In this document: positions 1-64,000 of the stretch, piece by piece | Layout of the letters: each line of letters begins with the position of its first letter | How positions within the stretch are numbered: the first letter of the stretch is position 1 | NCBI GenBank assembly: GCA_003222055.1 | Contig: QHUT01000055.1 | Coordinates: 759 to 64,758, forward strand | Length of the DNA: 64,000 bases | Reading direction: 5' to 3' | Source: Gemmatimonadota bacterium | GTDB taxonomy: Bacteria; Gemmatimonadota; Gemmatimonadetes; Gemmatimonadales; GWC2-71-9 | The notes under the pieces: generated by a model | Seen by the model: the letters and a program-made list of their open reading frames with translations, nothing else | Database searches by the model: none | Told to the model about the DNA's origin: nothing | Position numbers and translations under genes: made by a program

Positions 1-56
1 GCACCGGAGCCGAGCAGGACATCGCGGCGGTGTTGCAGCGGGTCGCGAGCGACTGA
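1..56 (+). CDS. 3' end of a gene truncated by the window edge (…TGAEQDIAAVLQRVASD*)
   Basis: Open frame from position 3 with GC3-rich codons, ending TGA at 54-56 and converging on the next gene. Confidence 0.45.
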   Translation, partial: TGAEQDIAAVLQRVASD

Positions 57-57
57 G

Positions 58-642
58 CTACTCCCCCGTCTTCGGCGTGACGCGGTCGATCGCGCCCGCC
101 AGCTCCTTGTACGCCTGCGGGTCGATCTCCCGGAACGGCGCCATCACGTGCGCGATCTTCCCGTCCGGTCCCACCACGAACAGGTTGCGGTTGTCGAGCC
201 CGTACTTGGGGTTGATGGCGCCGTACGTCTTACCGATCAGGCTCCCGCTGTCGCTCGCGAACAGATACGGGAACTCGTCGTCGCGGGCCCATGCGGCGAG
301 CGTGTCCGCGGGATCCACGCTGATGGCGATGAGGATCACGTTGCGACCGTCGTGAAACAGCTGTGCGTACTGATCACGGTACGCATGCATTTGAATCGTT
401 CACCCTTTGGTGCGCGCCTTGTAGAAGAACGCCAGCACGACGGTCTTGCCTTTGAAATCGCTGAGATGGATCGGAGCCCGGAGCACGCCGTAGCGGGTGG
501 CGCCGGGGAGCGTAAAGTCGGGCGCGGCGACGCCGACTTGCAGCGGCTCGGGCGGCTTCGCCTCCTGCGCCGGGGCAGGACTTGGGGATGCGACGAGTGC
601 CGCCGCGAGCGGCACGAGCAGCGCGAGTGACGGACGTGACAT
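58..642 (-). CDS. Exported AhpC/TSA (BCP-like) peroxiredoxin, 194 aa, with in-frame UGA (probable selenocysteine) at the peroxidatic position
   Basis: ORFs 400..642 and 58..390 are in one frame, joined by TGA at 402-400: VLAFFYKARTKG-U-TIQMHAYRD. Motifs APDFTL, ISVD and R…FVVGPDGKI are present, plus an N-terminal signal peptide. Confidence 0.85.
364..385 (-). promoter_or_regulatory. Candidate bacterial SECIS hairpin
   Basis: UGCGUAC-CGUGAUCA-GUACGCA: 7-bp stem beginning 14 nt after the UGA, with G in the apical UGAU loop. Confidence 0.65.
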
Positions 643-685
643 CGCTGTTCCTCTCAGTTCGACGGGTTCGTTGAAATTTACACCG

Positions 686-2326
686 CTAGCGCGATGGGCG
701 TGTGTCAGAAACGGGTGGCGTCGCTCCGATGCTGGGCGCGCGATAATTCACGTCCAGCACCGCGAGCCGCGCGAGGTGGGTGGCGAGCCGGCGCGTGAAG
801 TCGGCGTAGTCCCGCTCGTCGCGCGGTGTCCACAGCACTTCCGCGAGCGCGCAGGCCCGCGGGAACGCCATGTACTCCACCCGCTTCGGGTCCGGGATGT
901 ACTCGGTCCACACCTGGCCCTGTGCTCCCAGCACGTGGCGGGCTTCGTCCGCCGTGAGCTCCGCGGGCACGGGCTCGAACGCGTACACCGTGTCGAGCGG
1001 CAGAAACCCGCCGATCGCCAGCGGCTCCCGCGTCGTGTCGGTGGACTGATAGTAGTCGAAGTAGGTGTGCGATCCGGGCGCCATCACCACGTCGTGCCCT
1101 GCCCGCGCCGCCGCGATGCCGCCCTCGATGCCGCGCCACGACATCACGGTAGCATTGGGCGCGAGCCCGCCCTGGAGAATCTCGTCCCAGCCGATGAGCG
1201 AGCGGCCATGGGCGGTGAGAAACTCGTCCATGCGGCGTGTGAACCAGCTCTGCAGCTCGTCTTCGTCTTTCAGGCCGAGCTCGCGGATGCGCTCCTGGGC
1301 CAGCGGGCTCGCCTTCCACTGGGCCTTGGGGGCCTCATCGCCGCCGATGTGGATCCAATGGCCCGGAAACAACGCCATCACTTCCGTGAGCACGTTTTGG
1401 TAGAACCGGATCGTCTGTTCGCCGGGGTTGAGGATGTTCTCGTCCACGCCCCACCTGGTCCAGGGGGAGAGCGTGTCGCCCTTGTTCCCCAGCTCGGGAT
1501 AAGCGGCGATCGCGGCCTGCGAATGCCCCGGCATCTCGATCTCGGGGACGATCGTGACGAACCGCGACTGGGCGTACGCCACGATCTCGCGGATGTCGTC
1601 CTGCGTGTAGAAGCCGCCGTGCGGCTGCCCGTCGAAGCGCCACGAGGTCGAGTCCCGTCGGTCCGGCCGTCCCACGATCGTCTCCCGGCGCCACGCACCC
1701 ACCAGCGTGAGCCGCGGGTACTGCTTGATCTCGATGCGCCATCCCTGATCCTCGGTGAGGTGCCAGTGGAAGCGATTCATCTTATGGAACGCCAGGAGAT
1801 CGATGTACTTCTTCACGAACTCCTTCGGCATGAAATGGCGCCCCACGTCCAGGTGCATCCCGCGCCAGCTGAAGCGCGGGTAGTCCTCGATCGACACCGC
1901 CGGTATCGTCCAGGCGGTGCCGGCCACCTTCGCCTCCCGCAGGATGGTGGGGGGAAAAAGCTGACGGAGTGTCTGGATGGCATAGAAAGCGCCCGCGGGG
2001 CGGGCGGCGCGGATCGTGACCCGACTGCGGCTCACGTCCAAGCGGTACCCCTCGTCGCTCACCGTCCGTAGAGTGCTGTCGAGACCGAGCGAGATCACCG
2101 GGACGCCGCGGGGAGGCGCCGACGAGCGCACGACCAGACGATAGCCCGTCGCGGGGAACAGGTAATCGGCGAGCATGAAGCCGAGCGCGCGGCTCGCCGC
2201 GTCCGTCGTGATCACCGTCGCGCCGGTGAGCGTGAAGGTCCCGGCCTTGGGCGTGAGATGCACAGGGCGGGGGATGACGGCGAACCCGGAGTCGAGCGTG
2301 AGCGCCAGCGCCAGCGCGGCCAGCAT
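686..2326 (-). CDS. Beta-N-acetylhexosaminidase (GH20)
   Basis: IEDYPRFSWRGMHLDVGRHF, HWHLTEDQGWR, catalytic HIGGDE; start MLAALALAL overlaps the upstream stop. Confidence 0.93.
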   Translation of the reverse strand: MLAALALALTLDSGFAVIPRPVHLTPKAGTFTLTGATVITTDAASRALGFMLADYLFPATGYRLVVRSSAPPRGVPVISLGLDSTLRTVSDEGYRLDVSRSRVTIRAARPAGAFYAIQTLRQLFPPTILREAKVAGTAWTIPAVSIEDYPRFSWRGMHLDVGRHFMPKEFVKKYIDLLAFHKMNRFHWHLTEDQGWRIEIKQYPRLTLVGAWRRETIVGRPDRRDSTSWRFDGQPHGGFYTQDDIREIVAYAQSRFVTIVPEIEMPGHSQAAIAAYPELGNKGDTLSPWTRWGVDENILNPGEQTIRFYQNVLTEVMALFPGHWIHIGGDEAPKAQWKASPLAQERIRELGLKDEDELQSWFTRRMDEFLTAHGRSLIGWDEILQGGLAPNATVMSWRGIEGGIAAARAGHDVVMAPGSHTYFDYYQSTDTTREPLAIGGFLPLDTVYAFEPVPAELTADEARHVLGAQGQVWTEYIPDPKRVEYMAFPRACALAEVLWTPRDERDYADFTRRLATHLARLAVLDVNYRAPSIGATPPVSDTRPSR

Positions 2327-4602
2327 CAGACGCCCCTCCCGTCCCGCGTGCGCGGCCCGGCCGGCAGATGCTCCAGCAGGTAGCGCGTCAGGAGGGAGAA
2401 CACGTGCAGCGTGGTGCCACGGCCCTCGCAGATGCAATGGCTGCGATTGGGATACTCCATGAAGTCGACCGGCTTCCCGAGAGCGATCAGCCGATTCAGC
2501 AGCCGCTCGGTGCCCTGATAGTGGACGTTGTCGTCGCCGGAGCCGTGCACCACGAGCAGGCGACCGCGCAGCCCCTCCGCGTGGTTGATGGCCGACGCCG
2601 TCTCGTACCCCGCCGCGTTCTCCTGCGGCAAGCCCATGTAGCGCTCCTGATAGATCGTGTCGTACAGCCGCTCGTCGGGCACCGGAGCCACGCTCATGCC
2701 CACCTGGTACACATCGGGGTAGCGGAACATCGCCTGCAGCGTGCTCGAGCCGCCGCCGCTCCACCCCCAGATGCCCACCCGGGTCGAATCGAGGTAACGC
2801 CGGGACCGTGTCAGAGCGCGCACGGCGTCCGCTTGCTCGCGACTCGACAGCACCCCGATCGCGCCGTGCACCACCTTGCGCCACGCCCGGCCGCGCGGCG
2901 CCGGCGTGCCGCGATTGTCGACGCTCGCGACGACGTAGCCCTGGTCCGCGAGCATCCGATGCCACAACCCCGTTCTGCCCGCCCACCGATCGAGCACGGT
3001 CTGCCCGGCGGGCTCACCGTACACGTGCATCAGGAGCGGGTACGTCTTGGTGGAATCGAAGTCGCGTGGCCGAATCATCCAGCCGTCGAGGGTCGCGCTG
3101 TCCGGAAGCGTCACGCGAAAGAACTCCGCGGGGCGCGCCGTGAGCGGCGCGACCGCCGCATGCAGCCGGTCGTTCGCCGCGAGCGTGCGGACGGTGGCAT
3201 GGGACGGCAGGCGCACGAGATCGGTCAGGGAGGGTGTGTCGAACGTCGAGTACGTGTGCCACGCCCAGCGCGCGTCCGGCGAGATGTCGTAGTCGTGGGT
3301 GCCCGGTCGCTCCCCGGGCGAGACGCGCTCGGGCGTTCCGCGCCCGTCGAGACGGGCGCGGTACAAGTAGCGCTGCGTGGCGTTATCGGGGGACGCGACG
3401 AAGTAGAGCCAGCCGCCCGGCTCGTCCACCGCGGCCACTTCGATTACGTCGAACGCGCCCGGCGTCACCAGGCGTACCGTCTTGCCGTCGCGGCTGACGC
3501 GATACACGTGTCGCCAGCCGTCGCGCTCGCTGAGCCAGGTGAACTCCTTCCCGCCCCCGCCCCCGAGCCAGCGCAGGTCGTCCACCACGTCGAGCCACGC
3601 GCTGTCTTGCTCGACGAGCACGGTCCGGACCGCGCCGGTCGCCGCATCGGCGAGCATCACGCGATCGACGGTCTGGGCGCGGTTGATGCGCTGCAACACG
3701 ACTTCGCGGGGCCCCGCCCACTCCATCCGGGGGATGTAGTTCTGGCGGGGATCGTCGGGCACCTGCAGCCAGGTGGTGGGACCGCCGTCCGCGCTCACCA
3801 CGCCGGCGGTCACGCTGGAGTTCGCGGTTCCGGCCTTGGGGTACTGGACGGGAACGACGAAGGGGTAGAGGGAGTCGGTGTCGTTGGTGAGCAGGAACGT
3901 GCCCACGCCGGTCATGTCGAAGCGCCAGTAGGCGAGGCGGGATCCGTCCGGCGACCAGCGGAAACCGTCGCGCAGGTCGAACTCCTCTTCGTAGACCCAG
4001 TCGGTCATGCCGTTCACGTGCAGCGAGTCGGCGTCGGCGGTGAGACGCGTGATGCGGCCGTCGGACAGGCGCTCGACGTACAGATCTCCTTGCCGCACGT
4101 ACGCGACGCGGTCCCCCGTGGGGGAGAACTTGGCGTACATGAGTGACGACGCCGGCGCGTCGCCGCCCAGCTTCTTGAGCGCCCCGCTGCCGCGCTCGAG
4201 CACCCAGTAATCCCCGCGCGTATTCTGGCGCCACACCCGCCGCGTGTTGGTGAACACGAGGAGCTTCGTGGCGTCGCTCGACCAGGCGTACTCGTCGACG
4301 TCGAGCGGCGCGGTGTCACCCGGGGGGACGAGCTGCCGCGCGGCAACGGCGATGCTGCGCGCCCCCGTCGCCGTCTCGTAGCGCACGATCTCCGATGCGC
4401 CGCTTCGGCCGGCGGCCGGCTCGACCGTCGTGTAGGCCGTACCGCCGGCGATCCAACGGGCCGGACCGAAGCGCTCCGGCGCGAAGTCGCCCGAGGCGAA
4501 CACACGCCGCAGCATGTCGCCGACGGGGGCCGGAAGCTGCCCCGCCAGGGGCGTCGCCGCGACCCCGCTCGCCGCGGCGAGGACGATCATGACTCGACGC
4601 AT
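2326..4602 (-). CDS. S9B dipeptidyl peptidase IV family protein
   Basis: DWVYEEE, GWSGGG nucleophile motif, HGSGDDNVH; signal peptide. Confidence 0.93.
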   Translation of the reverse strand: MRRVMIVLAAASGVAATPLAGQLPAPVGDMLRRVFASGDFAPERFGPARWIAGGTAYTTVEPAAGRSGASEIVRYETATGARSIAVAARQLVPPGDTAPLDVDEYAWSSDATKLLVFTNTRRVWRQNTRGDYWVLERGSGALKKLGGDAPASSLMYAKFSPTGDRVAYVRQGDLYVERLSDGRITRLTADADSLHVNGMTDWVYEEEFDLRDGFRWSPDGSRLAYWRFDMTGVGTFLLTNDTDSLYPFVVPVQYPKAGTANSSVTAGVVSADGGPTTWLQVPDDPRQNYIPRMEWAGPREVVLQRINRAQTVDRVMLADAATGAVRTVLVEQDSAWLDVVDDLRWLGGGGGKEFTWLSERDGWRHVYRVSRDGKTVRLVTPGAFDVIEVAAVDEPGGWLYFVASPDNATQRYLYRARLDGRGTPERVSPGERPGTHDYDISPDARWAWHTYSTFDTPSLTDLVRLPSHATVRTLAANDRLHAAVAPLTARPAEFFRVTLPDSATLDGWMIRPRDFDSTKTYPLLMHVYGEPAGQTVLDRWAGRTGLWHRMLADQGYVVASVDNRGTPAPRGRAWRKVVHGAIGVLSSREQADAVRALTRSRRYLDSTRVGIWGWSGGGSSTLQAMFRYPDVYQVGMSVAPVPDERLYDTIYQERYMGLPQENAAGYETASAINHAEGLRGRLLVVHGSGDDNVHYQGTERLLNRLIALGKPVDFMEYPNRSHCICEGRGTTLHVFSLLTRYLLEHLPAGPRTRDGRGV

Positions 4603-4609
4603 CGGGCGC

Positions 4610-5437
4610 TCACTTGTGCTCGGACAGCTCTCTGATCCAGATATCGCGGTAGCGGACGGGGTGGCCGTGATCCTGCAGCAGCAACGGCAGCCGATCCGCG
4701 TGCGGCTGGTAATGGGCGACCCGCCCGTGCACGGTCCAGCCGGTGATGATCGTGTTGTCCTGCACGAGCACCCCGTTGTGCAGCACGGTGACCCGCGCCG
4801 AGTCGCGCACCGCGCCGTCCGGCGCGAAGCGGGGCCGGTGAAACACGATATCGTAGGTCTGCCATTGGCCCGGCGGGCGGCTCGCGTTGACAAGCGGCGG
4901 GGTCTGTCCGTACACGGCGGCGGCCTGGCCGTCGGCATACGTGTCGCTGTGATAGGAATCGAGCACCTGCACTTCGTAATGCGTCATCAGGAAGACGCCG
5001 CTGTTGCCGCGATCCTGGCCCTCTCCCGTGGCGGGGACCGGCGTCGCCCATTCGAGGTGCAGCTGCACGTCCCCGAAGCGGCGCTTCGTCACGATCGCCC
5101 CCGTGTGCGGCGCCACCTCCAGGTAGCCGTCCCGCACGACCCACTTCGCCGGCGTGCTGTCCTCGGACTGCCACTGCGCCAGGCTCTTCCCATCGAACAG
5201 CACGATCGCATCCGACGGCGGCGCCACGGGTGGCCGCTCCGGGCCGGGGTCGACGACCGGAGGGCGGGGGCGGTCCATCGAGTGGACCGGCCATTGCTGC
5301 GCCGGCGAGCGTACGGGACTGCAAACGAGCGCCAGGAGCGCCAGCGAGCCGATTGCGGATTGCGGATTTCGGATTGCGGATTCGATGGCCGCTCTCCAAA
5401 TCCGCAATCCGTAATCCACAATCCGCAATTGGTTCAT
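4610..5437 (-). CDS. DUF1080 (3-keto-disaccharide hydrolase family) protein with a repeat-derived N-terminus
   Basis: LFDGKSL, GNSGVF, YEVQVLDS, LQDHG…VRYRDIWIREL; ATG overlaps the upstream TGA. Confidence 0.9.
   Translation of the reverse strand: MNQLRIVDYGLRIWRAAIESAIRNPQSAIGSLALLALVCSPVRSPAQQWPVHSMDRPRPPVVDPGPERPPVAPPSDAIVLFDGKSLAQWQSEDSTPAKWVVRDGYLEVAPHTGAIVTKRRFGDVQLHLEWATPVPATGEGQDRGNSGVFLMTHYEVQVLDSYHSDTYADGQAAAVYGQTPPLVNASRPPGQWQTYDIVFHRPRFAPDGAVRDSARVTVLHNGVLVQDNTIITGWTVHGRVAHYQPHADRLPLLLQDHGHPVRYRDIWIRELSEHK
5351..5429. repeat. Heptamer-palindrome element, copy 1: (GATTGCG)n-loop-(CAATCCG)n
   Basis: Inverted arms of tandem 7-mers, inside the 5' end of the DUF1080 CDS. Confidence 0.9.
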
Positions 5438-6678
5438 GGTTTCCAGGTCCCCTTGGCGACGGCAGGCACGAACGTCTCCACTCCTTTGGGGGGGAATTCC
5501 AGCGTCTTCCCCTGCTCGGCGCTCATGTACGCCGTCATGAGAACCTTCACGACCTCGACGCCGTCGTCGAATGTGAGCTGCGGCGCCTCGCGCCCGAGGA
5601 ACACGCGCACGAAATGGCGGTCCTCGGCCTCGTAGCCGTATACCGCCGCCTCACCCGAGATGACCGGCATGAGGCCCATCTCCGCGTTCTGCTTCTCCAC
5701 CAGATCCTCGCCGGACTGACCCTTCACCTCGCGGCTGAAGAACAGTCTGAGCGGGCTGTCGAGCGAGTTCCACGACATCGAGTATTCGGGGCCGAGTAGC
5801 TCGGCGGAGAGGCGCAGCCCGGCTCCCACGAAGCTCCACGAGGTCGTCGCCTCGCCCAGCACCGGGGCGCCGTCCTCGGCCGCGAATTCGATCATCACGC
5901 TCGCGAAGTCTTCCGAGGGCCGCTTGGTATAGTCCACTTCCTTGCCCATGCGCTGCTGCAGCTGCTTCGCGTACGTCGGCTGGCTCCACTTGAGGCTGGC
6001 AATGTGCCCCGTCACGCGCACCGGCCGCACCGTCGAGAGCGGGGCGCCGGGTTTGGTGAGCAGGTGCCGCACCACGAGGGACGAGTGGCACATCATGTCG
6101 TTCAACACGCCGCCGCCCTGAAGGTCGCCCCGCCAAAACCACGGCATGTGCGGCCCGCTGTGTTCTTCCGCCGCGCGCGCCAGATACGGCCGGCCGGTGA
6201 GGGATGCGCCCCGTGCCCAGATGATCGCCCGGCCCTGCGCCACGGCGGGCGCGAACAGCTGGTTCTCCAGGTAGCCGTGCGCCAGCCCCGCCTTTTTCAC
6301 CAGCTCGGTGACCCGCATGGCTTCGGTGACGTTGCGCGCCAGCGGCTTCTCGCACGCGATGCCCTTGAGCGCTCCCTTGCCGCGCGTGACGGCGTCCACG
6401 ATCTCCTCGACGTTCTCGATCCGGGCCTGGTTCGGTCCGCACAACCACAGCGCGTCGATCCCCGGGTCCGCCACCATTTCGGCGATCGAGCGATGGGCTT
6501 TGGCGGGCCCGAGATCGAGTTTGCGGGCCATCGCGGCCATGTCTTCGGCGTGCTTGACGTTCGGGCTCCACACGCCGAGCACGTCGGCATCGCGCACGGT
6601 CTGGAGTCCCTGCAAGTGGAACCGCGCGTTGAATCCGCTGCCCACGAACCCGATTCCCAGGCGCTTGTTGCCCGTCAC
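5434..6678 (-). CDS. Gfo/Idh/MocA family oxidoreductase
   Basis: GFVGSGFNA Rossmann motif, CEKPLA, GGGVLNDMMCH. Confidence 0.9.
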   Translation of the reverse strand: MTGNKRLGIGFVGSGFNARFHLQGLQTVRDADVLGVWSPNVKHAEDMAAMARKLDLGPAKAHRSIAEMVADPGIDALWLCGPNQARIENVEEIVDAVTRGKGALKGIACEKPLARNVTEAMRVTELVKKAGLAHGYLENQLFAPAVAQGRAIIWARGASLTGRPYLARAAEEHSGPHMPWFWRGDLQGGGVLNDMMCHSSLVVRHLLTKPGAPLSTVRPVRVTGHIASLKWSQPTYAKQLQQRMGKEVDYTKRPSEDFASVMIEFAAEDGAPVLGEATTSWSFVGAGLRLSAELLGPEYSMSWNSLDSPLRLFFSREVKGQSGEDLVEKQNAEMGLMPVISGEAAVYGYEAEDRHFVRVFLGREAPQLTFDDGVEVVKVLMTAYMSAEQGKTLEFPPKGVETFVPAVAKGTWKP

Positions 6679-6708
6679 GCTTTCCCTTTTTCCCTTTCCC
6701 GTTTCGCG

Positions 6709-7299
6709 TCAGTCCGCGTAGCGTACGCCGAGCTTGTCCAGCGCTTCCGGCGGGCAGCCCTTCCATTCGGCCACGAAGGTGTTGCCCAGGTAGCGCAGGT
6801 CCTGCACGCCCAGCTTGCTCGAGAAGAAGCCCGAGGCCGTGAGGTCCCGGAAGCTGTTGAAGAAGGCGACGCCGGCGGCGTGCTGTGGCTTGGCCTTCTT
6901 CGGCCACGCGATATCGTCCAACAGGGCGATCCGTTCGGCGTCGCTGCACGCGACGAACGTCTTGCTCCAGCGATCGTCGCATTCGTGGTCCAGCCACGCC
7001 AGTCCGCCGCGAATCGGCGTCTCGAGGTCGGGATCGTCCCCCAGCATGAAGTCCATGAACTCGGGGACGCCGGCATCCGTGGCGCTTCCGGAGCGGTCGT
7101 CTTTTGGAATGATCAGGTCGACGAGCAGCCGGACCGTGTCCCATTCGTGGGCGGTGAAGCGCTTCGGCTCGTAGCGGGCGCCGCCCGTGAGCGCCAGCCG
7201 CGCCTGCGCCGCGGCCTCGCGCACTGATTCCGGCGCCCAGCGGAACGCCGTGGCAACCGGTGCCATTGCGAGCATACGCATAGCCGAGCGTCTATCCAT
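6709..7299 (-). CDS. Gluconate 2-dehydrogenase subunit 3 family protein (Tat-exported partner of the GMC enzyme)
   Basis: MDRRSAMR twin-arginine start, LIIPKDDRSGSATDAGVPEF, GFFSSKLG…YLGN. Confidence 0.85.
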   Translation of the reverse strand: MDRRSAMRMLAMAPVATAFRWAPESVREAAAQARLALTGGARYEPKRFTAHEWDTVRLLVDLIIPKDDRSGSATDAGVPEFMDFMLGDDPDLETPIRGGLAWLDHECDDRWSKTFVACSDAERIALLDDIAWPKKAKPQHAAGVAFFNSFRDLTASGFFSSKLGVQDLRYLGNTFVAEWKGCPPEALDKLGVRYAD

Positions 7300-7309
7300 C
7301 GCTTCCCCC

Positions 7310-7396
7310 ATTTCGGATTGCGGATTTCGGATTGCGGATTTGACGTACGGGACCCGGCCGTGACAATCCGCAATCCACAATCCGCATTCCGCAATC
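7310..7396. repeat. Heptamer-palindrome element, copy 2
   Basis: GGATTGC/GGATTTC arm followed by a CAATCCG arm; intergenic. Confidence 0.9.
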
Positions 7397-7398
7397 GC

Positions 7399-9084
7399 TC
7401 ACAGTTCGCCCCGCTTGATCAGTTCCGTGATATGCTCACTGGTCCGGAGCGACAGCGCGAGAATCGTCCACGTCGGGTTCTTGTCCGCCTGCGACACGAA
7501 CGGCGCGCCGTCGGTCACGAACAGGTTCTTGCACTCGTGCGCCTGGCACCAGCGGTTCGTCACCGACGTTTTGGGGTCGTCGCCCATGCGCGCGCCACCC
7601 AGCTCGTGAATGATGACGCCGCCCGCCGCGATGCCGTATCCGCGCTCGGGCCCCGGCATCGGGGAGAACACCTCGCCGCCCATGTCGGCGATGAGCGCTC
7701 GAAACGTCTCCTGCATGTGCTTCACCTGCTTGTACTCGTGGTCCGACCACTTCCAGTGAAAGCGCAACACCGGAATGCCCCAGCGGTCCACCGTGCGCGA
7801 GTCGATCTCGCAGTAGGTGTCGTCGTTGGGAATCATCTCCCCGCGGCCCGAGAACCCGACGGTGGCGCCGTAGTAGCGACGGTAGTCGTCCTTGAGCTGT
7901 TTGCCGTAGCCGCCACCCGCCGGATAGCGTTGCATCCCGCCCATGAAGCCGTAGCTCGGAACGTGCGTCCCGCCCCACACCTCGATATGGTACCCGCGCG
8001 GGAAGTCGAGCTTCTGGTCCTCGAGCCACCATGGCATGTACAGGTGCATCCCGCCTACGCCGTCGTGGTTGTGCGGGACGTGGTCCATCATCTTGGGGAT
8101 GAACCCCGCGACGTCCGTCCCGGTGGTATCGGTGATGTACTTGCCCACCGTGCCGCTGCCGTTCGCCAGGCCGTTCGGGAACGCCGGCGACTTCGAGTTG
8201 AGGAGCAGGCGGGCGGTCTCGAGCGCGCTCGCGGCGAGCACCACGACCTTGGCGCGGACATGCTGGTCTGCGCCGGTGGTCTTGTCGACGTAGGCCACCC
8301 CCGAGGCGCGGCCGGCCTTGTCAACCGTCACCTCGCGGGCCATCGCGTTGGTGACGAGCGTGAGCCGGCCGGTGGTGAGAGCGGGGCCGATCAGCACGTT
8401 GGTGGAGGTGAAGTTCGCGTTGACGCGGCAGCCGCGATTGCACTGGCCGCAGTAGTGGCACGGCGCCCGGCCGTTGAGCGGTCGCGTCAGGATCGAGAGC
8501 CGAGACGGAATGCAAGTGATGTGGAGCCGGTCCGCCGCCTGCTTGACCAGCAGCTCGTGGCAGCGCGGGCGCGGCGGCGGCTGGAACACGCCGTCCGGCT
8601 CGTTGGGAAGGTTCTCCTTGCTGCCGAAGACGCCGATCAGGCGGTCGATTTTATCGTAAAACGGCGCGACATCTTCGTACGAGATGGGCCAGTCGTCGCC
8701 CAGGCCGTCCCTGCTCTTGCGCTTGAAGTCGTACGGGCCGAAGCGCAGCGAAATCCGGCCCCAGTGGTTGGTGCGGCCCCCGACCATGCGGGCGCGCCAC
8801 CAGTTGAACTCGGTTCCCGACGCGCGCGTGTAGGGCTCGCCCTCGATCTCCCAGCCGCCGATGCAGGCGTCGAATTCGCCGAATGGATGGTCCTTGGTCG
8901 AGCGGCCGCGGCGCGGCGACTCGTACGGCCAGGTGAGCATGGCCGAGTCCTTGAGGTTGTCCCACGGCACGCCCGCCTCGAGGACGATCACGTCGGCGCC
9001 CGCGCGGGTGAGGGCGTGGGCCGCCATGCCCCCGCCGGCGCCCGAGCCGACGATGCACACGTCGTAGGTCTTGCCCTGGCTCAC
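7399..9084 (-). CDS. GMC family FAD oxidoreductase (glycoside 3-dehydrogenase-like)
   Basis: YDVCIVGSGAGGG, GGRTNHW, CHYCGQCNRGC Fe-S motif, HELGGARMG, NPTWTILAL. Confidence 0.92.
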   Translation of the reverse strand: MSQGKTYDVCIVGSGAGGGMAAHALTRAGADVIVLEAGVPWDNLKDSAMLTWPYESPRRGRSTKDHPFGEFDACIGGWEIEGEPYTRASGTEFNWWRARMVGGRTNHWGRISLRFGPYDFKRKSRDGLGDDWPISYEDVAPFYDKIDRLIGVFGSKENLPNEPDGVFQPPPRPRCHELLVKQAADRLHITCIPSRLSILTRPLNGRAPCHYCGQCNRGCRVNANFTSTNVLIGPALTTGRLTLVTNAMAREVTVDKAGRASGVAYVDKTTGADQHVRAKVVVLAASALETARLLLNSKSPAFPNGLANGSGTVGKYITDTTGTDVAGFIPKMMDHVPHNHDGVGGMHLYMPWWLEDQKLDFPRGYHIEVWGGTHVPSYGFMGGMQRYPAGGGYGKQLKDDYRRYYGATVGFSGRGEMIPNDDTYCEIDSRTVDRWGIPVLRFHWKWSDHEYKQVKHMQETFRALIADMGGEVFSPMPGPERGYGIAAGGVIIHELGGARMGDDPKTSVTNRWCQAHECKNLFVTDGAPFVSQADKNPTWTILALSLRTSEHITELIKRGEL

Positions 9085-9097
9085 GGTCGTCGTCCCC

Positions 9098-9957
<860 letters not shown>

Positions 9958-9958
<1 letters not shown>

Positions 9959-10791
9959 CAGAACTCCAACCGCTTCAGGTAGTCACAGCTCGCCTTGATG
10001 GACGCGAACGAGTCCGCCGGCTGGTCGTGCTCCACGAAGAAGTGCTTGATCCCCGCCTGCTGCTGCTTGGCGAAGATGCGCTTCCAGTCGATCGTGCCGG
10101 CCCCCACGTCGGCCATCTTGTTGTCGGGCGGTCCCATCGAGTCCTTCACGTGGACCAGCGGGAACCGGCCGGGCCAGCGCGCGAAGTACGCCAACGGGTC
10201 CTGGCCCCCTTTGGTGATCCAGTACAAGTCCATCTCCATCTGTACCAGCTTGGGATCCGTCTCGGCGAGCAGCACGTCGTAGGGCAGCTTTCCTTCCACC
10301 GGGGCGAACTCGAAGTCGTGGTTGTGGTAGGCGAACTGCAGCCCCGCCGCGCGAGCCTGTTCCGCCGCCTGGTTGAAATGGGCGGCGATCTTCTTGTAGC
10401 CGTCGACCCCCGTGCGCTGCTCCACGGGGATCCAGGGGACCACGACGTACTGGTGACCGATCACGTGCGCCGCCTCGAGCGCTTCGTGCCAGGCGTCGGG
10501 CCCGCCCGCCGAGATGTGCGCCGACGGCGCGGTGAGGGCGTTGCGGTCGAGCATGGCGCGCACCTCCGCGGGCGTCTTCTTGAAGTAGCCCGCGAACTCG
10601 ACCTCCTTGTACCCGCTCGCGGCCACCCGCGCGATCGTGCCTTCGACGTCCTTCTCCATCTCATGACGCACGGTGTAGAGCTGCAGGCCGACGCGCTCGA
10701 TATGCGCGCGCGCCAGGCGCGGCAGACGGGGCAGCCCGGCCGCCACGGCCGCGCCGCCGAGTACCTGGAGAAAACTGCGGCGATCGCTCAC
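9958..10791 (-). CDS. Sugar phosphate isomerase/epimerase (IolE-like TIM barrel, Tat signal)
   Basis: SDRRSFL, GLQLYTVR, YHNHDFEF, HVKD, FVEHD. Confidence 0.9.
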
Positions 10792-10874
10792 GGTCAGGGC
10801 TCCTCGGGGTGGGGGAGGGAACAAGATCCACGCGCGCCGGCCCTCCCGCCAGGAGGCCCCGCGGGCACGGGGCG

Positions 10875-10930
10875 TTGACAGGGGCCGCCGCTGATGTATG
10901 TTTATGCATCTTCCTGCATAAACAGTGAGG
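10875..10930 (+). promoter_or_regulatory. argGH promoter overlapped by tandem ARG-box-like operators
   Basis: TTGACA 10875-80 and TATGTT 10897-902; AT-rich ATGTATGTTTATGCAT and TGCATAAACAGT resemble ArgR boxes; perfect 10-bp inverted repeat TGTTTATGCA/TGCATAAACA. Confidence 0.75.
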
Positions 10931-10939
10931 CGGGTACCT

Positions 10940-12172
10940 ATGGGGCCGTTGGTCGTCCTCGCTTACTCGGGCGGACTCGACACCTCGGCGATCGTGCCGT
11001 GGCTGCGCGAGAAATACGGCGCGCGCGTGCTGTGTTTCGCGGCGGACGTGGGACAGGGCGCGGGGGAGCTCGGCGGCCTGGTGGACAAGGCCAAGCGGTC
11101 CGGCGCCGTCGATTGCGTCGTCGAGGACCTGCGCGAGGAATTCGTGCGCGACTTCGTGTTCCCCACGCTGCGCGCCGGCGCCGTCTACGCCCGCACCTAC
11201 CTGCTCGGCACCGGCATGGCCCGCCCCGTCATGGCGGCGCATCAGGTGGCGCTCGCCCAGCGCGCCGGTGCGCGGGCGGTGGCGCACGGCTGTACGGGCA
11301 AGGGCAACGATCAGGTGCGCTTCGAGCTCACCTACGCGGCGCTCGCACCGGAGCTGCAAGTGATCGCGCCGTGGCGCGAATGGGAGTTTCAGGGCCGGGA
11401 GGACTTGATCGCGTACGTGAAGGCGAAAGGCATTCCGGTGCAGGCCACACTCGAAAAGCCGTATTCTACCGACCGCAACTTGTGGCACTGCTCCCATGAA
11501 GGCGGCATCCTGGAAGACCCCTCCAAACAACCCCCCGAGCACATCTTCGTCATGACACGCGACCCGCTCGAGGCGCCGGAGTTGCCCGCGGTCGTCGAAA
11601 TCGGGTTCGAGGAGGGGACGCCGGTCACCGTGGACCGCGTGCCGCTTGGTCCCGTCGAGCTGCTCGAGACGCTCAACGCGGTTGCCGGGGAGCACGGCGT
11701 CGGCCGCGCGGACGTGGTCGAGGACCGTCTGGTCGGCATGAAGTCCCGTGGCGTGTACGAGACACCGGGCGGGACCCTGCTGCACGCCGCGCACCGCGAG
11801 CTCGAGCAGCTGGTGCTCGATCGCCGGACGCTGCGCCTCAAGGACGAGCTGGCGCTGCGCTACGCCGACCTGGTGTACGACGGGCGTTGGTGGACCCCGG
11901 AGCGGGAGGCGCTCGACGCCGCCGTCCTGAGCACCCAGAAGCGCGTGACCGGTACGGTGCGGCTCAAACTGTACAAGGGCGGCCTCGCGGTGGCCGGGCG
12001 CGAGAGCCCGTACGCGCTGTATCAGCCGTCGTACGCCACGTTCGGCAAGGACAACGTGTACGACCAGCACCACGCCGAGGGATTCATCCACCTGTACGGC
12101 CTCTCGCTGCGGATCGGTGCGGGCCTCGACGCGGCACGTCAGCAGCGCGAAGTCGGCGCGGCGGCGGACTGA
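10940..12172 (+). CDS. argG: Argininosuccinate synthase
   Basis: LAYSGGLDTS, HGCTGKGNDQVRFE, KSRGVYETPGG. Confidence 0.97.
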   Translation: MGPLVVLAYSGGLDTSAIVPWLREKYGARVLCFAADVGQGAGELGGLVDKAKRSGAVDCVVEDLREEFVRDFVFPTLRAGAVYARTYLLGTGMARPVMAAHQVALAQRAGARAVAHGCTGKGNDQVRFELTYAALAPELQVIAPWREWEFQGREDLIAYVKAKGIPVQATLEKPYSTDRNLWHCSHEGGILEDPSKQPPEHIFVMTRDPLEAPELPAVVEIGFEEGTPVTVDRVPLGPVELLETLNAVAGEHGVGRADVVEDRLVGMKSRGVYETPGGTLLHAAHRELEQLVLDRRTLRLKDELALRYADLVYDGRWWTPEREALDAAVLSTQKRVTGTVRLKLYKGGLAVAGRESPYALYQPSYATFGKDNVYDQHHAEGFIHLYGLSLRIGAGLDAARQQREVGAAAD

Positions 12173-13599
12173 TGGCCGCCCGGCCGACGGAGCCCGCGCC
12201 GCCGCCTCCTGCCGCCCCGCATCAGATGTGGGGCGGTCGTTTCAGCGTCGGTCCCAGTGAAGCGCTCGACGCGCTCAACCGCAGTCTTCCCGTCGATCAC
12301 CGTCTCTGGCCCCAGGACGTCACGGCGAGCAAGGCCTGGGTGCATGCGCTGGGCCGCGTCGGCGTCGTGACCCCCATCGAGGAGACGCAGCTGCTCGAAG
12401 GTCTCGACCGCGTCGCCGAGCGGCTGGCCGATGGCGCGGCCGTCGGCGCGGCGGACGAAGACGTCCACACCCTCGTCGAGCGGCTGCTGTACGCCGAAGT
12501 CGGCGCGGTGGCGGGCAAGCTCCACACCGGCCGCTCGCGCAACGACCAGGTGGCGACCGACCTGCGGCTCTGGACCCTCCAGGCGATCGACCAGGTCGAC
12601 GGCGACATCGCCGCACTCGGGCGCACGCTCGTCGCGCGGGCGCAGGACGGCGTCGACGCCCTCCTCCCCGGTTACACGCACGGCCAGCGCGCCCAGCCGG
12701 TGCGCTGGGCGTACGTGCTGCTGGCGCACGCCTGGCCGCTGGTGCGCGATCGCCAGCGCCTCGCGGATGCGCGCCGCCGCGTGGCCGAGCTGCCGCTCGG
12801 CTCGGGGGCGCTCGCCGGCTCGGGATTTCCCGTGGACCGCGTGCTCTTGAAAGAAGCGCTGGGGTTCCGCGCCGTCTGTGCCAACGCGCTCGACGCCACC
12901 GGGGACCGCGACTTCGTCGCCGAAGTGCTGTTCGCGCTGTCGCTCGTGGGCACGCACCTGTCGCGCCTCGCCGCCGAGCTGGTGCTGTACTCGAGCGCCG
13001 AGTTCGGTTTCGTGCGGCTGTCGGATGATTTCAGCACCGGCTCGAGCCTGCTGCCGCAAAAACGCAACCCGGACGTGCTCGAGCTGGCGAGGGCCAAGTC
13101 GGGCCGCGTGCTGGGTGATCTGGTGGCCCTGCTCACGACGCTCAAGGGCCTGCCGGCCGGCTACAGCAAGGATCTGCAGGAGGACAAGCCTCTGCTGTTC
13201 GACGCGTTCGATACGCTCGGCCTGGTCCTGCCCGCCGTGTCCGGGGCGGTCGCGGCGCTCACGGTGGATGCGGAGCGCATGCACGCCGCGCTCGACGCCT
13301 CGCTGCGCGCCACCGACCTGGCCGACCTGCTCGTCGAGTCGGGCGTTCCGTTCCGGGAGAGCCACGGCCTGGTGGGCCGGCTGGTGCGCGAGGCGGAGCG
13401 CTCCGGTGTGCCGCTCGACCACGTGCCGATCGCCGCGGCGGCAGCCCTCCACCCGGCGTTGGGTGCGGCGCTGGCCCAGCTGGGCACGTGGGAAGATTCG
13501 ATCGAAGGGCGCGCAACGCCGGGCGGCGCCTCTCGGGCCTCAGTGGACGAGCAGCTTGCGGCGCTACAACTTGCGTTCGCCGCGACGGGAAGCACTTAA
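12172..13599 (+). CDS. argH: Argininosuccinate lyase
   Basis: MWGGRF, HTGRSRNDQVATD, STGSSLLPQKRNPD. Confidence 0.97.
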   Translation: MAARPTEPAPPPPAAPHQMWGGRFSVGPSEALDALNRSLPVDHRLWPQDVTASKAWVHALGRVGVVTPIEETQLLEGLDRVAERLADGAAVGAADEDVHTLVERLLYAEVGAVAGKLHTGRSRNDQVATDLRLWTLQAIDQVDGDIAALGRTLVARAQDGVDALLPGYTHGQRAQPVRWAYVLLAHAWPLVRDRQRLADARRRVAELPLGSGALAGSGFPVDRVLLKEALGFRAVCANALDATGDRDFVAEVLFALSLVGTHLSRLAAELVLYSSAEFGFVRLSDDFSTGSSLLPQKRNPDVLELARAKSGRVLGDLVALLTTLKGLPAGYSKDLQEDKPLLFDAFDTLGLVLPAVSGAVAALTVDAERMHAALDASLRATDLADLLVESGVPFRESHGLVGRLVREAERSGVPLDHVPIAAAAALHPALGAALAQLGTWEDSIEGRATPGGASRASVDEQLAALQLAFAATGST

Positions 13600-13694
13600 C
13601 CCAAGGTCTTGCCGAGCGTTAGCCGGTTGTGTAGCATACGAGGCCGTCTCGCTCGTTCCGGGCGGACGGCCACTTTTTTCCCCCGGGGAGATCC

Positions 13695-14243
13695 GTGCGC
13701 TGCCTGGCGCTCAACGCGTCATTCGAGCCGCTCACCATGGTGCCCGTGCGGCGGGCCCTGCGGCTCGTAATCGACCGCAAAGCGGAGATCGTCGAAGCAG
13801 ACGGCTCCGTCATGCGGAGCGAGCGCCTGGCCATCCCGCGGCCCGCTGTGATTCGCCTGGTCAAGTTCGTGCACGTGCCGCGCCGCTTCCGCCGCCAGGT
13901 CACCAACACGTTTCTGTTTGCCCGCGACAACTACCGCTGCCAGTTCTGCGGGCGCAGCCAGCCGGAGCTGCGCCACCGCGAGTGCCTGACGCGGGATCAC
14001 CTGGTCCCGCTGTCGCGCGGCGGCACCAACGCGTGGACCAACGTGCTGACCGCGTGCAGCTCCTGCAACACCCGCAAGGGCAATCTCCTGCCGGAAGAGG
14101 CCGGAATGCATCCGCTGCGGCCGCCGGTGGAGCCGCACTTCGTGCACCTCGCCTGGGCGGTCCGCCGCCTCACGTCGATCCAGTCCAAGTATATCCGGCT
14201 GTTCTACGGCGGCGAGGTCCTCGCGGCGCTCGAGGCGCTCTGA
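13695..14243 (+). CDS. HNH endonuclease (HNH_5/McrA-like)
   Basis: LALNASFEPL, RDNYRCQFCG, TRDHLVPLSRGG, ACSSCNTRKG. Confidence 0.9.
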   Translation: MRCLALNASFEPLTMVPVRRALRLVIDRKAEIVEADGSVMRSERLAIPRPAVIRLVKFVHVPRRFRRQVTNTFLFARDNYRCQFCGRSQPELRHRECLTRDHLVPLSRGGTNAWTNVLTACSSCNTRKGNLLPEEAGMHPLRPPVEPHFVHLAWAVRRLTSIQSKYIRLFYGGEVLAALEAL

Positions 14244-14851
14244 GTTAGTGTTTCCGACCGCGCCTCGAGCGTGAGGTGCGGCAGGCCCGCGATCCGGACC
14301 AGCAGCCGCTGCGCGCCGCGTGCCAGCGCCCCCCCTACATCGCCGCCGCCCGACACGGCCGGGCTCACGTCGCCCTTGAGCCAGCGCGTCAACTGCTCCA
14401 GATCGGTGTCGTTCAGGGTGGTCACTTCGAGGTGGCATACGAAGTAGAAGTTCCCCGAGCCGTTAGGCTTCAGCGTCACGCGGTAGGGAATCTCAATCGC
14501 GCGCTCGAGATCGTCTGCAGTGCCGTATCGGGCGACGCGCCGGCTCTCGCTCCGGATCAGGACGAAGTCATCGGCGAGCGGGTCGTGGCGCGCTACGGCG
14601 TCCCACGGGAAATCCGTCACGAACTGATCGAACCATCCCGAGCGCGAGCGCCACAGCTCCAGGCGGTAGTGCAGCCGCAGCGGGAACCCGGAGCGCATCA
14701 GGCCGACGAACTTGCCGTCGGCGAGCAGGGCGGTGGCCTGGACGCGCGGGACCCCGCTCTGGAGGATGACCGTCAACGCGGGCGACTGCGCGCCCGCCGG
14801 GGTGACGGCCGCGACACCGAGCAGGGCGAGGACCGCCAGGCCCGACCTCAC
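14204..14851 (-). CDS. Exported DUF4390-like protein
   Basis: Signal peptide; SGFPLRLHYRLEL…WFD pattern; lies downstream of NtrY/NtrX-like genes. Confidence 0.6.
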   Translation of the reverse strand: MRSGLAVLALLGVAAVTPAGAQSPALTVILQSGVPRVQATALLADGKFVGLMRSGFPLRLHYRLELWRSRSGWFDQFVTDFPWDAVARHDPLADDFVLIRSESRRVARYGTADDLERAIEIPYRVTLKPNGSGNFYFVCHLEVTTLNDTDLEQLTRWLKGDVSPAVSGGGDVGGALARGAQRLLVRIAGLPHLTLEARSETLTQSASSAARTSPP

Positions 14852-14852
14852 C

Positions 14853-16598
14853 TCAGAAGCGGTGGTCGAGTCGCAGCGTAAATCGCAGCGGCTCGCCGGC
14901 GGTCACCGCCTTGGCCACGTACAATCCCAATCCGCCCCAATCGACGCCGAGGCCCAGGTCGGCCAGCCAGCTTCCGAGCGTCGGCAGCCGGTCGGCGGGC
15001 AGCCGGCCCGGCCCGCCGCCGACGAGCCATGCCTGCCCGGCGTCTCCCAGCACCACGAGATCGGGCCCTTGCAGCGTGAACAGCGACTTCACCGCTTCGT
15101 CCTCGGGCGTCGACGAGCCGTACGACCAATGCAGGGAGATGTGACCGCGGTATTCGGCCTGCGCCAGGATCACCCGGTCGCATGCCGCCACCAGCGTGCC
15201 GGCGAACGCCGGGTCGACGATGTCGCGATTGCACGCGCTGTGTCGGAAGCCGTATCCGGCCAGCGGGTCGGGCCCGCCCATGGAGAGCCGCTGTTGCAGG
15301 GGGAGTGCATCCCCCCCGACCCATCCCCCCGCGAGCAGCCGGAGGTTGACGCGCCCCGACGGGCTCACGCGCATGTAACGACGGAAGTCCAGGAACAGGC
15401 GGCTGAAAGCGTAGGTGCCGTCTGTGGCGATCGGGCTCCGCACGGCGGCGGGGACGCCCGCCTGCGGCGCGACGTCCCGGGAGTGGGAGTGCTCGAGCCG
15501 GGCGCGCAGCCACCACCCGGCCGTGGGGTCCGCGCGGTCGTTGCGGGTATCGAAGCTCACATTGCCGCTGAGTGCCGTGTAGTGCCCATCGTCGATCGGC
15601 GGGTTGGGACGCCACGCCTGGTCGTTCCGGAACACGGTCCAGGGGTCGCGCGCCCCGACGCTCGTCTGCCAGTCGTGCCGGAGCTCGAGCTCCAGCTGCA
15701 GCGCCCGCTCGGGCTGCACGAACACGCGGCCGGCCACGCCCTTGCTGAGGTAGTAATCGCGATAATCGCGCTGGAACAGAAACGCCGACCACCCCACTTC
15801 GCCGTTGCGCAGTCCCCAATCTTCCACCGGGACCACGGTGTCGAACGCGCGGAACTGGACGCCGTAGGCCGGCACCTCGCCGGAGCGCAGCTCGGCGCGA
15901 AAGATGTAGCCCAGATCGCTGCGCTTGTCGGTGAATTGCCCGGCGGTGCGGAATACGCCCAGCGCATCCACTCGCAGCCGCAGGTTGCGGTGCAGCTTCC
16001 AGTCGAACAGCGGCCCGAACACCACGGGCAGTCCCTCCACCCGGTTGAACGTGCCGCCCGTGGCCAGCGTGAGCGATGAGCGCGAGTCCTGCGTGCCCCA
16101 GGACTTTTCCACGCCGAGGTTGCGGAACCAGCGCCGCAGGTCGGGGGGGACGAGGGCGATCTCGTCGCCTTTGGCGCGGAAGGCGAGGGGCTCCTGGTAG
16201 ACGCGCACCTCGCCCGACACCGCGGCTCCGGCGGCGCGGGCCACCGTGCCGCCGACCACGATGAGGTCGCCCGCGATCACCGCGCCCGGCTCGAGCACGG
16301 CGTCGCCATTGATCACGAGCAGCGTGCCTTCGACCCGGCCGCCCAGGGTCACCGGTCCGCTCCGCACCGCGACGTCGCCGCGCCAGGCGTTGCCGGCCGG
16401 GAGCCACGAGCGCCCCACCAGCCGGGTGGTCGTCGCGGCGTTGTAGCGGTGGACCACTTCTTCGGCCACCGCGCGCGGCAGCTCCGGCGGCTGAACGATG
16501 GCGCTCGCGCTTTCCGGCTGGATCACGATGGCCGTGTCTTGCGCCGCGGCGACCGCGCAGCCGAGCAGGCACAGGGCGCCGAGCGCCACGCTGCGCAC
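14853..16598 (-). CDS. Outer-membrane protein with N-terminal beta-helix (bactofilin-like) repeats and an Omp85/TamA-like barrel
   Basis: Signal peptide; GDVAV…GRVEGTLLVINGDAVL…GDLIVVGG repeats; DTRNDRADPTAGW, GGPDPLAGY; C-terminal Phe. Confidence 0.7.
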   Translation of the reverse strand: MRSVALGALCLLGCAVAAAQDTAIVIQPESASAIVQPPELPRAVAEEVVHRYNAATTTRLVGRSWLPAGNAWRGDVAVRSGPVTLGGRVEGTLLVINGDAVLEPGAVIAGDLIVVGGTVARAAGAAVSGEVRVYQEPLAFRAKGDEIALVPPDLRRWFRNLGVEKSWGTQDSRSSLTLATGGTFNRVEGLPVVFGPLFDWKLHRNLRLRVDALGVFRTAGQFTDKRSDLGYIFRAELRSGEVPAYGVQFRAFDTVVPVEDWGLRNGEVGWSAFLFQRDYRDYYLSKGVAGRVFVQPERALQLELELRHDWQTSVGARDPWTVFRNDQAWRPNPPIDDGHYTALSGNVSFDTRNDRADPTAGWWLRARLEHSHSRDVAPQAGVPAAVRSPIATDGTYAFSRLFLDFRRYMRVSPSGRVNLRLLAGGWVGGDALPLQQRLSMGGPDPLAGYGFRHSACNRDIVDPAFAGTLVAACDRVILAQAEYRGHISLHWSYGSSTPEDEAVKSLFTLQGPDLVVLGDAGQAWLVGGGPGRLPADRLPTLGSWLADLGLGVDWGGLGLYVAKAVTAGEPLRFTLRLDHRF

Positions 16599-16600
16599 GG

Positions 16601-17974
16601 TCAGCCCGCCCCGGTACGGGGCGGCTCGAGGCCGAGCCGGCGCATACGGCGATACAGGTTGGCGCGGTCGGTGGCGAGGCGGCGCGCCGCCTCCGCCACA
16701 TTGCCACGGGCGGCCGATAGCGCCCGCGCGATGAGCGTGCGCTCGAACCCGTCGAGCGCCTCCGACAGCGCCACGTCGCTCCAAGCCTCGGACGTCGCGG
16801 CCGGCGCGCCGTCTTGCGGCACGACCCGCGCCACGTCGTCGGCGGTCACCGTATCGCCGGTCGCCAGAATCGCGAGCCGCTCCACGATGTTCGCCAGCTC
16901 GCGCACGTTCCCGGGCCAGGCATAGGCGGCGAGCAGTTGGACGGCGCCCGCGTCGAAGCGCACGGGCCGGCCGAGGCGCGCCACCTGCCGGGTCGCAAAA
17001 TGCTGCACCAGTGGCGCGACGTCGTCCGCCCGCTCGCGCAACGGGGGGATGCGGATCGGGAGCACGTTGAGGCGGAACAGCAGGTCCTCGCGGAACTGCC
17101 CCTGTTGCGACGCCTTCCCCAGGTCCTTGTTGGTCGCGGCGATTACGCGCACGTCCACCATGATCGGTTTCTCGCCGCCCAGCCGCTCGATGACGCCGCT
17201 CTCCAGTACGCGCAACAGCTTCGCCTGCGCCTCGAGTCCCAGATCGCCCACTTCGTCGAGAAACAGCGTCCCTCCGTCCGCCAGCTCGAAGCGCCCGACC
17301 CGCCGCTCCGTCGCGCCGGTGAACGCGCCGCGCTCGTGCCCGAACATCTCCGACTCTACCAGGTCCTTCGGAATCGCGGCGCTGTTGACGCACACGAACG
17401 GCCGGCCCGCTCGTGTGCTTTGGCGGTGGATCGCCGAGGCCACGAGCTCCTTGCCCGTGCCCGACTCGCCCGTGATCAGCACGCGCACCTCGGTGGGTGC
17501 GACCCGCGCGATCAGGTCCCGCAGGTCCTGCATCGCGCCGCTCACGCCCACCAGGGGATCCGCGTGCCCCAGCGCCTCGTGCAGCCGGCGGTTCTCGGCC
17601 CGCGTGCGCGACAGCTCCAGGGCGGCGCGCAGCGTGGTCAGCACCCCCTCGGGCGTGAGCGGCTTTTCCAGGAACTGAAACGCGCCGAGCTTGGTCGCGC
17701 GCACCGCGTCGGTGAGGCTCGCCTTGCCGCTCATCATCACGACCGGCACGTCGGGCGCGAGGCGCTTCAGCTGCTCGAGCGTGGCCAGCCCGTCCGGCCC
17801 GCCGGGCATCATGAGGTCCAGCAGCACGGCGTCGGGCGCGGCGCGCTCGACCGCGGCGAGCGCGGCGCCGCCGTTCGCGGCCTCCGCCGTCTCGAATCCC
17901 TCGGACTCGAGCAGCGCCCCTACCATCTTGCGGATGTTGGTCTCGTCGTCGACCAGCAGGATGCGCGGGCTCAT
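16601..17974 (-). CDS. Sigma-54-dependent response regulator (NtrC/NtrX family)
   Basis: Receiver [29 protein letters not shown], Fis-type HTH. Confidence 0.95.
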
Positions 17975-19164
17975 CTGGCGGAGAGCACGATGGAAAACGT
18001 GGCGCCGCCGCCCGGCGTGTCCGCGACGCTGATGGTCCCGCTGTGCGCCTCGATCGTCTGCCGCACCAGCGCGAGCCCCAGCCCGGTGCCGTCCTGCTTG
18101 GTGGTGAAGTAGGGCTCGAACACCCGCTGACGCAGCTCGTCCGGGACTCCGGGGCCGTGATCGGCGATCGTCACGACGAGGCCGCTCCCGTCTCTTGTGA
18201 CGGCTACGTCTATCGCGCCCCGGCCCTGCATCGCCTCCGCCGCGTTGCGCAGCAGGTTGGCGAAGGCGCGCCGCAACGGGTCGTAGTGCCCCAGCACCTT
18301 GCAGGGCTCGCCGTTGGCCCGTACCCGCACGACCACCTCGGGGGGTACGGCGCTCTTGCCCAGATCCATCAGCAGGTCCACGAGGTCCACCTCGCTCTTG
18401 GGCCCCTCCGGGAGCCGGCCGAAGTCGGCGAACTCCTTCGCCAGCTGGTCCAGCCGTTGCGTCTCGGCACCCAGCACTTCCACGGCGGTCACCGTCCGGC
18501 GGTCCGCCTGTCCCACCGTTCGCCCCAGCTGGTCCACCGCGATCCGCATCGACGTGAGCGGATTCTTGATCTCGTGCGCGACGCGCCGCGCCACCTCGCG
18601 GAACGCCCGCAGCCGCTCGGCCTCGAGCTCCCGCTCGCGGGCGGCGTCGAGCGCGGTCGCGAGCTCGCGCAACGCCTGGCGCAGCGCGTCGAACTCGGGC
18701 GCCCCGCGACTGGCGGGACCCGCGGGGAGTGGCACGCGCCTCCGGATCAGCCGGGTCCAGCCCACCAGCTCGTCGATTGGCCGCGACAACTGGCGCGACA
18801 GATGTCCCGCCAGCCGTATTGCGGCCGTCAGGGCCAGCCCGCCGAAGACGATCACCACCAGCGCGAACCCGCCCGCGTAGTAGCGCAGGTACGTCTCGGC
18901 CCGCCGCGCGAGGGTGACCGAAGTGGACAGGCGCTCCAAGTGGTCCCGCACGGCGGCCCGCTCGCGCAGAGCGAGGTGCGTGGTGTCGATGCGGTCCACC
19001 ATCTGGCGCGCCGACGCCGCCATTTCCTCGAGCGCCACGCGCGCGCCGGCCGACGGGCCCACTGTTCGGACCGCGAGCGCCCAGCCCACCACCGCCAGGG
19101 CAGTCGGCACGGCGGTCAGCGCCACAAGGACGACGAAGATCCGCTGGCGGAACGGGAGGGCCAT
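17971..19164 (-). CDS. Sensor histidine kinase (NtrY-like)
   Basis: Two TM segments, HAMP, H-box [26 protein letters not shown]. Confidence 0.93.
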
Positions 19165-19218
19165 ATTTGTGGGGGCAATCTAGACATTTCGTGTGCGTGT
19201 GACAATTCGACACACAGA

Positions 19219-19297
19219 GATTTCGGATTGGCGATTGCGGATTGCGGATTGGAAGCACGCCCGTCAAATCCGCAATCCACAATCCGAAATCCGCAAT
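19219..19297. repeat. Heptamer-palindrome element, copy 3
   Basis: Same arms and a related loop; lies in a divergent intergenic region. Confidence 0.9.
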
Positions 19298-19311
19298 TTT
19301 CAGGGGGTCAG

Positions 19312-19731
19312 ATGAAGGCCCATACGCACTATCTCTGGTTCAACACCAAATCGCGCCAGGAAATCATCGACGTCACCGAGCAGGTCGCGCAGCAGGTGGC
19401 GGAGAGCGGCGTGCAGGAAGGCTTCGCGCTGGTGAGCGCCATGCATATCACGGCGTCGGTATTCGTGAACGATCACGAGTCGGGGCTGTGGGCGGACATC
19501 TTGAAGTGGCTGGAGACGAGCGTCGCGCCCTGGGACCCCAAACGCTACCGCCACAACGAGACGGGAGAGGACAACGCCGCGGCCCACCTGCGCAGCCTCA
19601 CGATCGGACACGAGGTGATCGTGCCGATCACAGCGGGGAAGCTCGACCTAGGCCCGTGGCAGCGGGTGTTCTACGGGGAGTGGGACGGGCAGCGCAAAAA
19701 GCGCGTGATCGTCAAGGTGCTGGGGGAGTGA
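19312..19731 (+). CDS. yjbQ: YjbQ/UPF0047 family protein
   Basis: [33 protein letters not shown]. Confidence 0.92.
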
Positions 19732-20158
19732 TGACCGCGATGCCGTAACGGCATGGATTCATCTGGCACGCCTCCATGACGACTCTCACACGGTAGGATG
19801 CAGTCTCGAGGGGCGTCAGGCGAAGGACCGGCGCATGGTCGCTCGCGTCGTCGACCGCAAGCTCGTGACTCCTCAGATCGGAAAGGCGGAGGCTCAGCCT
19901 AGAGCAATCCTCGTCGCACGCCGCGACGACGACGTACGCGTTCCCGGCGTGCAGCGTCAGGGTCACGGAGTCCGACTCCGGCGCGTTCAGCGAGCCGATC
20001 CGAATCGTGACAGGCTTGCGCCGCGTCCCTGGATCGAGCGACTCGGCCGCGCGACCGAGCTGCGTGCGGACCTCCCGCACCCATCGATCACCCTGAGCGC
20101 GAGCGACGGTCGTCACCAGCGCCAGCATCGCGAACCCGAGCCCCAAGGCTGCGCGCAT
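19712..20158 (-). CDS. Small exported hypothetical protein (PPC-like beta-sandwich)
   Basis: Signal peptide; ACDEDC and C…PC cysteine pairs; last gene of the GntR operon. Confidence 0.65.
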
Positions 20159-20160
20159 CG

Positions 20161-21351
20161 TCAGCGGACCTGACGGCGCCCTGCGCCGCGGGCGACCAGG
20201 ACAACGGCTACGGCGGCGAGCAGGATGCCGAGCACGGCGGCGCTCACTGGCGCGGCCGCCCCGAGGGGAAGCCGCGGCGCGAAACGCCGCTCCCAGCGCT
20301 CGGTCCATTCCCCGACCGGCATCTTCAGAGCGGTGGCGAGGGCCGTATCGACCGGCTCGGGCGAATTCCAGAAACGTAGGAACCGGTCGTGACCGACCTC
20401 GCGGGCAACGTCTCCGAGATACCGGTTGCCAAGCACGAGGCGTTCATTTCTCACCCACCACCCCCGGTCGCCGGGCAGGACGCGCGGCACGGAGTCACTG
20501 AGGACGGCGGTGCGGCAGCTTGCGGCTCGGCCGGCGAGGCACCCGATGGCCGCGATCGGATGTCCGTAAACCGCAGGCCACCACCAGGTCGGAGCCGCCT
20601 TCGCGTCCGTGGCAAACCGCACCGACATCCATTGAGATTGAGATTGCATCGACCAGTCTCGGTCCCAGCTCGGAAAGGCGGCGAGGTCGTAGCTTCGCCT
20701 GGCCAGCCAGCGCCGCACGTCCGATCCCGGCACGCCCCAAGCGGCGAGGAACGCGCACGGTCCGAGGCCGGCCTGCAACCAGTCTTCGACCTGCTGCCTC
20801 CGCCCGGGCCCGCTGGACGTGCGGAGCGTGGCCGTCCGGTACCAGGCAGGAATGAGCGCAACGCACGTCGTGCGATCGGTCGAATCGGGCAGGAGGTGAC
20901 TGGCTGAGCCGGCCACCACCTTGGGGGTCTGGCCCGTACCAGCCGGCCGGGTCCGCCATAAATCGACCACGACGCCGACCCCCACCTTGCTCACGCCGAG
21001 GCCCAGCTCGCGCCAAACCGTGTCGAGGGCCGATCGCACCACTTCCCCAGCGTAGGCCGCGAGCGAATCCGGCGCCTCGACGACCACGGCGGGCCCCGCC
21101 TGATCGGCCTCGCGCCGCCGTGCGAGCTCCGGCTCGAGTTGCCGTCGATACCGCGCCAGACGCAGCGCCAGGTCGGCGTCACGCCACGCCTCCGCGAGCG
21201 CCTGGGCGCGGAGGCGTGCCGCGGTCGGCTGGGGTGGTCGCGGGCGCGCGGTGGCGACCGGCGCCACGCCCCTCGGCGGAACGTAGCCGATGACGATGAC
21301 GCCCCAGGCGGCGAGCGCCGCGGCGAGCCACCGCTTCAGTTCCCGCGCCAT
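20161..21351 (-). CDS. Hypothetical membrane-anchored protein (paralog B)
   Basis: N- and C-terminal hydrophobic segments; similar to the upstream ORF. Confidence 0.7.
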   Translation of the reverse strand: MARELKRWLAAALAAWGVIVIGYVPPRGVAPVATARPRPPQPTAARLRAQALAEAWRDADLALRLARYRRQLEPELARRREADQAGPAVVVEAPDSLAAYAGEVVRSALDTVWRELGLGVSKVGVGVVVDLWRTRPAGTGQTPKVVAGSASHLLPDSTDRTTCVALIPAWYRTATLRTSSGPGRRQQVEDWLQAGLGPCAFLAAWGVPGSDVRRWLARRSYDLAAFPSWDRDWSMQSQSQWMSVRFATDAKAAPTWWWPAVYGHPIAAIGCLAGRAASCRTAVLSDSVPRVLPGDRGWWVRNERLVLGNRYLGDVAREVGHDRFLRFWNSPEPVDTALATALKMPVGEWTERWERRFAPRLPLGAAAPVSAAVLGILLAAVAVVLVARGAGRRQVR

Positions 21352-22424
21352 CTCGAGCTCCACAGGCCGCACGCGGCGAACAGGGCTGCCCAGCCGAGGG
21401 CGATCCAGATGCCCAGGGGAGGCAGCGCACCAGGCGCGGGGCGCGCCGCGAGAATCCGGGCCCGCCAGAGCGACAGGAGGGAGTCGACCGTTACTGGTCC
21501 GGTCAGCGCGAGTCGGTCGGCGATGGACAGGCCCGCGCTCGTCACAAGGCGGTGGTACGCCGCTCGGCCGCCCCGTTGCAATGCCACGTGGATCAGCGTC
21601 GCGCGGGCATCGTAGGTCAGGGGGCGTGGCAGGCCGCCTGGCGGGAGCGATCGCAGCAGCCGGGTGCATGCGGAATCGCTACCGTGGGCGCATGTTTGCA
21701 GCGTCGCCAGCTGCGCGCCGCGATCGAAATAGGCGCTGGACTTGAGCACCACGGCTTGCCGCTCGGGGGGACTCGGATACCAGCGCAGCAGCGCATCGCC
21801 GTGCTCAGCGAGGTCGAGGGCATCGCGACAACCCCCGATGTCACCGATCAGGCAGCGGCGCGATGCGTGGGAGGGCGCAGTCACCAGCTCTATGTAGACC
21901 CGCGCCCACTGAGCATCTGGGTCGGCCAGGGGCCGCAGCGGTCCGCCCAACCAGCTTTGCAGAGCGGTATCGGCCGGTGCAACCGGCACGCTGGAGAGGA
22001 GCAGCTGCGTCAGAGACGCGACGCCCTGGTCCCACGGGACCTCGATTCCACTGTGTCTCGGCGGTCGCTCGACGGTAGTGTCTGGGTCGACGGCGACGAT
22101 GGCGTAGGGACGGTGCGCGAGCTGCCGGGCGTCGTCGCCGTACACGCTGTCGATCACCGGCCAGGCACGTCCTGCGGCCTCGCGCAGTGGGAGGGGCGAC
22201 GGATTGGTCACGATCGTGAGCGCGCCCACTCGGATCGTGTCTCGTCCGGCCAGCGCGCGCGTACGCTCCAGGCTGTCAATCGCATTGGCCACGGCGTTGG
22301 CGCGACGCCACTCGCGCGCCAGGCTGTCGGCCCGGGCCTTGAGCCGCGGGAGATCGCTCTGATCCTGGCCGTACAGCGCCCGCGTGCACGCGAGGAACGG
22401 CAGCAGCCAGCGGGTCCTAGACAT
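21336..22424 (-). CDS. Hypothetical exported protein with a C-terminal TM (paralog A)
   Basis: Signal peptide, C-terminal TM, overlaps both neighbours. Confidence 0.7.
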   Translation of the reverse strand: MSRTRWLLPFLACTRALYGQDQSDLPRLKARADSLAREWRRANAVANAIDSLERTRALAGRDTIRVGALTIVTNPSPLPLREAAGRAWPVIDSVYGDDARQLAHRPYAIVAVDPDTTVERPPRHSGIEVPWDQGVASLTQLLLSSVPVAPADTALQSWLGGPLRPLADPDAQWARVYIELVTAPSHASRRCLIGDIGGCRDALDLAEHGDALLRWYPSPPERQAVVLKSSAYFDRGAQLATLQTCAHGSDSACTRLLRSLPPGGLPRPLTYDARATLIHVALQRGGRAAYHRLVTSAGLSIADRLALTGPVTVDSLLSLWRARILAARPAPGALPPLGIWIALGWAALFAACGLWSSRWRGN

Positions 22425-23073
22425 CGATCAGCATCCAGCGCCCGGCAAAGATCGCCAGCGGGCCGGGCCAGTTGAGGATCACGATCTGGAGTTTTCCCAG
22501 AAGGTCCAAGTCGACGCTCGCGACGTGCGCGATGATCTGGACGACGATTACGGCACCGATCAGCGCGAGGATGATCCCGGCGGTCCGCGCGGTGCCCGCG
22601 GCGACGGCGAAGAACACCGAGAACGCCACGAGCACGGCGAGCGCGAACCGAACCGCCAGTGTCGCTGGATATCCCTGTAGCCCGGCGGGAATCGTGGCAC
22701 TCCAGGTGGCGAGCAGCGCGCCGGCTGTCACGGCGAGGATCGGGGCCGCCAGCAGCGTCGCGCCGGCCCCGAATCGCAGAAGCACGTAGCGCCAGCGGGG
22801 CACGGGGAGCAGGAGCGCATGGACGTGCCGCCCGCGGTGGTCCGGCGTCCACGTCGCTATCGCGACCAGCAGCCCTAGAGTGGCCGCGAGTACGGGATAG
22901 AGCACCCCCCACGATTGCACGGTGCGCAGGAGCTCAGCGGGCACGAGCGGGCTGGCGTCGGCGCGAGCGGCACCCTGCACCGAGACGATCGGAAGGGCGA
23001 AGCCGGCCACGCTGCCGAGCAGCACAATCAGCCGGGACCACTTCCACTGGTTGTACAGCATGACACGGAACAC
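22417..23073 (-). CDS. ABC-2-type permease-like membrane protein
   Basis: About six TM helices; LLLPVPRWRYVLLRF; follows the ABC ATPase. Confidence 0.8.
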   Translation of the reverse strand: MFRVMLYNQWKWSRLIVLLGSVAGFALPIVSVQGAARADASPLVPAELLRTVQSWGVLYPVLAATLGLLVAIATWTPDHRGRHVHALLLPVPRWRYVLLRFGAGATLLAAPILAVTAGALLATWSATIPAGLQGYPATLAVRFALAVLVAFSVFFAVAAGTARTAGIILALIGAVIVVQIIAHVASVDLDLLGKLQIVILNWPGPLAIFAGRWMLIDV

Positions 23074-23082
23074 GGTGACCTC

Positions 23083-23979
23083 CTAGGCGCGCGGGCCGCG
23101 AAACGTGCGAAGCAGCTCCACGAACCCTTCTTCGAGATCGAGGTCGATCACCTGGTGGAGCGGTACTCCGCAGGCGTCGAAGAACGCCGCCATCTGCGGC
23201 TCCCATTCGCGCACAAGCCACGTCTCGCCGGTCCCGTTGGCCGGCTCGCGCGCGAGCAGGACAAAGGGAGGGTTGTCCGGCGTCGCCGGTGTCCCGCCGA
23301 CGCGGAGGCGCTTGATCCCGTTCTTGAAGCGTTCCATCGGCAGTTCGATGATCAGCCGCCCGTCGTCCATCACGCCGATCCAATCGCAGAACCGCTCGAG
23401 CTCGTGGACGAGGTGACTGGAGATGAAAACGGTCGCTTGTCGCTGGGACACGTACTCGAGCAGGGCCGACAGGACGTCGCGTCGCACCACGGGGTCGAGA
23501 CCGTCGGTCGGCTCGTCGAGCACGAGCAGCTCCGGCCGCTGCGCCAGGGCCAGCAGCATCATGAGCTTGCCCTTCTGTCCCTTGGAGAGCCGGCCGAACG
23601 GCTGGTCGTCCCGCAGCTCGAACTTGGCGCGCAGCCGCTCCGCCCAGGGCCAATCCCAGGTCGGGAAAAATGCCGCGTGAAACCCGAGCGTTTCGCGAAC
23701 GGTGAGGAGCGGATCGAGGTGGGGTTGCTCGGGAACGCATCCCACCCGCGCCAGGACGCGGGCGACGTCGCGCGGCACGGCCTCGCCCAACAGGGTGATG
23801 CCGCCGGCGAGCGGCCGCAGCAGTCCCAGCATGAGCCGGATCGTCGTGGTCTTGCCGCAGCCGTTCGGGCCAAGAAAGCCGTAAATGGCGCCAGGCGGGA
23901 CGTGCAGGTCCAGATCTTTGATCTCGAACGTCCTGCCGGCGCGATAGCACAATCGCTGGATCTCGATGGCGTTGGTCAT
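23083..23979 (-). CDS. ABC transporter ATP-binding protein (YtrB-like)
   Basis: GPNGCGKTT, LSKGQ, LLVLDEP, ISSH. Confidence 0.95.
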   Translation of the reverse strand: MTNAIEIQRLCYRAGRTFEIKDLDLHVPPGAIYGFLGPNGCGKTTTIRLMLGLLRPLAGGITLLGEAVPRDVARVLARVGCVPEQPHLDPLLTVRETLGFHAAFFPTWDWPWAERLRAKFELRDDQPFGRLSKGQKGKLMMLLALAQRPELLVLDEPTDGLDPVVRRDVLSALLEYVSQRQATVFISSHLVHELERFCDWIGVMDDGRLIIELPMERFKNGIKRLRVGGTPATPDNPPFVLLAREPANGTGETWLVREWEPQMAAFFDACGVPLHQVIDLDLEEGFVELLRTFRGPRA

Positions 23980-24356
23980 GGGGCTCCCACTCCGATCTCC
24001 TCTGCGACAGCGGTCTGCAGTTCCTGTCGGGACACGCCGAGGCGTCCCGCTTGAGCGAGCATCTCGCGGACCAGTGCCCCCGCCTGCCGCGCCCGCTCGC
24101 GCGCGCGCGCCTGGGGCGCGACCTCTCTCACAAACGTCCCCGCGCCCTGTCGCATCTCCACGAATCCCTCGCTCTCGAGGTCGCGATAGGCCTGCACGAC
24201 CGTCGCCGGGTTCACGCGCAGCTCGGTCGCCAGCTGGCGCACCGAGGGCAGGGCCGTGGCCGGACGCAGCTCGCCGGACGCGATCGCTAGCCTCACGCGG
24301 TTGGCTATCTGCTCGTACAGCGGGATCGGACTGCGGGGGTTGAGGTGCTCAAACAC
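23976..24356 (-). CDS. GntR family regulator, YtrA subfamily
   Basis: PLYEQI, LPSVRQLA, VNPATV, GAGTFV; short C-terminal domain; ABC genes follow. Confidence 0.93.
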   Translation of the reverse strand: MFEHLNPRSPIPLYEQIANRVRLAIASGELRPATALPSVRQLATELRVNPATVVQAYRDLESEGFVEMRQGAGTFVREVAPQARARERARQAGALVREMLAQAGRLGVSRQELQTAVAEEIGVGAP

Positions 24357-24368
24357 CGTTACAGCGTC

Positions 24369-24396
24369 TGTATCATTGTAGCGATACAGTGATACA
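24369..24396. promoter_or_regulatory. YtrA-type operator (28-bp imperfect palindrome)
   Basis: TGTATCATTGTAGCGATACAGTGATACA just upstream of the GntR gene; minus-strand TTGACA at 24414-24409. Confidence 0.8.
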
Positions 24397-24849
24397 ACGA
24401 CGGGTTCCTGTCAAGGGGGAAGGGACCACCAACGCCTGCTCCCACACGCTAGAGCGGTAATGTCTCGGGCTGGCACGGACCAGCGCGGGCGGCCGGCCTG
24501 TCCCTTTTCGCGCAAGTTGTTTATTTTCAAGCCACTGATGTTGCGGTAGGGGCGGGGACGGCGTCGGTCAATCCGGCAGCGCCTGGCCAGCCCGGCGGAT
24601 CCGCCGGAGCTCGCAGCAGGCGCGCCGAGATGCACTGGCGACCCTCCCTTGAACGATTCCCGCCGCGCACGACCTTGACCGGCGACGCACAAACACGACT
24701 CTGCTACGCACAGCTGTCGCCTCCCTTGAGGCGCCCGCGCTCGGGCGCCCGACATCTCATCGTCCTCGCCACGCACGCCGCGCGTCCGGCCGCTTGACGG
24801 CCCGGCACCGCGCGCCTGGGCGGCGAGGGCACCTGGAGCAAGACACCAC

Positions 24850-26759
24850 ATGATGACACAGCCGCATGCCCATCTCGCACGACCGCACAAAGAACCGCCC
24901 GCCCACGCGCCCAATGCCGCGCTGCTGATCGACTTCGACAACGTCACGATGGGGATCCGCTCGGATCTCCAGTCGGAGCTGAAGCGGCTGCTGCAATCGG
25001 AGATCATCCGCGGGAAGGTGGCCGTGCAGCGTGCCTACGCCGATTGGCGTCGCTATCCGCAGTACATCGTCCCACTCTCCGAATCGTCCATCGATCTGAT
25101 TTTCGCGCCGGCGTACGGCTCGAACAAGAAAAACGCGACCGACATCCGGCTCGCCATCGACGCGCTGGAACTGGTGTTCACGCGCCCCGAGATCGGGACC
25201 TTCATCCTGCTCTCGGGCGATTCCGACTTCTCCTCGCTGGTGCTCAAGCTCAAAGAGTATGGCAAGTACGTGATCGGCGTGGGGATTCGCGAGTCGTCCA
25301 GCGATCTGCTGATCCAGAATTGCGACGAGTACTACTCCTACAACGAGCTGGCCGGGTTCACCAAGGAGTCCGACGTCACGCACGAGCGCCACGATCCCTG
25401 GGAGCTCGTGGTCGAAGCCGTGAAGCAGATGACGGCGCACAACGACGTGATGCGCTCCGATCGCCTCAAGCAGGTGATGCAGGAGATCGACCCGACCTTC
25501 AACGAGAAAGACGTGGGATTCTCACGCTTCTCGAAGTTCGTGGTCGAGGCCGCCCACAAGGGCTTGATCAACCTCAACAAGCTCGACAACGGCCAGTACG
25601 AGATCGCCCTCGGCCCGGGCGTGCCAGGCGCCGCGGCGCAGCCGGCAGGCGTGGCTGCCCCAGATCGGCCAGATCGGATAGATCGGGCCGACCGAGGAGG
25701 TGATCGGGCACGGGAGCGGGGAGAGGGCCGCGGCCGCGGCCGGGGCCGGCGAGGGGGCGGGGGGGGCCGCGACGAGCCGCAACCTCACGCGGAGCCCACG
25801 CCGGCGGACGAGCCAGCTCCCGACGTCGCTCCCGAGCAGCGTCGCAGCGCGTTCTCGCTGGACGGCGCCGTCGGCGTGATCAAGCAGGCCCTGGGCCGCC
25901 TGGGGGGCGACTCCCGTCCGGTGAGCGCCGAAGAGCTCGGCGAAGCCATGGCCGAGATCAAGGGCGATGCCGAACCCGTAGAGCCCGCCCAGGTGCAGAA
26001 GCTGCTGCGCCAGGCTCACGACCGTGAGTTGATCGACCTCGCCAAGGAGGACGACGGCGCCTACACGGTCAAGGTCCGCGACGCGGCCACCGACGCCGAC
26101 GAAGCGCTCGATCCGCCCATGCCCGAGTCGTCTGCGCCGCCGTCGATGCGGCCGGGCGCCTCGCCGGCGGGCGGCATTCCGTCACGCAGCGCGCGGTTCC
26201 GCCGCGGGTCGCGGGGTCCGCGTGTCAGTCCCCCGGACATTCCCAAGATCGGCGTGGTCGAAGTAGACCCCAATTTCAAGCCGCGCATCGAGCTGCTCCC
26301 GCCCAAGCACCCCGATATCGAGCCCCGCAGCGGGGACGCGATTCCAGGCGGGTTCCCCTCGGGAGGAGATGAGGGCCGTGAGCGGGGAGGACGGGGAGGT
26401 GGGGGGGGCGGGGGGGGCGGGGGGAGCCGCGGTGGGCGGGGCCGCGGGGGCGATGCGGGCGCTCGCGGGGGCGAGCACATCGAGGCGGGTGAGCGCCCCG
26501 AGCGGGGGGAGCGGGGAGAGCGCGGCGGCCGCGGCCGTCGTGGTGGTCGAGGACGCGGTGGCCGGGGTCGGGGCGCGGGGGGAGCGAACGCTGGCGAGCG
26601 CGCGCAGCCCCGCGACATCGAACAGTCGCGGGCGTCGTTGCCCGAGCCGGCGCCGCCGCCACCTCCTCCGCCCTCGCCCAAGCCACCGGCGCACGAGCCG
26701 GACGATGGGGGGGGCGAGTCGTTCTGGTCGAAGGTGAAGCGCGGGCTCACCGGCGGTCC

Positions 26760-26763
<4 letters not shown>
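24850..26763 (+). CDS. NYN (LabA/DUF88) domain protein with OST-HTH/LOTUS domain and RGG-rich disordered regions
   Basis: LLIDFDNV, KNATDIRLAIDA, SGDSDF; DPTFNEKDVGFSRFSKFV (LOTUS). Confidence 0.9.
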
Positions 26764-27328
<565 letters not shown>

Positions 27329-27344
<16 letters not shown>

Positions 27345-28441
27345 GACTGCTGCTCGTGCTCCAGCAACCCATCGTCGTGGACGGCCACATCGACACGCCG
27401 CAGCGCATGCTCGACATGAAAACCGACATTACGGCGCGGCTCTCCGATGGCCACGTCGACGTGCCACGCATGAAGGAGGGGGGGCTTACGGCGGCGTTCT
27501 TCTCGATCTGGGTGGACGCGCGCTACGGTCCCGGGACCGCGTTCCGGCGGGCGCTGAACCTGATCGGCGCGGTGCGGGCCCTCGCGGACACGAACCCCGA
27601 GGTGGAGCTAGCGACCTCGGCGGACCAGGTGCGGGCTGCGGCGGGCCGGGGGCATGTCGCGGCGCTGTTGGGAGTGGAGGGCGGGCACGCGATCGAGAAT
27701 TCGCTGAAGAAGCTCGATTCGTTGTACCGGCTCGGCGTGCGCTACATGACGCTCACATGGAACAACGGGAACGACTGGGCGGGCTCGTCCACCGACCCGC
27801 AGCGGGACGGAGGACTGACCCCGCTCGGCCGGCGCGTGGTGCGACGCATGAACGAGCTGGGGATGCTGGTGGACGTGTCGCACGTTTCCGACCGGACGTT
27901 CTGGGACGTCATCGCCACGAGCACGCGGCCGGTGATCGCCTCGCACTCCTCCTGCCGTGCGCTCGCGCACCATCCGCGCAATCTCTCGGACGATCAGCTG
28001 CGGGCCATCGCCAAGAACGGCGGCGTAGTGGGCATCAACTTCTACCCCGTGTTCCTGGACGAGCACTTCCGGCATCAGTACGAGGAGCTCCGCCGGCGGC
28101 TCAGGCCCGAGACGGACGCGATCCGGACCCGCTACCGCGGCCGACCGGGCGAGTCGGCGTTCGCGGTCGACAAGTTCGTGGGCGAGCAGGCCGAGAGTCT
28201 CGATGTGCCGACGATCGATCGCCTCGTGGACCACATCGAGCACGCGGTGCAGGTCATGGGGATCGACCACGTGGGCCTGGGCAGCGATTTCGACGGGATC
28301 AGCGTGCTGCCGCGGCCGCTGAAAGACGCGACATCCTTGCCCGACCTGGTGCGCGCCCTGGAGGCGCGCGGCTACGCGGACGAGGGGCTGCGCAAGATCC
28401 TGGGCGAGAACTTCCTCCGGGTGCTTACTGCCGCTCCGTGA
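27329..28441 (+). CDS. Membrane dipeptidase (M19); start uncertain
   Basis: DGHID, GVEGGH, DVSH, SHS, GLGSDFDG, ILGENFLRV. Confidence 0.9.
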
Positions 28442-29654
28442 TGCCCTCCTTGGAGCTGCCGAGGGAGTAGCGGACACCGCCCTGGAAGGTGTGGGTGGTG
28501 CCCTGGATCAGGAAGCTCGCCGCCGATGAGGTCAGAATGTAGTGACCGAACAGCGCGAGCCGCCCCTGCTTGATATCGATTCCGCCCATCCACCAGAAGA
28601 ACGCCTTCGTGGCCGCGTTGTCCGCGTCGTCCTGCAACTGGGCGGCCACGGAGGGCGTACAGCCGGAGCAGCTGGTCTCCACGTTCAGCGCTTCCACGAT
28701 CGCGAACCCACCGCCCGCGAACGGCTCCACGCGGAGCTGCGCCGGGAAGGCGAGGACGCCGACCATGATGCGTCGCAGGTTGTTGAACTGCACGTTGCCC
28801 GGACTCACCCCGCCGTCGGCCTGGACGAACGTCACGTGCCGGGGCGAGATGAACAAGGACTGTTCGTACGACGCGTACAGCGCCGTCCGCTTGCCGGTGA
28901 TCAACCAGTGCCCCCCGAACGTCGGTTCGAAGGAGTAGCTGTCGTAGTTGGTCCGGAAGACGAGGAGCCCAGCCTGGCCGCCCCAGTACCACTTGTGTTG
29001 CCAATCGCTGCTGCGCCGCTCGTACGTGGGGCCGCCGCGCGCGCGCGTCTCGGGCACCTTGCCGCCGGCCGCGACGATCGAATCGCGTCGTTCCTTGGGA
29101 ATCTCCGGGTAGATCTTCTCGCGACGGCTGGGCCCGAGAAAAAAGGACAGCCCCGCGGATCCGACCAACTGGCCGGCCCACTTGCTGCCGGGCAGTTGCG
29201 TCGTGGCGGCGTAGTAGGCGCGCCCCTCGAGGCGCAGCGCGGCCCGATCGCTGATGTAGATCCGGTCGCCCAGGGCCGCGTGCGCCCCCGCGTCCCGGAA
29301 CCCGCCCGTGGTGCCGCTGTTGAAGTCCATGGCCGAGTAGCCGCCCAGCAGGTAGAAGCTCTTTTCCGAGCCGAAGTTCAGCACCAGGCTTCCGGAGGCG
29401 AACCACACCGGCACGTCCGTGCCGCCGCCCGTGGGATGCGGCCGCATGTATATGCCGTCCCCCTCGATCCCCAGCCCATCCGTGATCCAGAAGCCAAGCC
29501 GGCCCCCGCCCCCGATCTGGTTGTCGAGCAGGAAGGCGCGATCGAACCGGGTAAACGTCCCGAACCCGCCGATCTCGAACTGGTGGGCGTGCTGGGCGCT
29601 CAAGGTCGCGGCCCCGCCGAGCAGCAGAACCCCCATCACCGTGGCTACCCGCAT
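28425..29654 (-). CDS. Outer-membrane protein with two beta-barrel-like domains
   Basis: Signal peptide; QFEIGGFG, alternating beta-strand pattern; second barrel-like domain after a linker. Confidence 0.8.
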   Translation of the reverse strand: MRVATVMGVLLLGGAATLSAQHAHQFEIGGFGTFTRFDRAFLLDNQIGGGGRLGFWITDGLGIEGDGIYMRPHPTGGGTDVPVWFASGSLVLNFGSEKSFYLLGGYSAMDFNSGTTGGFRDAGAHAALGDRIYISDRAALRLEGRAYYAATTQLPGSKWAGQLVGSAGLSFFLGPSRREKIYPEIPKERRDSIVAAGGKVPETRARGGPTYERRSSDWQHKWYWGGQAGLLVFRTNYDSYSFEPTFGGHWLITGKRTALYASYEQSLFISPRHVTFVQADGGVSPGNVQFNNLRRIMVGVLAFPAQLRVEPFAGGGFAIVEALNVETSCSGCTPSVAAQLQDDADNAATKAFFWWMGGIDIKQGRLALFGHYILTSSAASFLIQGTTHTFQGGVRYSLGSSKEGITERQ

Positions 29655-29832
29655 GGAGACGACTCCTCTGAGGCGGCGTTCGTACCGGAAAAGGCGACCC
29701 CCAAAATAGGGAGTTCTGGCGGAAAACGCGATACCCCTTCGGCTTAAGCCTCTGAACCTTGAAAGTACTTGAAGGTTGGGCTGGAGCCGGAGCCGTCTGA
29801 CACCGAAGTTTTCCCGAAGTAGACGTCGCCGA

Positions 29833-30384
29833 CTAGTAACGGCGGCTCTTCTGCCCCCCAGGCCCGACGAAGAACGTCATCCCCACCATGCCTGTGACGT
29901 GCACCACTTCGTCTTTGCTGCTGAAGCCAGCGCCAGGGCCTCGGTAATAGGCTCGGGCTTCCAGACGCACGGCCGCATGGCCGGGGGCGAAGAATATCCG
30001 TTCGCCCAGCCCCGCGTGGACGGCGTTCAGGTCGGAGGTGTAGGGTGCGCCCGGCCCCATATGGAGGCGCGAATAGCCGCCCAGGATGTAGAAGCCGCCC
30101 GAGCTCATCACGAGGCTGGCGCTGGCGAACGCGGACGTGGTCCCGCCCACGCCGCTGAATGTCGAGCGCGGCTGGGCTACGGTGCCGTCGACCTCGAGTG
30201 CGAAGTGGTCGCCGAGGAAGTAACCGAGCCAGCCACCTGCGCCGAACTGGTTGTCGAGCTGGAAGCGGCTATCGTACCGCGTGTAGCTGCCGAACCCACC
30301 GATCTCGAGCTGGCCGCCATGTTGTGCACAGAGGGACCGTGCCCCGCTGGCCAGCAGCACCGCAACGACAGTGAGCGCCCGCAT
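29833..30384 (-). CDS. OmpA-like 8-stranded outer-membrane beta-barrel (paralog)
   Basis: QLEIGGFGSYTRYD…LDNQFGAGG…RLEARAYY, shared with both neighbours. Confidence 0.8.
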   Translation of the reverse strand: MRALTVVAVLLASGARSLCAQHGGQLEIGGFGSYTRYDSRFQLDNQFGAGGWLGYFLGDHFALEVDGTVAQPRSTFSGVGGTTSAFASASLVMSSGGFYILGGYSRLHMGPGAPYTSDLNAVHAGLGERIFFAPGHAAVRLEARAYYRGPGAGFSSKDEVVHVTGMVGMTFFVGPGGQKSRRY

Positions 30385-30662
30385 GGGAAGAGCTCCTTGT
30401 GGGGATGTGAGGTGGGCGCACCGCAACATAGGCGCTTCCCTCTAATGCGGGTGAGGCGTAGCACACGGCGCGGCGGGTCAGGTCGTCGTAAGGCTCGCTA
30501 CCTGCTTACAGGCTATGGCCTTGGGACACGACGGCGTATCCGACGCGACATCGCAAGTACTTGAAAGTGAGAACGAGCCGGACGCAGAATACCGAAGATA
30601 TACCGAATGCTGTGTAACGGCAGCGCGTACGGGTACGGCCTCCCGAGCTAGCGGCCGGTCGT

Positions 30663-31199
30663 CTACTTCGCGCCGCTATGGCCCAAGAGGAACGACACGC
30701 CCGCGATGCCAGCGAAGTGACCGACCCAGTGAGGGCTGTCCTGGACGCCGCCGGGCCCGCGATAATACCCTCGCGCCTCCAACCGGAGTGCCACGCGGTC
30801 GCCGACGAAGATCCGCTCGCCGAGCCCCCCATGCAGGGCGTTCAGATCGGAATGGTAGGGTGGATTGGGTCCCATGTAGAGCCGGGAATACCCGCCCAGC
30901 ACGTACGCGCTCCCCGAGCTGACGACCAGGCTCGCGCTGCCGAACACGGCGGTCGTCTTCCCCACGCCGCTGAGCTGCGAGAGCGGCTGCGCTACGTTTG
31001 CGTCAACCTCGAGACTCAAGTGGTTGCCGAAAAAGTAACCGAGACGAGCACCGCCACCGAACTCGTTGTCGAGCTGGAGACCGCCGTCATACCGCGTGTA
31101 GCTGCCGAATACGCCGATCTCGAATTGGCCGGCGTGCTGCGCGCCGAGCGGCGCAGTGCCGCCCGCCAGCAGCAGCCCGATAAGCGTGAGCACGCGCAT
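30663..31199 (-). CDS. OmpA-like 8-stranded outer-membrane beta-barrel (paralog)
   Basis: QFEIGVFGSYTRYD…LDNEFGGGAR…RLEARGYY. Confidence 0.8.
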   Translation of the reverse strand: MRVLTLIGLLLAGGTAPLGAQHAGQFEIGVFGSYTRYDGGLQLDNEFGGGARLGYFFGNHLSLEVDANVAQPLSQLSGVGKTTAVFGSASLVVSSGSAYVLGGYSRLYMGPNPPYHSDLNALHGGLGERIFVGDRVALRLEARGYYRGPGGVQDSPHWVGHFAGIAGVSFLLGHSGAK

Positions 31200-31331
31200 G
31201 GGAGGACTCCTTGCGGAATTGGAGATGGGCGCCACCCAAAATAGGAGCTTCCGCCAGAATACGCGATATGCCCTGAATCCCTTGAATGTAGTCGACGCGA
31301 CAAACACCGAACCAACTCCGAAGATGTCGCA

Positions 31332-32531
31332 TCAGATGAGTCCTAGGTTCCTCCCCACGTGCTTGAATGCCGACAGTGCGAAGTCCAGGTCGTCCCGTGT
31401 GTGCGCCGCGGAGAGCTGGCAGCGGATCCGGGCGTGCCCTTGGGGCACCACGGGGTAGCCGAACCCGGTGACGAATACGCCCTGGGCGAGGAGCAGCTCG
31501 CTCATCTGGATGGCCTTGGCCGTCTCGCCCAGAATAACTGGCACGATAGGTGTGTTGCCCGGGAGCGGCTTGAACCCCAGCGCGCGGAGCTGCTCGCGGA
31601 AATAGCGGGCGTTCTCGTGCAGCCGGGTCACGAGCTCGGGGTGTCGCTCGAGGTGGCGCACCGCGGCGAGCGCGCTCCCGGCGACCGTGGGAGGGAGGGC
31701 GTTGGAAAAGAGCTGGGGCCGCGAGCGCTGGGTGAGATAGTCGGCGAGCGGACCCGGGCCCGCGGTGAAGCCGCCCGCCGCGCCCCCCAGCGCCTTGCCG
31801 AGGGTCGAGGTGATGATGTCGACCTGGCCCAGCATGCCGTAGTGCTCCGCCGTGCCGCGGCCCGAGCGGCCGAGCACGCCGCTCGCATGCGAGTCGTCCA
31901 TGGCCACCACGGCGCCGTACCGGCGCGCCAGCGCGACGATGTCCGGCAGGTTGGCGATGTCGCCTTCCATCGAGAACACGCCGTCCGTGAAGACCAGCTT
32001 CAGGCGGGCGTTCATTGCTTGAGCGCCGCGCAGTTTCTCCTCGAGGTCCGCCATGTCGGAGTGCCGGTACACCGCCGTCTGGCATTTCGTGATGGTCTTC
32101 GCGAGGCGGATCGCGTCGATGATGGACGCGTGATTCAGCTGGTCGGAGATGACGATGTCCTGCTCGCCCAGGAGCGTGGGGACGAGGCCCTCGTTCGCGT
32201 TCCAGCAGCTCACGTAGGTGAGTGACGACTCGCAGCCCACAAAGCGCGCGAGCGCTTGCTCGAGCTCGCGGTGGATCGTGAAGGTGCCGCAAATAAAGCG
32301 CACCGAGCCGGTCCCGGCGCCGAACTGGTCGAGCGCGCGCTTGCCGGCGGCCACGACCTCCGGCTCGTCACACAAACCGAGGTAGTTGTTGGAGGAGAGG
32401 ATCACGACCTCGCCGCGCCCTTCCATTTTGGTTCTTGCGGCTTGCGGCTCTTCGAGGTGGTTGAGGCGCTTGTAGACGCCTTCCTGCTTGAACTGCTCGA
32501 GCTCGGCCTCGAGCCGGGCGGCGAAGCTCAT
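31332..32531 (-). CDS. kbl: Glycine C-acetyltransferase (2-amino-3-ketobutyrate CoA ligase)
   Basis: SSNNYLGL, SVRFICGT, DDSHA, TLGKALGGAAGG; follows tdh. Confidence 0.95.
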   Translation of the reverse strand: MSFAARLEAELEQFKQEGVYKRLNHLEEPQAARTKMEGRGEVVILSSNNYLGLCDEPEVVAAGKRALDQFGAGTGSVRFICGTFTIHRELEQALARFVGCESSLTYVSCWNANEGLVPTLLGEQDIVISDQLNHASIIDAIRLAKTITKCQTAVYRHSDMADLEEKLRGAQAMNARLKLVFTDGVFSMEGDIANLPDIVALARRYGAVVAMDDSHASGVLGRSGRGTAEHYGMLGQVDIITSTLGKALGGAAGGFTAGPGPLADYLTQRSRPQLFSNALPPTVAGSALAAVRHLERHPELVTRLHENARYFREQLRALGFKPLPGNTPIVPVILGETAKAIQMSELLLAQGVFVTGFGYPVVPQGHARIRCQLSAAHTRDDLDFALSAFKHVGRNLGLI

Positions 32532-33556
32532 GCGATCTCCAGGATGATCTTGCCCGCATCGCCCGAGCGGATGGCGTTGAGAGCGTCGTCGATTTTGGCG
32601 AGCGGGAACTGATGGGTGATCACCGGGCGCGGGTCGACCAGTCCCGCCGCGAGATAGCGGCGCATCTGGTGCCACGTCTCGTACATCTTGCGTCCGATCA
32701 CACCGTACACGGTGATGCCCTTGAAGATGATCTCGCTGGCGAAGTCGACCGGCACCTCGCCGTTGGGGATGCCGAGCAGCTGCACCCGCCCGCCGAGACG
32801 CACCGCGGCGAACGCCTGGTGCAGGGCCGACGGCACGCCCGACATCTCGCACACCACGTCGGCGCCTTCGCCCCCGGTCTCGGCCAGCACGACGCGGACC
32901 ACGTCGTCGCGCGTCGCGTCGATCGTCAGGTGGGCACCCATCCGCTGCGCCAGCGCCAACCGCTTGGCATTCACGTCGGAGGCGATCACCTTGGCCGCGC
33001 CCGCGGCCCGGGCGATGCCGACGGCGAAGCACCCGATGGGACCGCACCCCACCACGAAGACGGTGCTGCCGGAAATGTCCGCGGTCAGCACCGTATGAAA
33101 CGCGTTGCCCATCGGATCCATGACCGCGCCGACGGTGGTGGGAATGCCGTCCAGCGGCAGCACGTTGGTGGCGGGCATGGCGATGTATTCGGCGAAGGCG
33201 CCGTCGCGGTCCACGCCGATGATGCGCGTGTTCTTGCAGATGTGGCTGTTGCCGGTGCGGCACTGGAGACAGTGTCCGCACACGATGTGCCCCTCGGCGG
33301 TGACGAGCTGGCCGGGCCGGAGCTCTGCCACCGCGCCACCCACCGCGACGATCTCCCCGGCGAACTCGTGTCCCACCACGAGGGGCGGCCGGAGGCGGCC
33401 TTCCGCCCACGCATTCCAGTCGGCGATGTGCAGATCGGTGCCGCACACGCCAGCATGCCGCACGGCGATCAGCACCTCGCCCGGGCCGGGGGACGGCTTG
33501 GGCACCGTCGTGACCTTGAGGCCGGGGGCGCGGTTCTCTTTGACAATCGCCTGCAT
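32528..33556 (-). CDS. tdh: L-threonine 3-dehydrogenase
   Basis: CGTDLHI, GHEF, AEGHIVCGHCLQC, GRKMYETW. Confidence 0.95.
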   Translation of the reverse strand: MQAIVKENRAPGLKVTTVPKPSPGPGEVLIAVRHAGVCGTDLHIADWNAWAEGRLRPPLVVGHEFAGEIVAVGGAVAELRPGQLVTAEGHIVCGHCLQCRTGNSHICKNTRIIGVDRDGAFAEYIAMPATNVLPLDGIPTTVGAVMDPMGNAFHTVLTADISGSTVFVVGCGPIGCFAVGIARAAGAAKVIASDVNAKRLALAQRMGAHLTIDATRDDVVRVVLAETGGEGADVVCEMSGVPSALHQAFAAVRLGGRVQLLGIPNGEVPVDFASEIIFKGITVYGVIGRKMYETWHQMRRYLAAGLVDPRPVITHQFPLAKIDDALNAIRSGDAGKIILEIA

Positions 33557-33568
33557 CGGGTCGCGGGT

Positions 33569-33599
33569 CGGGGAAGAGGGACGCGGGAAGAGGGACGGG
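33569..33599. repeat. Purine-rich heptamer tandem repeat (GGGAAGA/GGGACGC), single arm
   Basis: gggaagagggacgcgggaagagggacggg; related to 45688-45755. Confidence 0.6.
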
Positions 33600-34391
33600 T
33601 CAAAAAATCGATCGCGTAAATCCCCCGTCCACCTGCAGCGCGGCGCCGGTAATATAACTGGCGCGCTCCGACACGAGGAACGCGACGGCCGCCGCCAACT
33701 CCTCGGTGCGGCCCATGCGCGCCATCGGAATGCCCGCGATCATCTCCCGCATCACCTCCTGGGACGCCCGCTGCTCGCGCTTGGCGCGCGTTTCCGTCAG
33801 CTCCGCGATGCGCTCCGTCGCGATGAAGCCGGGACAGACGACGTTCACGGTGATGCCCTCGGTAGCCACCTCGTCCGCCAGCGCCTTCGCGAAGCCCAGC
33901 ACGCCCGCGCGGGCCGTGGTCGACAGGATCAGGCCGGGCAGCGGCTGCTTGGCGGCGACCGAGGCCAGGCACACGATGCGCCCCCACTGCAGCTTGCGCA
34001 TGAGCGGCACCGCCGCGCGGCAGAGATGAACCACGGAAAGCAGGTTGAGCTCCACGGCGCGGTGGAACGCCTCGGCGCTCTGGTGGCTGAACGGAGCGGC
34101 GGGAGGCCCGCTCGCGTTGCAGAACAACACGTCGAGCCGACCGAGCTCGTGGTGCACACGCTCCACCAGCCCCTCGGCCTGGGCAGGGACGCCGACGTCC
34201 GCCGCAAACGGTGTGACCCGCTGGCCCGTTTCCGACGTGAGCTGGTCGGCTGCGCGCTGGACCACGTCGGCGTGACGGCCGTTGACCGCCACGCGAGCCC
34301 CCTCGTGCGCCAGGGTCTTCGCGACGGCGCGACCCAGGCCCTGGGTGCTGCCGCACACCAACGCCACGCGGCCCGCGAGGCCCAAATCCAT
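33600..34391 (-). CDS. SDR family oxidoreductase
   Basis: MDLGLAGRVALVCGSTQGLG, NVVCPG, YITGAALQVDGG. Confidence 0.92.
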   Translation of the reverse strand: MDLGLAGRVALVCGSTQGLGRAVAKTLAHEGARVAVNGRHADVVQRAADQLTSETGQRVTPFAADVGVPAQAEGLVERVHHELGRLDVLFCNASGPPAAPFSHQSAEAFHRAVELNLLSVVHLCRAAVPLMRKLQWGRIVCLASVAAKQPLPGLILSTTARAGVLGFAKALADEVATEGITVNVVCPGFIATERIAELTETRAKREQRASQEVMREMIAGIPMARMGRTEELAAAVAFLVSERASYITGAALQVDGGFTRSIF

Positions 34392-34429
34392 GGGCCGAAT
34401 TTACGGGAAAGGGGCTACCCCGGTTAGAA

Positions 34430-34457
34430 GTAGGGGCGCAGCATGCTGCGCCCCTAC
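34430..34457. repeat. GTAG-type REP-like perfect palindrome
   Basis: GTAGGGGCGCAGCATGCTGCGCCCCTAC, a 28-bp perfect inverted repeat just after the fdh stop. Confidence 0.8.
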
Positions 34458-34464
34458 ACGTCGG

Positions 34465-37419
34465 TCAGTCCGCCACCGCGACGTGAGCCGGCTCGAGCCG
34501 CACGGCGCAGCACTTGAGCTCGGCCATCTTGGCGTAGGGATCGAGCACGGGGTTGGTGAGGAGGTTCGCCGCCGCTTCGCGGAAGTGGAAGGGGACGAAC
34601 ACCTGCCCCCGCGCGACGCGCTCCGAGATGCGGCAGGAGCTCACCATCGCATTGCGGCGCGACGTGAGCCGCACGAGATCCCCGTCCTCCAGGCCCAGCT
34701 GCGCCGCGTCGTCCGGGTGAATCTCGACGACGGGCGTGGGCTCCCGCTGATCGAGCCCCGAGGCGCGCCGGGTCATGGTGCCGGTGTGCCAGTGGTACAG
34801 CTGCCGGCCGGTGTTCATGACGAACGGGTACTGGTCGTCGGGGAGCTCGACCGGCGGCGCGTACTCGACCGGCACGAACGTCCCCTTCCCGTCGGCGGTC
34901 GGGAAGCGCTCGTCGAACAGGAACGCGGTGCCCGCGTGCCCGGGCGTCGGCACCGGATACTGCAGACCCGCCCCCTCCAGCCGCGGGTAGGTCACCCCTC
35001 TCCAGGACGGGGTCACCGTGACGATTTCGCCCATGACGGCCTCCGCCGTGGCGAAGTGGGTGCGCAGGCCCAGACGGTTGGACAAATCGATCAGGATGTC
35101 CAGATCGCGGCGCGCGTCGCCCGGCGGGTCCACGGCCCGCTGCGCGAGCTGGATCCGCCGCTCCGTGTTCACGAACGTGCCGCTCTTCTCGGCGAAGCTC
35201 GAGCCGGGGAGCACCACGTCGGCGTATCGCGCGGTCTCGGTGAGGAACAAATCGTGCACCACGAGGAACTCGAGCTCCCGGAACCAGTGCTCGGCATGCG
35301 CGATGTCGGGATCGGAGATGATGGGGTTCTCCCCCATGATGTACATCCCGCGAACCCCGCTCTCCTCTTTCACGATCTCCGTCACCATGAGCCCCTCCTT
35401 GAGCGAGAGAGACTCCGCCGGCACGTCCCACGCCTTGGCGTATTCGGCGCGGACCTTGGGGTCCTTCACGGAGCGGTAGTCCGTGTAGACGAAGGGGATC
35501 GCGCCGACGTCCGAGGCGCCCTGCACGTTGTTCTGGCCGCGCACGGGCATCATCGCCGCGCCCCAACGGCCGATCATGCCACACGCGAGCATCAGGTTGA
35601 GGAGCGACGTGACAAGGTCGGTGCCGTTGGCGTGCTGCGTGAGGCCCATCGCCCACAGCGTGCTGGTGTTCGGCCCGCGCGCGTAGATCTCCGCCGCCTC
35701 GCGGATTCGCTCGGCCGGGACGCCGGTGATCTTCGCCGCCACCTCGGGCGTCATGGCCCGCACCGACTCGCGCAGCTTGTCGAACGCGTGCGTCCGCCGG
35801 GCGACAAAGTCTTTGGCTTCGAGCCCGCTCGTGATGACGTGGTTGAGCATCGCGTTGAACAGCGCCACGTCGGTGCCGGGCTGCATCTGGAGGTGGACGT
35901 CGGCCCGCGCGGCGAGCTCGGTCTTGCGGGGGTCGGCCACGATGAGCGTCGCGCCCCGCTCGTGGGCGCGCTTGATCGCGGCCCCGAAGACGGGATGGGA
36001 CTCGGTCGTGTTCGCGCCCGCGATGAAGATGACGTCCGCCGCGTGCTCGACCTCGCGCATCGAGCCCGAAGCCGCGGAGGTGTTCAGCGCCCGCTGCATC
36101 GCGGCCACCGAGGTCGAATGGCACAGGCGCGTGCAGTGGTCGATGTTGTTGGTCCCGAGCGCGCCGCGGAACATCCGCATCATGACGTAGTTCTCCTCGT
36201 TCGTGCACTTGGCCGAGGAGAAGCACGCGAGGGCGTCGCCGCCGCGCTCACGTTTGATGCGCAACAGCTCCTGCGCCGTGAGCTCCATCGCCTCGTCCCA
36301 GGAGGCCTCGCGGAAGGGCTCGTACCAGGCCGCAGGCGTCGCCACCCGGTCGCGGATGTCCATGTCCAGCCGCTCGAGCAGCGGCAGATCGCGCACCGCC
36401 TTGCCGACCGCCCGCGGCGGTCCCGCCGGTTTCACCGTCTGGCCCTCCGCCTCGATGGACTGCCACGGGCCGCCGCGGCGCTCCGCGCCCGTCGGCCCGC
36501 GCCATACCCAATGACCGCCCTGCTTGAGCCAGCCCCGCCTGATCAGCGGCTTGGTGAGGCGGTCGTGATGTTGGGGGAAGTCGTAGCCGAACCGGCCCTT
36601 CACGCAGGTCGAGCCTTGGTTGGGCGTGTCGAGCTCGATGTCGGGCGACGTGACCCGCATGATCCTGTCGTCCGCGACGTGCAGGTCGACCTGACACCCG
36701 ACGCCACAGTAGGGGCACACCGAGCGAACGGTGCGCTGCGGCTGGCGGATCTGCTCCGGGGCGAACCGCTCCTGCGGCATCACCTCGAAAATGGCGCCGG
36801 TGGGGCACACCCGAACGCACTCGCCACACCAGGTGCATCCCGCCTTGTCGGGATCGCCGTCCGCGCCCACGATGATCTCGGCGTGCTCGCCTCGCTGCGC
36901 CACGTCCAGCACGCCCACCACCTGGATGTCCTCGCACGCGCGGACACAGCGGGTGCAGAGGATGCAGGTGCTCATATCGTGTCGGATCATCGGGTCACCG
37001 GGGCGCTCGTCGCCGTGACGCAGCGCCAGGTCCCGCGCCCCGAGCGGTGTGGGCGCTACGCCGTACCGCACCACGTAGCGCTCGAACTCGTTGCGCGGCG
37101 CGGCCCGGCCACCGTTCCGCAGGTGGTCCCCGGGATAGCGCTCGAGCAGCAGCCGGAGCACGCCCTTGCGGTTCTCGACCGCGGCATGGGATTCGGTCTG
37201 CACGACCATCCCGTCGGCCACCTTAGTCGCGCACGCCGGCACGAGCTTCGCCTGGCCCTCGACCGACACGAGGCAGATGCGGCAGTTGCCGACGATGGGC
37301 AGCTTGGGATACCAGCAGAGGGTGGGGATGTCGGCGATCCCCGCGGCGCGGGCGGCGTCGAGGATCGTCTGCTCGGCGTCGGCCGTGACCCGGCGACCGT
37401 TGACCGTCAGCGTGACCAT
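34465..37419 (-). CDS. fdhF: Formate dehydrogenase alpha subunit (Mo/W-bisPGD, Cys-type, N-terminal Fe-S domains)
   Basis: CRICLV 2Fe-2S, CILCTRCVRAC, CPYCGVGC, CVKGRFG, DHCTRLCH, RGQNNVQG. Confidence 0.9.
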   Translation of the reverse strand: MVTLTVNGRRVTADAEQTILDAARAAGIADIPTLCWYPKLPIVGNCRICLVSVEGQAKLVPACATKVADGMVVQTESHAAVENRKGVLRLLLERYPGDHLRNGGRAAPRNEFERYVVRYGVAPTPLGARDLALRHGDERPGDPMIRHDMSTCILCTRCVRACEDIQVVGVLDVAQRGEHAEIIVGADGDPDKAGCTWCGECVRVCPTGAIFEVMPQERFAPEQIRQPQRTVRSVCPYCGVGCQVDLHVADDRIMRVTSPDIELDTPNQGSTCVKGRFGYDFPQHHDRLTKPLIRRGWLKQGGHWVWRGPTGAERRGGPWQSIEAEGQTVKPAGPPRAVGKAVRDLPLLERLDMDIRDRVATPAAWYEPFREASWDEAMELTAQELLRIKRERGGDALACFSSAKCTNEENYVMMRMFRGALGTNNIDHCTRLCHSTSVAAMQRALNTSAASGSMREVEHAADVIFIAGANTTESHPVFGAAIKRAHERGATLIVADPRKTELAARADVHLQMQPGTDVALFNAMLNHVITSGLEAKDFVARRTHAFDKLRESVRAMTPEVAAKITGVPAERIREAAEIYARGPNTSTLWAMGLTQHANGTDLVTSLLNLMLACGMIGRWGAAMMPVRGQNNVQGASDVGAIPFVYTDYRSVKDPKVRAEYAKAWDVPAESLSLKEGLMVTEIVKEESGVRGMYIMGENPIISDPDIAHAEHWFRELEFLVVHDLFLTETARYADVVLPGSSFAEKSGTFVNTERRIQLAQRAVDPPGDARRDLDILIDLSNRLGLRTHFATAEAVMGEIVTVTPSWRGVTYPRLEGAGLQYPVPTPGHAGTAFLFDERFPTADGKGTFVPVEYAPPVELPDDQYPFVMNTGRQLYHWHTGTMTRRASGLDQREPTPVVEIHPDDAAQLGLEDGDLVRLTSRRNAMVSSCRISERVARGQVFVPFHFREAAANLLTNPVLDPYAKMAELKCCAVRLEPAHVAVAD

Positions 37420-37487
37420 GACGGGGAAGATTAGCCGCCGCGGCCGCCGGCTACCAGCCGTCGAGCCCCGGAGCGATAAAAGCGGCA

Positions 37488-37511
37488 CGGGCCGGCTGGA
37501 GGGCCGGCCCG
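37488..37511 (-). terminator. GC-rich hairpin after the small ORF, possible terminator or attenuator upstream of fdh
   Basis: 9-bp stem CGGGCCGGC/GCCGGCCCG with a 6-nt loop; short offset U-run. Confidence 0.45.
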
Positions 37512-37516
37512 GGTGC

Positions 37517-37684
37517 TCAGTCGAGATGTTCGGGGAGGTGGCGGTGCGTGTGGTCGCCCGCCTCGCCCTCGTCCGTGAACCAGCAGTAGGCCCAAATCTT
37601 GGCCGGGCGGAGCATTCGACGGCCCGCTTGCATGATGATGCCCAGGGGCTCGTCTTCTTCGAGGACTAGAGGGAGACTCGTCAT
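37517..37684 (-). CDS. Small hypothetical protein (about 55 aa)
   Basis: Fills the gap between two genes; GC3-biased codons; sigma-54-like promoter upstream and hairpin downstream. Confidence 0.55.
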   Translation of the reverse strand: MTSLPLVLEEDEPLGIIMQAGRRMLRPAKIWAYCWFTDEGEAGDHTHRHLPEHLD

Positions 37685-37722
37685 TCCGCACATGTCCACG
37701 TTGCAGGTTGCCCGCTGCTCGA

Positions 37723-37738
37723 GGCAAAGCCCTTGCCG
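37723..37738 (-). promoter_or_regulatory. Sigma-54 (-24/-12)-like promoter
   Basis: Minus strand CGGCAAGGGCTTTGCC has GG-N10-GC spacing and TTGC. Confidence 0.55.
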
Positions 37739-37801
37739 TGGGCCGTATCGTGTAACTTGGCGTCCTGCAACGTGTAACGTGTGGCGAGGCTGGCCGGGTG
37801 G

Positions 37802-38653
37802 TCACTCCGACACGTTCAGCGCCGTGTCGCGCTGACGCTCAGGCTTGGTCGCTGTGAAGCCGGCGCCCGCCTTGGTACGACGGCGCCGCACGATCTCCCA
37901 GTCGCCGTACTGCGTCTGGAGCGCCTCCGGGGCGAGTGGGATGACCTCGCTGGCGGTGGGGCTGGGCAGGATCACGTGCACGCCGCCTGGGCGGGTGCGG
38001 GCCTGGAGCTCCGCCAAGAGCCCGTTGCGGTCGCGCGCCCGGGCAGGCGCGAGGGCGGCGGGATCGATCACCACGACGCTGGGCGACACGTCGGGAAACC
38101 AGCCGCCGAACGTGACCACGAGCGCCTGGAAGCGCCCCGCCAGCTGCTCGGTGACGGCCCGGCTCTCGGCGCCCTCGATGGCGGCCAGGTCCTGGTCGAT
38201 CAGGAACACCTCCGCGTCGTGGGCGGCGATGAACAAGGCGGCGGGCAACGCCGCCGCGCCGATGACCACGCCGACGTCCCCGGGCTCGAGGCGGCGCACC
38301 GAGCTCACGAGCGCCCCGTCCGGCTCGAGGCCCCAGTGCGTGGGCGCGCGCTGCGCGGCCCGCAGCGCGCGGTGCTTCTGGCGCCAGCGCGGGAACGCGG
38401 GGAGCCGCAGCCGGCGCGCGATGATGCGGTCCACGTGCTCGAGCAGCAGCACCTCGGTGAGCAGATACTGCCCCGCCGCGCTCTCTTCCAGCTCGCGAAC
38501 GGCCTCGTCCCCGATCTCGAGCAGCTCCTCGCGGGTGAGGGTGTTCTTGTATTCCTCGATGCGCTGCAGCAGGAACTCGTGGTACTCCTGCTTGAGCGAG
38601 CGCGGCGGCCGACGCGCCGTGCGGGAGTGGTGCTCTCCGGACAGGCTCAGCAT
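37802..38653 (-). CDS. Hypothetical protein: helical N-terminal domain plus degenerate class I methyltransferase-like fold
   Basis: VVIGAAA, VFLID…AIE, RTRPGGVHVI resemble methyltransferase motifs. Confidence 0.7.
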   Translation of the reverse strand: MLSLSGEHHSRTARRPPRSLKQEYHEFLLQRIEEYKNTLTREELLEIGDEAVRELEESAAGQYLLTEVLLLEHVDRIIARRLRLPAFPRWRQKHRALRAAQRAPTHWGLEPDGALVSSVRRLEPGDVGVVIGAAALPAALFIAAHDAEVFLIDQDLAAIEGAESRAVTEQLAGRFQALVVTFGGWFPDVSPSVVVIDPAALAPARARDRNGLLAELQARTRPGGVHVILPSPTASEVIPLAPEALQTQYGDWEIVRRRRTKAGAGFTATKPERQRDTALNVSE

Positions 38654-39501
38654 GGCTCCACGTGCACGGTGACCTCGTGCAGCTGCAAGTCGCGCTTGAG
38701 CCGCTCTTCCACCTGGTCGGCGATCGCGTGGGCGGATTCGACGTCGGCGTGGCGATCGACGCACACCGTGACCTCGGCGTAGCGCAGGTCGGAGGGCCCG
38801 CGGGACCGGATGCTGTAGGCGCTCTTCACGCCCGGCACCGCCTGGGCGGCGTCCTGGATGTCGCGCGTGGGAATGGCGCGCTCGTCCACCAGCACGGGGA
38901 CGGTGCGCGCCAGGATACCGTAGGCCACGAACACGATCACCAGCGCCACGACGATCGCGACCGCCGAGTCCGCCCACCACCAGCCCTGGCGCATGAGCAG
39001 GACGCTCACCACGACGCCGACCGTGACGAAGACGTCGGCGCGTGTGTGCGCCGCGTCGGCCACCAGCAGCTCGCTGCCGAGGTCGGTGCCGCGGCGGTGC
39101 TCGTACCAGGTGATCAGCACGTTCACACCGAATGTGAGTACGAGCAGCGCCAGCTGCCAATCGCTGACGTTGACGCGATGGGTGCCGCTCACGAGGTGGT
39201 TGACCGCCCCCCGCACCAGCTCGAAGCAGCTGATCGACAGGAATCCGACGATGGCGAGCGCGCCGAGCGTCTCGAACTTGCCGTGGCCATAGGGGTGGTC
39301 CTCATCGGGCTCCTTGGCTGCCACGCGAATCACGATCAGGGCGAGCACGTTGTTCAGCGCGTCCACGCAGGAATCGACCGCGCCGCCGAGGATGGCGAGC
39401 GACCCGGACGCGAATCCCACCCAGAGCTTCACCCCCACGACCGCCAGGTTGGCGACCAGGAGGCCGATGAACACTCGGCGGACGAGGGCGGACGCCGGCA
39501 T
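38647..39501 (-). CDS. Cation diffusion facilitator transporter (FieF-like)
   Basis: PDEDHPYGHGKFE, ADAAHTRAD, VHVEP. Confidence 0.93.
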   Translation of the reverse strand: MPASALVRRVFIGLLVANLAVVGVKLWVGFASGSLAILGGAVDSCVDALNNVLALIVIRVAAKEPDEDHPYGHGKFETLGALAIVGFLSISCFELVRGAVNHLVSGTHRVNVSDWQLALLVLTFGVNVLITWYEHRRGTDLGSELLVADAAHTRADVFVTVGVVVSVLLMRQGWWWADSAVAIVVALVIVFVAYGILARTVPVLVDERAIPTRDIQDAAQAVPGVKSAYSIRSRGPSDLRYAEVTVCVDRHADVESAHAIADQVEERLKRDLQLHEVTVHVEPC

Positions 39502-39557
39502 GGACAGGAATGCAAGGTTGTAAAGGACAGCGGTTTAGTCAACGGGGACGTCGACCG

Positions 39558-40736
39558 CTACGGCACCGCTCGCAGGAGAGCCCCCTTCAAGTAGCCGGTC
39601 TCCGGTACGTTGACGAGCTCGGGGTGGTCGCGCCCCGCGCCCGTGACGGCGAGGAGCTGGAGGCGCCGGCCCGAGTCCCGGGCCGCGGCGGCGACCATGT
39701 CGAGGAAGACCGCGCGGTTCACGTGGTACGAGCACGAGCACGTGAACAGGACGCCCCGCGCCGCCAGTAGGCGCATGGCGCGCAGGTTGATCTCCTTGTA
39801 GCCAGCGAGGGCGCGGACCAGGCTCTGCTTGGATTTGGCGAACGCGGGTGGATCGAGCACCACGGTGTCGAAGCGCTCCTCGCGGCGCTCGAGCTCGCGC
39901 AGCAGATCGAATGCGTTCGCCTCGCGCCAGCTGATGTTCGTGAGCCCGTTCAGAGTCGCGTTCTCCTGCCCCCGCGCCAGCGCCTCGGCGCTCGAGTCCA
40001 CGGCCACCACCGCCGCCGCCCGGCGGGCCAGGTGGAGCGCGAACGAGCCGTGGTAGGTGAACAAGTCGAGCGCCTGGCCCGGGCCGGTGTGCTCGCCCAC
40101 GAGCACGCGGTTCTCGCGCTGATCGAGGAAAGCCCCGGTCTTCTGGCCCTCGTGGGGGGCGGCGCGATACCGGATCCCGTGCTCCTCCACCTCCACGGTT
40201 GCCGGCACGACGCCAGCGGCCGCGACGACCTCGAGAGGAAGTCCTTCGTGCCGCCGGATCGCGGAGTCGTTGCGCAGCAGGATCCCGTCGGGCGTGAGGG
40301 CCGCACTGATCCCCGCCAGCACGTCGTCCCTGACCTGCTCCAGTCCGGTCGAGAGCAGTTGGGCGACGACGTAAGGGCCGTAGCGGTCCACGACGAGGGA
40401 CGGGAGGCCGTCCCCCTCGGCGTGGACCACGCGATACGCCGTGGCGGCGAGCCCTTCGCGCCGGGCGGCCGCCGCGCGGATGCGCTCGCCCCACCAGGCG
40501 GCGTCGACCGGCTCACGGCCGCGCGTGAGCAGGCGCAGGCGGATCTCCGACTTGGGGGAGTACAGCGCCTGGCCGAGGTGGCGGCCGCGGCGGTCGGTGA
40601 CGGCGACGATCCCGGGGGCATCGCCCGGCTCGTCGTACAGGTCGGTCCGATAGATCCAGGGGTGGCCGGCCTGCCAGCGGGCGGCGCCCTTTGCGCTCAC
40701 GATGGCCGTTGCCACGCCGATCTGCGGTGCGTCCAT
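39558..40736 (-). CDS. rlmI: RlmI-like class I SAM-dependent rRNA methyltransferase
   Basis: GHPWIY, EGDGLP, GQKTGAFLDQRENR, LDPPAFAK, PETGYLKG. Confidence 0.88.
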   Translation of the reverse strand: MDAPQIGVATAIVSAKGAARWQAGHPWIYRTDLYDEPGDAPGIVAVTDRRGRHLGQALYSPKSEIRLRLLTRGREPVDAAWWGERIRAAAARREGLAATAYRVVHAEGDGLPSLVVDRYGPYVVAQLLSTGLEQVRDDVLAGISAALTPDGILLRNDSAIRRHEGLPLEVVAAAGVVPATVEVEEHGIRYRAAPHEGQKTGAFLDQRENRVLVGEHTGPGQALDLFTYHGSFALHLARRAAAVVAVDSSAEALARGQENATLNGLTNISWREANAFDLLRELERREERFDTVVLDPPAFAKSKQSLVRALAGYKEINLRAMRLLAARGVLFTCSCSYHVNRAVFLDMVAAAARDSGRRLQLLAVTGAGRDHPELVNVPETGYLKGALLRAVP

Positions 40737-41107
40737 CAGTCTGTGCGCCGGTCGGGTCGCAGCTGGGCCGCGTCGCGCAGGTACATATGTTTCAGCTCAC
40801 GCTGCGGCTTGGCCGTGTAGAAGTGGAGCAGGACGCGGATGCAGCGCGACAATCCGTCCGGGACGGCGACTTCCGCGGCTCCCAGGAGGGGCACGTCGCT
40901 CCAGCCGAGCAGCCGGGCGGCGCGCGCCGGGTACTCGGCGGTGAGGTCGGGAGACGACGTGAAGATCGCGCTCTCGACTTCCTCGGGCCGAAACCCGTTG
41001 GCCTCCTGAAGCGCGCGCAACAGCTCGGCCGTCGCGTTGAGGATCGCTTCGCGCGAGTTCGCCGCCGCCGTGGTGGCGCCGCGCAGCCCACGCAGAGTCT
41101 TGGTCAT
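40736..41107 (-). CDS. aroH: Chorismate mutase, AroH class
   Basis: LRGLRGATT, YPARAAR, CIRVLLH, YLRDAAQLRPD. Confidence 0.93.
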   Translation of the reverse strand: MTKTLRGLRGATTAAANSREAILNATAELLRALQEANGFRPEEVESAIFTSSPDLTAEYPARAARLLGWSDVPLLGAAEVAVPDGLSRCIRVLLHFYTAKPQRELKHMYLRDAAQLRPDRRTD

Positions 41108-41735
41108 GGCGCTCGCCGATCAGTTGCGCTTGATGGTGCTCACGGATGCCGCGCTCCTCAAGGGGCGCGACCCCGTGGCCGAGTGCCGCCAGGCGGCGCG
41201 TGGCGGGGCGACGATGATCCAGGTGCGCCTCAAGGACGCGCCGCCGCGTGACGTCGCGGCCCTCACGCGCTCCCTGGTGGGCGCCCTCGCCATCCCCGTG
41301 ATCGTCAACGACCGGGTCGACGTGGCGCTCGCCGCCGGGGCGGCCGGCGCCCACCTCGGCCAGGACGACCTGCCGCTCGACCGCGTGCGGCCCCACGTCC
41401 CCCCGCCCCCGGCCTTCCTGCTCGGCGTCTCCGTCGGCACGCCCGCCGAGGCGGACCGGGTGCGCGGCTGGCGCGCCGACTACTGGAGCGTCGGCCCGTG
41501 CTTCGCCACGGAGAACAAGCCGGATGCCGGCCCGCCGCTCGGGACCGAGGGCTTCGCGCGACTCGCCCGGCTCGCCCCGACCGGGACGCCGGTGATCGCG
41601 ATCGGCGGCATCAGCGCGGCCAACGCCGCCGCGGTCGCGCGCGCCGGCGCCGCCGGCATCGCCGTGATCGGCGCCGTGTGGAGCGCTACCGACCCGGCGG
41701 GTGCGGCGCGCGCGCTGCGCGTCGCATTTCCTTGA
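41106..41735 (+). CDS. thiE: Thiamine phosphate synthase
   Basis: QVRLK, IVNDRVDVA, HLGQDDL, AIGGI. Confidence 0.92.
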   Translation: MALADQLRLMVLTDAALLKGRDPVAECRQAARGGATMIQVRLKDAPPRDVAALTRSLVGALAIPVIVNDRVDVALAAGAAGAHLGQDDLPLDRVRPHVPPPPAFLLGVSVGTPAEADRVRGWRADYWSVGPCFATENKPDAGPPLGTEGFARLARLAPTGTPVIAIGGISAANAAAVARAGAAGIAVIGAVWSATDPAGAARALRVAFP

Positions 41736-42744
41736 CGCGCCGGATCGCGGCCAGATGCTCCGCGTACGTCGCGGAGAAGATGTGCTTCCCGTCGGCCTGC
41801 GCGACGAAGTACAGGAACGGTACGTCGGCGGGGTAGAGCGCCGCGGCGAGGCTGGCGCGCCCCGGCTGCGAAATGGGTCCGGGCGGCAGCCCGGCGTGGA
41901 GATACGTGTTGTAGGAGGAGCGCACGGCGAGGTTCTTCTCCCACACGCGCCTCAGACGCCGGCCATAGGCGTAGCTCACGGTCGGATCGGCCTCCAGCCG
42001 CATTCCCCGCTTGAGCCGGTTCTGGTACACCGCGGAGATGAACGGCCGATCGGGGTCGTAGCGGACTTCCGATTCGATGATCGAGGCCAGGGTGACGAGC
42101 TGATGCCGGGTGAAATGGACGGAGTCGAGCCGGGCCTGCCACTCCGGGCTCCATTGCTGTATGAACTGATGGGTCATCACCCGCACCAGCTCGTGCGCGC
42201 CGATGTGCAGCGGCAGCAGGTACGTCGTCGGGAACAGGTATCCTTCGGCGCTCGCGGCCTGGTCGGGGAGCCCGAGCTGCGCGAGCAGCGCGGAATCCTG
42301 CGCCGCGTCCAGGAACGAGTCGCGCGGAATGCGGAGCCCCCGTTGCGCCAGGTCCGCGATCTCGCCGAGCCGCAGGCCCTCGCGCACCGTGAAGCGTTGC
42401 TCGACGCCGCGGCCCCGCTCGAGGGCCCCCACGACGTCCGACCACGCCTCGTCCTGGCGCAGCAGGTAGACGCCGCTCTTGAGCGATCCGGCGAGGCCCC
42501 GCAGCCGGGCGTACCACCGGAACAGATCGGGATGGTCGATGACGCGGCTGGCGGTGAGGGAGTCGACGGCGGTCTCGAGGGTGGCGCCGGGGGGGATCGT
42601 CACCGTGACGCGCGGCCCGTCGGGAGATCCGCAGGCGAAGAGGGCGAGCAGGAGACAATTGCGGATTGCGGATTTCGGATTGCGGATTCGAAGGGCGGGC
42701 GTCCAATCCGCAATCCACAATCCACAATCCGCAATCGTCTTCAC
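41686..42744 (-). CDS. mltG: Endolytic transglycosylase MltG (probable lipoprotein, repeat-derived N-terminus)
   Basis: EGYLFPTTY, LASIIESE, NRLKRGMRLEADPTV, YNTY…GLPPGPI; GTG overlaps the ruvX stop. Confidence 0.93.
   Translation of the reverse strand: MKTIADCGLWIADWTPALRIRNPKSAIRNCLLLALFACGSPDGPRVTVTIPPGATLETAVDSLTASRVIDHPDLFRWYARLRGLAGSLKSGVYLLRQDEAWSDVVGALERGRGVEQRFTVREGLRLGEIADLAQRGLRIPRDSFLDAAQDSALLAQLGLPDQAASAEGYLFPTTYLLPLHIGAHELVRVMTHQFIQQWSPEWQARLDSVHFTRHQLVTLASIIESEVRYDPDRPFISAVYQNRLKRGMRLEADPTVSYAYGRRLRRVWEKNLAVRSSYNTYLHAGLPPGPISQPGRASLAAALYPADVPFLYFVAQADGKHIFSATYAEHLAAIRRVKEMRRAARAPHPPGR
42657..42736. repeat. Heptamer-palindrome element, copy 4
   Basis: Same arms; lies inside the 5' end of mltG. 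Confidence 0.9.
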
Positions 42745-43181
42745 AGCGCCGACCCCCGCCTTGCATCGAGATAGTGCTGGAGCAGGACCGTCGCCGCCAG
42801 CGCGTCCACGCCGTCCTTCCGACCTCGCGTCGTGCCCCCCAAGTCGCGCACCGCCTGGAGCGCGCGGGCCGTCGTCAGCCGCTCGTCCCACAGGGCCACC
42901 GGCTTGCCGGAGTGCTGGGCGATCGCCGCCGCCAGGGTGCGGGCGGCCGTGGCCGCGTCACCTTCCGCGCCGTGCTGGTCGAGCGGCAGGCCGACCACCA
43001 CGCCCGTCACGGCGTGGCGGTCCAGCAGGGTGAGCAGCTGGCGCATGGGGAAGCGCTTGCCGGTACGGCGCGTGAGGGTGGTGAGGGGTTGGGCGAGCGT
43101 CTGGGTCTCGTCGGACAGGGCGAGGCCGATGCGCCGCTCGCCCCAGTCCACGCCGAGCAGCCGCCCCGACCCACCGGTCAT
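42741..43181 (-). CDS. ruvX: RuvX/YqgF resolvase-like pre-16S rRNA nuclease
   Basis: [32 protein letters not shown]. Confidence 0.95.
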
Positions 43182-44437
43182 CCCTGTTGCATCGTCTGGA
43201 AGAACTCGACGTTGTTTTTCGTCCGCTTCATGCGCTCCAGCAGGAACTCGATGCCTTCGACGGGAGGCATGTCGGCCAGGAAGTTGCGGAGCAAGTAGAC
43301 CTTGTTGAGCTCTTCCTTCGTGAGGAGCAGCTCTTCCTTGCGGGTGCCGGAGCGCTGCACATCGATGGACGGGAACGTGCGGCGCTCGGCGATCCGGCGG
43401 TCGAGAATCACTTCCATGTTGCCCGTGCCCTTGAACTCCTCGAAGATCACTTCGTCCATGCGGGAACCGGTGTCGATGAGCGCGGTGCCGACGATGGTGA
43501 GCGAGCCGCCGCCTTCGATCTTGCGCGCCGCTCCGAAAAACCGCTTGGGCTTCTGCAGCGCGTTCGCGTCCACACCGCCCGAGAGGATCTTGCCGGAGTG
43601 AGGCACCACCACGTTGTGCGCCCGGCCCATGCGCGTAATCGAATCGAGCAGGATCACGACGTCCTTGCCGTGCTCCACGAGGCGCTTGGCCTTCTCGATC
43701 ACCATATCGGCGACCTGGACGTGGCGGTCGGCCGGCTCGTCGAACGTGGACGAGATGACCTCGACGTTCGGTCCCTTGACGTTCTCCTCCATGTCCGTCA
43801 CCTCCTCGGGCCGCTCGTCGATCAGCAGCACGATGAGGTAAACCTCGGGGTGGTTCTCGATGATGGAGTTCGCGAGCTTCTGGAGCAGGATCGTCTTGCC
43901 GGCTTTGGGCGGCGAGACGATCAGGGCGCGCTGCCCCTTTCCGATGGGGCTCAGCAGGTCCAGCACCCGCATCGACAGATCGCCGTCCTTGCGCTCGAGC
44001 TTGATCCGCTCCTCGGGGTAGCGGGGCCGCAGGTTCTCGAACGCGACCCGGTGCTTCGCCTTCTCCGGCTCGTCCCCGTTCACCACCTCGACCTTGAGCA
44101 GGGCGAGATAGCGCTCCCCCTCCTTGGGCGGCCGCACCTGTCCCATGATCGTGTCGCCGGTGCGCAGGTCGAACCGTTTGATCTGGCTGGGCGAGACATA
44201 GATGTCGTCGGGGCCGTACAGGTAGTTCCAGTCGGGGCTGCGCAGGAACCCGTAGCCTTCCGGAAGGATTTCCAGGACGCCCTCGCCTCGGAGCACCGTG
44301 TCCGAGTCGAGGAGCGACTGCTCGATACGAAAGATCAGATCTTGCTTGCGGAGCCCCGAGTAGTTGCTGATGTTCAGGGTTTCGGCCATCGCGTGCAGTT
44401 CCGCGACGGATTTCCTCTTCAGCTCAGCGATATCCAC
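43178..44437 (-). CDS. rho: Transcription termination factor Rho
   Basis: [40 protein letters not shown]. Confidence 0.98.
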
Positions 44438-44541
44438 GTGTGTGTTGCTCCATGCTACGGCGGGCGAAACCCCGAGGCGGGGGCGTGAGCGCGGTGATGT
44501 TGAAAATGGAATCTGGAAATTCGAAGGAGTGCGAAAGAGCT

Positions 44542-44570
44542 ATTTTAGACTACCCCGAAGCCCCAGTCAA
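44542..44570 (-). promoter_or_regulatory. Sigma-70-type promoter of the rho operon
   Basis: TTGACT-N17-TAAAAT on the minus strand, about 100 nt upstream of rho. Confidence 0.8.
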
Positions 44571-44579
44571 GAGCGCCTC

Positions 44580-45689
44580 GTGAACCTCACGGACTTCCTG
44601 GTGGCGTGGCGCACCGTTTCCCTGCCGGACCGCGAAGTCGTTGACGCACTTGTACATCCGATGCACGCCGACGCATCCCCGGCGCTCGCACAAGTGCTCC
44701 GACAGTGGCCCGGGAGCTACTACTGGTCGAACGAGCCCGACGGACGCCACCTGGTGCTCACCCGCCCGCTCGCTCGTCGGAGCGAGCGGTGGGGGCTCCA
44801 CCTGGCGTTGTTTCTCGCGACGCTCTACACGATCACCTTCGCCGGCGCCGTGCTGGCTAATGGCATCCCGTACACGGGCTACTCGGTGTTCTTCACGAGC
44901 GGATACCCCGGTTATCCGGGCTTTCTCGAGGCCTGGGCCAGCGGGCTTCCGTTTGCCGCGCCGCTGCTCGCTATTCTGCTGTGCCACGAGCTCGGGCACT
45001 ACGTGGTGGCACGCCGCTATCAGTTGGACGTCTCGCCTCCGTACTTCATCCCCGTGCCGATGTTCCCGACGTTGATCGGCACCATGGGTGCATTCATCCG
45101 GCTGCGCACGGTGCTGTCCGATCGCCGCCAGCTGTTCGACGTCGGCGTCGCTGGACCGATCGCCGGATTCCTGGTCGCGCTGCCGGTGCTCTCGGCTGGA
45201 CTGGCGCTGAGTCACCCGGTCGCTCCCCAGGAGGGGTTTCGCGGGCTCGCCGTGTATTTCGCGGGCGGCCCGCAGATTCCGCTCGGCGACTCCCTGATCA
45301 CGCTGCTGCTCCAACGGCTGGTGCTCGGTCGCGCGGCGGCGGTCAGCGTTCATCCCATCGCTTTCGCCGGATGGGTCGGGATGTTCGTCACGATGCTGAA
45401 CCTGCTGCCGATCTCCCAGCTGGACGGCGGGCACATCCTGTACGCAACGGTGCCGCGCTGGCACCAGCGGATCGCGTTCGGTTTCTGGTGTCTCATCATA
45501 CTGCTCGGACGCTGGTGGTCGGGGTGGTACTTGTGGGGCCTGCTCGTGCTGCTGTTGTCGCGCGGGCGCCTCGGTCACCCGCCGGTGCTCGACGCGCAAC
45601 GGCCGCTGCCCGCGTCGCGGCGCTGGGTCGCGTGGGTGGCGCTGGCGCTATTCGCGATCACGTTTGCGCCGGTTCCCTTCAGAATCTGA
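44580..45689 (+). CDS. Site-2 protease (M50) family protein
   Basis: HELGH, GTMGAFIR, AGPIAG, NLLPISQLDGGH. Confidence 0.92.
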   Translation: MNLTDFLVAWRTVSLPDREVVDALVHPMHADASPALAQVLRQWPGSYYWSNEPDGRHLVLTRPLARRSERWGLHLALFLATLYTITFAGAVLANGIPYTGYSVFFTSGYPGYPGFLEAWASGLPFAAPLLAILLCHELGHYVVARRYQLDVSPPYFIPVPMFPTLIGTMGAFIRLRTVLSDRRQLFDVGVAGPIAGFLVALPVLSAGLALSHPVAPQEGFRGLAVYFAGGPQIPLGDSLITLLLQRLVLGRAAAVSVHPIAFAGWVGMFVTMLNLLPISQLDGGHILYATVPRWHQRIAFGFWCLIILLGRWWSGWYLWGLLVLLLSRGRLGHPPVLDAQRPLPASRRWVAWVALALFAITFAPVPFRI

Positions 45690-45755
45690 GGGAAGGGGAC
45701 GAGGGACGAGGGAAGGGTCGGGTTACTCTTCCCGCGTCCCTCGTCCCGCTTCCCG
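45688..45755. repeat. Second heptamer-palindrome family: (GAGGGAC)n-loop-(GTCCCTC)n
   Basis: gagggaaggggacgagggacgagggaagg…cttcccgcgtccctcgtcccgcttccc. Confidence 0.7.
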
Positions 45756-45819
45756 GCCTCCCAAGTATTGCGTAAGTCCGCCCTTCTTATATCTTTACCC
45801 AAACCAGCCTACGAGGCGC

Positions 45820-46104
45820 ATGCCCGCACAGCCGGCACGCTTCAACGCACCTGACTCGGGCGACGCAGTCGTCCACGACCTCCCCCCCATTCGCTTCGAC
45901 GGACAACTCATCCCCATTCGCCTCCAGGTGCGCCGCAGCGAGGACGGCGTATGGCGGGGCCGGGTGTTGTTCGGGGCTGCCGACACCGAGGCGGAGCGCG
46001 CGACGGCCGAGATCTTCTGCGCCGCGTCGGAGCCGGACTTGTGGCAGGCGGTGCGCGACCTGCGCGACCATCACCTGCGCGATCTGTATCGGTCCCTGCT
46101 CTAG
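45820..46104 (+). CDS. Small hypothetical protein (94 aa)
   Basis: RBS GAGG; typical codon usage; abuts the next gene. Confidence 0.75.
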   Translation: MPAQPARFNAPDSGDAVVHDLPPIRFDGQLIPIRLQVRRSEDGVWRGRVLFGAADTEAERATAEIFCAASEPDLWQAVRDLRDHHLRDLYRSLL

Positions 46105-46296
46105 ATGGCCGACGCCCTGGATCCGATCAGAAAGCTCCGGCACGACCTTTCCAACCCGCTCGCAGCCATCCTTGCCGAGACGCAGCTGCTCCTCCTGGGA
46201 GCGGATAAGTACGATGGGGAGACGGTGGCGGGCCTGAAGCAGATTGAAGCGTTGTCGCGCAAAATGCGCGGCATCCTCGAAGCCCTTGATCGATGA
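46105..46296 (+). CDS. Stand-alone HisKA/DHp-domain protein (63 aa)
   Basis: H-box LRHDLSNPLAAI followed by a second helix; no ATPase domain. Confidence 0.8.
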   Translation: MADALDPIRKLRHDLSNPLAAILAETQLLLLGADKYDGETVAGLKQIEALSRKMRGILEALDR

Positions 46297-46325
46297 ATCG
46301 GTGAATCGGTGAAGCGGTGAAGCGG
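46290..46325. repeat. Octamer tandem repeat ((T/G)CGGTGAA)x4
   Basis: tcgatgaa tcggtgaa tcggtgaa gcggtgaa gcgg. Confidence 0.75.
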
Positions 46326-46391
46326 ACCCGGTGAGTCGGCGCCACCGGCCGCGGTTCTGCCCTCCCGGGCGGTGGTGGTGGCCGCGCCGGC

Positions 46392-48245
46392 TCAGTGCGG
46401 GTCGGTGCCGCTGGCTGCGGTGGCCGCCCCCTCCCCGGACGGACCCATGGCGTGCGTGTTGAGGTAGTGGCGCCCGCTCGCGAGGTAGAGGATCAGCAGG
46501 ACGACGGTCGCGCCGCCGGTGGCGACCTTCAAAGGAGCGGGGGCGTCGCTTGCCGAGAGGAGGCCCTCGATCGTGCCCGCGAGCCCGAGCAGCAGGACGG
46601 AGGCTCCGACCAGACGAGCGGCCTGGCGGCCGGCGAGCACCAGCGCATCGCGCCGGGTCAGGTCGCCGGGCGCGAGCAAGGCCCGGGCCACGAGCAGCCC
46701 GGCGCCCCCCGCGATGAAGATCGCCGAAAGCTCCAGCACCCCGTGGCCGGCGACGAAGGTGAGCAGCCATCCGGCCAGTCCGTAGTTCGCGAACAGCCCC
46801 AGCACCGCGCCGAAGAACAGCCCGTTGAACACGAGGAGCAGCAACGTGCCGATGCCGGCGGTGATGCCGAACGCGAAGCCCAGGAACGCCACCTGCACGT
46901 TGTTCGTGATGATCCGCGAGGCGATGAACGGCAGGTACATCGAGGGCGCCTGCGCGTAGCCCACGCCCTGCGCGCGGCGCTCGGCTCCCGCGCGCGCGCG
47001 CGCCAGCATCTCGTCGGGGAGCACCTGCTCGGCGATCGCCGGGCGCTCGCGGATCAACACGTATCCGGTCGCGGCGGGAACGGCGAACACCAGCAGGGCC
47101 GTCACCACGTAGGCGCGCGCGGCCACCACGGCGGCCGGCAGCTCCCGGAGCACGAGGCGGCCCACGTGCACCCGGTGGCCGGTGTGCCGGCCGTACAGGG
47201 CATTGTGCCCCGCGCTCACCACGCGCTCCAGATACTCGAGCACCCTGGGATCCACCCCATAGGTGCGCGCGCGCGCCAGATCGGCCGCTACCTCGCGATA
47301 GCGCGCGGCGAAGTCGGGAATCTCCGCCGCACCCAACTGCTTCAAGCCGACCCGCTCGGCCCGGGCGGCGAGGATGCGGAACGCCTCCCACGAGTCCCGC
47401 TTTCGCGTCACGAACCGCTCGGCCGTGACCGTGGTACGTCCGGCGCCCTCCGTCCGGCGCGCGGCGAGGCGGCCGCTCCGTTTCGCGAACTCGGCCGTAT
47501 GCAGCCGAACCAGGAACGCCTCCGGGTCGGCGTCCCGCCGGGGAAAGCGCGGGGCGAACCGGGCCGCCAGGTCGGCGGTAAAGCGACGGCGCAGCGCGCC
47601 GTCCAGGCTCTCCAGCCGCTCGAGATACTGGTCGAGCAGGCGGAACTCCTCGTCGGTGAGCTCGGGCGGGCCGGTCTCGAGCGGCTCCGCCGCCGGCTGC
47701 CGATCCGCGGGGACGCCGGCCAGTTGCAGGTCCTCGGGCCGGTCGCGCGCCACCACCGTTCCGGCCACGATGTCGCCGAGCCGCTTGTTCTGCGGGTGGA
47801 ACAGCACGAAGGCGAGGCCCACCAGGCCGAACGGGAGCGCGTCCACGACCCGGATCAGGTTCCGCACGGCGGCGGCCGCGAGGGTGATGGGGTGCCCCGT
47901 ATCCATCACGACGCGAATGCCCATGAGGCGCTTACCCGGCGTCCGCCCGTGGTTGAGCGCTTCGAACAGCAGGAAATAACACCAGAATAGGAGAAAGAGG
48001 GCGAGCACCGTGAGCACGGCGACGAGCGTCGACCACGCACCGGCCGACTCGCGCCCCGTCTGCAGAGCGACGAGCCCCAGGCCGAGCCCGACGTAGAGCA
48101 CGCCGAGCAGCACCGCGTCGCACGCGGCGGCGGCAATGCGAGAGCCCACGCCGGCGAGCTCGAGCTCGAGCACGAGGTGCTCCGGCGTCTCGATCGCGAG
48201 GCGCCGGGCGAACTGCGGGACGGTCGGGGCTCGCGGGGCGGGCAT
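46392..48245 (-). CDS. RDD domain fused to a SpoIIM-family membrane protein
   Basis: ETPE…LAGVGSR, GRTPGKR, KRLGDIVAGT; NNVQVA, HGVLEL, IEG. Confidence 0.9.
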   Translation of the reverse strand: MPAPRAPTVPQFARRLAIETPEHLVLELELAGVGSRIAAAACDAVLLGVLYVGLGLGLVALQTGRESAGAWSTLVAVLTVLALFLLFWCYFLLFEALNHGRTPGKRLMGIRVVMDTGHPITLAAAAVRNLIRVVDALPFGLVGLAFVLFHPQNKRLGDIVAGTVVARDRPEDLQLAGVPADRQPAAEPLETGPPELTDEEFRLLDQYLERLESLDGALRRRFTADLAARFAPRFPRRDADPEAFLVRLHTAEFAKRSGRLAARRTEGAGRTTVTAERFVTRKRDSWEAFRILAARAERVGLKQLGAAEIPDFAARYREVAADLARARTYGVDPRVLEYLERVVSAGHNALYGRHTGHRVHVGRLVLRELPAAVVAARAYVVTALLVFAVPAATGYVLIRERPAIAEQVLPDEMLARARAGAERRAQGVGYAQAPSMYLPFIASRIITNNVQVAFLGFAFGITAGIGTLLLLVFNGLFFGAVLGLFANYGLAGWLLTFVAGHGVLELSAIFIAGGAGLLVARALLAPGDLTRRDALVLAGRQAARLVGASVLLLGLAGTIEGLLSASDAPAPLKVATGGATVVLLILYLASGRHYLNTHAMGPSGEGAATAASGTDPH

Positions 48246-48277
48246 CCGGGAGTCATCTTAATCACGAAGGAGGAGCC

Positions 48278-49042
48278 ATGGCTACCACACAGCTCCGGCC
48301 GCTGGCGCTGGGCGAGATCCTGGATGCGTCGTTCGCGCTGTTGCGCCGGCATGCCGGCGTTTTCTTCGGCATCGCGATCGTCTGCCAGGGCTTGCCCACC
48401 GCGCTGAGCCTGTTCGTCCAGTTGGGCGGCGGGCCGCAGCAGCATTTCGGGCTCTACGTCCTGTCGCAGGTGCTGACCTTCGTGGGGTACCTGCTCGTCA
48501 CCGGCGCCTCCATCCGGGTGGTGTCCCAAGCATACCTCGGCCACGAGCCCACCATGGGGGATGCGCTCGACTTCGCCCTATCGAAGATGGGCCGCAGCTT
48601 CAGCGCCGGCTTCGCCTCCGGCATCCTGATCGGCTTGGCGTGCCTCCTCATCGTTATTCCCGGAATCATCGTGGCCTGCGGCCTTGCCGTCGCGGTCCAG
48701 GCCGCCGTGCTCGAACCGCTGCCGGGGGGCACGGACGGCGTGGGCCGCTCGTGGAAGCTCACCAGCGGGTTCAAATGGAAAGCGTTCGGACTGTACTTCG
48801 TGGTCTTCGTGCTGTTCGGCCTCTTCCTGCTCGGGTTCGGCGTGATTGCCGGCGTCGCCGCGGCCATCCTGCCACCGTTGATGGTTCCGGCGCTGATCGG
48901 CCTGGGCCTGATCTCCCTCTTCCTGTATCCGTTCATCAGCTGCGTCTTCACCCTGTTCTATTACGACCTGCGGGTACGCAAGGAAGCGTTCGACCTGGAG
49001 CTCCTGAGCCAACACCTCGGGGTCGCGGCCGCGAGGGCGTGA
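48278..49042 (+). CDS. Integral membrane protein of the MoxR cluster
   Basis: LRPLALGEILD, RSWKL, YYDLRVRKEAFDLE. Confidence 0.8.
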   Translation: MATTQLRPLALGEILDASFALLRRHAGVFFGIAIVCQGLPTALSLFVQLGGGPQQHFGLYVLSQVLTFVGYLLVTGASIRVVSQAYLGHEPTMGDALDFALSKMGRSFSAGFASGILIGLACLLIVIPGIIVACGLAVAVQAAVLEPLPGGTDGVGRSWKLTSGFKWKAFGLYFVVFVLFGLFLLGFGVIAGVAAAILPPLMVPALIGLGLISLFLYPFISCVFTLFYYDLRVRKEAFDLELLSQHLGVAAARA

Positions 49043-49659
49043 GCTTCGCGCCTCAGGCCGCCGATCCGGACTCGCTGCGCGCCGCGCTCCGCACCGTATT
49101 CTCGGCGCGCGAATACCACTGGACCGAGCCCAACAGCACCTGGGTGTGGCTGCTCACCCAATGGCACCGGGCGCTCGACTGGCTCGAGGGTCTGCGGCTC
49201 GTCTCCCCCGTTCGCTACTACATCGTGCTCGGCGTCCTGACCCTGGCGCTCGTCGCTTCCCTGATGCACCTCGGCTGGGTCGTGTGGCGATCGTTGCGAC
49301 CGGGCGAGCCGGTCCGCCCGCCCATGCCTCCCGCCGCCCCGCCGCGCGACGCCGCCTGGTACGCCGCGGAAGCGCGCCGCTTGAGCGCCGCGGGCCGGTT
49401 CCTCGAGGCCCTCGGCGTTCGCTTCCTCGCCGCTGTGCTCGACCTGGACGAGCGCCGCGTCGTGCAGTTCCATCCGTCCAAGACCCCTGCCGAGTACGCG
49501 CTCGAAGCCCGGCTCGACGCCGCCGGGCGCTCGGGGCTGACCGAGCTCGTGGCCACCTTGTACCGCCACGTGTTCGGGGGGACGCCGTGCGATGCCGAGC
49601 AGTGGCACCGCTTCGACGCGCTGGCCGCGGGGCTCGAGCTCCATGCTGCGACGCGGTGA
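49039..49659 (+). CDS. DUF4129 domain protein
   Basis: TM segment, then GRFLEAL…PSKTPAEY…YRHVFGG. Confidence 0.8.
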   Translation: MSFAPQAADPDSLRAALRTVFSAREYHWTEPNSTWVWLLTQWHRALDWLEGLRLVSPVRYYIVLGVLTLALVASLMHLGWVVWRSLRPGEPVRPPMPPAAPPRDAAWYAAEARRLSAAGRFLEALGVRFLAAVLDLDERRVVQFHPSKTPAEYALEARLDAAGRSGLTELVATLYRHVFGGTPCDAEQWHRFDALAAGLELHAATR

Positions 49660-50872
49660 GCGGGCGGTGGTTCTCGGGGCGATCGCGGCCGTCGTACTCG
49701 CGGCGGTCGCCGGTGTGGTGACCGCACCCACTCGGGACCTGGACGACCCCCGGCTCTCCACCTTTCTGGCCGGGCCGCACGGCGCGAAAGGGCTGGCGCA
49801 GACCCTCAGGCACCTCGGGATGACGGTGGAGCAGCGGCGACACCCCTACTTCGACCTTGCGAGCGACAGCGTTCAGCCCCGGCGAGCGGTGCTGCTCGCG
49901 TTTCTCGACATCGACCGCCCCACGGCGCGTGAGCTCGTCGCGGTGCGCGACTATGTGACGCACGGGGGACGGGTGTTCGTCGCCGGCGTGACGGGGATCG
50001 AGATGTGCTTCGGCTACCACTCGCGGCGTCTGCGGCGCGGCGCGGAAGCGGATTCGAGCCCGGTCTTGAGCGGCGCCTGGCGCCTCCCCCGTGCCGGTCG
50101 CGCGCTGGTGCGGATGCCGGCCGAATCGCTCGCGGCCGCGACGGCGGAACGTCTGGATGGCGATCAGTGCCCACCCCGTCCCGCGCTTCGCGTGGACACC
50201 CTGCTCGGCATCAGGGACGGTCGTCCCCTGGCCATCCGCCTGGGGTTTCGGTCCGGGGGTGAGGCGGTCTTGCTCGCCGACGGCGGGTTCCTGACCAACC
50301 GCTCGCTCAAGGAGACCGACGCCGGGCTCGCCGTGCTGCCCTGGTTTGCCGACGGGCGCACGCGTCGGGTGGTCGTGGACGAGTATCACCAGGGGTTCGG
50401 CGCCGGCGGCTCGCTGCTGGCGGCGTCGGCGGCCTGGCTGGTGGCCCATCCGCCGGGTTGGGCCATCCTCCAGCTGGTCGGCGTGGCGCTCGTGGCGATC
50501 GCCGTAATGGCCGTGCGGTTCGGGCCCCCGCGTGCAGGCGTCGAGCGGCGGCGGCGGTCACCCCTCGAGCATCTCGAGGCGCTCGCGGCCGGGCTCGAAG
50601 GAGCGGGGGGTGTGGACACGGCGGTGACGCTCACGGTGTCCGGGCTGCGGCGTCGCCTCGGTCGCGCCGGCGCCCTGTCCGCCGAGGGCCAGCGTTCCTG
50701 GCTCGCGGCGCTGGAGCTGGGGCTGCCGACGGCCACCGGGCGCAACGCGGTGCGCGAGCTGCAGCGCACGATCAACCAACCCGGCGGTCCCGAGCGTGCG
50801 CTCGCGGCCGCCCAAGCGGTGGAGGACGTGTGGGAGGAGCTTCGCCCGCGGACGACGCGCGCCGCATCCTAG
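49643..50872 (+). CDS. DUF4350 domain protein
   Basis: STFLAGPHGAKGL, FLTN, DEYHQG, RFG; cluster context. Confidence 0.8.
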   Translation: MLRRGERAVVLGAIAAVVLAAVAGVVTAPTRDLDDPRLSTFLAGPHGAKGLAQTLRHLGMTVEQRRHPYFDLASDSVQPRRAVLLAFLDIDRPTARELVAVRDYVTHGGRVFVAGVTGIEMCFGYHSRRLRRGAEADSSPVLSGAWRLPRAGRALVRMPAESLAAATAERLDGDQCPPRPALRVDTLLGIRDGRPLAIRLGFRSGGEAVLLADGGFLTNRSLKETDAGLAVLPWFADGRTRRVVVDEYHQGFGAGGSLLAASAAWLVAHPPGWAILQLVGVALVAIAVMAVRFGPPRAGVERRRRSPLEHLEALAAGLEGAGGVDTAVTLTVSGLRRRLGRAGALSAEGQRSWLAALELGLPTATGRNAVRELQRTINQPGGPERALAAAQAVEDVWEELRPRTTRAAS

Positions 50873-51786
50873 AGGTGCTGGATGGGGTGATCCTGGGGCA
50901 GGCGGCCGCGACCCGCGAGGCCCTGGTGTGCCTGCTCGCCCGCGGCCACGTGCTGCTGGAGGGCGTGCCGGGCACCGCCAAGACCCTGCTGGTGCGGACC
51001 CTGGCGCTGGCGCTGGACGTGAAATTTCAGCGCATCCAGTTCACCCCCGACCTGATGCCCGCCGACATCACCGGCGTCACGCTGCTCACCGGCGCGCGGG
51101 AGTTCACCTTCCGATCGGGTCCGATCTTCGCCGATCTGGTGCTGGCCGACGAGATCAACCGGGCGCCCGCGAAGACGCAGGCGGCCCTGCTCGAGGCGAT
51201 GCAGGAGCGCACCGTCACCGTCGACGGTGTGGGGCACCCGCTGTCCGCCACGTTCACCGTGTTCGCGACGCAGAACCCCGTCGAATTCGAAGGGACCTAC
51301 CCCCTGCCCGAGGCCGAGCTCGACCGCTTCATGGCCAAGGTGCTGGTGGGCTACCCCGACTCGGACGCCGAGCAGGGCATCCTCGAGCGCACGGTGCAGG
51401 GCTTCGAGGCGGACCGGCCGGCGACGTACGGCGTGAGCCAGGTGACCGACGCGACCGGCCTCGAGCGGTTGCGCGGCGCGGTCGAGGGCGTGCGCGTCGC
51501 GTCGCAGATCACCGCCTACATCGCGGGGGTCGTCCGGGCCACGCGAGAGGCCGCGTCGTTCACGCTGGGCGCAAGCCCCCGGGCCGGCGTGGCGCTGCTC
51601 AAGGCGGCGCGTGCGGCGGCGCTGCTGGACGGGCGCGATTACGTGATCCCCGACGATGTGAAGCGGCTCGCCTCCGCCGTGCTGCGCCATCGCGTGAGCG
51701 TCGCGCCGGAGCTCGAGCTCGAGGGTGTCACGCCGGACGCGGCGCTGAAGGCGATCCTGGACAAAACGGAGGTGCCGACGGCGTGA
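50830..51786 (+). CDS. moxR: MoxR family AAA+ ATPase
   Basis: EGVPGTAKT, RIQFTPDLMPAD, DEINRAPAKTQAALLEAM, EGTYPLPEA. Confidence 0.95.
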   Translation: MGGASPADDARRILEVLDGVILGQAAATREALVCLLARGHVLLEGVPGTAKTLLVRTLALALDVKFQRIQFTPDLMPADITGVTLLTGAREFTFRSGPIFADLVLADEINRAPAKTQAALLEAMQERTVTVDGVGHPLSATFTVFATQNPVEFEGTYPLPEAELDRFMAKVLVGYPDSDAEQGILERTVQGFEADRPATYGVSQVTDATGLERLRGAVEGVRVASQITAYIAGVVRATREAASFTLGASPRAGVALLKAARAAALLDGRDYVIPDDVKRLASAVLRHRVSVAPELELEGVTPDAALKAILDKTEVPTA

Positions 51787-53183
51787 CGCCGCTGGCGTGG
51801 CTCGCGTACCTCGCGATCATCGCGGGGTTCTGGGGCATCTGGTACTTCGTCGGCACGCGGGCGGGGGTGCTCTGGACCCGGCGCGCGCTCGGGGTGGGTG
51901 CGGCCGGAGCGCTGGCCGGTCTCGCGGCACTGTGGATCCCCTGGGGCCTCGACGCCATGCTCGCCGCCGACCTGGGGCTCGTCGCGCTGGTGTGGCTGGA
52001 CGCCGTGCTCGCCGCTCGCCCGGGCAGCGCCGGGCTGGGCGTGTCGCGCGACGCGCCCCCGGCGTTTTCGGTGGGCCGCGAGGCCGACGTCTCCTACCGC
52101 TGGGTGAATGGCACCCGGCGCATCGCCCGCCTGCGGGTACGCGAGCTGCGGCCCGACGTGCTGGGGGGCTCGCAGCCGTCGCGCCGCATCGCCGTGCCGC
52201 CGCTCGGCACCGCGCGCGACCGCGTCACCGTGCGGCCGGCGCGGCGCGGCCGCGAACGGGGGGGTGGGTTCGCGGTGGACTCGATCGGCCCGCTCGGACT
52301 GGGAGCGCGGCGCGACCGCATCGACCTGCCGTGGGACGCGGCCGTGTATCCCCCGCTCGTCACCGCACGCCTCCAGGCGTCGGTGGCGCGGGCGCAGCGG
52401 CGTCGCGAGCAGGGCATCACCCCGCTGCGACAGCTGGGCGAGGGCCGTCTGTTCGAGTCGCTGCGCGACTGGGTGCCGGGCGACGATCTGCGGCACATCG
52501 ACTGGAAGGCTACGGCGCGCCGCGGCAAGGTGATCACGCGGCAGTACGAGGCGGAGCGGCGCCAGCAGGTGCTGCTGGTGCTCGACACGGGCCGGCTGCT
52601 CACCGCGGAGATCGCCGGCCTGTCGCGGCTCGACTACGTGGTCCGTGCGGCGCTCGAGCTGGCGTACTCAGCGACGCAGCACGACGACAACGTCGGCGTG
52701 ATGGCGTTCGCCGACGGGGTGCAGCATTTCGTCGCGCCGCAGCGCGGCCGGGCGGCGCTGAAGCGCGTGCTCGACGTGCTCGCGGTGATCCAGCCGACGC
52801 TCGTCGAGCCCGACTACCCGGGGGCGTTCCGCTACCTCGCGGCGCGCAACCGCAAGCGTGCGCTCACCGTACTGTTCACCGACGTGATCGACCGCTTCGC
52901 GTCGGACGCCCTGGTCGCGAACGTCGCCAGCCTGCGGCCGCGCCACCTGCCCCTCGCAGTCACTCTCAAGAATCCCGAAGTCGAGCAGGTCGCGGCGCTC
53001 CGGCCGGTCGCGGCGCACGACGCGTTTCGCAAGGCGGCGGCCGAGGAGCTGCTGCGGGCCCGGGAGGAGGCGCTGGGACACATGCGGCGCGCGGGGGTCC
53101 TGGTGCTGGACGTCGCGCCCCAGCGGGCTGCCGAGGCGGTCGTGGCGCGGTACCTCGAGCTGAAACGCCGGGGGCGGCTATAG
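51783..53183 (+). CDS. DUF58 (VWA-like) protein
   Basis: FESLRDWVPGDDLRHIDWKATAR, LDTGR. Confidence 0.92.
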   Translation: MTPLAWLAYLAIIAGFWGIWYFVGTRAGVLWTRRALGVGAAGALAGLAALWIPWGLDAMLAADLGLVALVWLDAVLAARPGSAGLGVSRDAPPAFSVGREADVSYRWVNGTRRIARLRVRELRPDVLGGSQPSRRIAVPPLGTARDRVTVRPARRGRERGGGFAVDSIGPLGLGARRDRIDLPWDAAVYPPLVTARLQASVARAQRRREQGITPLRQLGEGRLFESLRDWVPGDDLRHIDWKATARRGKVITRQYEAERRQQVLLVLDTGRLLTAEIAGLSRLDYVVRAALELAYSATQHDDNVGVMAFADGVQHFVAPQRGRAALKRVLDVLAVIQPTLVEPDYPGAFRYLAARNRKRALTVLFTDVIDRFASDALVANVASLRPRHLPLAVTLKNPEVEQVAALRPVAAHDAFRKAAAEELLRAREEALGHMRRAGVLVLDVAPQRAAEAVVARYLELKRRGRL

Positions 53184-53255
53184 GTGCGCTGGATCACTTG
53201 GGTGTCCCGCCCGGCGGTTGTTACATTGACTCCCAACTCCGCCGGACTGGAGTGC

Positions 53256-54889
53256 ATGCGACGCAGTCGCAGTCGTGTCGCCCTGACGCTGGTGGTGATC
53301 AGTGCAACGGTCGCAATGTGCGTCTATCCCACCGAGCACGACGCGTCGGTGCACGTCAGCGTGACACCGCTCAAGATCCTGATTCGCGGGAACGACACCA
53401 GCGCTGCGGCCACCGCATGGCAAATCCGCGGGCCGGGCGACTCCGCGCTCATCCCCAATGTCGTGTTCACGTGGTCGTCGAGCGATCCGAGGGTCGCGAC
53501 TGTCGACGACGCCGGACACATCACCGGGGTCAAGTCGGGCGTCGTCACCATCCGTGCCGCTGCGGCCAACTTCGACAAGGCTGCGTTGCCCGGTGTGGAC
53601 ACGCTGCGGGTGACCGCGCCGCTCGAGATCGACAGCGTCGTTCCGGCCAGCGTGCGCTATGGTGGGCTCATCACCGCCTACGGTCCGGGCGCGGATGACG
53701 TTCTCGTGGCGAGCATGAAGGGCGTTCAGTTCCTGTTTCCATACCCTTTCTCGACCTTCCGCGACAGCGTGGGATACGGGCGGAGCGAGTTCTGGGTGCC
53801 GCCCCCCGCAGAGTCGGACTCGATCCTCTTCATCGGCAACGGCGTCCTCACGTTCAGCCACGACACGACGCACATCGTCAAACGGGACGTATTCGAGCCG
53901 AACGACACGACGCCCCACGATTTCGACCTCGACCTGACCGGACCATTTCCCACCCAGGCGGCGACGCTCCTGGTGTTCAACCCCGCCCTCTTCTTCGAGC
54001 CGCTCAAACGCGGAGAGACGTTCGGAGCGGACTGGTACCGGCTGACGCAATCGACGGCGCGTCCCTTGACCATCATCCTCACGGCGCCTTCGGTGCCGGG
54101 GACGTTCCAGACGTTCATCGCCGACTCGCTTGCCTGGGACGGAGCGACGAAGCAGTACGTGATCGGGTCGGACTCGTGGACCGACGGGCCGAGCTCGCAC
54201 GCTTGCCACGGTCGGGGCTTCTCGCCGTCGGAAGCGAACGGGGACTCGACCATCGTCGCGTTCAAGGGTGTCCAGCCGCCGGGGCTCGATGCCATCGCGA
54301 TCTACGGCCAGTCCGCCCGCTACGGGCTCACCGTGCTGGATACGTACGCAAGCGAGCTGCCGCCGGATGCGCACGAGGACGACAATTCCTGCAATGCCGC
54401 GGACTTGCGGGGCACCATGGTTGCGCCGTTCCGTGACACGTTGACGATCGAGAACCCGCATGACATCGACTGGATCAGATTCCACTACACGTCGGGGGGG
54501 CTCGGGACGACCGCACAATTCCGGTTGCATGCCTTCCCAGGGGTGCACCCGGATTCGCTGAAGGACCTGGACCTCTACGTCGCGAAGATCCCACAGGCCG
54601 GGGACACCGTCGTCCAGGTCCTGGCGGCCGATACGGCCGCCAGCTCGGACGTGGACCTGAGACCGTCTCTGGCCAGCGGAGACTACTACCTCGTGGTGCT
54701 GGACTTCGCAGGCACGACGACGAACTACGAGCTCTGCGTCGGCACCGTCCCCATCCTGGGCGGAGGGTTCTGCAGCACGGCCTTCCCGTTGCCGCCCGCC
54801 GCTTCATCCGGCTCGACTTCCCGACTCCGTACCACACGCCGATCGCCCGCGCGTGCATCAATGCCGGCGTTGCGCGTCCCGAGTCACAG

Positions 54890-54893
<4 letters not shown>
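53256..54893 (+). CDS. Exported Ig-like (Big_2) domain protein with PPC-like domains
   Basis: Signal-like N-terminus with Cys; TWSSSDPRVATVDDAG; D-x-x-E-P-N-D repeats; DLDLYV. Confidence 0.75.
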
Positions 54894-56415
<1,522 letters not shown>

Positions 56416-56419
<4 letters not shown>

Positions 56420-57447
56420 GTCCCATGGCCCGCTACCTTGGCGCAGTGGTGTGCTTCGCAGCTCTGGCCGTCCCGGCGCTGGGAGCCGCACAGGTGGCGC
56501 AGAACGCCACCGTGCGACGGGCGCAGCAGGCGTACGACAACCTGGAGTATCGCCAGGTGCTGACGCTCGCGCGGGCCGCGCTGCGCGAGCGACTCACCGG
56601 TGCCGAGCGTGCCCGGGCGTACGAGCTGCTGGGATTCACCTACGGCGCCATGGACTCGATCCTCAAGGCCGTGGACGCCTTCAAGCAGGTCGTGCTCATC
56701 GACCCGGAGCGACAGCTCGACCCCAACCGCGTGTCGCCCAAGGCGTATAGCGCGTTCGACGTGGCGCTGCGTCAGGTGCTGCTGGTGCGCCAGCTGCGGG
56801 TCGACAGCGTCAGTTTCGTGGGTGGGCAGGGGGCCGTGCCCGTGCGGTTCACGGTCACGCAGCCCGCCCGCGTGGTCGCGCGCGCCATCGGCACCGGGGG
56901 AACCGTCGTGATCGACTCGGGCGCGTGGAACGGGCAGGTGAACTTGCGCTGGCCGGCGCGCCTCGCGGGGGGAGACCCCGTGCCGGCGGGCACCTACACC
57001 GTCGTGGTCGACGCGCGCCTGGGTCAGAACACGTTTTCCGCGTCGCAGCCGATCCGCGTGAGTCATGGCCGTGTGGACACGGTGCCGTCCGTCACGAGTC
57101 TGCCGGGCTACCAGTTCCTCCCCGAGACCGAGATTCCGCCCCAAAGCTGGCGTCCGGTGGGGCTTGCTTTCCTTTATACCGGCGGCGCGCTCGTCGGCAC
57201 GCTCGGCCTCGAGAGCCCGACCCTCGGCTCGAGCTCCAAGCGGGAGCTCGGACTCGTGGGGGGAGCGGCGCTGGTGACGGGGTTCGTGATGATGCTCCGC
57301 AAGCCGGCGCCGCGCCCCGCCGAGGCCAATATCCTCTACAACCGGCTGCTGCGCGATCAGATCGCGCGGCGCAATCAGGACATCGCCAAGGAGAACGTGG
57401 CCCGGCGCCAGCAGGTGCAGGTCACGGTGGCGCCAGTGCCCAAATGA
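56416..57447 (+). CDS. Exported protein with TPR-like and FlgD-Ig-like domains and a C-terminal hydrophobic hairpin
   Basis: Signal peptide; AVDAFKQVVLIDP…SPK; GDPVPAGTYTV. Confidence 0.7.
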
Positions 57448-57454
57448 AGCCCAA

Positions 57455-58099
57455 GTGACGCGTTCGGCACTCGGCGCGCTGCTGCTGGCGCTCGCGCCGC
57501 GACCGGCGTCGGGCCAGCAGGTCACGGTCGGCCCGCAGGTCGTGCTGTCCGACTATCGCGAAGTCGCCGCGGGACTGCGGTATCGCGGCACCGGCCTCGG
57601 GGGCTCGCTGTGGGCGCGGCGGGACAGGCTCTCCGCCGAGGCGGCCGTGGTGCGCGTGAGCCTAGATCCCGCGGACGGCAGCGCCGCGACGGCGAGCTTC
57701 ACGACCACGCAGGTGGACGTCTGGGTCGCGTACGACGTGGCCGCGTACGCGAGCGTCGAGGTGGGCGTGCTTCACCGCAGCGCCGACCCTGAGTTCGACG
57801 CCCAATCGGTGGGAGCGGTGCGGGTGGGGGCGCGCTCGTTCTACGAGATCGGGCCGGGCGCGACGGTCGTGTTCCGCGCCAACTACCTCGCGGCGCCGAA
57901 ATTCTCGGGAGGGGGCCGCGCGGCCGTCTCGCTCGATCTCGGTCTCGGCCTCGACGTCCGGCTGGCAGGCCGGCTTCACGGCACCGCGACCTACGCGTTC
58001 AACCGCATGAACCGCAAGACCAACCCGGGCGGGACGGGGGAGATCGACGCGCCGATCCAGGAGACCCTGGCCCGCGTGGGCCTCGCCGTTCAATTCTGA
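57455..58099 (+). CDS. Putative outer-membrane beta-barrel protein
   Basis: Signal peptide, amphipathic strands, ends ARVGLAVQF. Confidence 0.7.
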   Translation: MTRSALGALLLALAPRPASGQQVTVGPQVVLSDYREVAAGLRYRGTGLGGSLWARRDRLSAEAAVVRVSLDPADGSAATASFTTTQVDVWVAYDVAAYASVEVGVLHRSADPEFDAQSVGAVRVGARSFYEIGPGATVVFRANYLAAPKFSGGGRAAVSLDLGLGLDVRLAGRLHGTATYAFNRMNRKTNPGGTGEIDAPIQETLARVGLAVQF

Positions 58100-58136
58100 A
58101 ACTCTGACCTAAACCTCACAGGACCCACACGCGGTC

Positions 58137-58164
58137 TTGACAGTGCGGTGCGCGGGCGTAGTCT
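58137..58164 (+). promoter_or_regulatory. Candidate sigma-70 promoter of the cytochrome-porin/oxidase operon
   Basis: TTGACA-N16-TAGTCT. Confidence 0.55.
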
Positions 58165-58276
58165 CAGCACGCAACCTCGTTGCGCGGTCGTTTCGCACCA
58201 ACATCGCTGACATGAGATACTGACCTTCCCCAGATCGCTTCCGTCGTCCGGGCCCGCACCAGACCAGGGGGGCACG

Positions 58277-59680
58277 ATGAGGGTACGCATCACGAGGCGT
58301 GGTGGCACTGCGCAGATGTCGTGGCTGTTAAGTGCGGCCGTAACGAGTGGTTGTCTGGCGGCCGCGCTGGCGCTGAGCGGGGGCCGATCCAAAGCGTACA
58401 CGGCATATTCGCTGGCCGTCCACAAGGCCTCGGCCATTCCCGCGTTCGCGCGGAAGTACGGACTGCGTTGCTCCGCCTGTCATACGGTGTGGCCCGAACT
58501 GAACGCCTTCGGTCAGCGGTTCAAAGACAACGGCTACCAGCTCGGCAACGAGCGGGACTCGCCGATGTGGCAGTCTCCTGCGTACTGGCCCATCGCCATG
58601 CGCACCACGCCGCAGTGGCACCTGGAGAGCACCACCCATCAGATCACCGACGCCGCGCCGGCGGGGAAGACCCTGAGCCAGACCGGCTTCGATCTCTCCG
58701 GCGTCGATTTTCTGCTGCTCGGCACCCTGCACAAGAACATCACGTTCGGCCTCGTGCCGACCCTGGACGCTGACGGCACCACGGGACTCGAGGCGGCCTT
58801 CGTGCGCTTCGACAATCTGGGCCAATCGCCCTGGGCGAATCTGAAAGTCGGCAAGTTCGAGCTCGACAATCTGCTCTCCGAGAAGCGGTTCACGTGGCTG
58901 TCGAACAACGGCGGGTTCCTCTACGCCTACCACTACCTGCCGAGCGGCAGCGCCAACAACTTCGGCTTCGGCGACAACCAGATCGGCGCCGAGTTCTCGG
59001 GCCATTCGTTCAACAGCTACACGCGCTACAGCGTGGCGCTGCTCACCACCGACGACGGGGAGCCGGGGTTGCCGGGCGGCAAGAGCATGGACGCCATGTT
59101 CACCTTGAGCCAGGCCTTCGCGCCGGGCGGCGGTCTAGGACCGCAGCGGGTCGGCGTGTTCGGCTATCTGGGACACCGTCCGACCACCTTCGAGACGGTC
59201 GTCGGCGCGCCGATTCCCGGCACAGGCGCGGGCAACAAGTCGTTCTACCGGATCGGGGCGACGGCACAGCTTTGGCTCGGCAACCTGGAGCTGCTCCCGC
59301 TCGTGTCCCATGCGCAGGATGACGCGGCGCTCGGTCCCGGCCCGGAGAAACCGACCTGGAACAACGCGCTGCTCGAGGCGCACTACGTGGCGACGCCCCG
59401 TTTCATGGTGCAGGGACGCTACGAGCTGACGCGCATGTCGACGCAGGGTGATCCCGCCACGCCCCAGACGCTCGGCGACGCCGACGCCTTCGCCCTCGGC
59501 TTCCGCTACTATCCCTTCATGATCAGCCGCGACGGGATGGCCCTGCACGGTGAATTCGCGATGACGAGGACGACCGGGACGGCGCCCCTCAGCGGGGACG
59601 GCTCCGGCGTCGATCCCGCGGACCCTGCGACGAAGGTGTGGAGCCGCAGCTTGCTGCTCGCCTTCGATTTCGCCTTCTGA
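58277..59680 (+). CDS. Cyc2-like monohaem cytochrome c fused to a porin
   Basis: AIPAFARKYGLRCSACHTVWPELNAFGQRFKDNGY matches the Cyc2 N-terminal signature; beta-barrel body; ends AFDFAF. Confidence 0.8.
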   Translation: MRVRITRRGGTAQMSWLLSAAVTSGCLAAALALSGGRSKAYTAYSLAVHKASAIPAFARKYGLRCSACHTVWPELNAFGQRFKDNGYQLGNERDSPMWQSPAYWPIAMRTTPQWHLESTTHQITDAAPAGKTLSQTGFDLSGVDFLLLGTLHKNITFGLVPTLDADGTTGLEAAFVRFDNLGQSPWANLKVGKFELDNLLSEKRFTWLSNNGGFLYAYHYLPSGSANNFGFGDNQIGAEFSGHSFNSYTRYSVALLTTDDGEPGLPGGKSMDAMFTLSQAFAPGGGLGPQRVGVFGYLGHRPTTFETVVGAPIPGTGAGNKSFYRIGATAQLWLGNLELLPLVSHAQDDAALGPGPEKPTWNNALLEAHYVATPRFMVQGRYELTRMSTQGDPATPQTLGDADAFALGFRYYPFMISRDGMALHGEFAMTRTTGTAPLSGDGSGVDPADPATKVWSRSLLLAFDFAF

Positions 59681-59693
59681 AAGGGGGGCGCCG

Positions 59694-60548
59694 ATGAGAT
59701 CACACACGCGATGGCTGGCCGTCGTCTCCGGGTGGGGCGTGCTCCTGTGCGCCGCCGGGGGAGGGGCAGCGCCCGCTCGGGCGCAGGAGTCCCACATCGG
59801 CGGCATGACGGGGCACGCCGCCGCAGCCAAGCCGCTGTACGAGCGCTATTGCGCCGGCTGTCACGGTGACGAAGGCGACGCCCGCGGCGAGAACGCGCAA
59901 TGGATCGATCCCAAGCCGCGCGACTTCACCATGGCCGTCTTCAAGTGTCGCTCGACCCCCACCGGCACCCTGCCGACGGACGCGGACTTGTTCGATGCCG
60001 TGACCCGCGGGTTCGTGACGACGAACATGCCCCCCTGGGTGGCCCTCACCCCCGGGAACCGGGCGGATCTGGTCGCGTACATCAAAACGTTTTCGCCGAA
60101 ATGGAAGACGGGCCACGCGGGAACGCCGATCACGATTCCTCCGGAGCCCGCGCTCTCGATCGAGAGCATGCGGCACGGCCGCGACCTGTTTCAGAAGATG
60201 GAATGCTGGAAGTGTCACGGCACGAGTGGGCACGGCGACGGGCCGTCCGCCGCGACGCTCACCGATAACAAGGACCTGCCGATTCACCCCTACGATTTCT
60301 CCAGCGGTTCGCGCTTCATGTGCGGCGTCACGAACCGCGACCTGTACAAGATCTTCATGACCGGGCTCGACGGCACGCCCATGCCGTCGTTCGCCGACGA
60401 CATCAAGCCCGCGGACGGGTGGGATCTCGTGCACTTCCTGCGCACGTTGCAGCCGCTCGATACGCCGGAGGCGCGGATGTGGAAGGCGTGGCTCGCGACC
60501 CACGCCCAGGAGCTCAAGCCGATCGGTCCACCGGGGACAGGGCAGTGA
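59694..60548 (+). CDS. Periplasmic dihaem cytochrome c
   Basis: Signal peptide; CAGCH…MPPW and CWKCH…MPSF. Confidence 0.92.
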   Translation: MRSHTRWLAVVSGWGVLLCAAGGGAAPARAQESHIGGMTGHAAAAKPLYERYCAGCHGDEGDARGENAQWIDPKPRDFTMAVFKCRSTPTGTLPTDADLFDAVTRGFVTTNMPPWVALTPGNRADLVAYIKTFSPKWKTGHAGTPITIPPEPALSIESMRHGRDLFQKMECWKCHGTSGHGDGPSAATLTDNKDLPIHPYDFSSGSRFMCGVTNRDLYKIFMTGLDGTPMPSFADDIKPADGWDLVHFLRTLQPLDTPEARMWKAWLATHAQELKPIGPPGTGQ

Positions 60549-60567
60549 TGTAAAGGAGGCCGTTCGT

Positions 60568-61290
60568 ATGCGCGTCCGCGATCTGATGCTCGTCGGTGGT
60601 GTGGGGCTCGGGGGAACCGCGATGATGATCGGACGGGCTGCGACGCCACCGGGCGCCACGATCAGCGGGAAGGTGACGTTCACCGGTACGCCCCCGAAGA
60701 TGAAACCGATCGACATGGCCAAGGAGCCGTTTTGCGCCCGGCTCCACGCCGCGGCCCCGGTGCTGACCGAAAACGTGACTACGGGCCCGGGCGACGCGCT
60801 GCGCTGGGTGCTGGTGTACGTCTCCGCCGGCGACCAGGGCTCCGCACCGGCGACGGAGACGGTGCGGCTCGATCAGAAGGGCTGCCAGTACATCCCCCAC
60901 GTGCTGGTCGTGCAGCCGAACCAGCCACTGGACATCTATAACGACGATTCCACGTCCCATAACATCCACCCGCTCGCCAAGGTGAATGCCGAGTGGAACA
61001 AGTCGCAGCCGATCGGGGCGCCGCCGATTCACGCCAAGTGGGAGAGCCCCGAGTTCATTCCCGTGAAATGCAACGTGCATCCGTGGATGCACGGCTGGCA
61101 TCTGGTGCTCACGACCTCCCATTACGCGGTGACCGGGGAGGACGGAGCGTTCCGGCTGCAGGGGCTGCCGCCGGGCAAGTACACGATCACCGCGTGGCAG
61201 GAGCAGTTCGGCACGCAGAGCCAGGACGTGACCGTCACCGGGAGTGAGACCAAGTCGGTCAGCTTCGTCTTCAAAGCCACGCCGTACTGA
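60568..61290 (+). CDS. Exported cupredoxin-like protein with a carboxypeptidase-regulatory-like domain
   Basis: DQKGCQYIPHV, HNIH, CNVHPWM (type-1 Cu ligand pattern); LPPGKYTITAW. Confidence 0.8.
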   Translation: MRVRDLMLVGGVGLGGTAMMIGRAATPPGATISGKVTFTGTPPKMKPIDMAKEPFCARLHAAAPVLTENVTTGPGDALRWVLVYVSAGDQGSAPATETVRLDQKGCQYIPHVLVVQPNQPLDIYNDDSTSHNIHPLAKVNAEWNKSQPIGAPPIHAKWESPEFIPVKCNVHPWMHGWHLVLTTSHYAVTGEDGAFRLQGLPPGKYTITAWQEQFGTQSQDVTVTGSETKSVSFVFKATPY

Positions 61291-61298
61291 GCGCCTCC

Positions 61299-62102
61299 GT
61301 GGGCAAACTGTTCGCTGTCGTGGTCACGATCATCACGGTCGTCTCGACCGCCATTTTCATCGCGCACACGTGGTGGCTGCCTCCTGACATCTCCGCCCAC
61401 GGGCACGCGATCGATCGTCAGCTTTCGGAGACGATGATCTCGTCCGGCGTGCTCTTCGTGCTCTCCCAGCTGGCCCTCGCGCTGTTCGCGTGGCGCTTCG
61501 GCGACCGCGAGGACGGACGCCGGGTCAAGCCGTTTCCGGGCGGCGCCACTCCCATGGTCGTGTTCGCCGCGGTCCTGGTGGGTGCCGAGATCCTGACGCT
61601 CACGCTCGTCGGCGCGAAGGTCTGGGCCGGCGTCTTCCAGACGCCGCCCGATCCGAACTCGCTGCAGATCGACGTGCAGGCCGAGCAATTCGCTTTTTAT
61701 TTTCGATATCCGGGGCCCGATGGCCGGTTCGGGGCCACCCACCCGGAGCTGATCAACGAAGCCAGTGAAAACTTTTTCGGACTGGATCCGGCGCGAGACA
61801 CCTCGGCGCGCGACGACATCGTCGTCCCGACGCTGACGATCCCGCTCAATCGGCCCATCGCGCTGACCCTGCGGGCCAAGGACGTCAACCACGCGTTTTA
61901 CGTGCCAGAACTGCGGATCCAGCAGGACTTCGTTCCCGGTCTCACCATCCCTCTGCATTTCACGGCGACCCAGACGGGGAGGTACGAAATCGTGTGCACG
62001 CAGTTGTGCGGCCTGGGGCACTACAACATGCGCGCGTACATCGAGGTGTTGCCCCAGGCGCAGTTCGACCAGTGGCTGAAGGACAAGGCGGCGCAACAAT
62101 GA
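61299..62102 (+). CDS. coxB: Cytochrome c oxidase subunit II
   Basis: Two TMs; DVNHAF and CTQLCGLGHYNM CuA motif; no fused cytochrome c. Confidence 0.93.
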   Translation: MGKLFAVVVTIITVVSTAIFIAHTWWLPPDISAHGHAIDRQLSETMISSGVLFVLSQLALALFAWRFGDREDGRRVKPFPGGATPMVVFAAVLVGAEILTLTLVGAKVWAGVFQTPPDPNSLQIDVQAEQFAFYFRYPGPDGRFGATHPELINEASENFFGLDPARDTSARDDIVVPTLTIPLNRPIALTLRAKDVNHAFYVPELRIQQDFVPGLTIPLHFTATQTGRYEIVCTQLCGLGHYNMRAYIEVLPQAQFDQWLKDKAAQQ

Positions 62103-63877
62103 CGCACGCCACAGTCGCAGGCGCTCACCGCCACGCGCCTCCGCAGGGCTTTCTCCGGAAACATGTCTTCAGTCTCGATCACAAGGTGATCGGGAAGCAG
62201 TACCTGGATCTGGCGCTGGTCGCGGTCTGCACCGGGATGATCCTCTCCTGGTTGATGCGTTTCCACCTGGCCTGGCCCGAGACGCCGATTCCGGGCCTCG
62301 CGAAACTGTCGCCCAACGGGGCCGCCGGCGGCGTGATCACGCCCGAGTACTACCTCTCGCTGATGACGATGCACGGCACGATCATGGTGTTCTTCGTCCT
62401 GACGACGGCGCCGTTTGCGGGGTTCGGCAACTATTTCCTGCCCATTCAGGTCGGGGCGGAGGACATGGCGTTCCCGCGCATCAACATGATGTCCTTCTGG
62501 GTCACCCTCGTGGCGTTCCTGGTCCTGATCAGCGCCTTTGTCGTGGGGGACGGACCGCCCCTGTCGGGTTGGACCGCGTACGCGCCGCTCTCCGCCGTCG
62601 GCAAGGACGCCGGTCCCGGCCAAGGCGTCGGCCAGACGCTGTGGGCGGTCTCCATCACGCTGTTTTGCGTCGCGCAGCTGCTTGGCGCCCTGAACTTCGT
62701 CACGACGACGCTCGATCTGCGGACGAAAGGGATGTCGCTCGCCCGCATGCCCTACTCCACCTGGGCGTGGTTCATCACCTCGGTCATCGGCCTCATCGCG
62801 TTCGCGGTCCTCATGCCCGCCTGCATCTTGTTGATCCTGGACCGCGTGGCGGGCACGAGCTTTTTCATTCCGGCGGGGCTGGTGATCAGCGATCGCCTGC
62901 AGCCGCATGCGGGGGGCTCGCCGCTCCTGTGGCAGCACCTTTTCTGGTTCTTCGGGCACCCGGAGGTGTACATCGCGATCCTGCCGGGGTTCGGCATCAT
63001 TTCGCACATTCTCCCGGTCTTTGCCCGGAAGCCGCTGCTGGGACCACGGGTCATGATCGCCTGTCTGGTCGCCATCGCCTTCCTGAGCTACACGGTGTGG
63101 GGCCACCACATGTTTTTGAGCGGCATGAACCCGTTCTCGGCGACGCTGTTCTCCGTGCCGACGCTGGTCATCACGATCCCCGCCACGATCGTGACCCTCC
63201 TGTGGATCGGCACGATCTACGGCGCCCGGCTGCGGTTCACGACGCCGGCCCTGTTCTGCCTCGGGTTCGTATCGGTGTTCGTGAGCGGCGGCATCAGCGG
63301 CTTCTTCCTGGCCCAACCGTCGATCGATACCTACCTGCACGGCACCTATTTCGTGGTGGGGCACTTCCATTTCGTCATGGGGGTCGCCGCCATGTTCGGC
63401 ATCTTCGCCGCGACGTATTTCTGGGCGCCGAAGATGTTCGGCCGCATGATGAACGAAACGCTGGGGAAGTGGCACTTCTGGCTCACCTTCATCGGCGTCT
63501 ATTGCGTCTTCATGCCGATGCACTACCTCGGCCTCGCCGGCAACGTGCGCCGCTACTCGGCGTTCACGGACGACTACCTGAAACCCCTGATCCCGCTGCA
63601 CCGCTTCATCACCGTCGCCGCTCTGTTCACTGGCGCGGCCCAGCTGATTTTCCTCTTCAACCTCATTCGCAGCCGGTTTCGTGGTCCCCAGGCCCCCGAC
63701 AATCCGTGGGAAGCGACCTCGCTCGAGTGGTCCACCACCTCGCCACCCCCCTTCGACAATTTCGGGGGACGACCGCCGGTGGTGGAGCGGGGTCCCAACG
63801 AGTACGGCATCGGGAGCGGCGCCCGCGGGGTGGATTATGGAATGCAGGCCGCGGCCGCTCGGGTGAGCGCGCGGTGA
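62099..63877 (+). CDS. coxA: Cytochrome c oxidase subunit I (A1-type)
   Basis: DHKVIG, HGTIMVFF, FWFFGHPEVYI, WGHHMF, HFH. Confidence 0.96.
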   Translation: MTHATVAGAHRHAPPQGFLRKHVFSLDHKVIGKQYLDLALVAVCTGMILSWLMRFHLAWPETPIPGLAKLSPNGAAGGVITPEYYLSLMTMHGTIMVFFVLTTAPFAGFGNYFLPIQVGAEDMAFPRINMMSFWVTLVAFLVLISAFVVGDGPPLSGWTAYAPLSAVGKDAGPGQGVGQTLWAVSITLFCVAQLLGALNFVTTTLDLRTKGMSLARMPYSTWAWFITSVIGLIAFAVLMPACILLILDRVAGTSFFIPAGLVISDRLQPHAGGSPLLWQHLFWFFGHPEVYIAILPGFGIISHILPVFARKPLLGPRVMIACLVAIAFLSYTVWGHHMFLSGMNPFSATLFSVPTLVITIPATIVTLLWIGTIYGARLRFTTPALFCLGFVSVFVSGGISGFFLAQPSIDTYLHGTYFVVGHFHFVMGVAAMFGIFAATYFWAPKMFGRMMNETLGKWHFWLTFIGVYCVFMPMHYLGLAGNVRRYSAFTDDYLKPLIPLHRFITVAALFTGAAQLIFLFNLIRSRFRGPQAPDNPWEATSLEWSTTSPPPFDNFGGRPPVVERGPNEYGIGSGARGVDYGMQAAAARVSAR

Positions 63878-64000
63878 CGGAGGCGCCCGTGACGACCGTC
63901 GCTTCGCCCCCGGCACAGCCACCCGGGCCACCCACCCCGGCGGCGCCGCCGGTCGTCGAGCAGCCCCGGCCCAGGCCGGCCCAGACGGGCGTGTGGATCG
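63874..64000 (+). CDS. 5' part of probable cytochrome c oxidase subunit III (truncated by the window edge)
   Basis: GTG overlaps the coxA stop; frame is open to the end (…AQTGVWI); operon position. Confidence 0.55.
   Translation, partial: MTEAPVTTVASPPAQPPGPPTPAAPPVVEQPRPRPAQTGVWI

What the first reader, a model, noticed from the sequence alone, without database searches (positions are those of the whole stretch)
58277..64000. Cyc2-like cytochrome-porin, dihaem cytochrome c, cupredoxin and aa3 oxidase in one operon: candidate extracellular electron-uptake (Fe(II)-oxidation-like) chain
Seen: six tightly spaced co-directional genes. They encode an OM barrel with N-terminal PAFARKY…CSACH…P-x-L-x-x-FG-x-x-FK-x-x-GY (haem motif 58469-58483) and terminal Phe, a dihaem His/Met cytochrome, a protein with the type-1 Cu pattern H…C-x-x-H-x-x-M, CoxB without fused cytochrome c, A1-type CoxA, and probably CoxC. 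Known: the order parallels the Acidithiobacillus ferrooxidans rus operon (cyc2-cyc1-cup-coxBACD-rus), which carries electrons from outside the cell to O2. Inference: this apparently heterotrophic organism may encode a complete outer-membrane-to-oxidase wire. The donor (Fe(II), Mn(II), humics or other) is unknown.
Basis: partly seen in the sequence, partly recalled or inferred. Interest (0 to 1): 0.9.

Follow-up and report, generated by a model that had tools for sequence, protein, structure and literature searches.

The report
Cyc2 porin-cytochrome with aa3 oxidase
A soil Gemmatimonadales genome carries a conserved gene cluster that joins an outer-membrane haem-porin of the iron-oxidase (Cyc2) type to two small electron carriers and an oxygen-reducing oxidase, a probable route for taking electrons from outside the cell, of a kind already noted in a 2020 preprint.

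Summary
The cluster has eight genes and runs past the window: cyc2-like, dihaem cytochrome c, cupredoxin, coxB, coxA, coxC, coxC, coxD.

The first protein meets every published sequence criterion for Cyc2 that I could test: length, a single CXXCH, AXPXFAR[K][Y], and PXL. It models as a 16-strand OprP/OprO-like barrel. The FeGenie HMMs and a tree with reference Cyc2 proteins could not be run.

The gene order is kept in 14 of 14 other Gemmatimonadales genomes that have the orthologue. It is also kept in 67 of the 80 best public loci, mostly soil Acidobacteriota MAGs. Two loci carry a cbb3 oxidase instead.

A complex model places haem 1 of the dihaem cytochrome on the periplasmic haem face of Cyc2 (score 0.77; best control 0.41).

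Two genes are analogues of their rus-operon counterparts, not homologues. The dihaem protein resembles chain B of PDB 6H5L, not cytochrome c4. The copper protein is an amicyanin-like cupredoxin fused to an Ig-like domain. No rusticyanin was found.

The reading as an outer-membrane-to-oxidase wire is supported in silico only, and the donor, probably Fe(II), is untested. Degli Esposti et al. (2020 preprint) already described such rus-like clusters in Gemmatimonadetes MAGs. This is therefore a new member of a known kind, of moderate interest.

The parts
58277..59680 (+). cyc2-like fused monohaem cytochrome c and 16-strand outer-membrane porin (467 aa; the start may instead be the ATG at 58316)
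   Evidence: ORF. Motifs AIPAFARKY (residues 53-61), CSACH (65-69) and PEL (73-75), matching the criteria read. AlphaFold model: pLDDT 80.8, 16 strands. Foldseek returns porins, including OprP 2o4v at rank 2 and OprO 4rjw/4rjx. No Pfam or NCBIfam hit.
58469..58483 (+). CXXCH haem c attachment motif (CSACH)
   Evidence: C65, C68 and H69 are invariant in 35 of 35 aligned homologues.
59694..60548 (+). periplasmic dihaem cytochrome c (284 aa), His/Met type
   Evidence: Pfam Cytochrome_CBB3 and Cytochrom_C. PDB 6h5l_B at E=9.5e-52. CAGCH at 53 and CWKCH at 171, with invariant M112 and M230. Lies next to cyc2 in 79 of 80 public loci. Predicted to dock on Cyc2.
60568..61290 (+). amicyanin-like type-1 cupredoxin domain fused to a C-terminal CarboxypepD_reg (Ig-like) domain (240 aa)
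   Evidence: Pfam CarboxypepD_reg at residues 182-234. Invariant H131, H134, C168, H171 and M174. Model pLDDT 75. Foldseek top hits are cupredoxins: 5fc9, amicyanin, plastocyanin. The profile gives weak hits to 5fc9 and amicyanin over positions 100-179. JGI labels some homologues 'plastocyanin'.
61299..62102 (+). coxB, oxidase subunit II with a CuA site and no fused cytochrome c
   Evidence: Pfam COX2; TIGR02866 CoxB. CTQLCGLGHYNM present and no CXXCH.
62099..63877 (+). coxA, A-family haem-copper oxidase subunit I (GHPEVY motif)
   Evidence: Pfam COX1 at 452 bits; TIGR02891. Motif. It is one of three COX1 genes in the genome.
63874..64000 (+). start of the first of two coxC (COX3-family) genes. 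It runs to position 64479 counted on the window's scale. coxC2 (64499-65119) and coxD (65126-65440) follow beyond the window.
   Evidence: L002 ORFs. Pfam COX3, COX3 and COX4_pro. NCBIfam subunit III models.

Best explanation
The cluster encodes a dedicated electron-uptake respiratory branch.

The proposed path runs as follows. A Cyc2-type monohaem cytochrome fused to a 16-strand outer-membrane porin takes electrons from a reduced extracellular or pore-diffusing donor. The likely donor is Fe(II), free, organically complexed or mineral-derived. Cyc2 passes the electrons at its periplasmic haem face to haem 1 of a soluble dihaem cytochrome c. From there they go, directly or through the amicyanin-like cupredoxin, to the CuA site of an aa3-type A-family oxidase (CoxBA, two CoxC, CoxD), which reduces O2 and should pump protons.

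In this organism no true RuBisCO was found, and two other A-family oxidases are present. The branch would therefore supply supplementary (lithoheterotrophic) energy, Fe(II) detoxification, or both, at oxic-anoxic interfaces in soil.

Shown: the gene content, motifs, folds, synteny and distribution. Modelled: the Cyc2-dihaem contact. Inferred: the direction of electron flow, the order of the carriers, the donor, and the physiological role.
For: - Cyc2 criteria. Those read in Keffer et al. 2021, section 12, are all present: at least 365 aa, CXXCH, AXPXFAR[Q/K][T/Y] before it and PXL four residues after it. P55, F57, R59, C65, C68, H69 and P73 are invariant in 35 of 35 diverse homologues.
- Fold. 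The model has 16 strands at pLDDT 80.8. Foldseek hits include OprP 2o4v (rank 2) and OprO 4rjw/4rjx. These are the structures Keffer et al. name as structural homologues of the Cyc2 porin.
- Synteny in the order. Among 101 genomes of the order, 15 have the orthologue. In 14 of the 14 other than the window's genome, the order cyc2-dihaem-cup-coxB-coxA-coxC-coxC is kept. coxD follows in 12 of 14, and the other two end at a contig end.
- Synteny in public genomes. In the best 80 public loci the dihaem gene follows cyc2 in 79 and coxB plus coxA follow in 67. Two more have a cbb3 oxidase (CcoN plus a FixO/cytochrome c fusion) in that place.
- Operon-like spacing. Gaps are 13, 19, 8 and -4 nt. Upstream genes are conserved only within the genus.
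- Complex model of Cyc2(50-467), dihaem(35-284) and 3 haem. Score 0.77, best of 3 controls 0.41. That mark was reached by 58 of 80 solved complexes and 2 of 110 mismatched pairs. The runs agree in at least 97% of contacts, and partner pLDDT is at least 87. The interface is Cyc2 residues 61-67, 77-81 and 89-93 plus the short turns at 245-248, 282-289, 373-374 and 416-417, against dihaem residues 47-56 and 106-122, which is the haem-1 side. I found no solved structure related to Cyc2 by sequence.
- Oxidase and carrier. CoxB has CuA and no fused cytochrome, so it needs a soluble donor. The cupredoxin ligand set is invariant and the fold is cupredoxin.
- Genome context. The only RuBisCO-family hit is an RLP-like protein below every NCBIfam cut-off. 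There are two further COX1 loci, one with a cytochrome-fused CoxB. ctaA lies elsewhere in the genome.
- Transcription hint. One contig of a soil RNA library spans the cup/coxB junction: 182 nt, 61205-61386, one differing letter. This is weak, because DNA can be present in RNA libraries.
Against: - No experiment of any kind bears on this protein or its clade.
- All 80 best public loci are from MAGs, so no cultured host is known to me.
- Keffer et al. warn that Cyc2 homologues occur in organisms not known to oxidise iron, and that function is uncertain away from well-characterised clades (passage from section 13).
- I could not run the FeGenie HMMs, a BLAST against reference Cyc2, or a tree with them. 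The Cyc2 cluster (1, 2 or 3) is therefore unknown.
- The cyc1 and cup counterparts are not homologues of the rus-operon proteins, as far as PDB searches show. No rusticyanin was found: best 22.9 bits against a cut-off of 146.7.
- In 10 of the 80 loci with at least 3.9 kb of sequence downstream, no oxidase follows cyc2-dihaem(-cup). The module is therefore not tied to an oxidase everywhere.
- No second invariant Met or His that could serve as the distal haem ligand appears in the alignment.
- The complex job used my own alignments and carried ligands, unlike the tool's calibration.
Confidence: 0.6

Rival explanations
1. This is an ordinary branch of aerobic respiration. The dihaem cytochrome c and the cupredoxin carry electrons from the cell's own quinol:cytochrome c oxidoreductase (bc1 or ACIII) to an aa3 oxidase that lacks a fused cytochrome. 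The Cyc2-like protein is a side valve, for instance for Fe(II) detoxification or redox sensing, and not the main entry point.
For: CoxB lacks a cytochrome domain, so it needs soluble carriers whatever the source of electrons. The organism is probably organotrophic, since only an RLP was found. It has multihaem, ACIII-like genes next to another oxidase.
Against: The genome already has two other A-family oxidases. cyc2 is the first gene and is kept with the carriers in 79 of 80 loci, including loci without an oxidase. The model docks the dihaem cytochrome on the haem face of Cyc2. No quinol oxidoreductase gene lies in the cluster.
Confidence: 0.2
2. The flow is outward. Cyc2 and the dihaem cytochrome export respiratory electrons to extracellular Fe(III), Mn(IV) or humic acceptors when O2 is scarce. 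The oxidase and the outer-membrane conduit are alternative sinks that share the same periplasmic carriers.
For: In 10 of 80 loci, cyc2-dihaem(-cup) occurs without an oxidase downstream. A Cyc2 with a potential as low as -130 mV has been reported (abstract). A survey of marine Gemmatimonadota says that annotation cannot tell whether Cyc2 homologues serve oxidation or reduction (passage).
Against: An O2 reductase follows in 69 of 80 loci: 67 aa3 and 2 cbb3. All biochemically tested Cyc2 proteins named in the texts I read act as Fe(II) oxidases. No quinol dehydrogenase of the CymA/ImcH type was seen in the cluster.
Confidence: 0.1
3. The first protein is merely an anion- or phosphate-type diffusion porin that happens to sit beside cox genes, and its CXXCH is not used.
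For: The barrel resembles OprP/OprO and general porins. One look-alike cluster in the protein atlas carries Pfam Porin_O_P on 20% of its members.
Against: The CXXCH and the surrounding motif are invariant in 35 of 35 homologues, down to 27% identity. The motif is described as specific to Cyc2. Coupling to a cytochrome partner is strict, and the predicted contact is haem to haem.
Confidence: 0.03

Closest known systems
rus operon of Acidithiobacillus ferrooxidans (cyc2-cyc1-cup-coxBACD-rus)
   Same: It begins with a Cyc2-type outer-membrane cytochrome-porin, followed by a dihaem cytochrome c, a copper protein directly before coxB, and then an A-family oxidase with subunits III and IV. The gene order was read. 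The proposed logic is the same: outside donor to O2.
   Different: The dihaem protein is related to chain B of PDB 6H5L (E=9.5e-52), and no c4-type entry is among its PDB hits. The copper protein is an amicyanin-like cupredoxin with a C-terminal Ig-like domain, and no AcoP-like entry is among its PDB hits. That PDB holds A. ferrooxidans c4 and AcoP is recalled, not checked. There is no rusticyanin in the genome, coxC is duplicated, and ctaA lies elsewhere. The host is a soil Gemmatimonadales MAG with no sign of autotrophy.
rus-like COX clusters in Gemmatimonadetes and other soil-bacterial MAGs (Degli Esposti et al., bioRxiv 10.1101/2020.03.01.968255)
   Same: The passages read describe just this. 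They report variants of the Acidithiobacillus iron-oxidation COX cluster in Gemmatimonadetes MAGs, without ctaA, with other cytochromes c in place of Cyc1, and with a duplicated COX3.
   Different: I could not see its Figure 1d or Supplemental Table S1, so I cannot say whether this genome or clade is listed. In the passages I found, the preprint does not name the 6H5L-type cytochrome, the cupredoxin-Ig fusion, the Acidobacteriota majority or the cbb3 variant. In the peer-reviewed version (PMC8239418) my term search found Gemmatimonadetes once, in a table, and Cyc2 not at all.
Cyc2 of neutrophilic iron oxidisers (Cyc2PV-1 of Mariprofundus; Cyc2 of Ghiorsea bivora)
   Same: The architecture and N-terminal motif are the same: a single haem and a 16-strand OprO/OprP-like barrel.
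   Different: Those proteins come from obligate or specialised iron oxidisers and have been shown to oxidise Fe(II). This one comes from a probable soil organotroph and is untested, and its Cyc2 cluster assignment is unknown.
Dihaem cytochrome, chain B of PDB 6H5L (HAO-like complex of Ca. Kuenenia stuttgartiensis)
   Same: Clear sequence homology over residues 45-252. Both are small dihaem partners of a larger haem protein.
   Different: In 6H5L the partner is an octahaem HAO-type enzyme (passage). Here the predicted partner is an outer-membrane monohaem porin. The gene name Kustc0457 is recalled and comes from no call.
MtoAB / PioAB porin-cytochrome conduits
   Same: They serve as an outer-membrane electron conduit for Fe(II) oxidation.
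   Different: Those use a 26-strand porin that sheathes a separate decahaem cytochrome (passages). Here one 467-aa chain carries both the haem and a 16-strand barrel.

Membership tests
Cyc2 fused cytochrome-porin (criteria of Keffer et al. 2021, PMC8406198) | Length of at least 365 residues | tested here: met
   467 aa. Criterion read.
Cyc2 fused cytochrome-porin (criteria of Keffer et al. 2021, PMC8406198) | Single CXXCH haem c motif near the N terminus | tested here: met
   CSACH at residues 65-69 is the only CXXCH. It is invariant in 35 of 35 homologues.
Cyc2 fused cytochrome-porin (criteria of Keffer et al. 2021, PMC8406198) | AXPXFAR[Q/K][T/Y] motif just upstream of CXXCH, described as unique to Cyc2 | tested here: met
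   AIPAFARKY at residues 53-61, three residues before C65. Criterion read.
Cyc2 fused cytochrome-porin (criteria of Keffer et al. 2021, PMC8406198) | PXL motif four residues after CXXCH | tested here: met
   H69-T-V-W-P73-E-L75. P73 is invariant and L75 is conserved in at least 90% of sequences.
Cyc2 fused cytochrome-porin (criteria of Keffer et al. 2021, PMC8406198) | 16-strand beta-barrel porin with OprO/OprP-like fold | tested here: met
   The model has 16 strands between residues 106 and 466, at pLDDT 80.8. Foldseek finds 2o4v (OprP) at E=7.2e-12, plus 4rjw and 4rjx (OprO). This is a model, not a solved structure.
Cyc2 fused cytochrome-porin (criteria of Keffer et al. 2021, PMC8406198) | Signal peptide (outer-membrane targeting) | tested here: inconclusive
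   A hydrophobic helix at residues 14-32 and an A-S-A just before I54 are seen in the sequence. No signal-peptide predictor was available. The terminal Phe is typical of outer-membrane barrels; that rule is recalled.
Cyc2 fused cytochrome-porin (criteria of Keffer et al. 2021, PMC8406198) | Match to the FeGenie Cyc2 HMMs, blastp E<=1e-5 to known Cyc2, and placement in cluster 1, 2 or 3 | not testable with these tools
   No FeGenie models and no named reference Cyc2 sequence could be obtained. Pfam and NCBIfam have no hit.
Cyc2 fused cytochrome-porin (criteria of Keffer et al. 2021, PMC8406198) | Fe(II) oxidase activity | not testable with these tools
   This needs expression and an assay.
rus operon (Acidithiobacillus type) | cyc1: c4-type dihaem cytochrome after cyc2 | tested here: not met
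   A dihaem cytochrome is present, but its best PDB relative is 6h5l_B (E=9.5e-52) and no c4 entry appears at E<=1.
rus operon (Acidithiobacillus type) | cup (AcoP-type cupredoxin) before coxB | tested here: inconclusive
   A cupredoxin domain sits in the same position. No AcoP-like PDB hit appeared by sequence or profile.
rus operon (Acidithiobacillus type) | coxB-coxA-coxC-coxD | tested here: met
   coxC is duplicated.
rus operon (Acidithiobacillus type) | rusticyanin gene | tested here: not met
   TIGR03095 against the whole genome (96% complete): best 22.9 bits, cut-off 146.7.
Type-1 (blue) copper cupredoxin | Cupredoxin fold with a His...Cys-x2-His-x2-Met ligand set | tested here: met
   H131/H134, C168, H171 and M174 are invariant in 41 of 41 sequences. 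Foldseek top hits are cupredoxins at E from 6e-4 and TMt 0.46-0.66. Copper binding itself is untested.
A-family haem-copper oxidase, type A1 | COX1 and COX2 with CuA; GHPEV motif in helix VI | tested here: met
   That the motif defines type A1 is recalled from the Pereira/Sousa classification.

The most novel reading that the evidence does not exclude
A large clade of uncultured soil Gemmatimonadales and Acidobacteriota (Terriglobia, Acidiferrales) carries a self-contained, horizontally mobile module: Cyc2, a 6H5L-type dihaem cytochrome and a cupredoxin. The module plugs extracellular Fe(II), or another reduced solid or organic donor, into aa3 or cbb3 oxidases. If so, energy-conserving lithoheterotrophic iron oxidation would be a common trait of dominant soil heterotrophs rather than a speciality of classical iron bacteria. 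The physical Cyc2-dihaem complex would be its core.
Probability: 0.4. Interest if true: 0.7.

Novelty: new member of a known kind. Interest (0 to 1): 0.5.

Why it matters
Cyc2 is the most widely used marker gene for microbial iron oxidation. Its meaning in organisms that are not classical iron oxidisers remains an open question (passages).

This clade is attractive for testing that question. The Cyc2 gene is locked into an operon-like cluster with its probable periplasmic partner, a copper carrier and a terminal oxidase. The cluster occurs in abundant soil lineages. The Cyc2-dihaem contact gives a concrete, testable interface.

If the chain works, Fe(II)-driven respiration by soil heterotrophs would need to enter models of iron and carbon cycling at redox interfaces. 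If it does not, counts of cyc2 in soil metagenomes overstate the potential for iron oxidation.

Tried and rejected
- Family and structure searches of the Cyc2-like protein. Pfam, NCBIfam and PDB sequence searches gave nothing. The protein atlas gave only unnamed clusters and one with Porin_O_P on 20% of its members.
- Promoter and terminator scan. The consensus scan of the cluster gave no promoter-like site, and terminator-like sites at the chance level: 4 found, 4.0 expected. It is uninformative.
- Reference Cyc2 sequences for a tree or BLAST could not be obtained.
  - The one genome-contig scan returned only the close clade.
  - A tblastn of plasmids returned 9 short N-terminal matches, in Ralstonia, Caballeronia and Methylocystis replicons. 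I did not follow them up.
- RNA evidence. No RNA holder was listed by the look-up of sequencing runs. The two RNA-library runs that I laid cover 12 of 30 bins each, mostly with 5 or more differing letters in conserved coxA stretches, which are likely to come from other organisms. Parts without cover are no evidence.
- Autotrophy. The only RuBisCO-family hit is RLP-like. Other carbon-fixation pathways were not searched.
- Direction of transfer between phyla.
  - The quick tree nests all Gemmatimonadota rows as one clade (SH-aLRT 95) among Acidobacteriota rows.
  - Holding the 57 other ingroup rows together costs 39.5 log-likelihood units, with p-AU 0.025.
  - I named that group after seeing the tree, the tree is 'quick', and the outgroup branches are long. 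I therefore treat the direction as a hint only.
  - Four of 95 loci were left out of the tree because their match was cut short (L033, L110, L112, L113).
- Upstream genes (a small barrel-like ORF, a TPR-like ORF, a Ser/Thr kinase and a Big_2 protein) were rejected as part of the cluster. They recur next to cyc2 only within the genus, plus a partial match in L047.
Supplemental Table S1 of the 2020 preprint and the figshare tree and Fig. S8 of Keffer et al. may already list this clade or its Cyc2 cluster.
- No paper on the Acidobacteriota version of the cluster turned up in searches. Those searches cover only the held library.

Full report
**What is there**

The window is G000:C133:759-64758, from a 3.69-Mb, 96%-complete genome. 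Homologues carry the source names Gemmatimonadales or Gemmatimonadetes. The stretch is held in soil metagenome runs: 4 runs from 4 studies hold at least half of the sampled words.

From 58277 to the window's end, six co-directional ORFs lie at the stated coordinates, with gaps of 13, 19, 8 and -4 nt. I fetched the rest of the contig as L002, where an L002 position equals the window position minus 58000. It shows that the last ORF is the first of two COX3-family genes. A COX4_pro gene follows, and then a convergent gene. The unit is therefore eight genes: cyc2-like, dihaem cytochrome c, cupredoxin protein, coxB, coxA, coxC, coxC, coxD.

**The first protein**

It has no Pfam, NCBIfam or PDB sequence match. 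Keffer et al. 2021 (PMC8406198; I read sections 5 and 12 and further passages) define Cyc2 homologues by these features:
- a length of at least 365 residues;
- a CXXCH;
- an AXPXFAR[Q/K][T/Y] motif shortly before the CXXCH, which they call unique to Cyc2;
- a PXL four residues after it;
- a 16-strand porin with structural likeness to OprO/OprP (4RJW, 2O4V).

The window's protein has 467 residues, AIPAFARKY at 53-61, CSACH at 65-69 (58469-58483) and PEL at 73-75.

A full-library search found 2545 clusters at 50% identity with E<=0.001. In an alignment of 35 relatives, down to 27% identity, P55, F57, R59, C65, C68, H69 and P73 are invariant.

An AlphaFold model built on that alignment (pLDDT 80.8, pTM 0.78) has a small helical N-terminal domain and 16 strands. 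Foldseek returns 16-strand porins, with OprP 2o4v at rank 2 and OprO 4rjw/4rjx among the hits.

Every published sequence and fold criterion that I could test is met. The FeGenie HMMs, a BLAST against reference Cyc2 and the cluster assignment could not be tested, because no named reference Cyc2 sequence could be obtained with the tools.

**The carriers**

- Dihaem cytochrome. It has CAGCH and CWKCH, with invariant M112 and M230. It is clearly homologous to chain B of PDB 6H5L (E=9.5e-52). A 2026 preprint cites that entry as the HAO of Ca. Kuenenia stuttgartiensis (passage). It is not c4-like.
- Copper protein. Sequence search recognises only a C-terminal CarboxypepD_reg domain. Its N-terminal half keeps H131, H134, C168, H171 and M174 invariant in 41 of 41 homologues. 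The model (pLDDT 75) is matched best by cupredoxins: 5fc9, amicyanin, plastocyanin and pseudoazurin, at E from 6e-4. A profile gives sub-threshold hits to the same proteins over positions 100-179. JGI labels some homologues 'plastocyanin'.
- Oxidase subunits. CoxB has a CuA pattern and no fused cytochrome. CoxA has GHPEVY.

**Conservation**

Within the order:
- 65 of 101 genomes have some match to the protein. This tally includes the two unpublished genomes G077 and G090.
- 15 of 101 have an orthologue at 55% identity or more.
- In the 14 orthologue-bearing genomes other than the window's, all of dihaem, cup, coxB, coxA and both coxC follow in order. coxD follows in 12, and the other two loci end at a contig end.

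Across 185,579 species genomes:
- A pattern scan found at least 598 motif matches, 553 of them relatives.
- Of the best 80 that were kept, 18 are labelled Gemmatimonad-, 58 are labelled Acidobacteriota or one of its subgroups, and 4 carry other labels. All 80 are MAGs.
- The dihaem gene follows cyc2 in 79 of the 80; the remaining locus ends at cyc2.
- coxB and coxA follow in 67 of the 80.
- Of those 67, 62 also show coxC2 and coxD, and the other 5 are cut by contig ends.

Exceptions and variants:
- Five loci have cyc2-dihaem-cup and no oxidase.
- Five loci have cyc2-dihaem only.
- Two loci have a cbb3 oxidase in that place (COX1 at 244 bits, plus a FixO-cytochrome c fusion) after a divergent cupredoxin-Ig protein.
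- Five acidobacterial loci have two extra genes between cyc2 and the dihaem gene.

Genes upstream of cyc2 are not conserved beyond the genus. The conserved core is therefore Cyc2 plus the dihaem cytochrome, usually with the cupredoxin and an O2 reductase.

**A modelled contact**

I modelled Cyc2 (residues 50-467), the dihaem protein (35-284) and three haems, each protein with its own alignment. The result was a score of 0.77 against a best control of 0.41, out of 3 controls. That mark was reached by 58 of 80 solved complexes and 2 of 110 mismatched pairs. The runs agree in at least 97% of contacts, and partner pLDDT is at least 87. The counts hold only roughly, because I used my own alignments and ligands rode along.

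The interface joins the haem-motif region of Cyc2 (61-67, 77-81, 89-93) and four short inter-strand turns to residues 47-56 and 106-122 of the dihaem protein. These include the first CXXCH and the Met112 loop. That is what an electron-transfer complex at the periplasmic mouth of the barrel would look like. It is a model, not a measurement.

**Genome context**

- The only RuBisCO-family hit is RLP-like and falls below every NCBIfam cut-off.
- There are three COX1 genes. One sits beside a CoxB with a CXXCH, and one follows multihaem genes.
- ctaA is on another contig.
- No rusticyanin reaches the family cut-off.
- One 182-nt contig from a soil RNA library, with one differing letter, spans the cup/coxB junction. 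This is a weak hint of co-transcription.

**Interpretation**

The best reading (0.6) is a dedicated branch that carries electrons from an extracellular or pore-diffusing donor, through Cyc2, the dihaem cytochrome and probably the cupredoxin, to an aa3 oxidase. Fe(II) is the likeliest donor, because every Cyc2 tested so far oxidises Fe(II). The direction of flow, the order of the carriers, the donor and the role are all inferred.

Rivals:
- Ordinary respiration, with Cyc2 as a side valve (0.2).
- Outward electron export (0.1).
- A plain porin (0.03).

**Comparison and novelty**

The cluster works like the rus operon in order and logic, and Cyc2 and CoxBACD belong to the same families. The cyc1 and cup positions are filled by non-homologous analogues, coxC is duplicated, and rus and ctaA are absent.

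Degli Esposti et al. (bioRxiv 10.1101/2020.03.01.968255; passages) already reported such variants in Gemmatimonadetes MAGs. They describe other cytochromes in place of Cyc1, a duplicated COX3 and ctaA elsewhere, and they proposed lateral transfer. In the peer-reviewed version my term search found no mention of Cyc2. A survey of marine Gemmatimonadota also notes widely annotated Cyc2 homologues.

This locus is therefore a new member of a known kind.
- the identity of the two carriers;
- the strict Cyc2-dihaem coupling;
- the predicted interface;
- the predominance of Acidobacteriota among the holders;
- the cbb3 variant;
- a hint that the Gemmatimonadota copies form one clade nested among acidobacterial ones. 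That clade has SH-aLRT 95, and the AU test gives p=0.025 on a group I named after seeing the tree.

**Verdict**

Interest is moderate (0.5).

Noticed in passing
L122-L136 (regions of 15 other Gemmatimonadales genomes): Besides the cox-linked orthologue, genomes of this order carry other Cyc2-like ORFs. In 13 of the 15 regions fetched I found an ORF of 400-974 aa with one CXXCH and a PxF[A/S]R...CxxCH...Px[L/F] motif, ending in F or Y. Twelve of the 13 have no dihaem, cup or cox gene nearby. The window's own genome has only the one copy.
   Followed up: partly
L124 (G095:C37:52000-65000), about 6300-8700, minus strand: A second, divergent module lies in a different order: cupredoxin-Ig (34% identity), then dihaem cytochrome (43%), then a Cyc2-like protein (28%). 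Another dihaem gene sits about 3 kb away on the other strand. No cox hit was found.
   Followed up: no
L070 and L082 (Acidobacteriota MAGs), about 10500-15100: In these loci cyc2, the dihaem gene and a divergent cupredoxin-Ig gene are followed by a cbb3-type oxidase (a 486-aa COX1 and a 446-aa FixO plus two cytochrome c domains) instead of aa3.
   Followed up: partly
L095, L096, L100, L111, L115, about 10300-12650: Five acidobacterial loci have two extra co-directional genes (about 316-355 aa and 418-452 aa) inserted between cyc2 and the dihaem gene. I did not scan them for families.
   Followed up: no
window 58137-58164: In the 177-nt gap before cyc2 there is a perfect TTGACA, then 16 nt, then TAGTCT (3 of 6 matches to TATAAT). 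I read it by eye from the sequence printed. It falls below the threshold of the consensus scan, which reported no promoter.
   Followed up: no
window 57455-58099 (+): A 214-aa ORF directly upstream of cyc2 has no family hit and ends in ...GLAVQF. It may be a small outer-membrane barrel. It is conserved next to cyc2 only in the same-genus genome, plus a 34-residue match in L047.
   Followed up: partly
window 54890-56419 (+): A Ser/Thr protein kinase with an N-terminal zinc ribbon and a C-terminal PEGA domain. Kinase homologues occur in several related loci but not at a fixed place.
   Followed up: no
G000:C105:509-3924 and G000:C148:13065-20163: There are two further A-family oxidase loci in the same genome. 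One has a 344-aa CoxB carrying a CXXCH (caa3-like). The other lies downstream of ORFs with one or two CXXCH motifs (possibly ACIII-like).
   Followed up: partly
L045 (labelled Bacillota), L071 (proteobacterium), L106 (Limnocylindria): Three MAGs labelled as other phyla carry the full cluster. Their Cyc2 proteins nest inside the Gemmatimonadota clade or the Acidobacteriota groups. The cause may be mis-binning or recent transfer.
   Followed up: no
dihaem cytochrome, residues 85 and 210 (window 59946-59948 and 60321-60323): Two further cysteines, C85 and C210, are invariant in 29 of 29 homologues, besides the two CXXCH motifs. They may form a disulfide or play another role.
   Followed up: no
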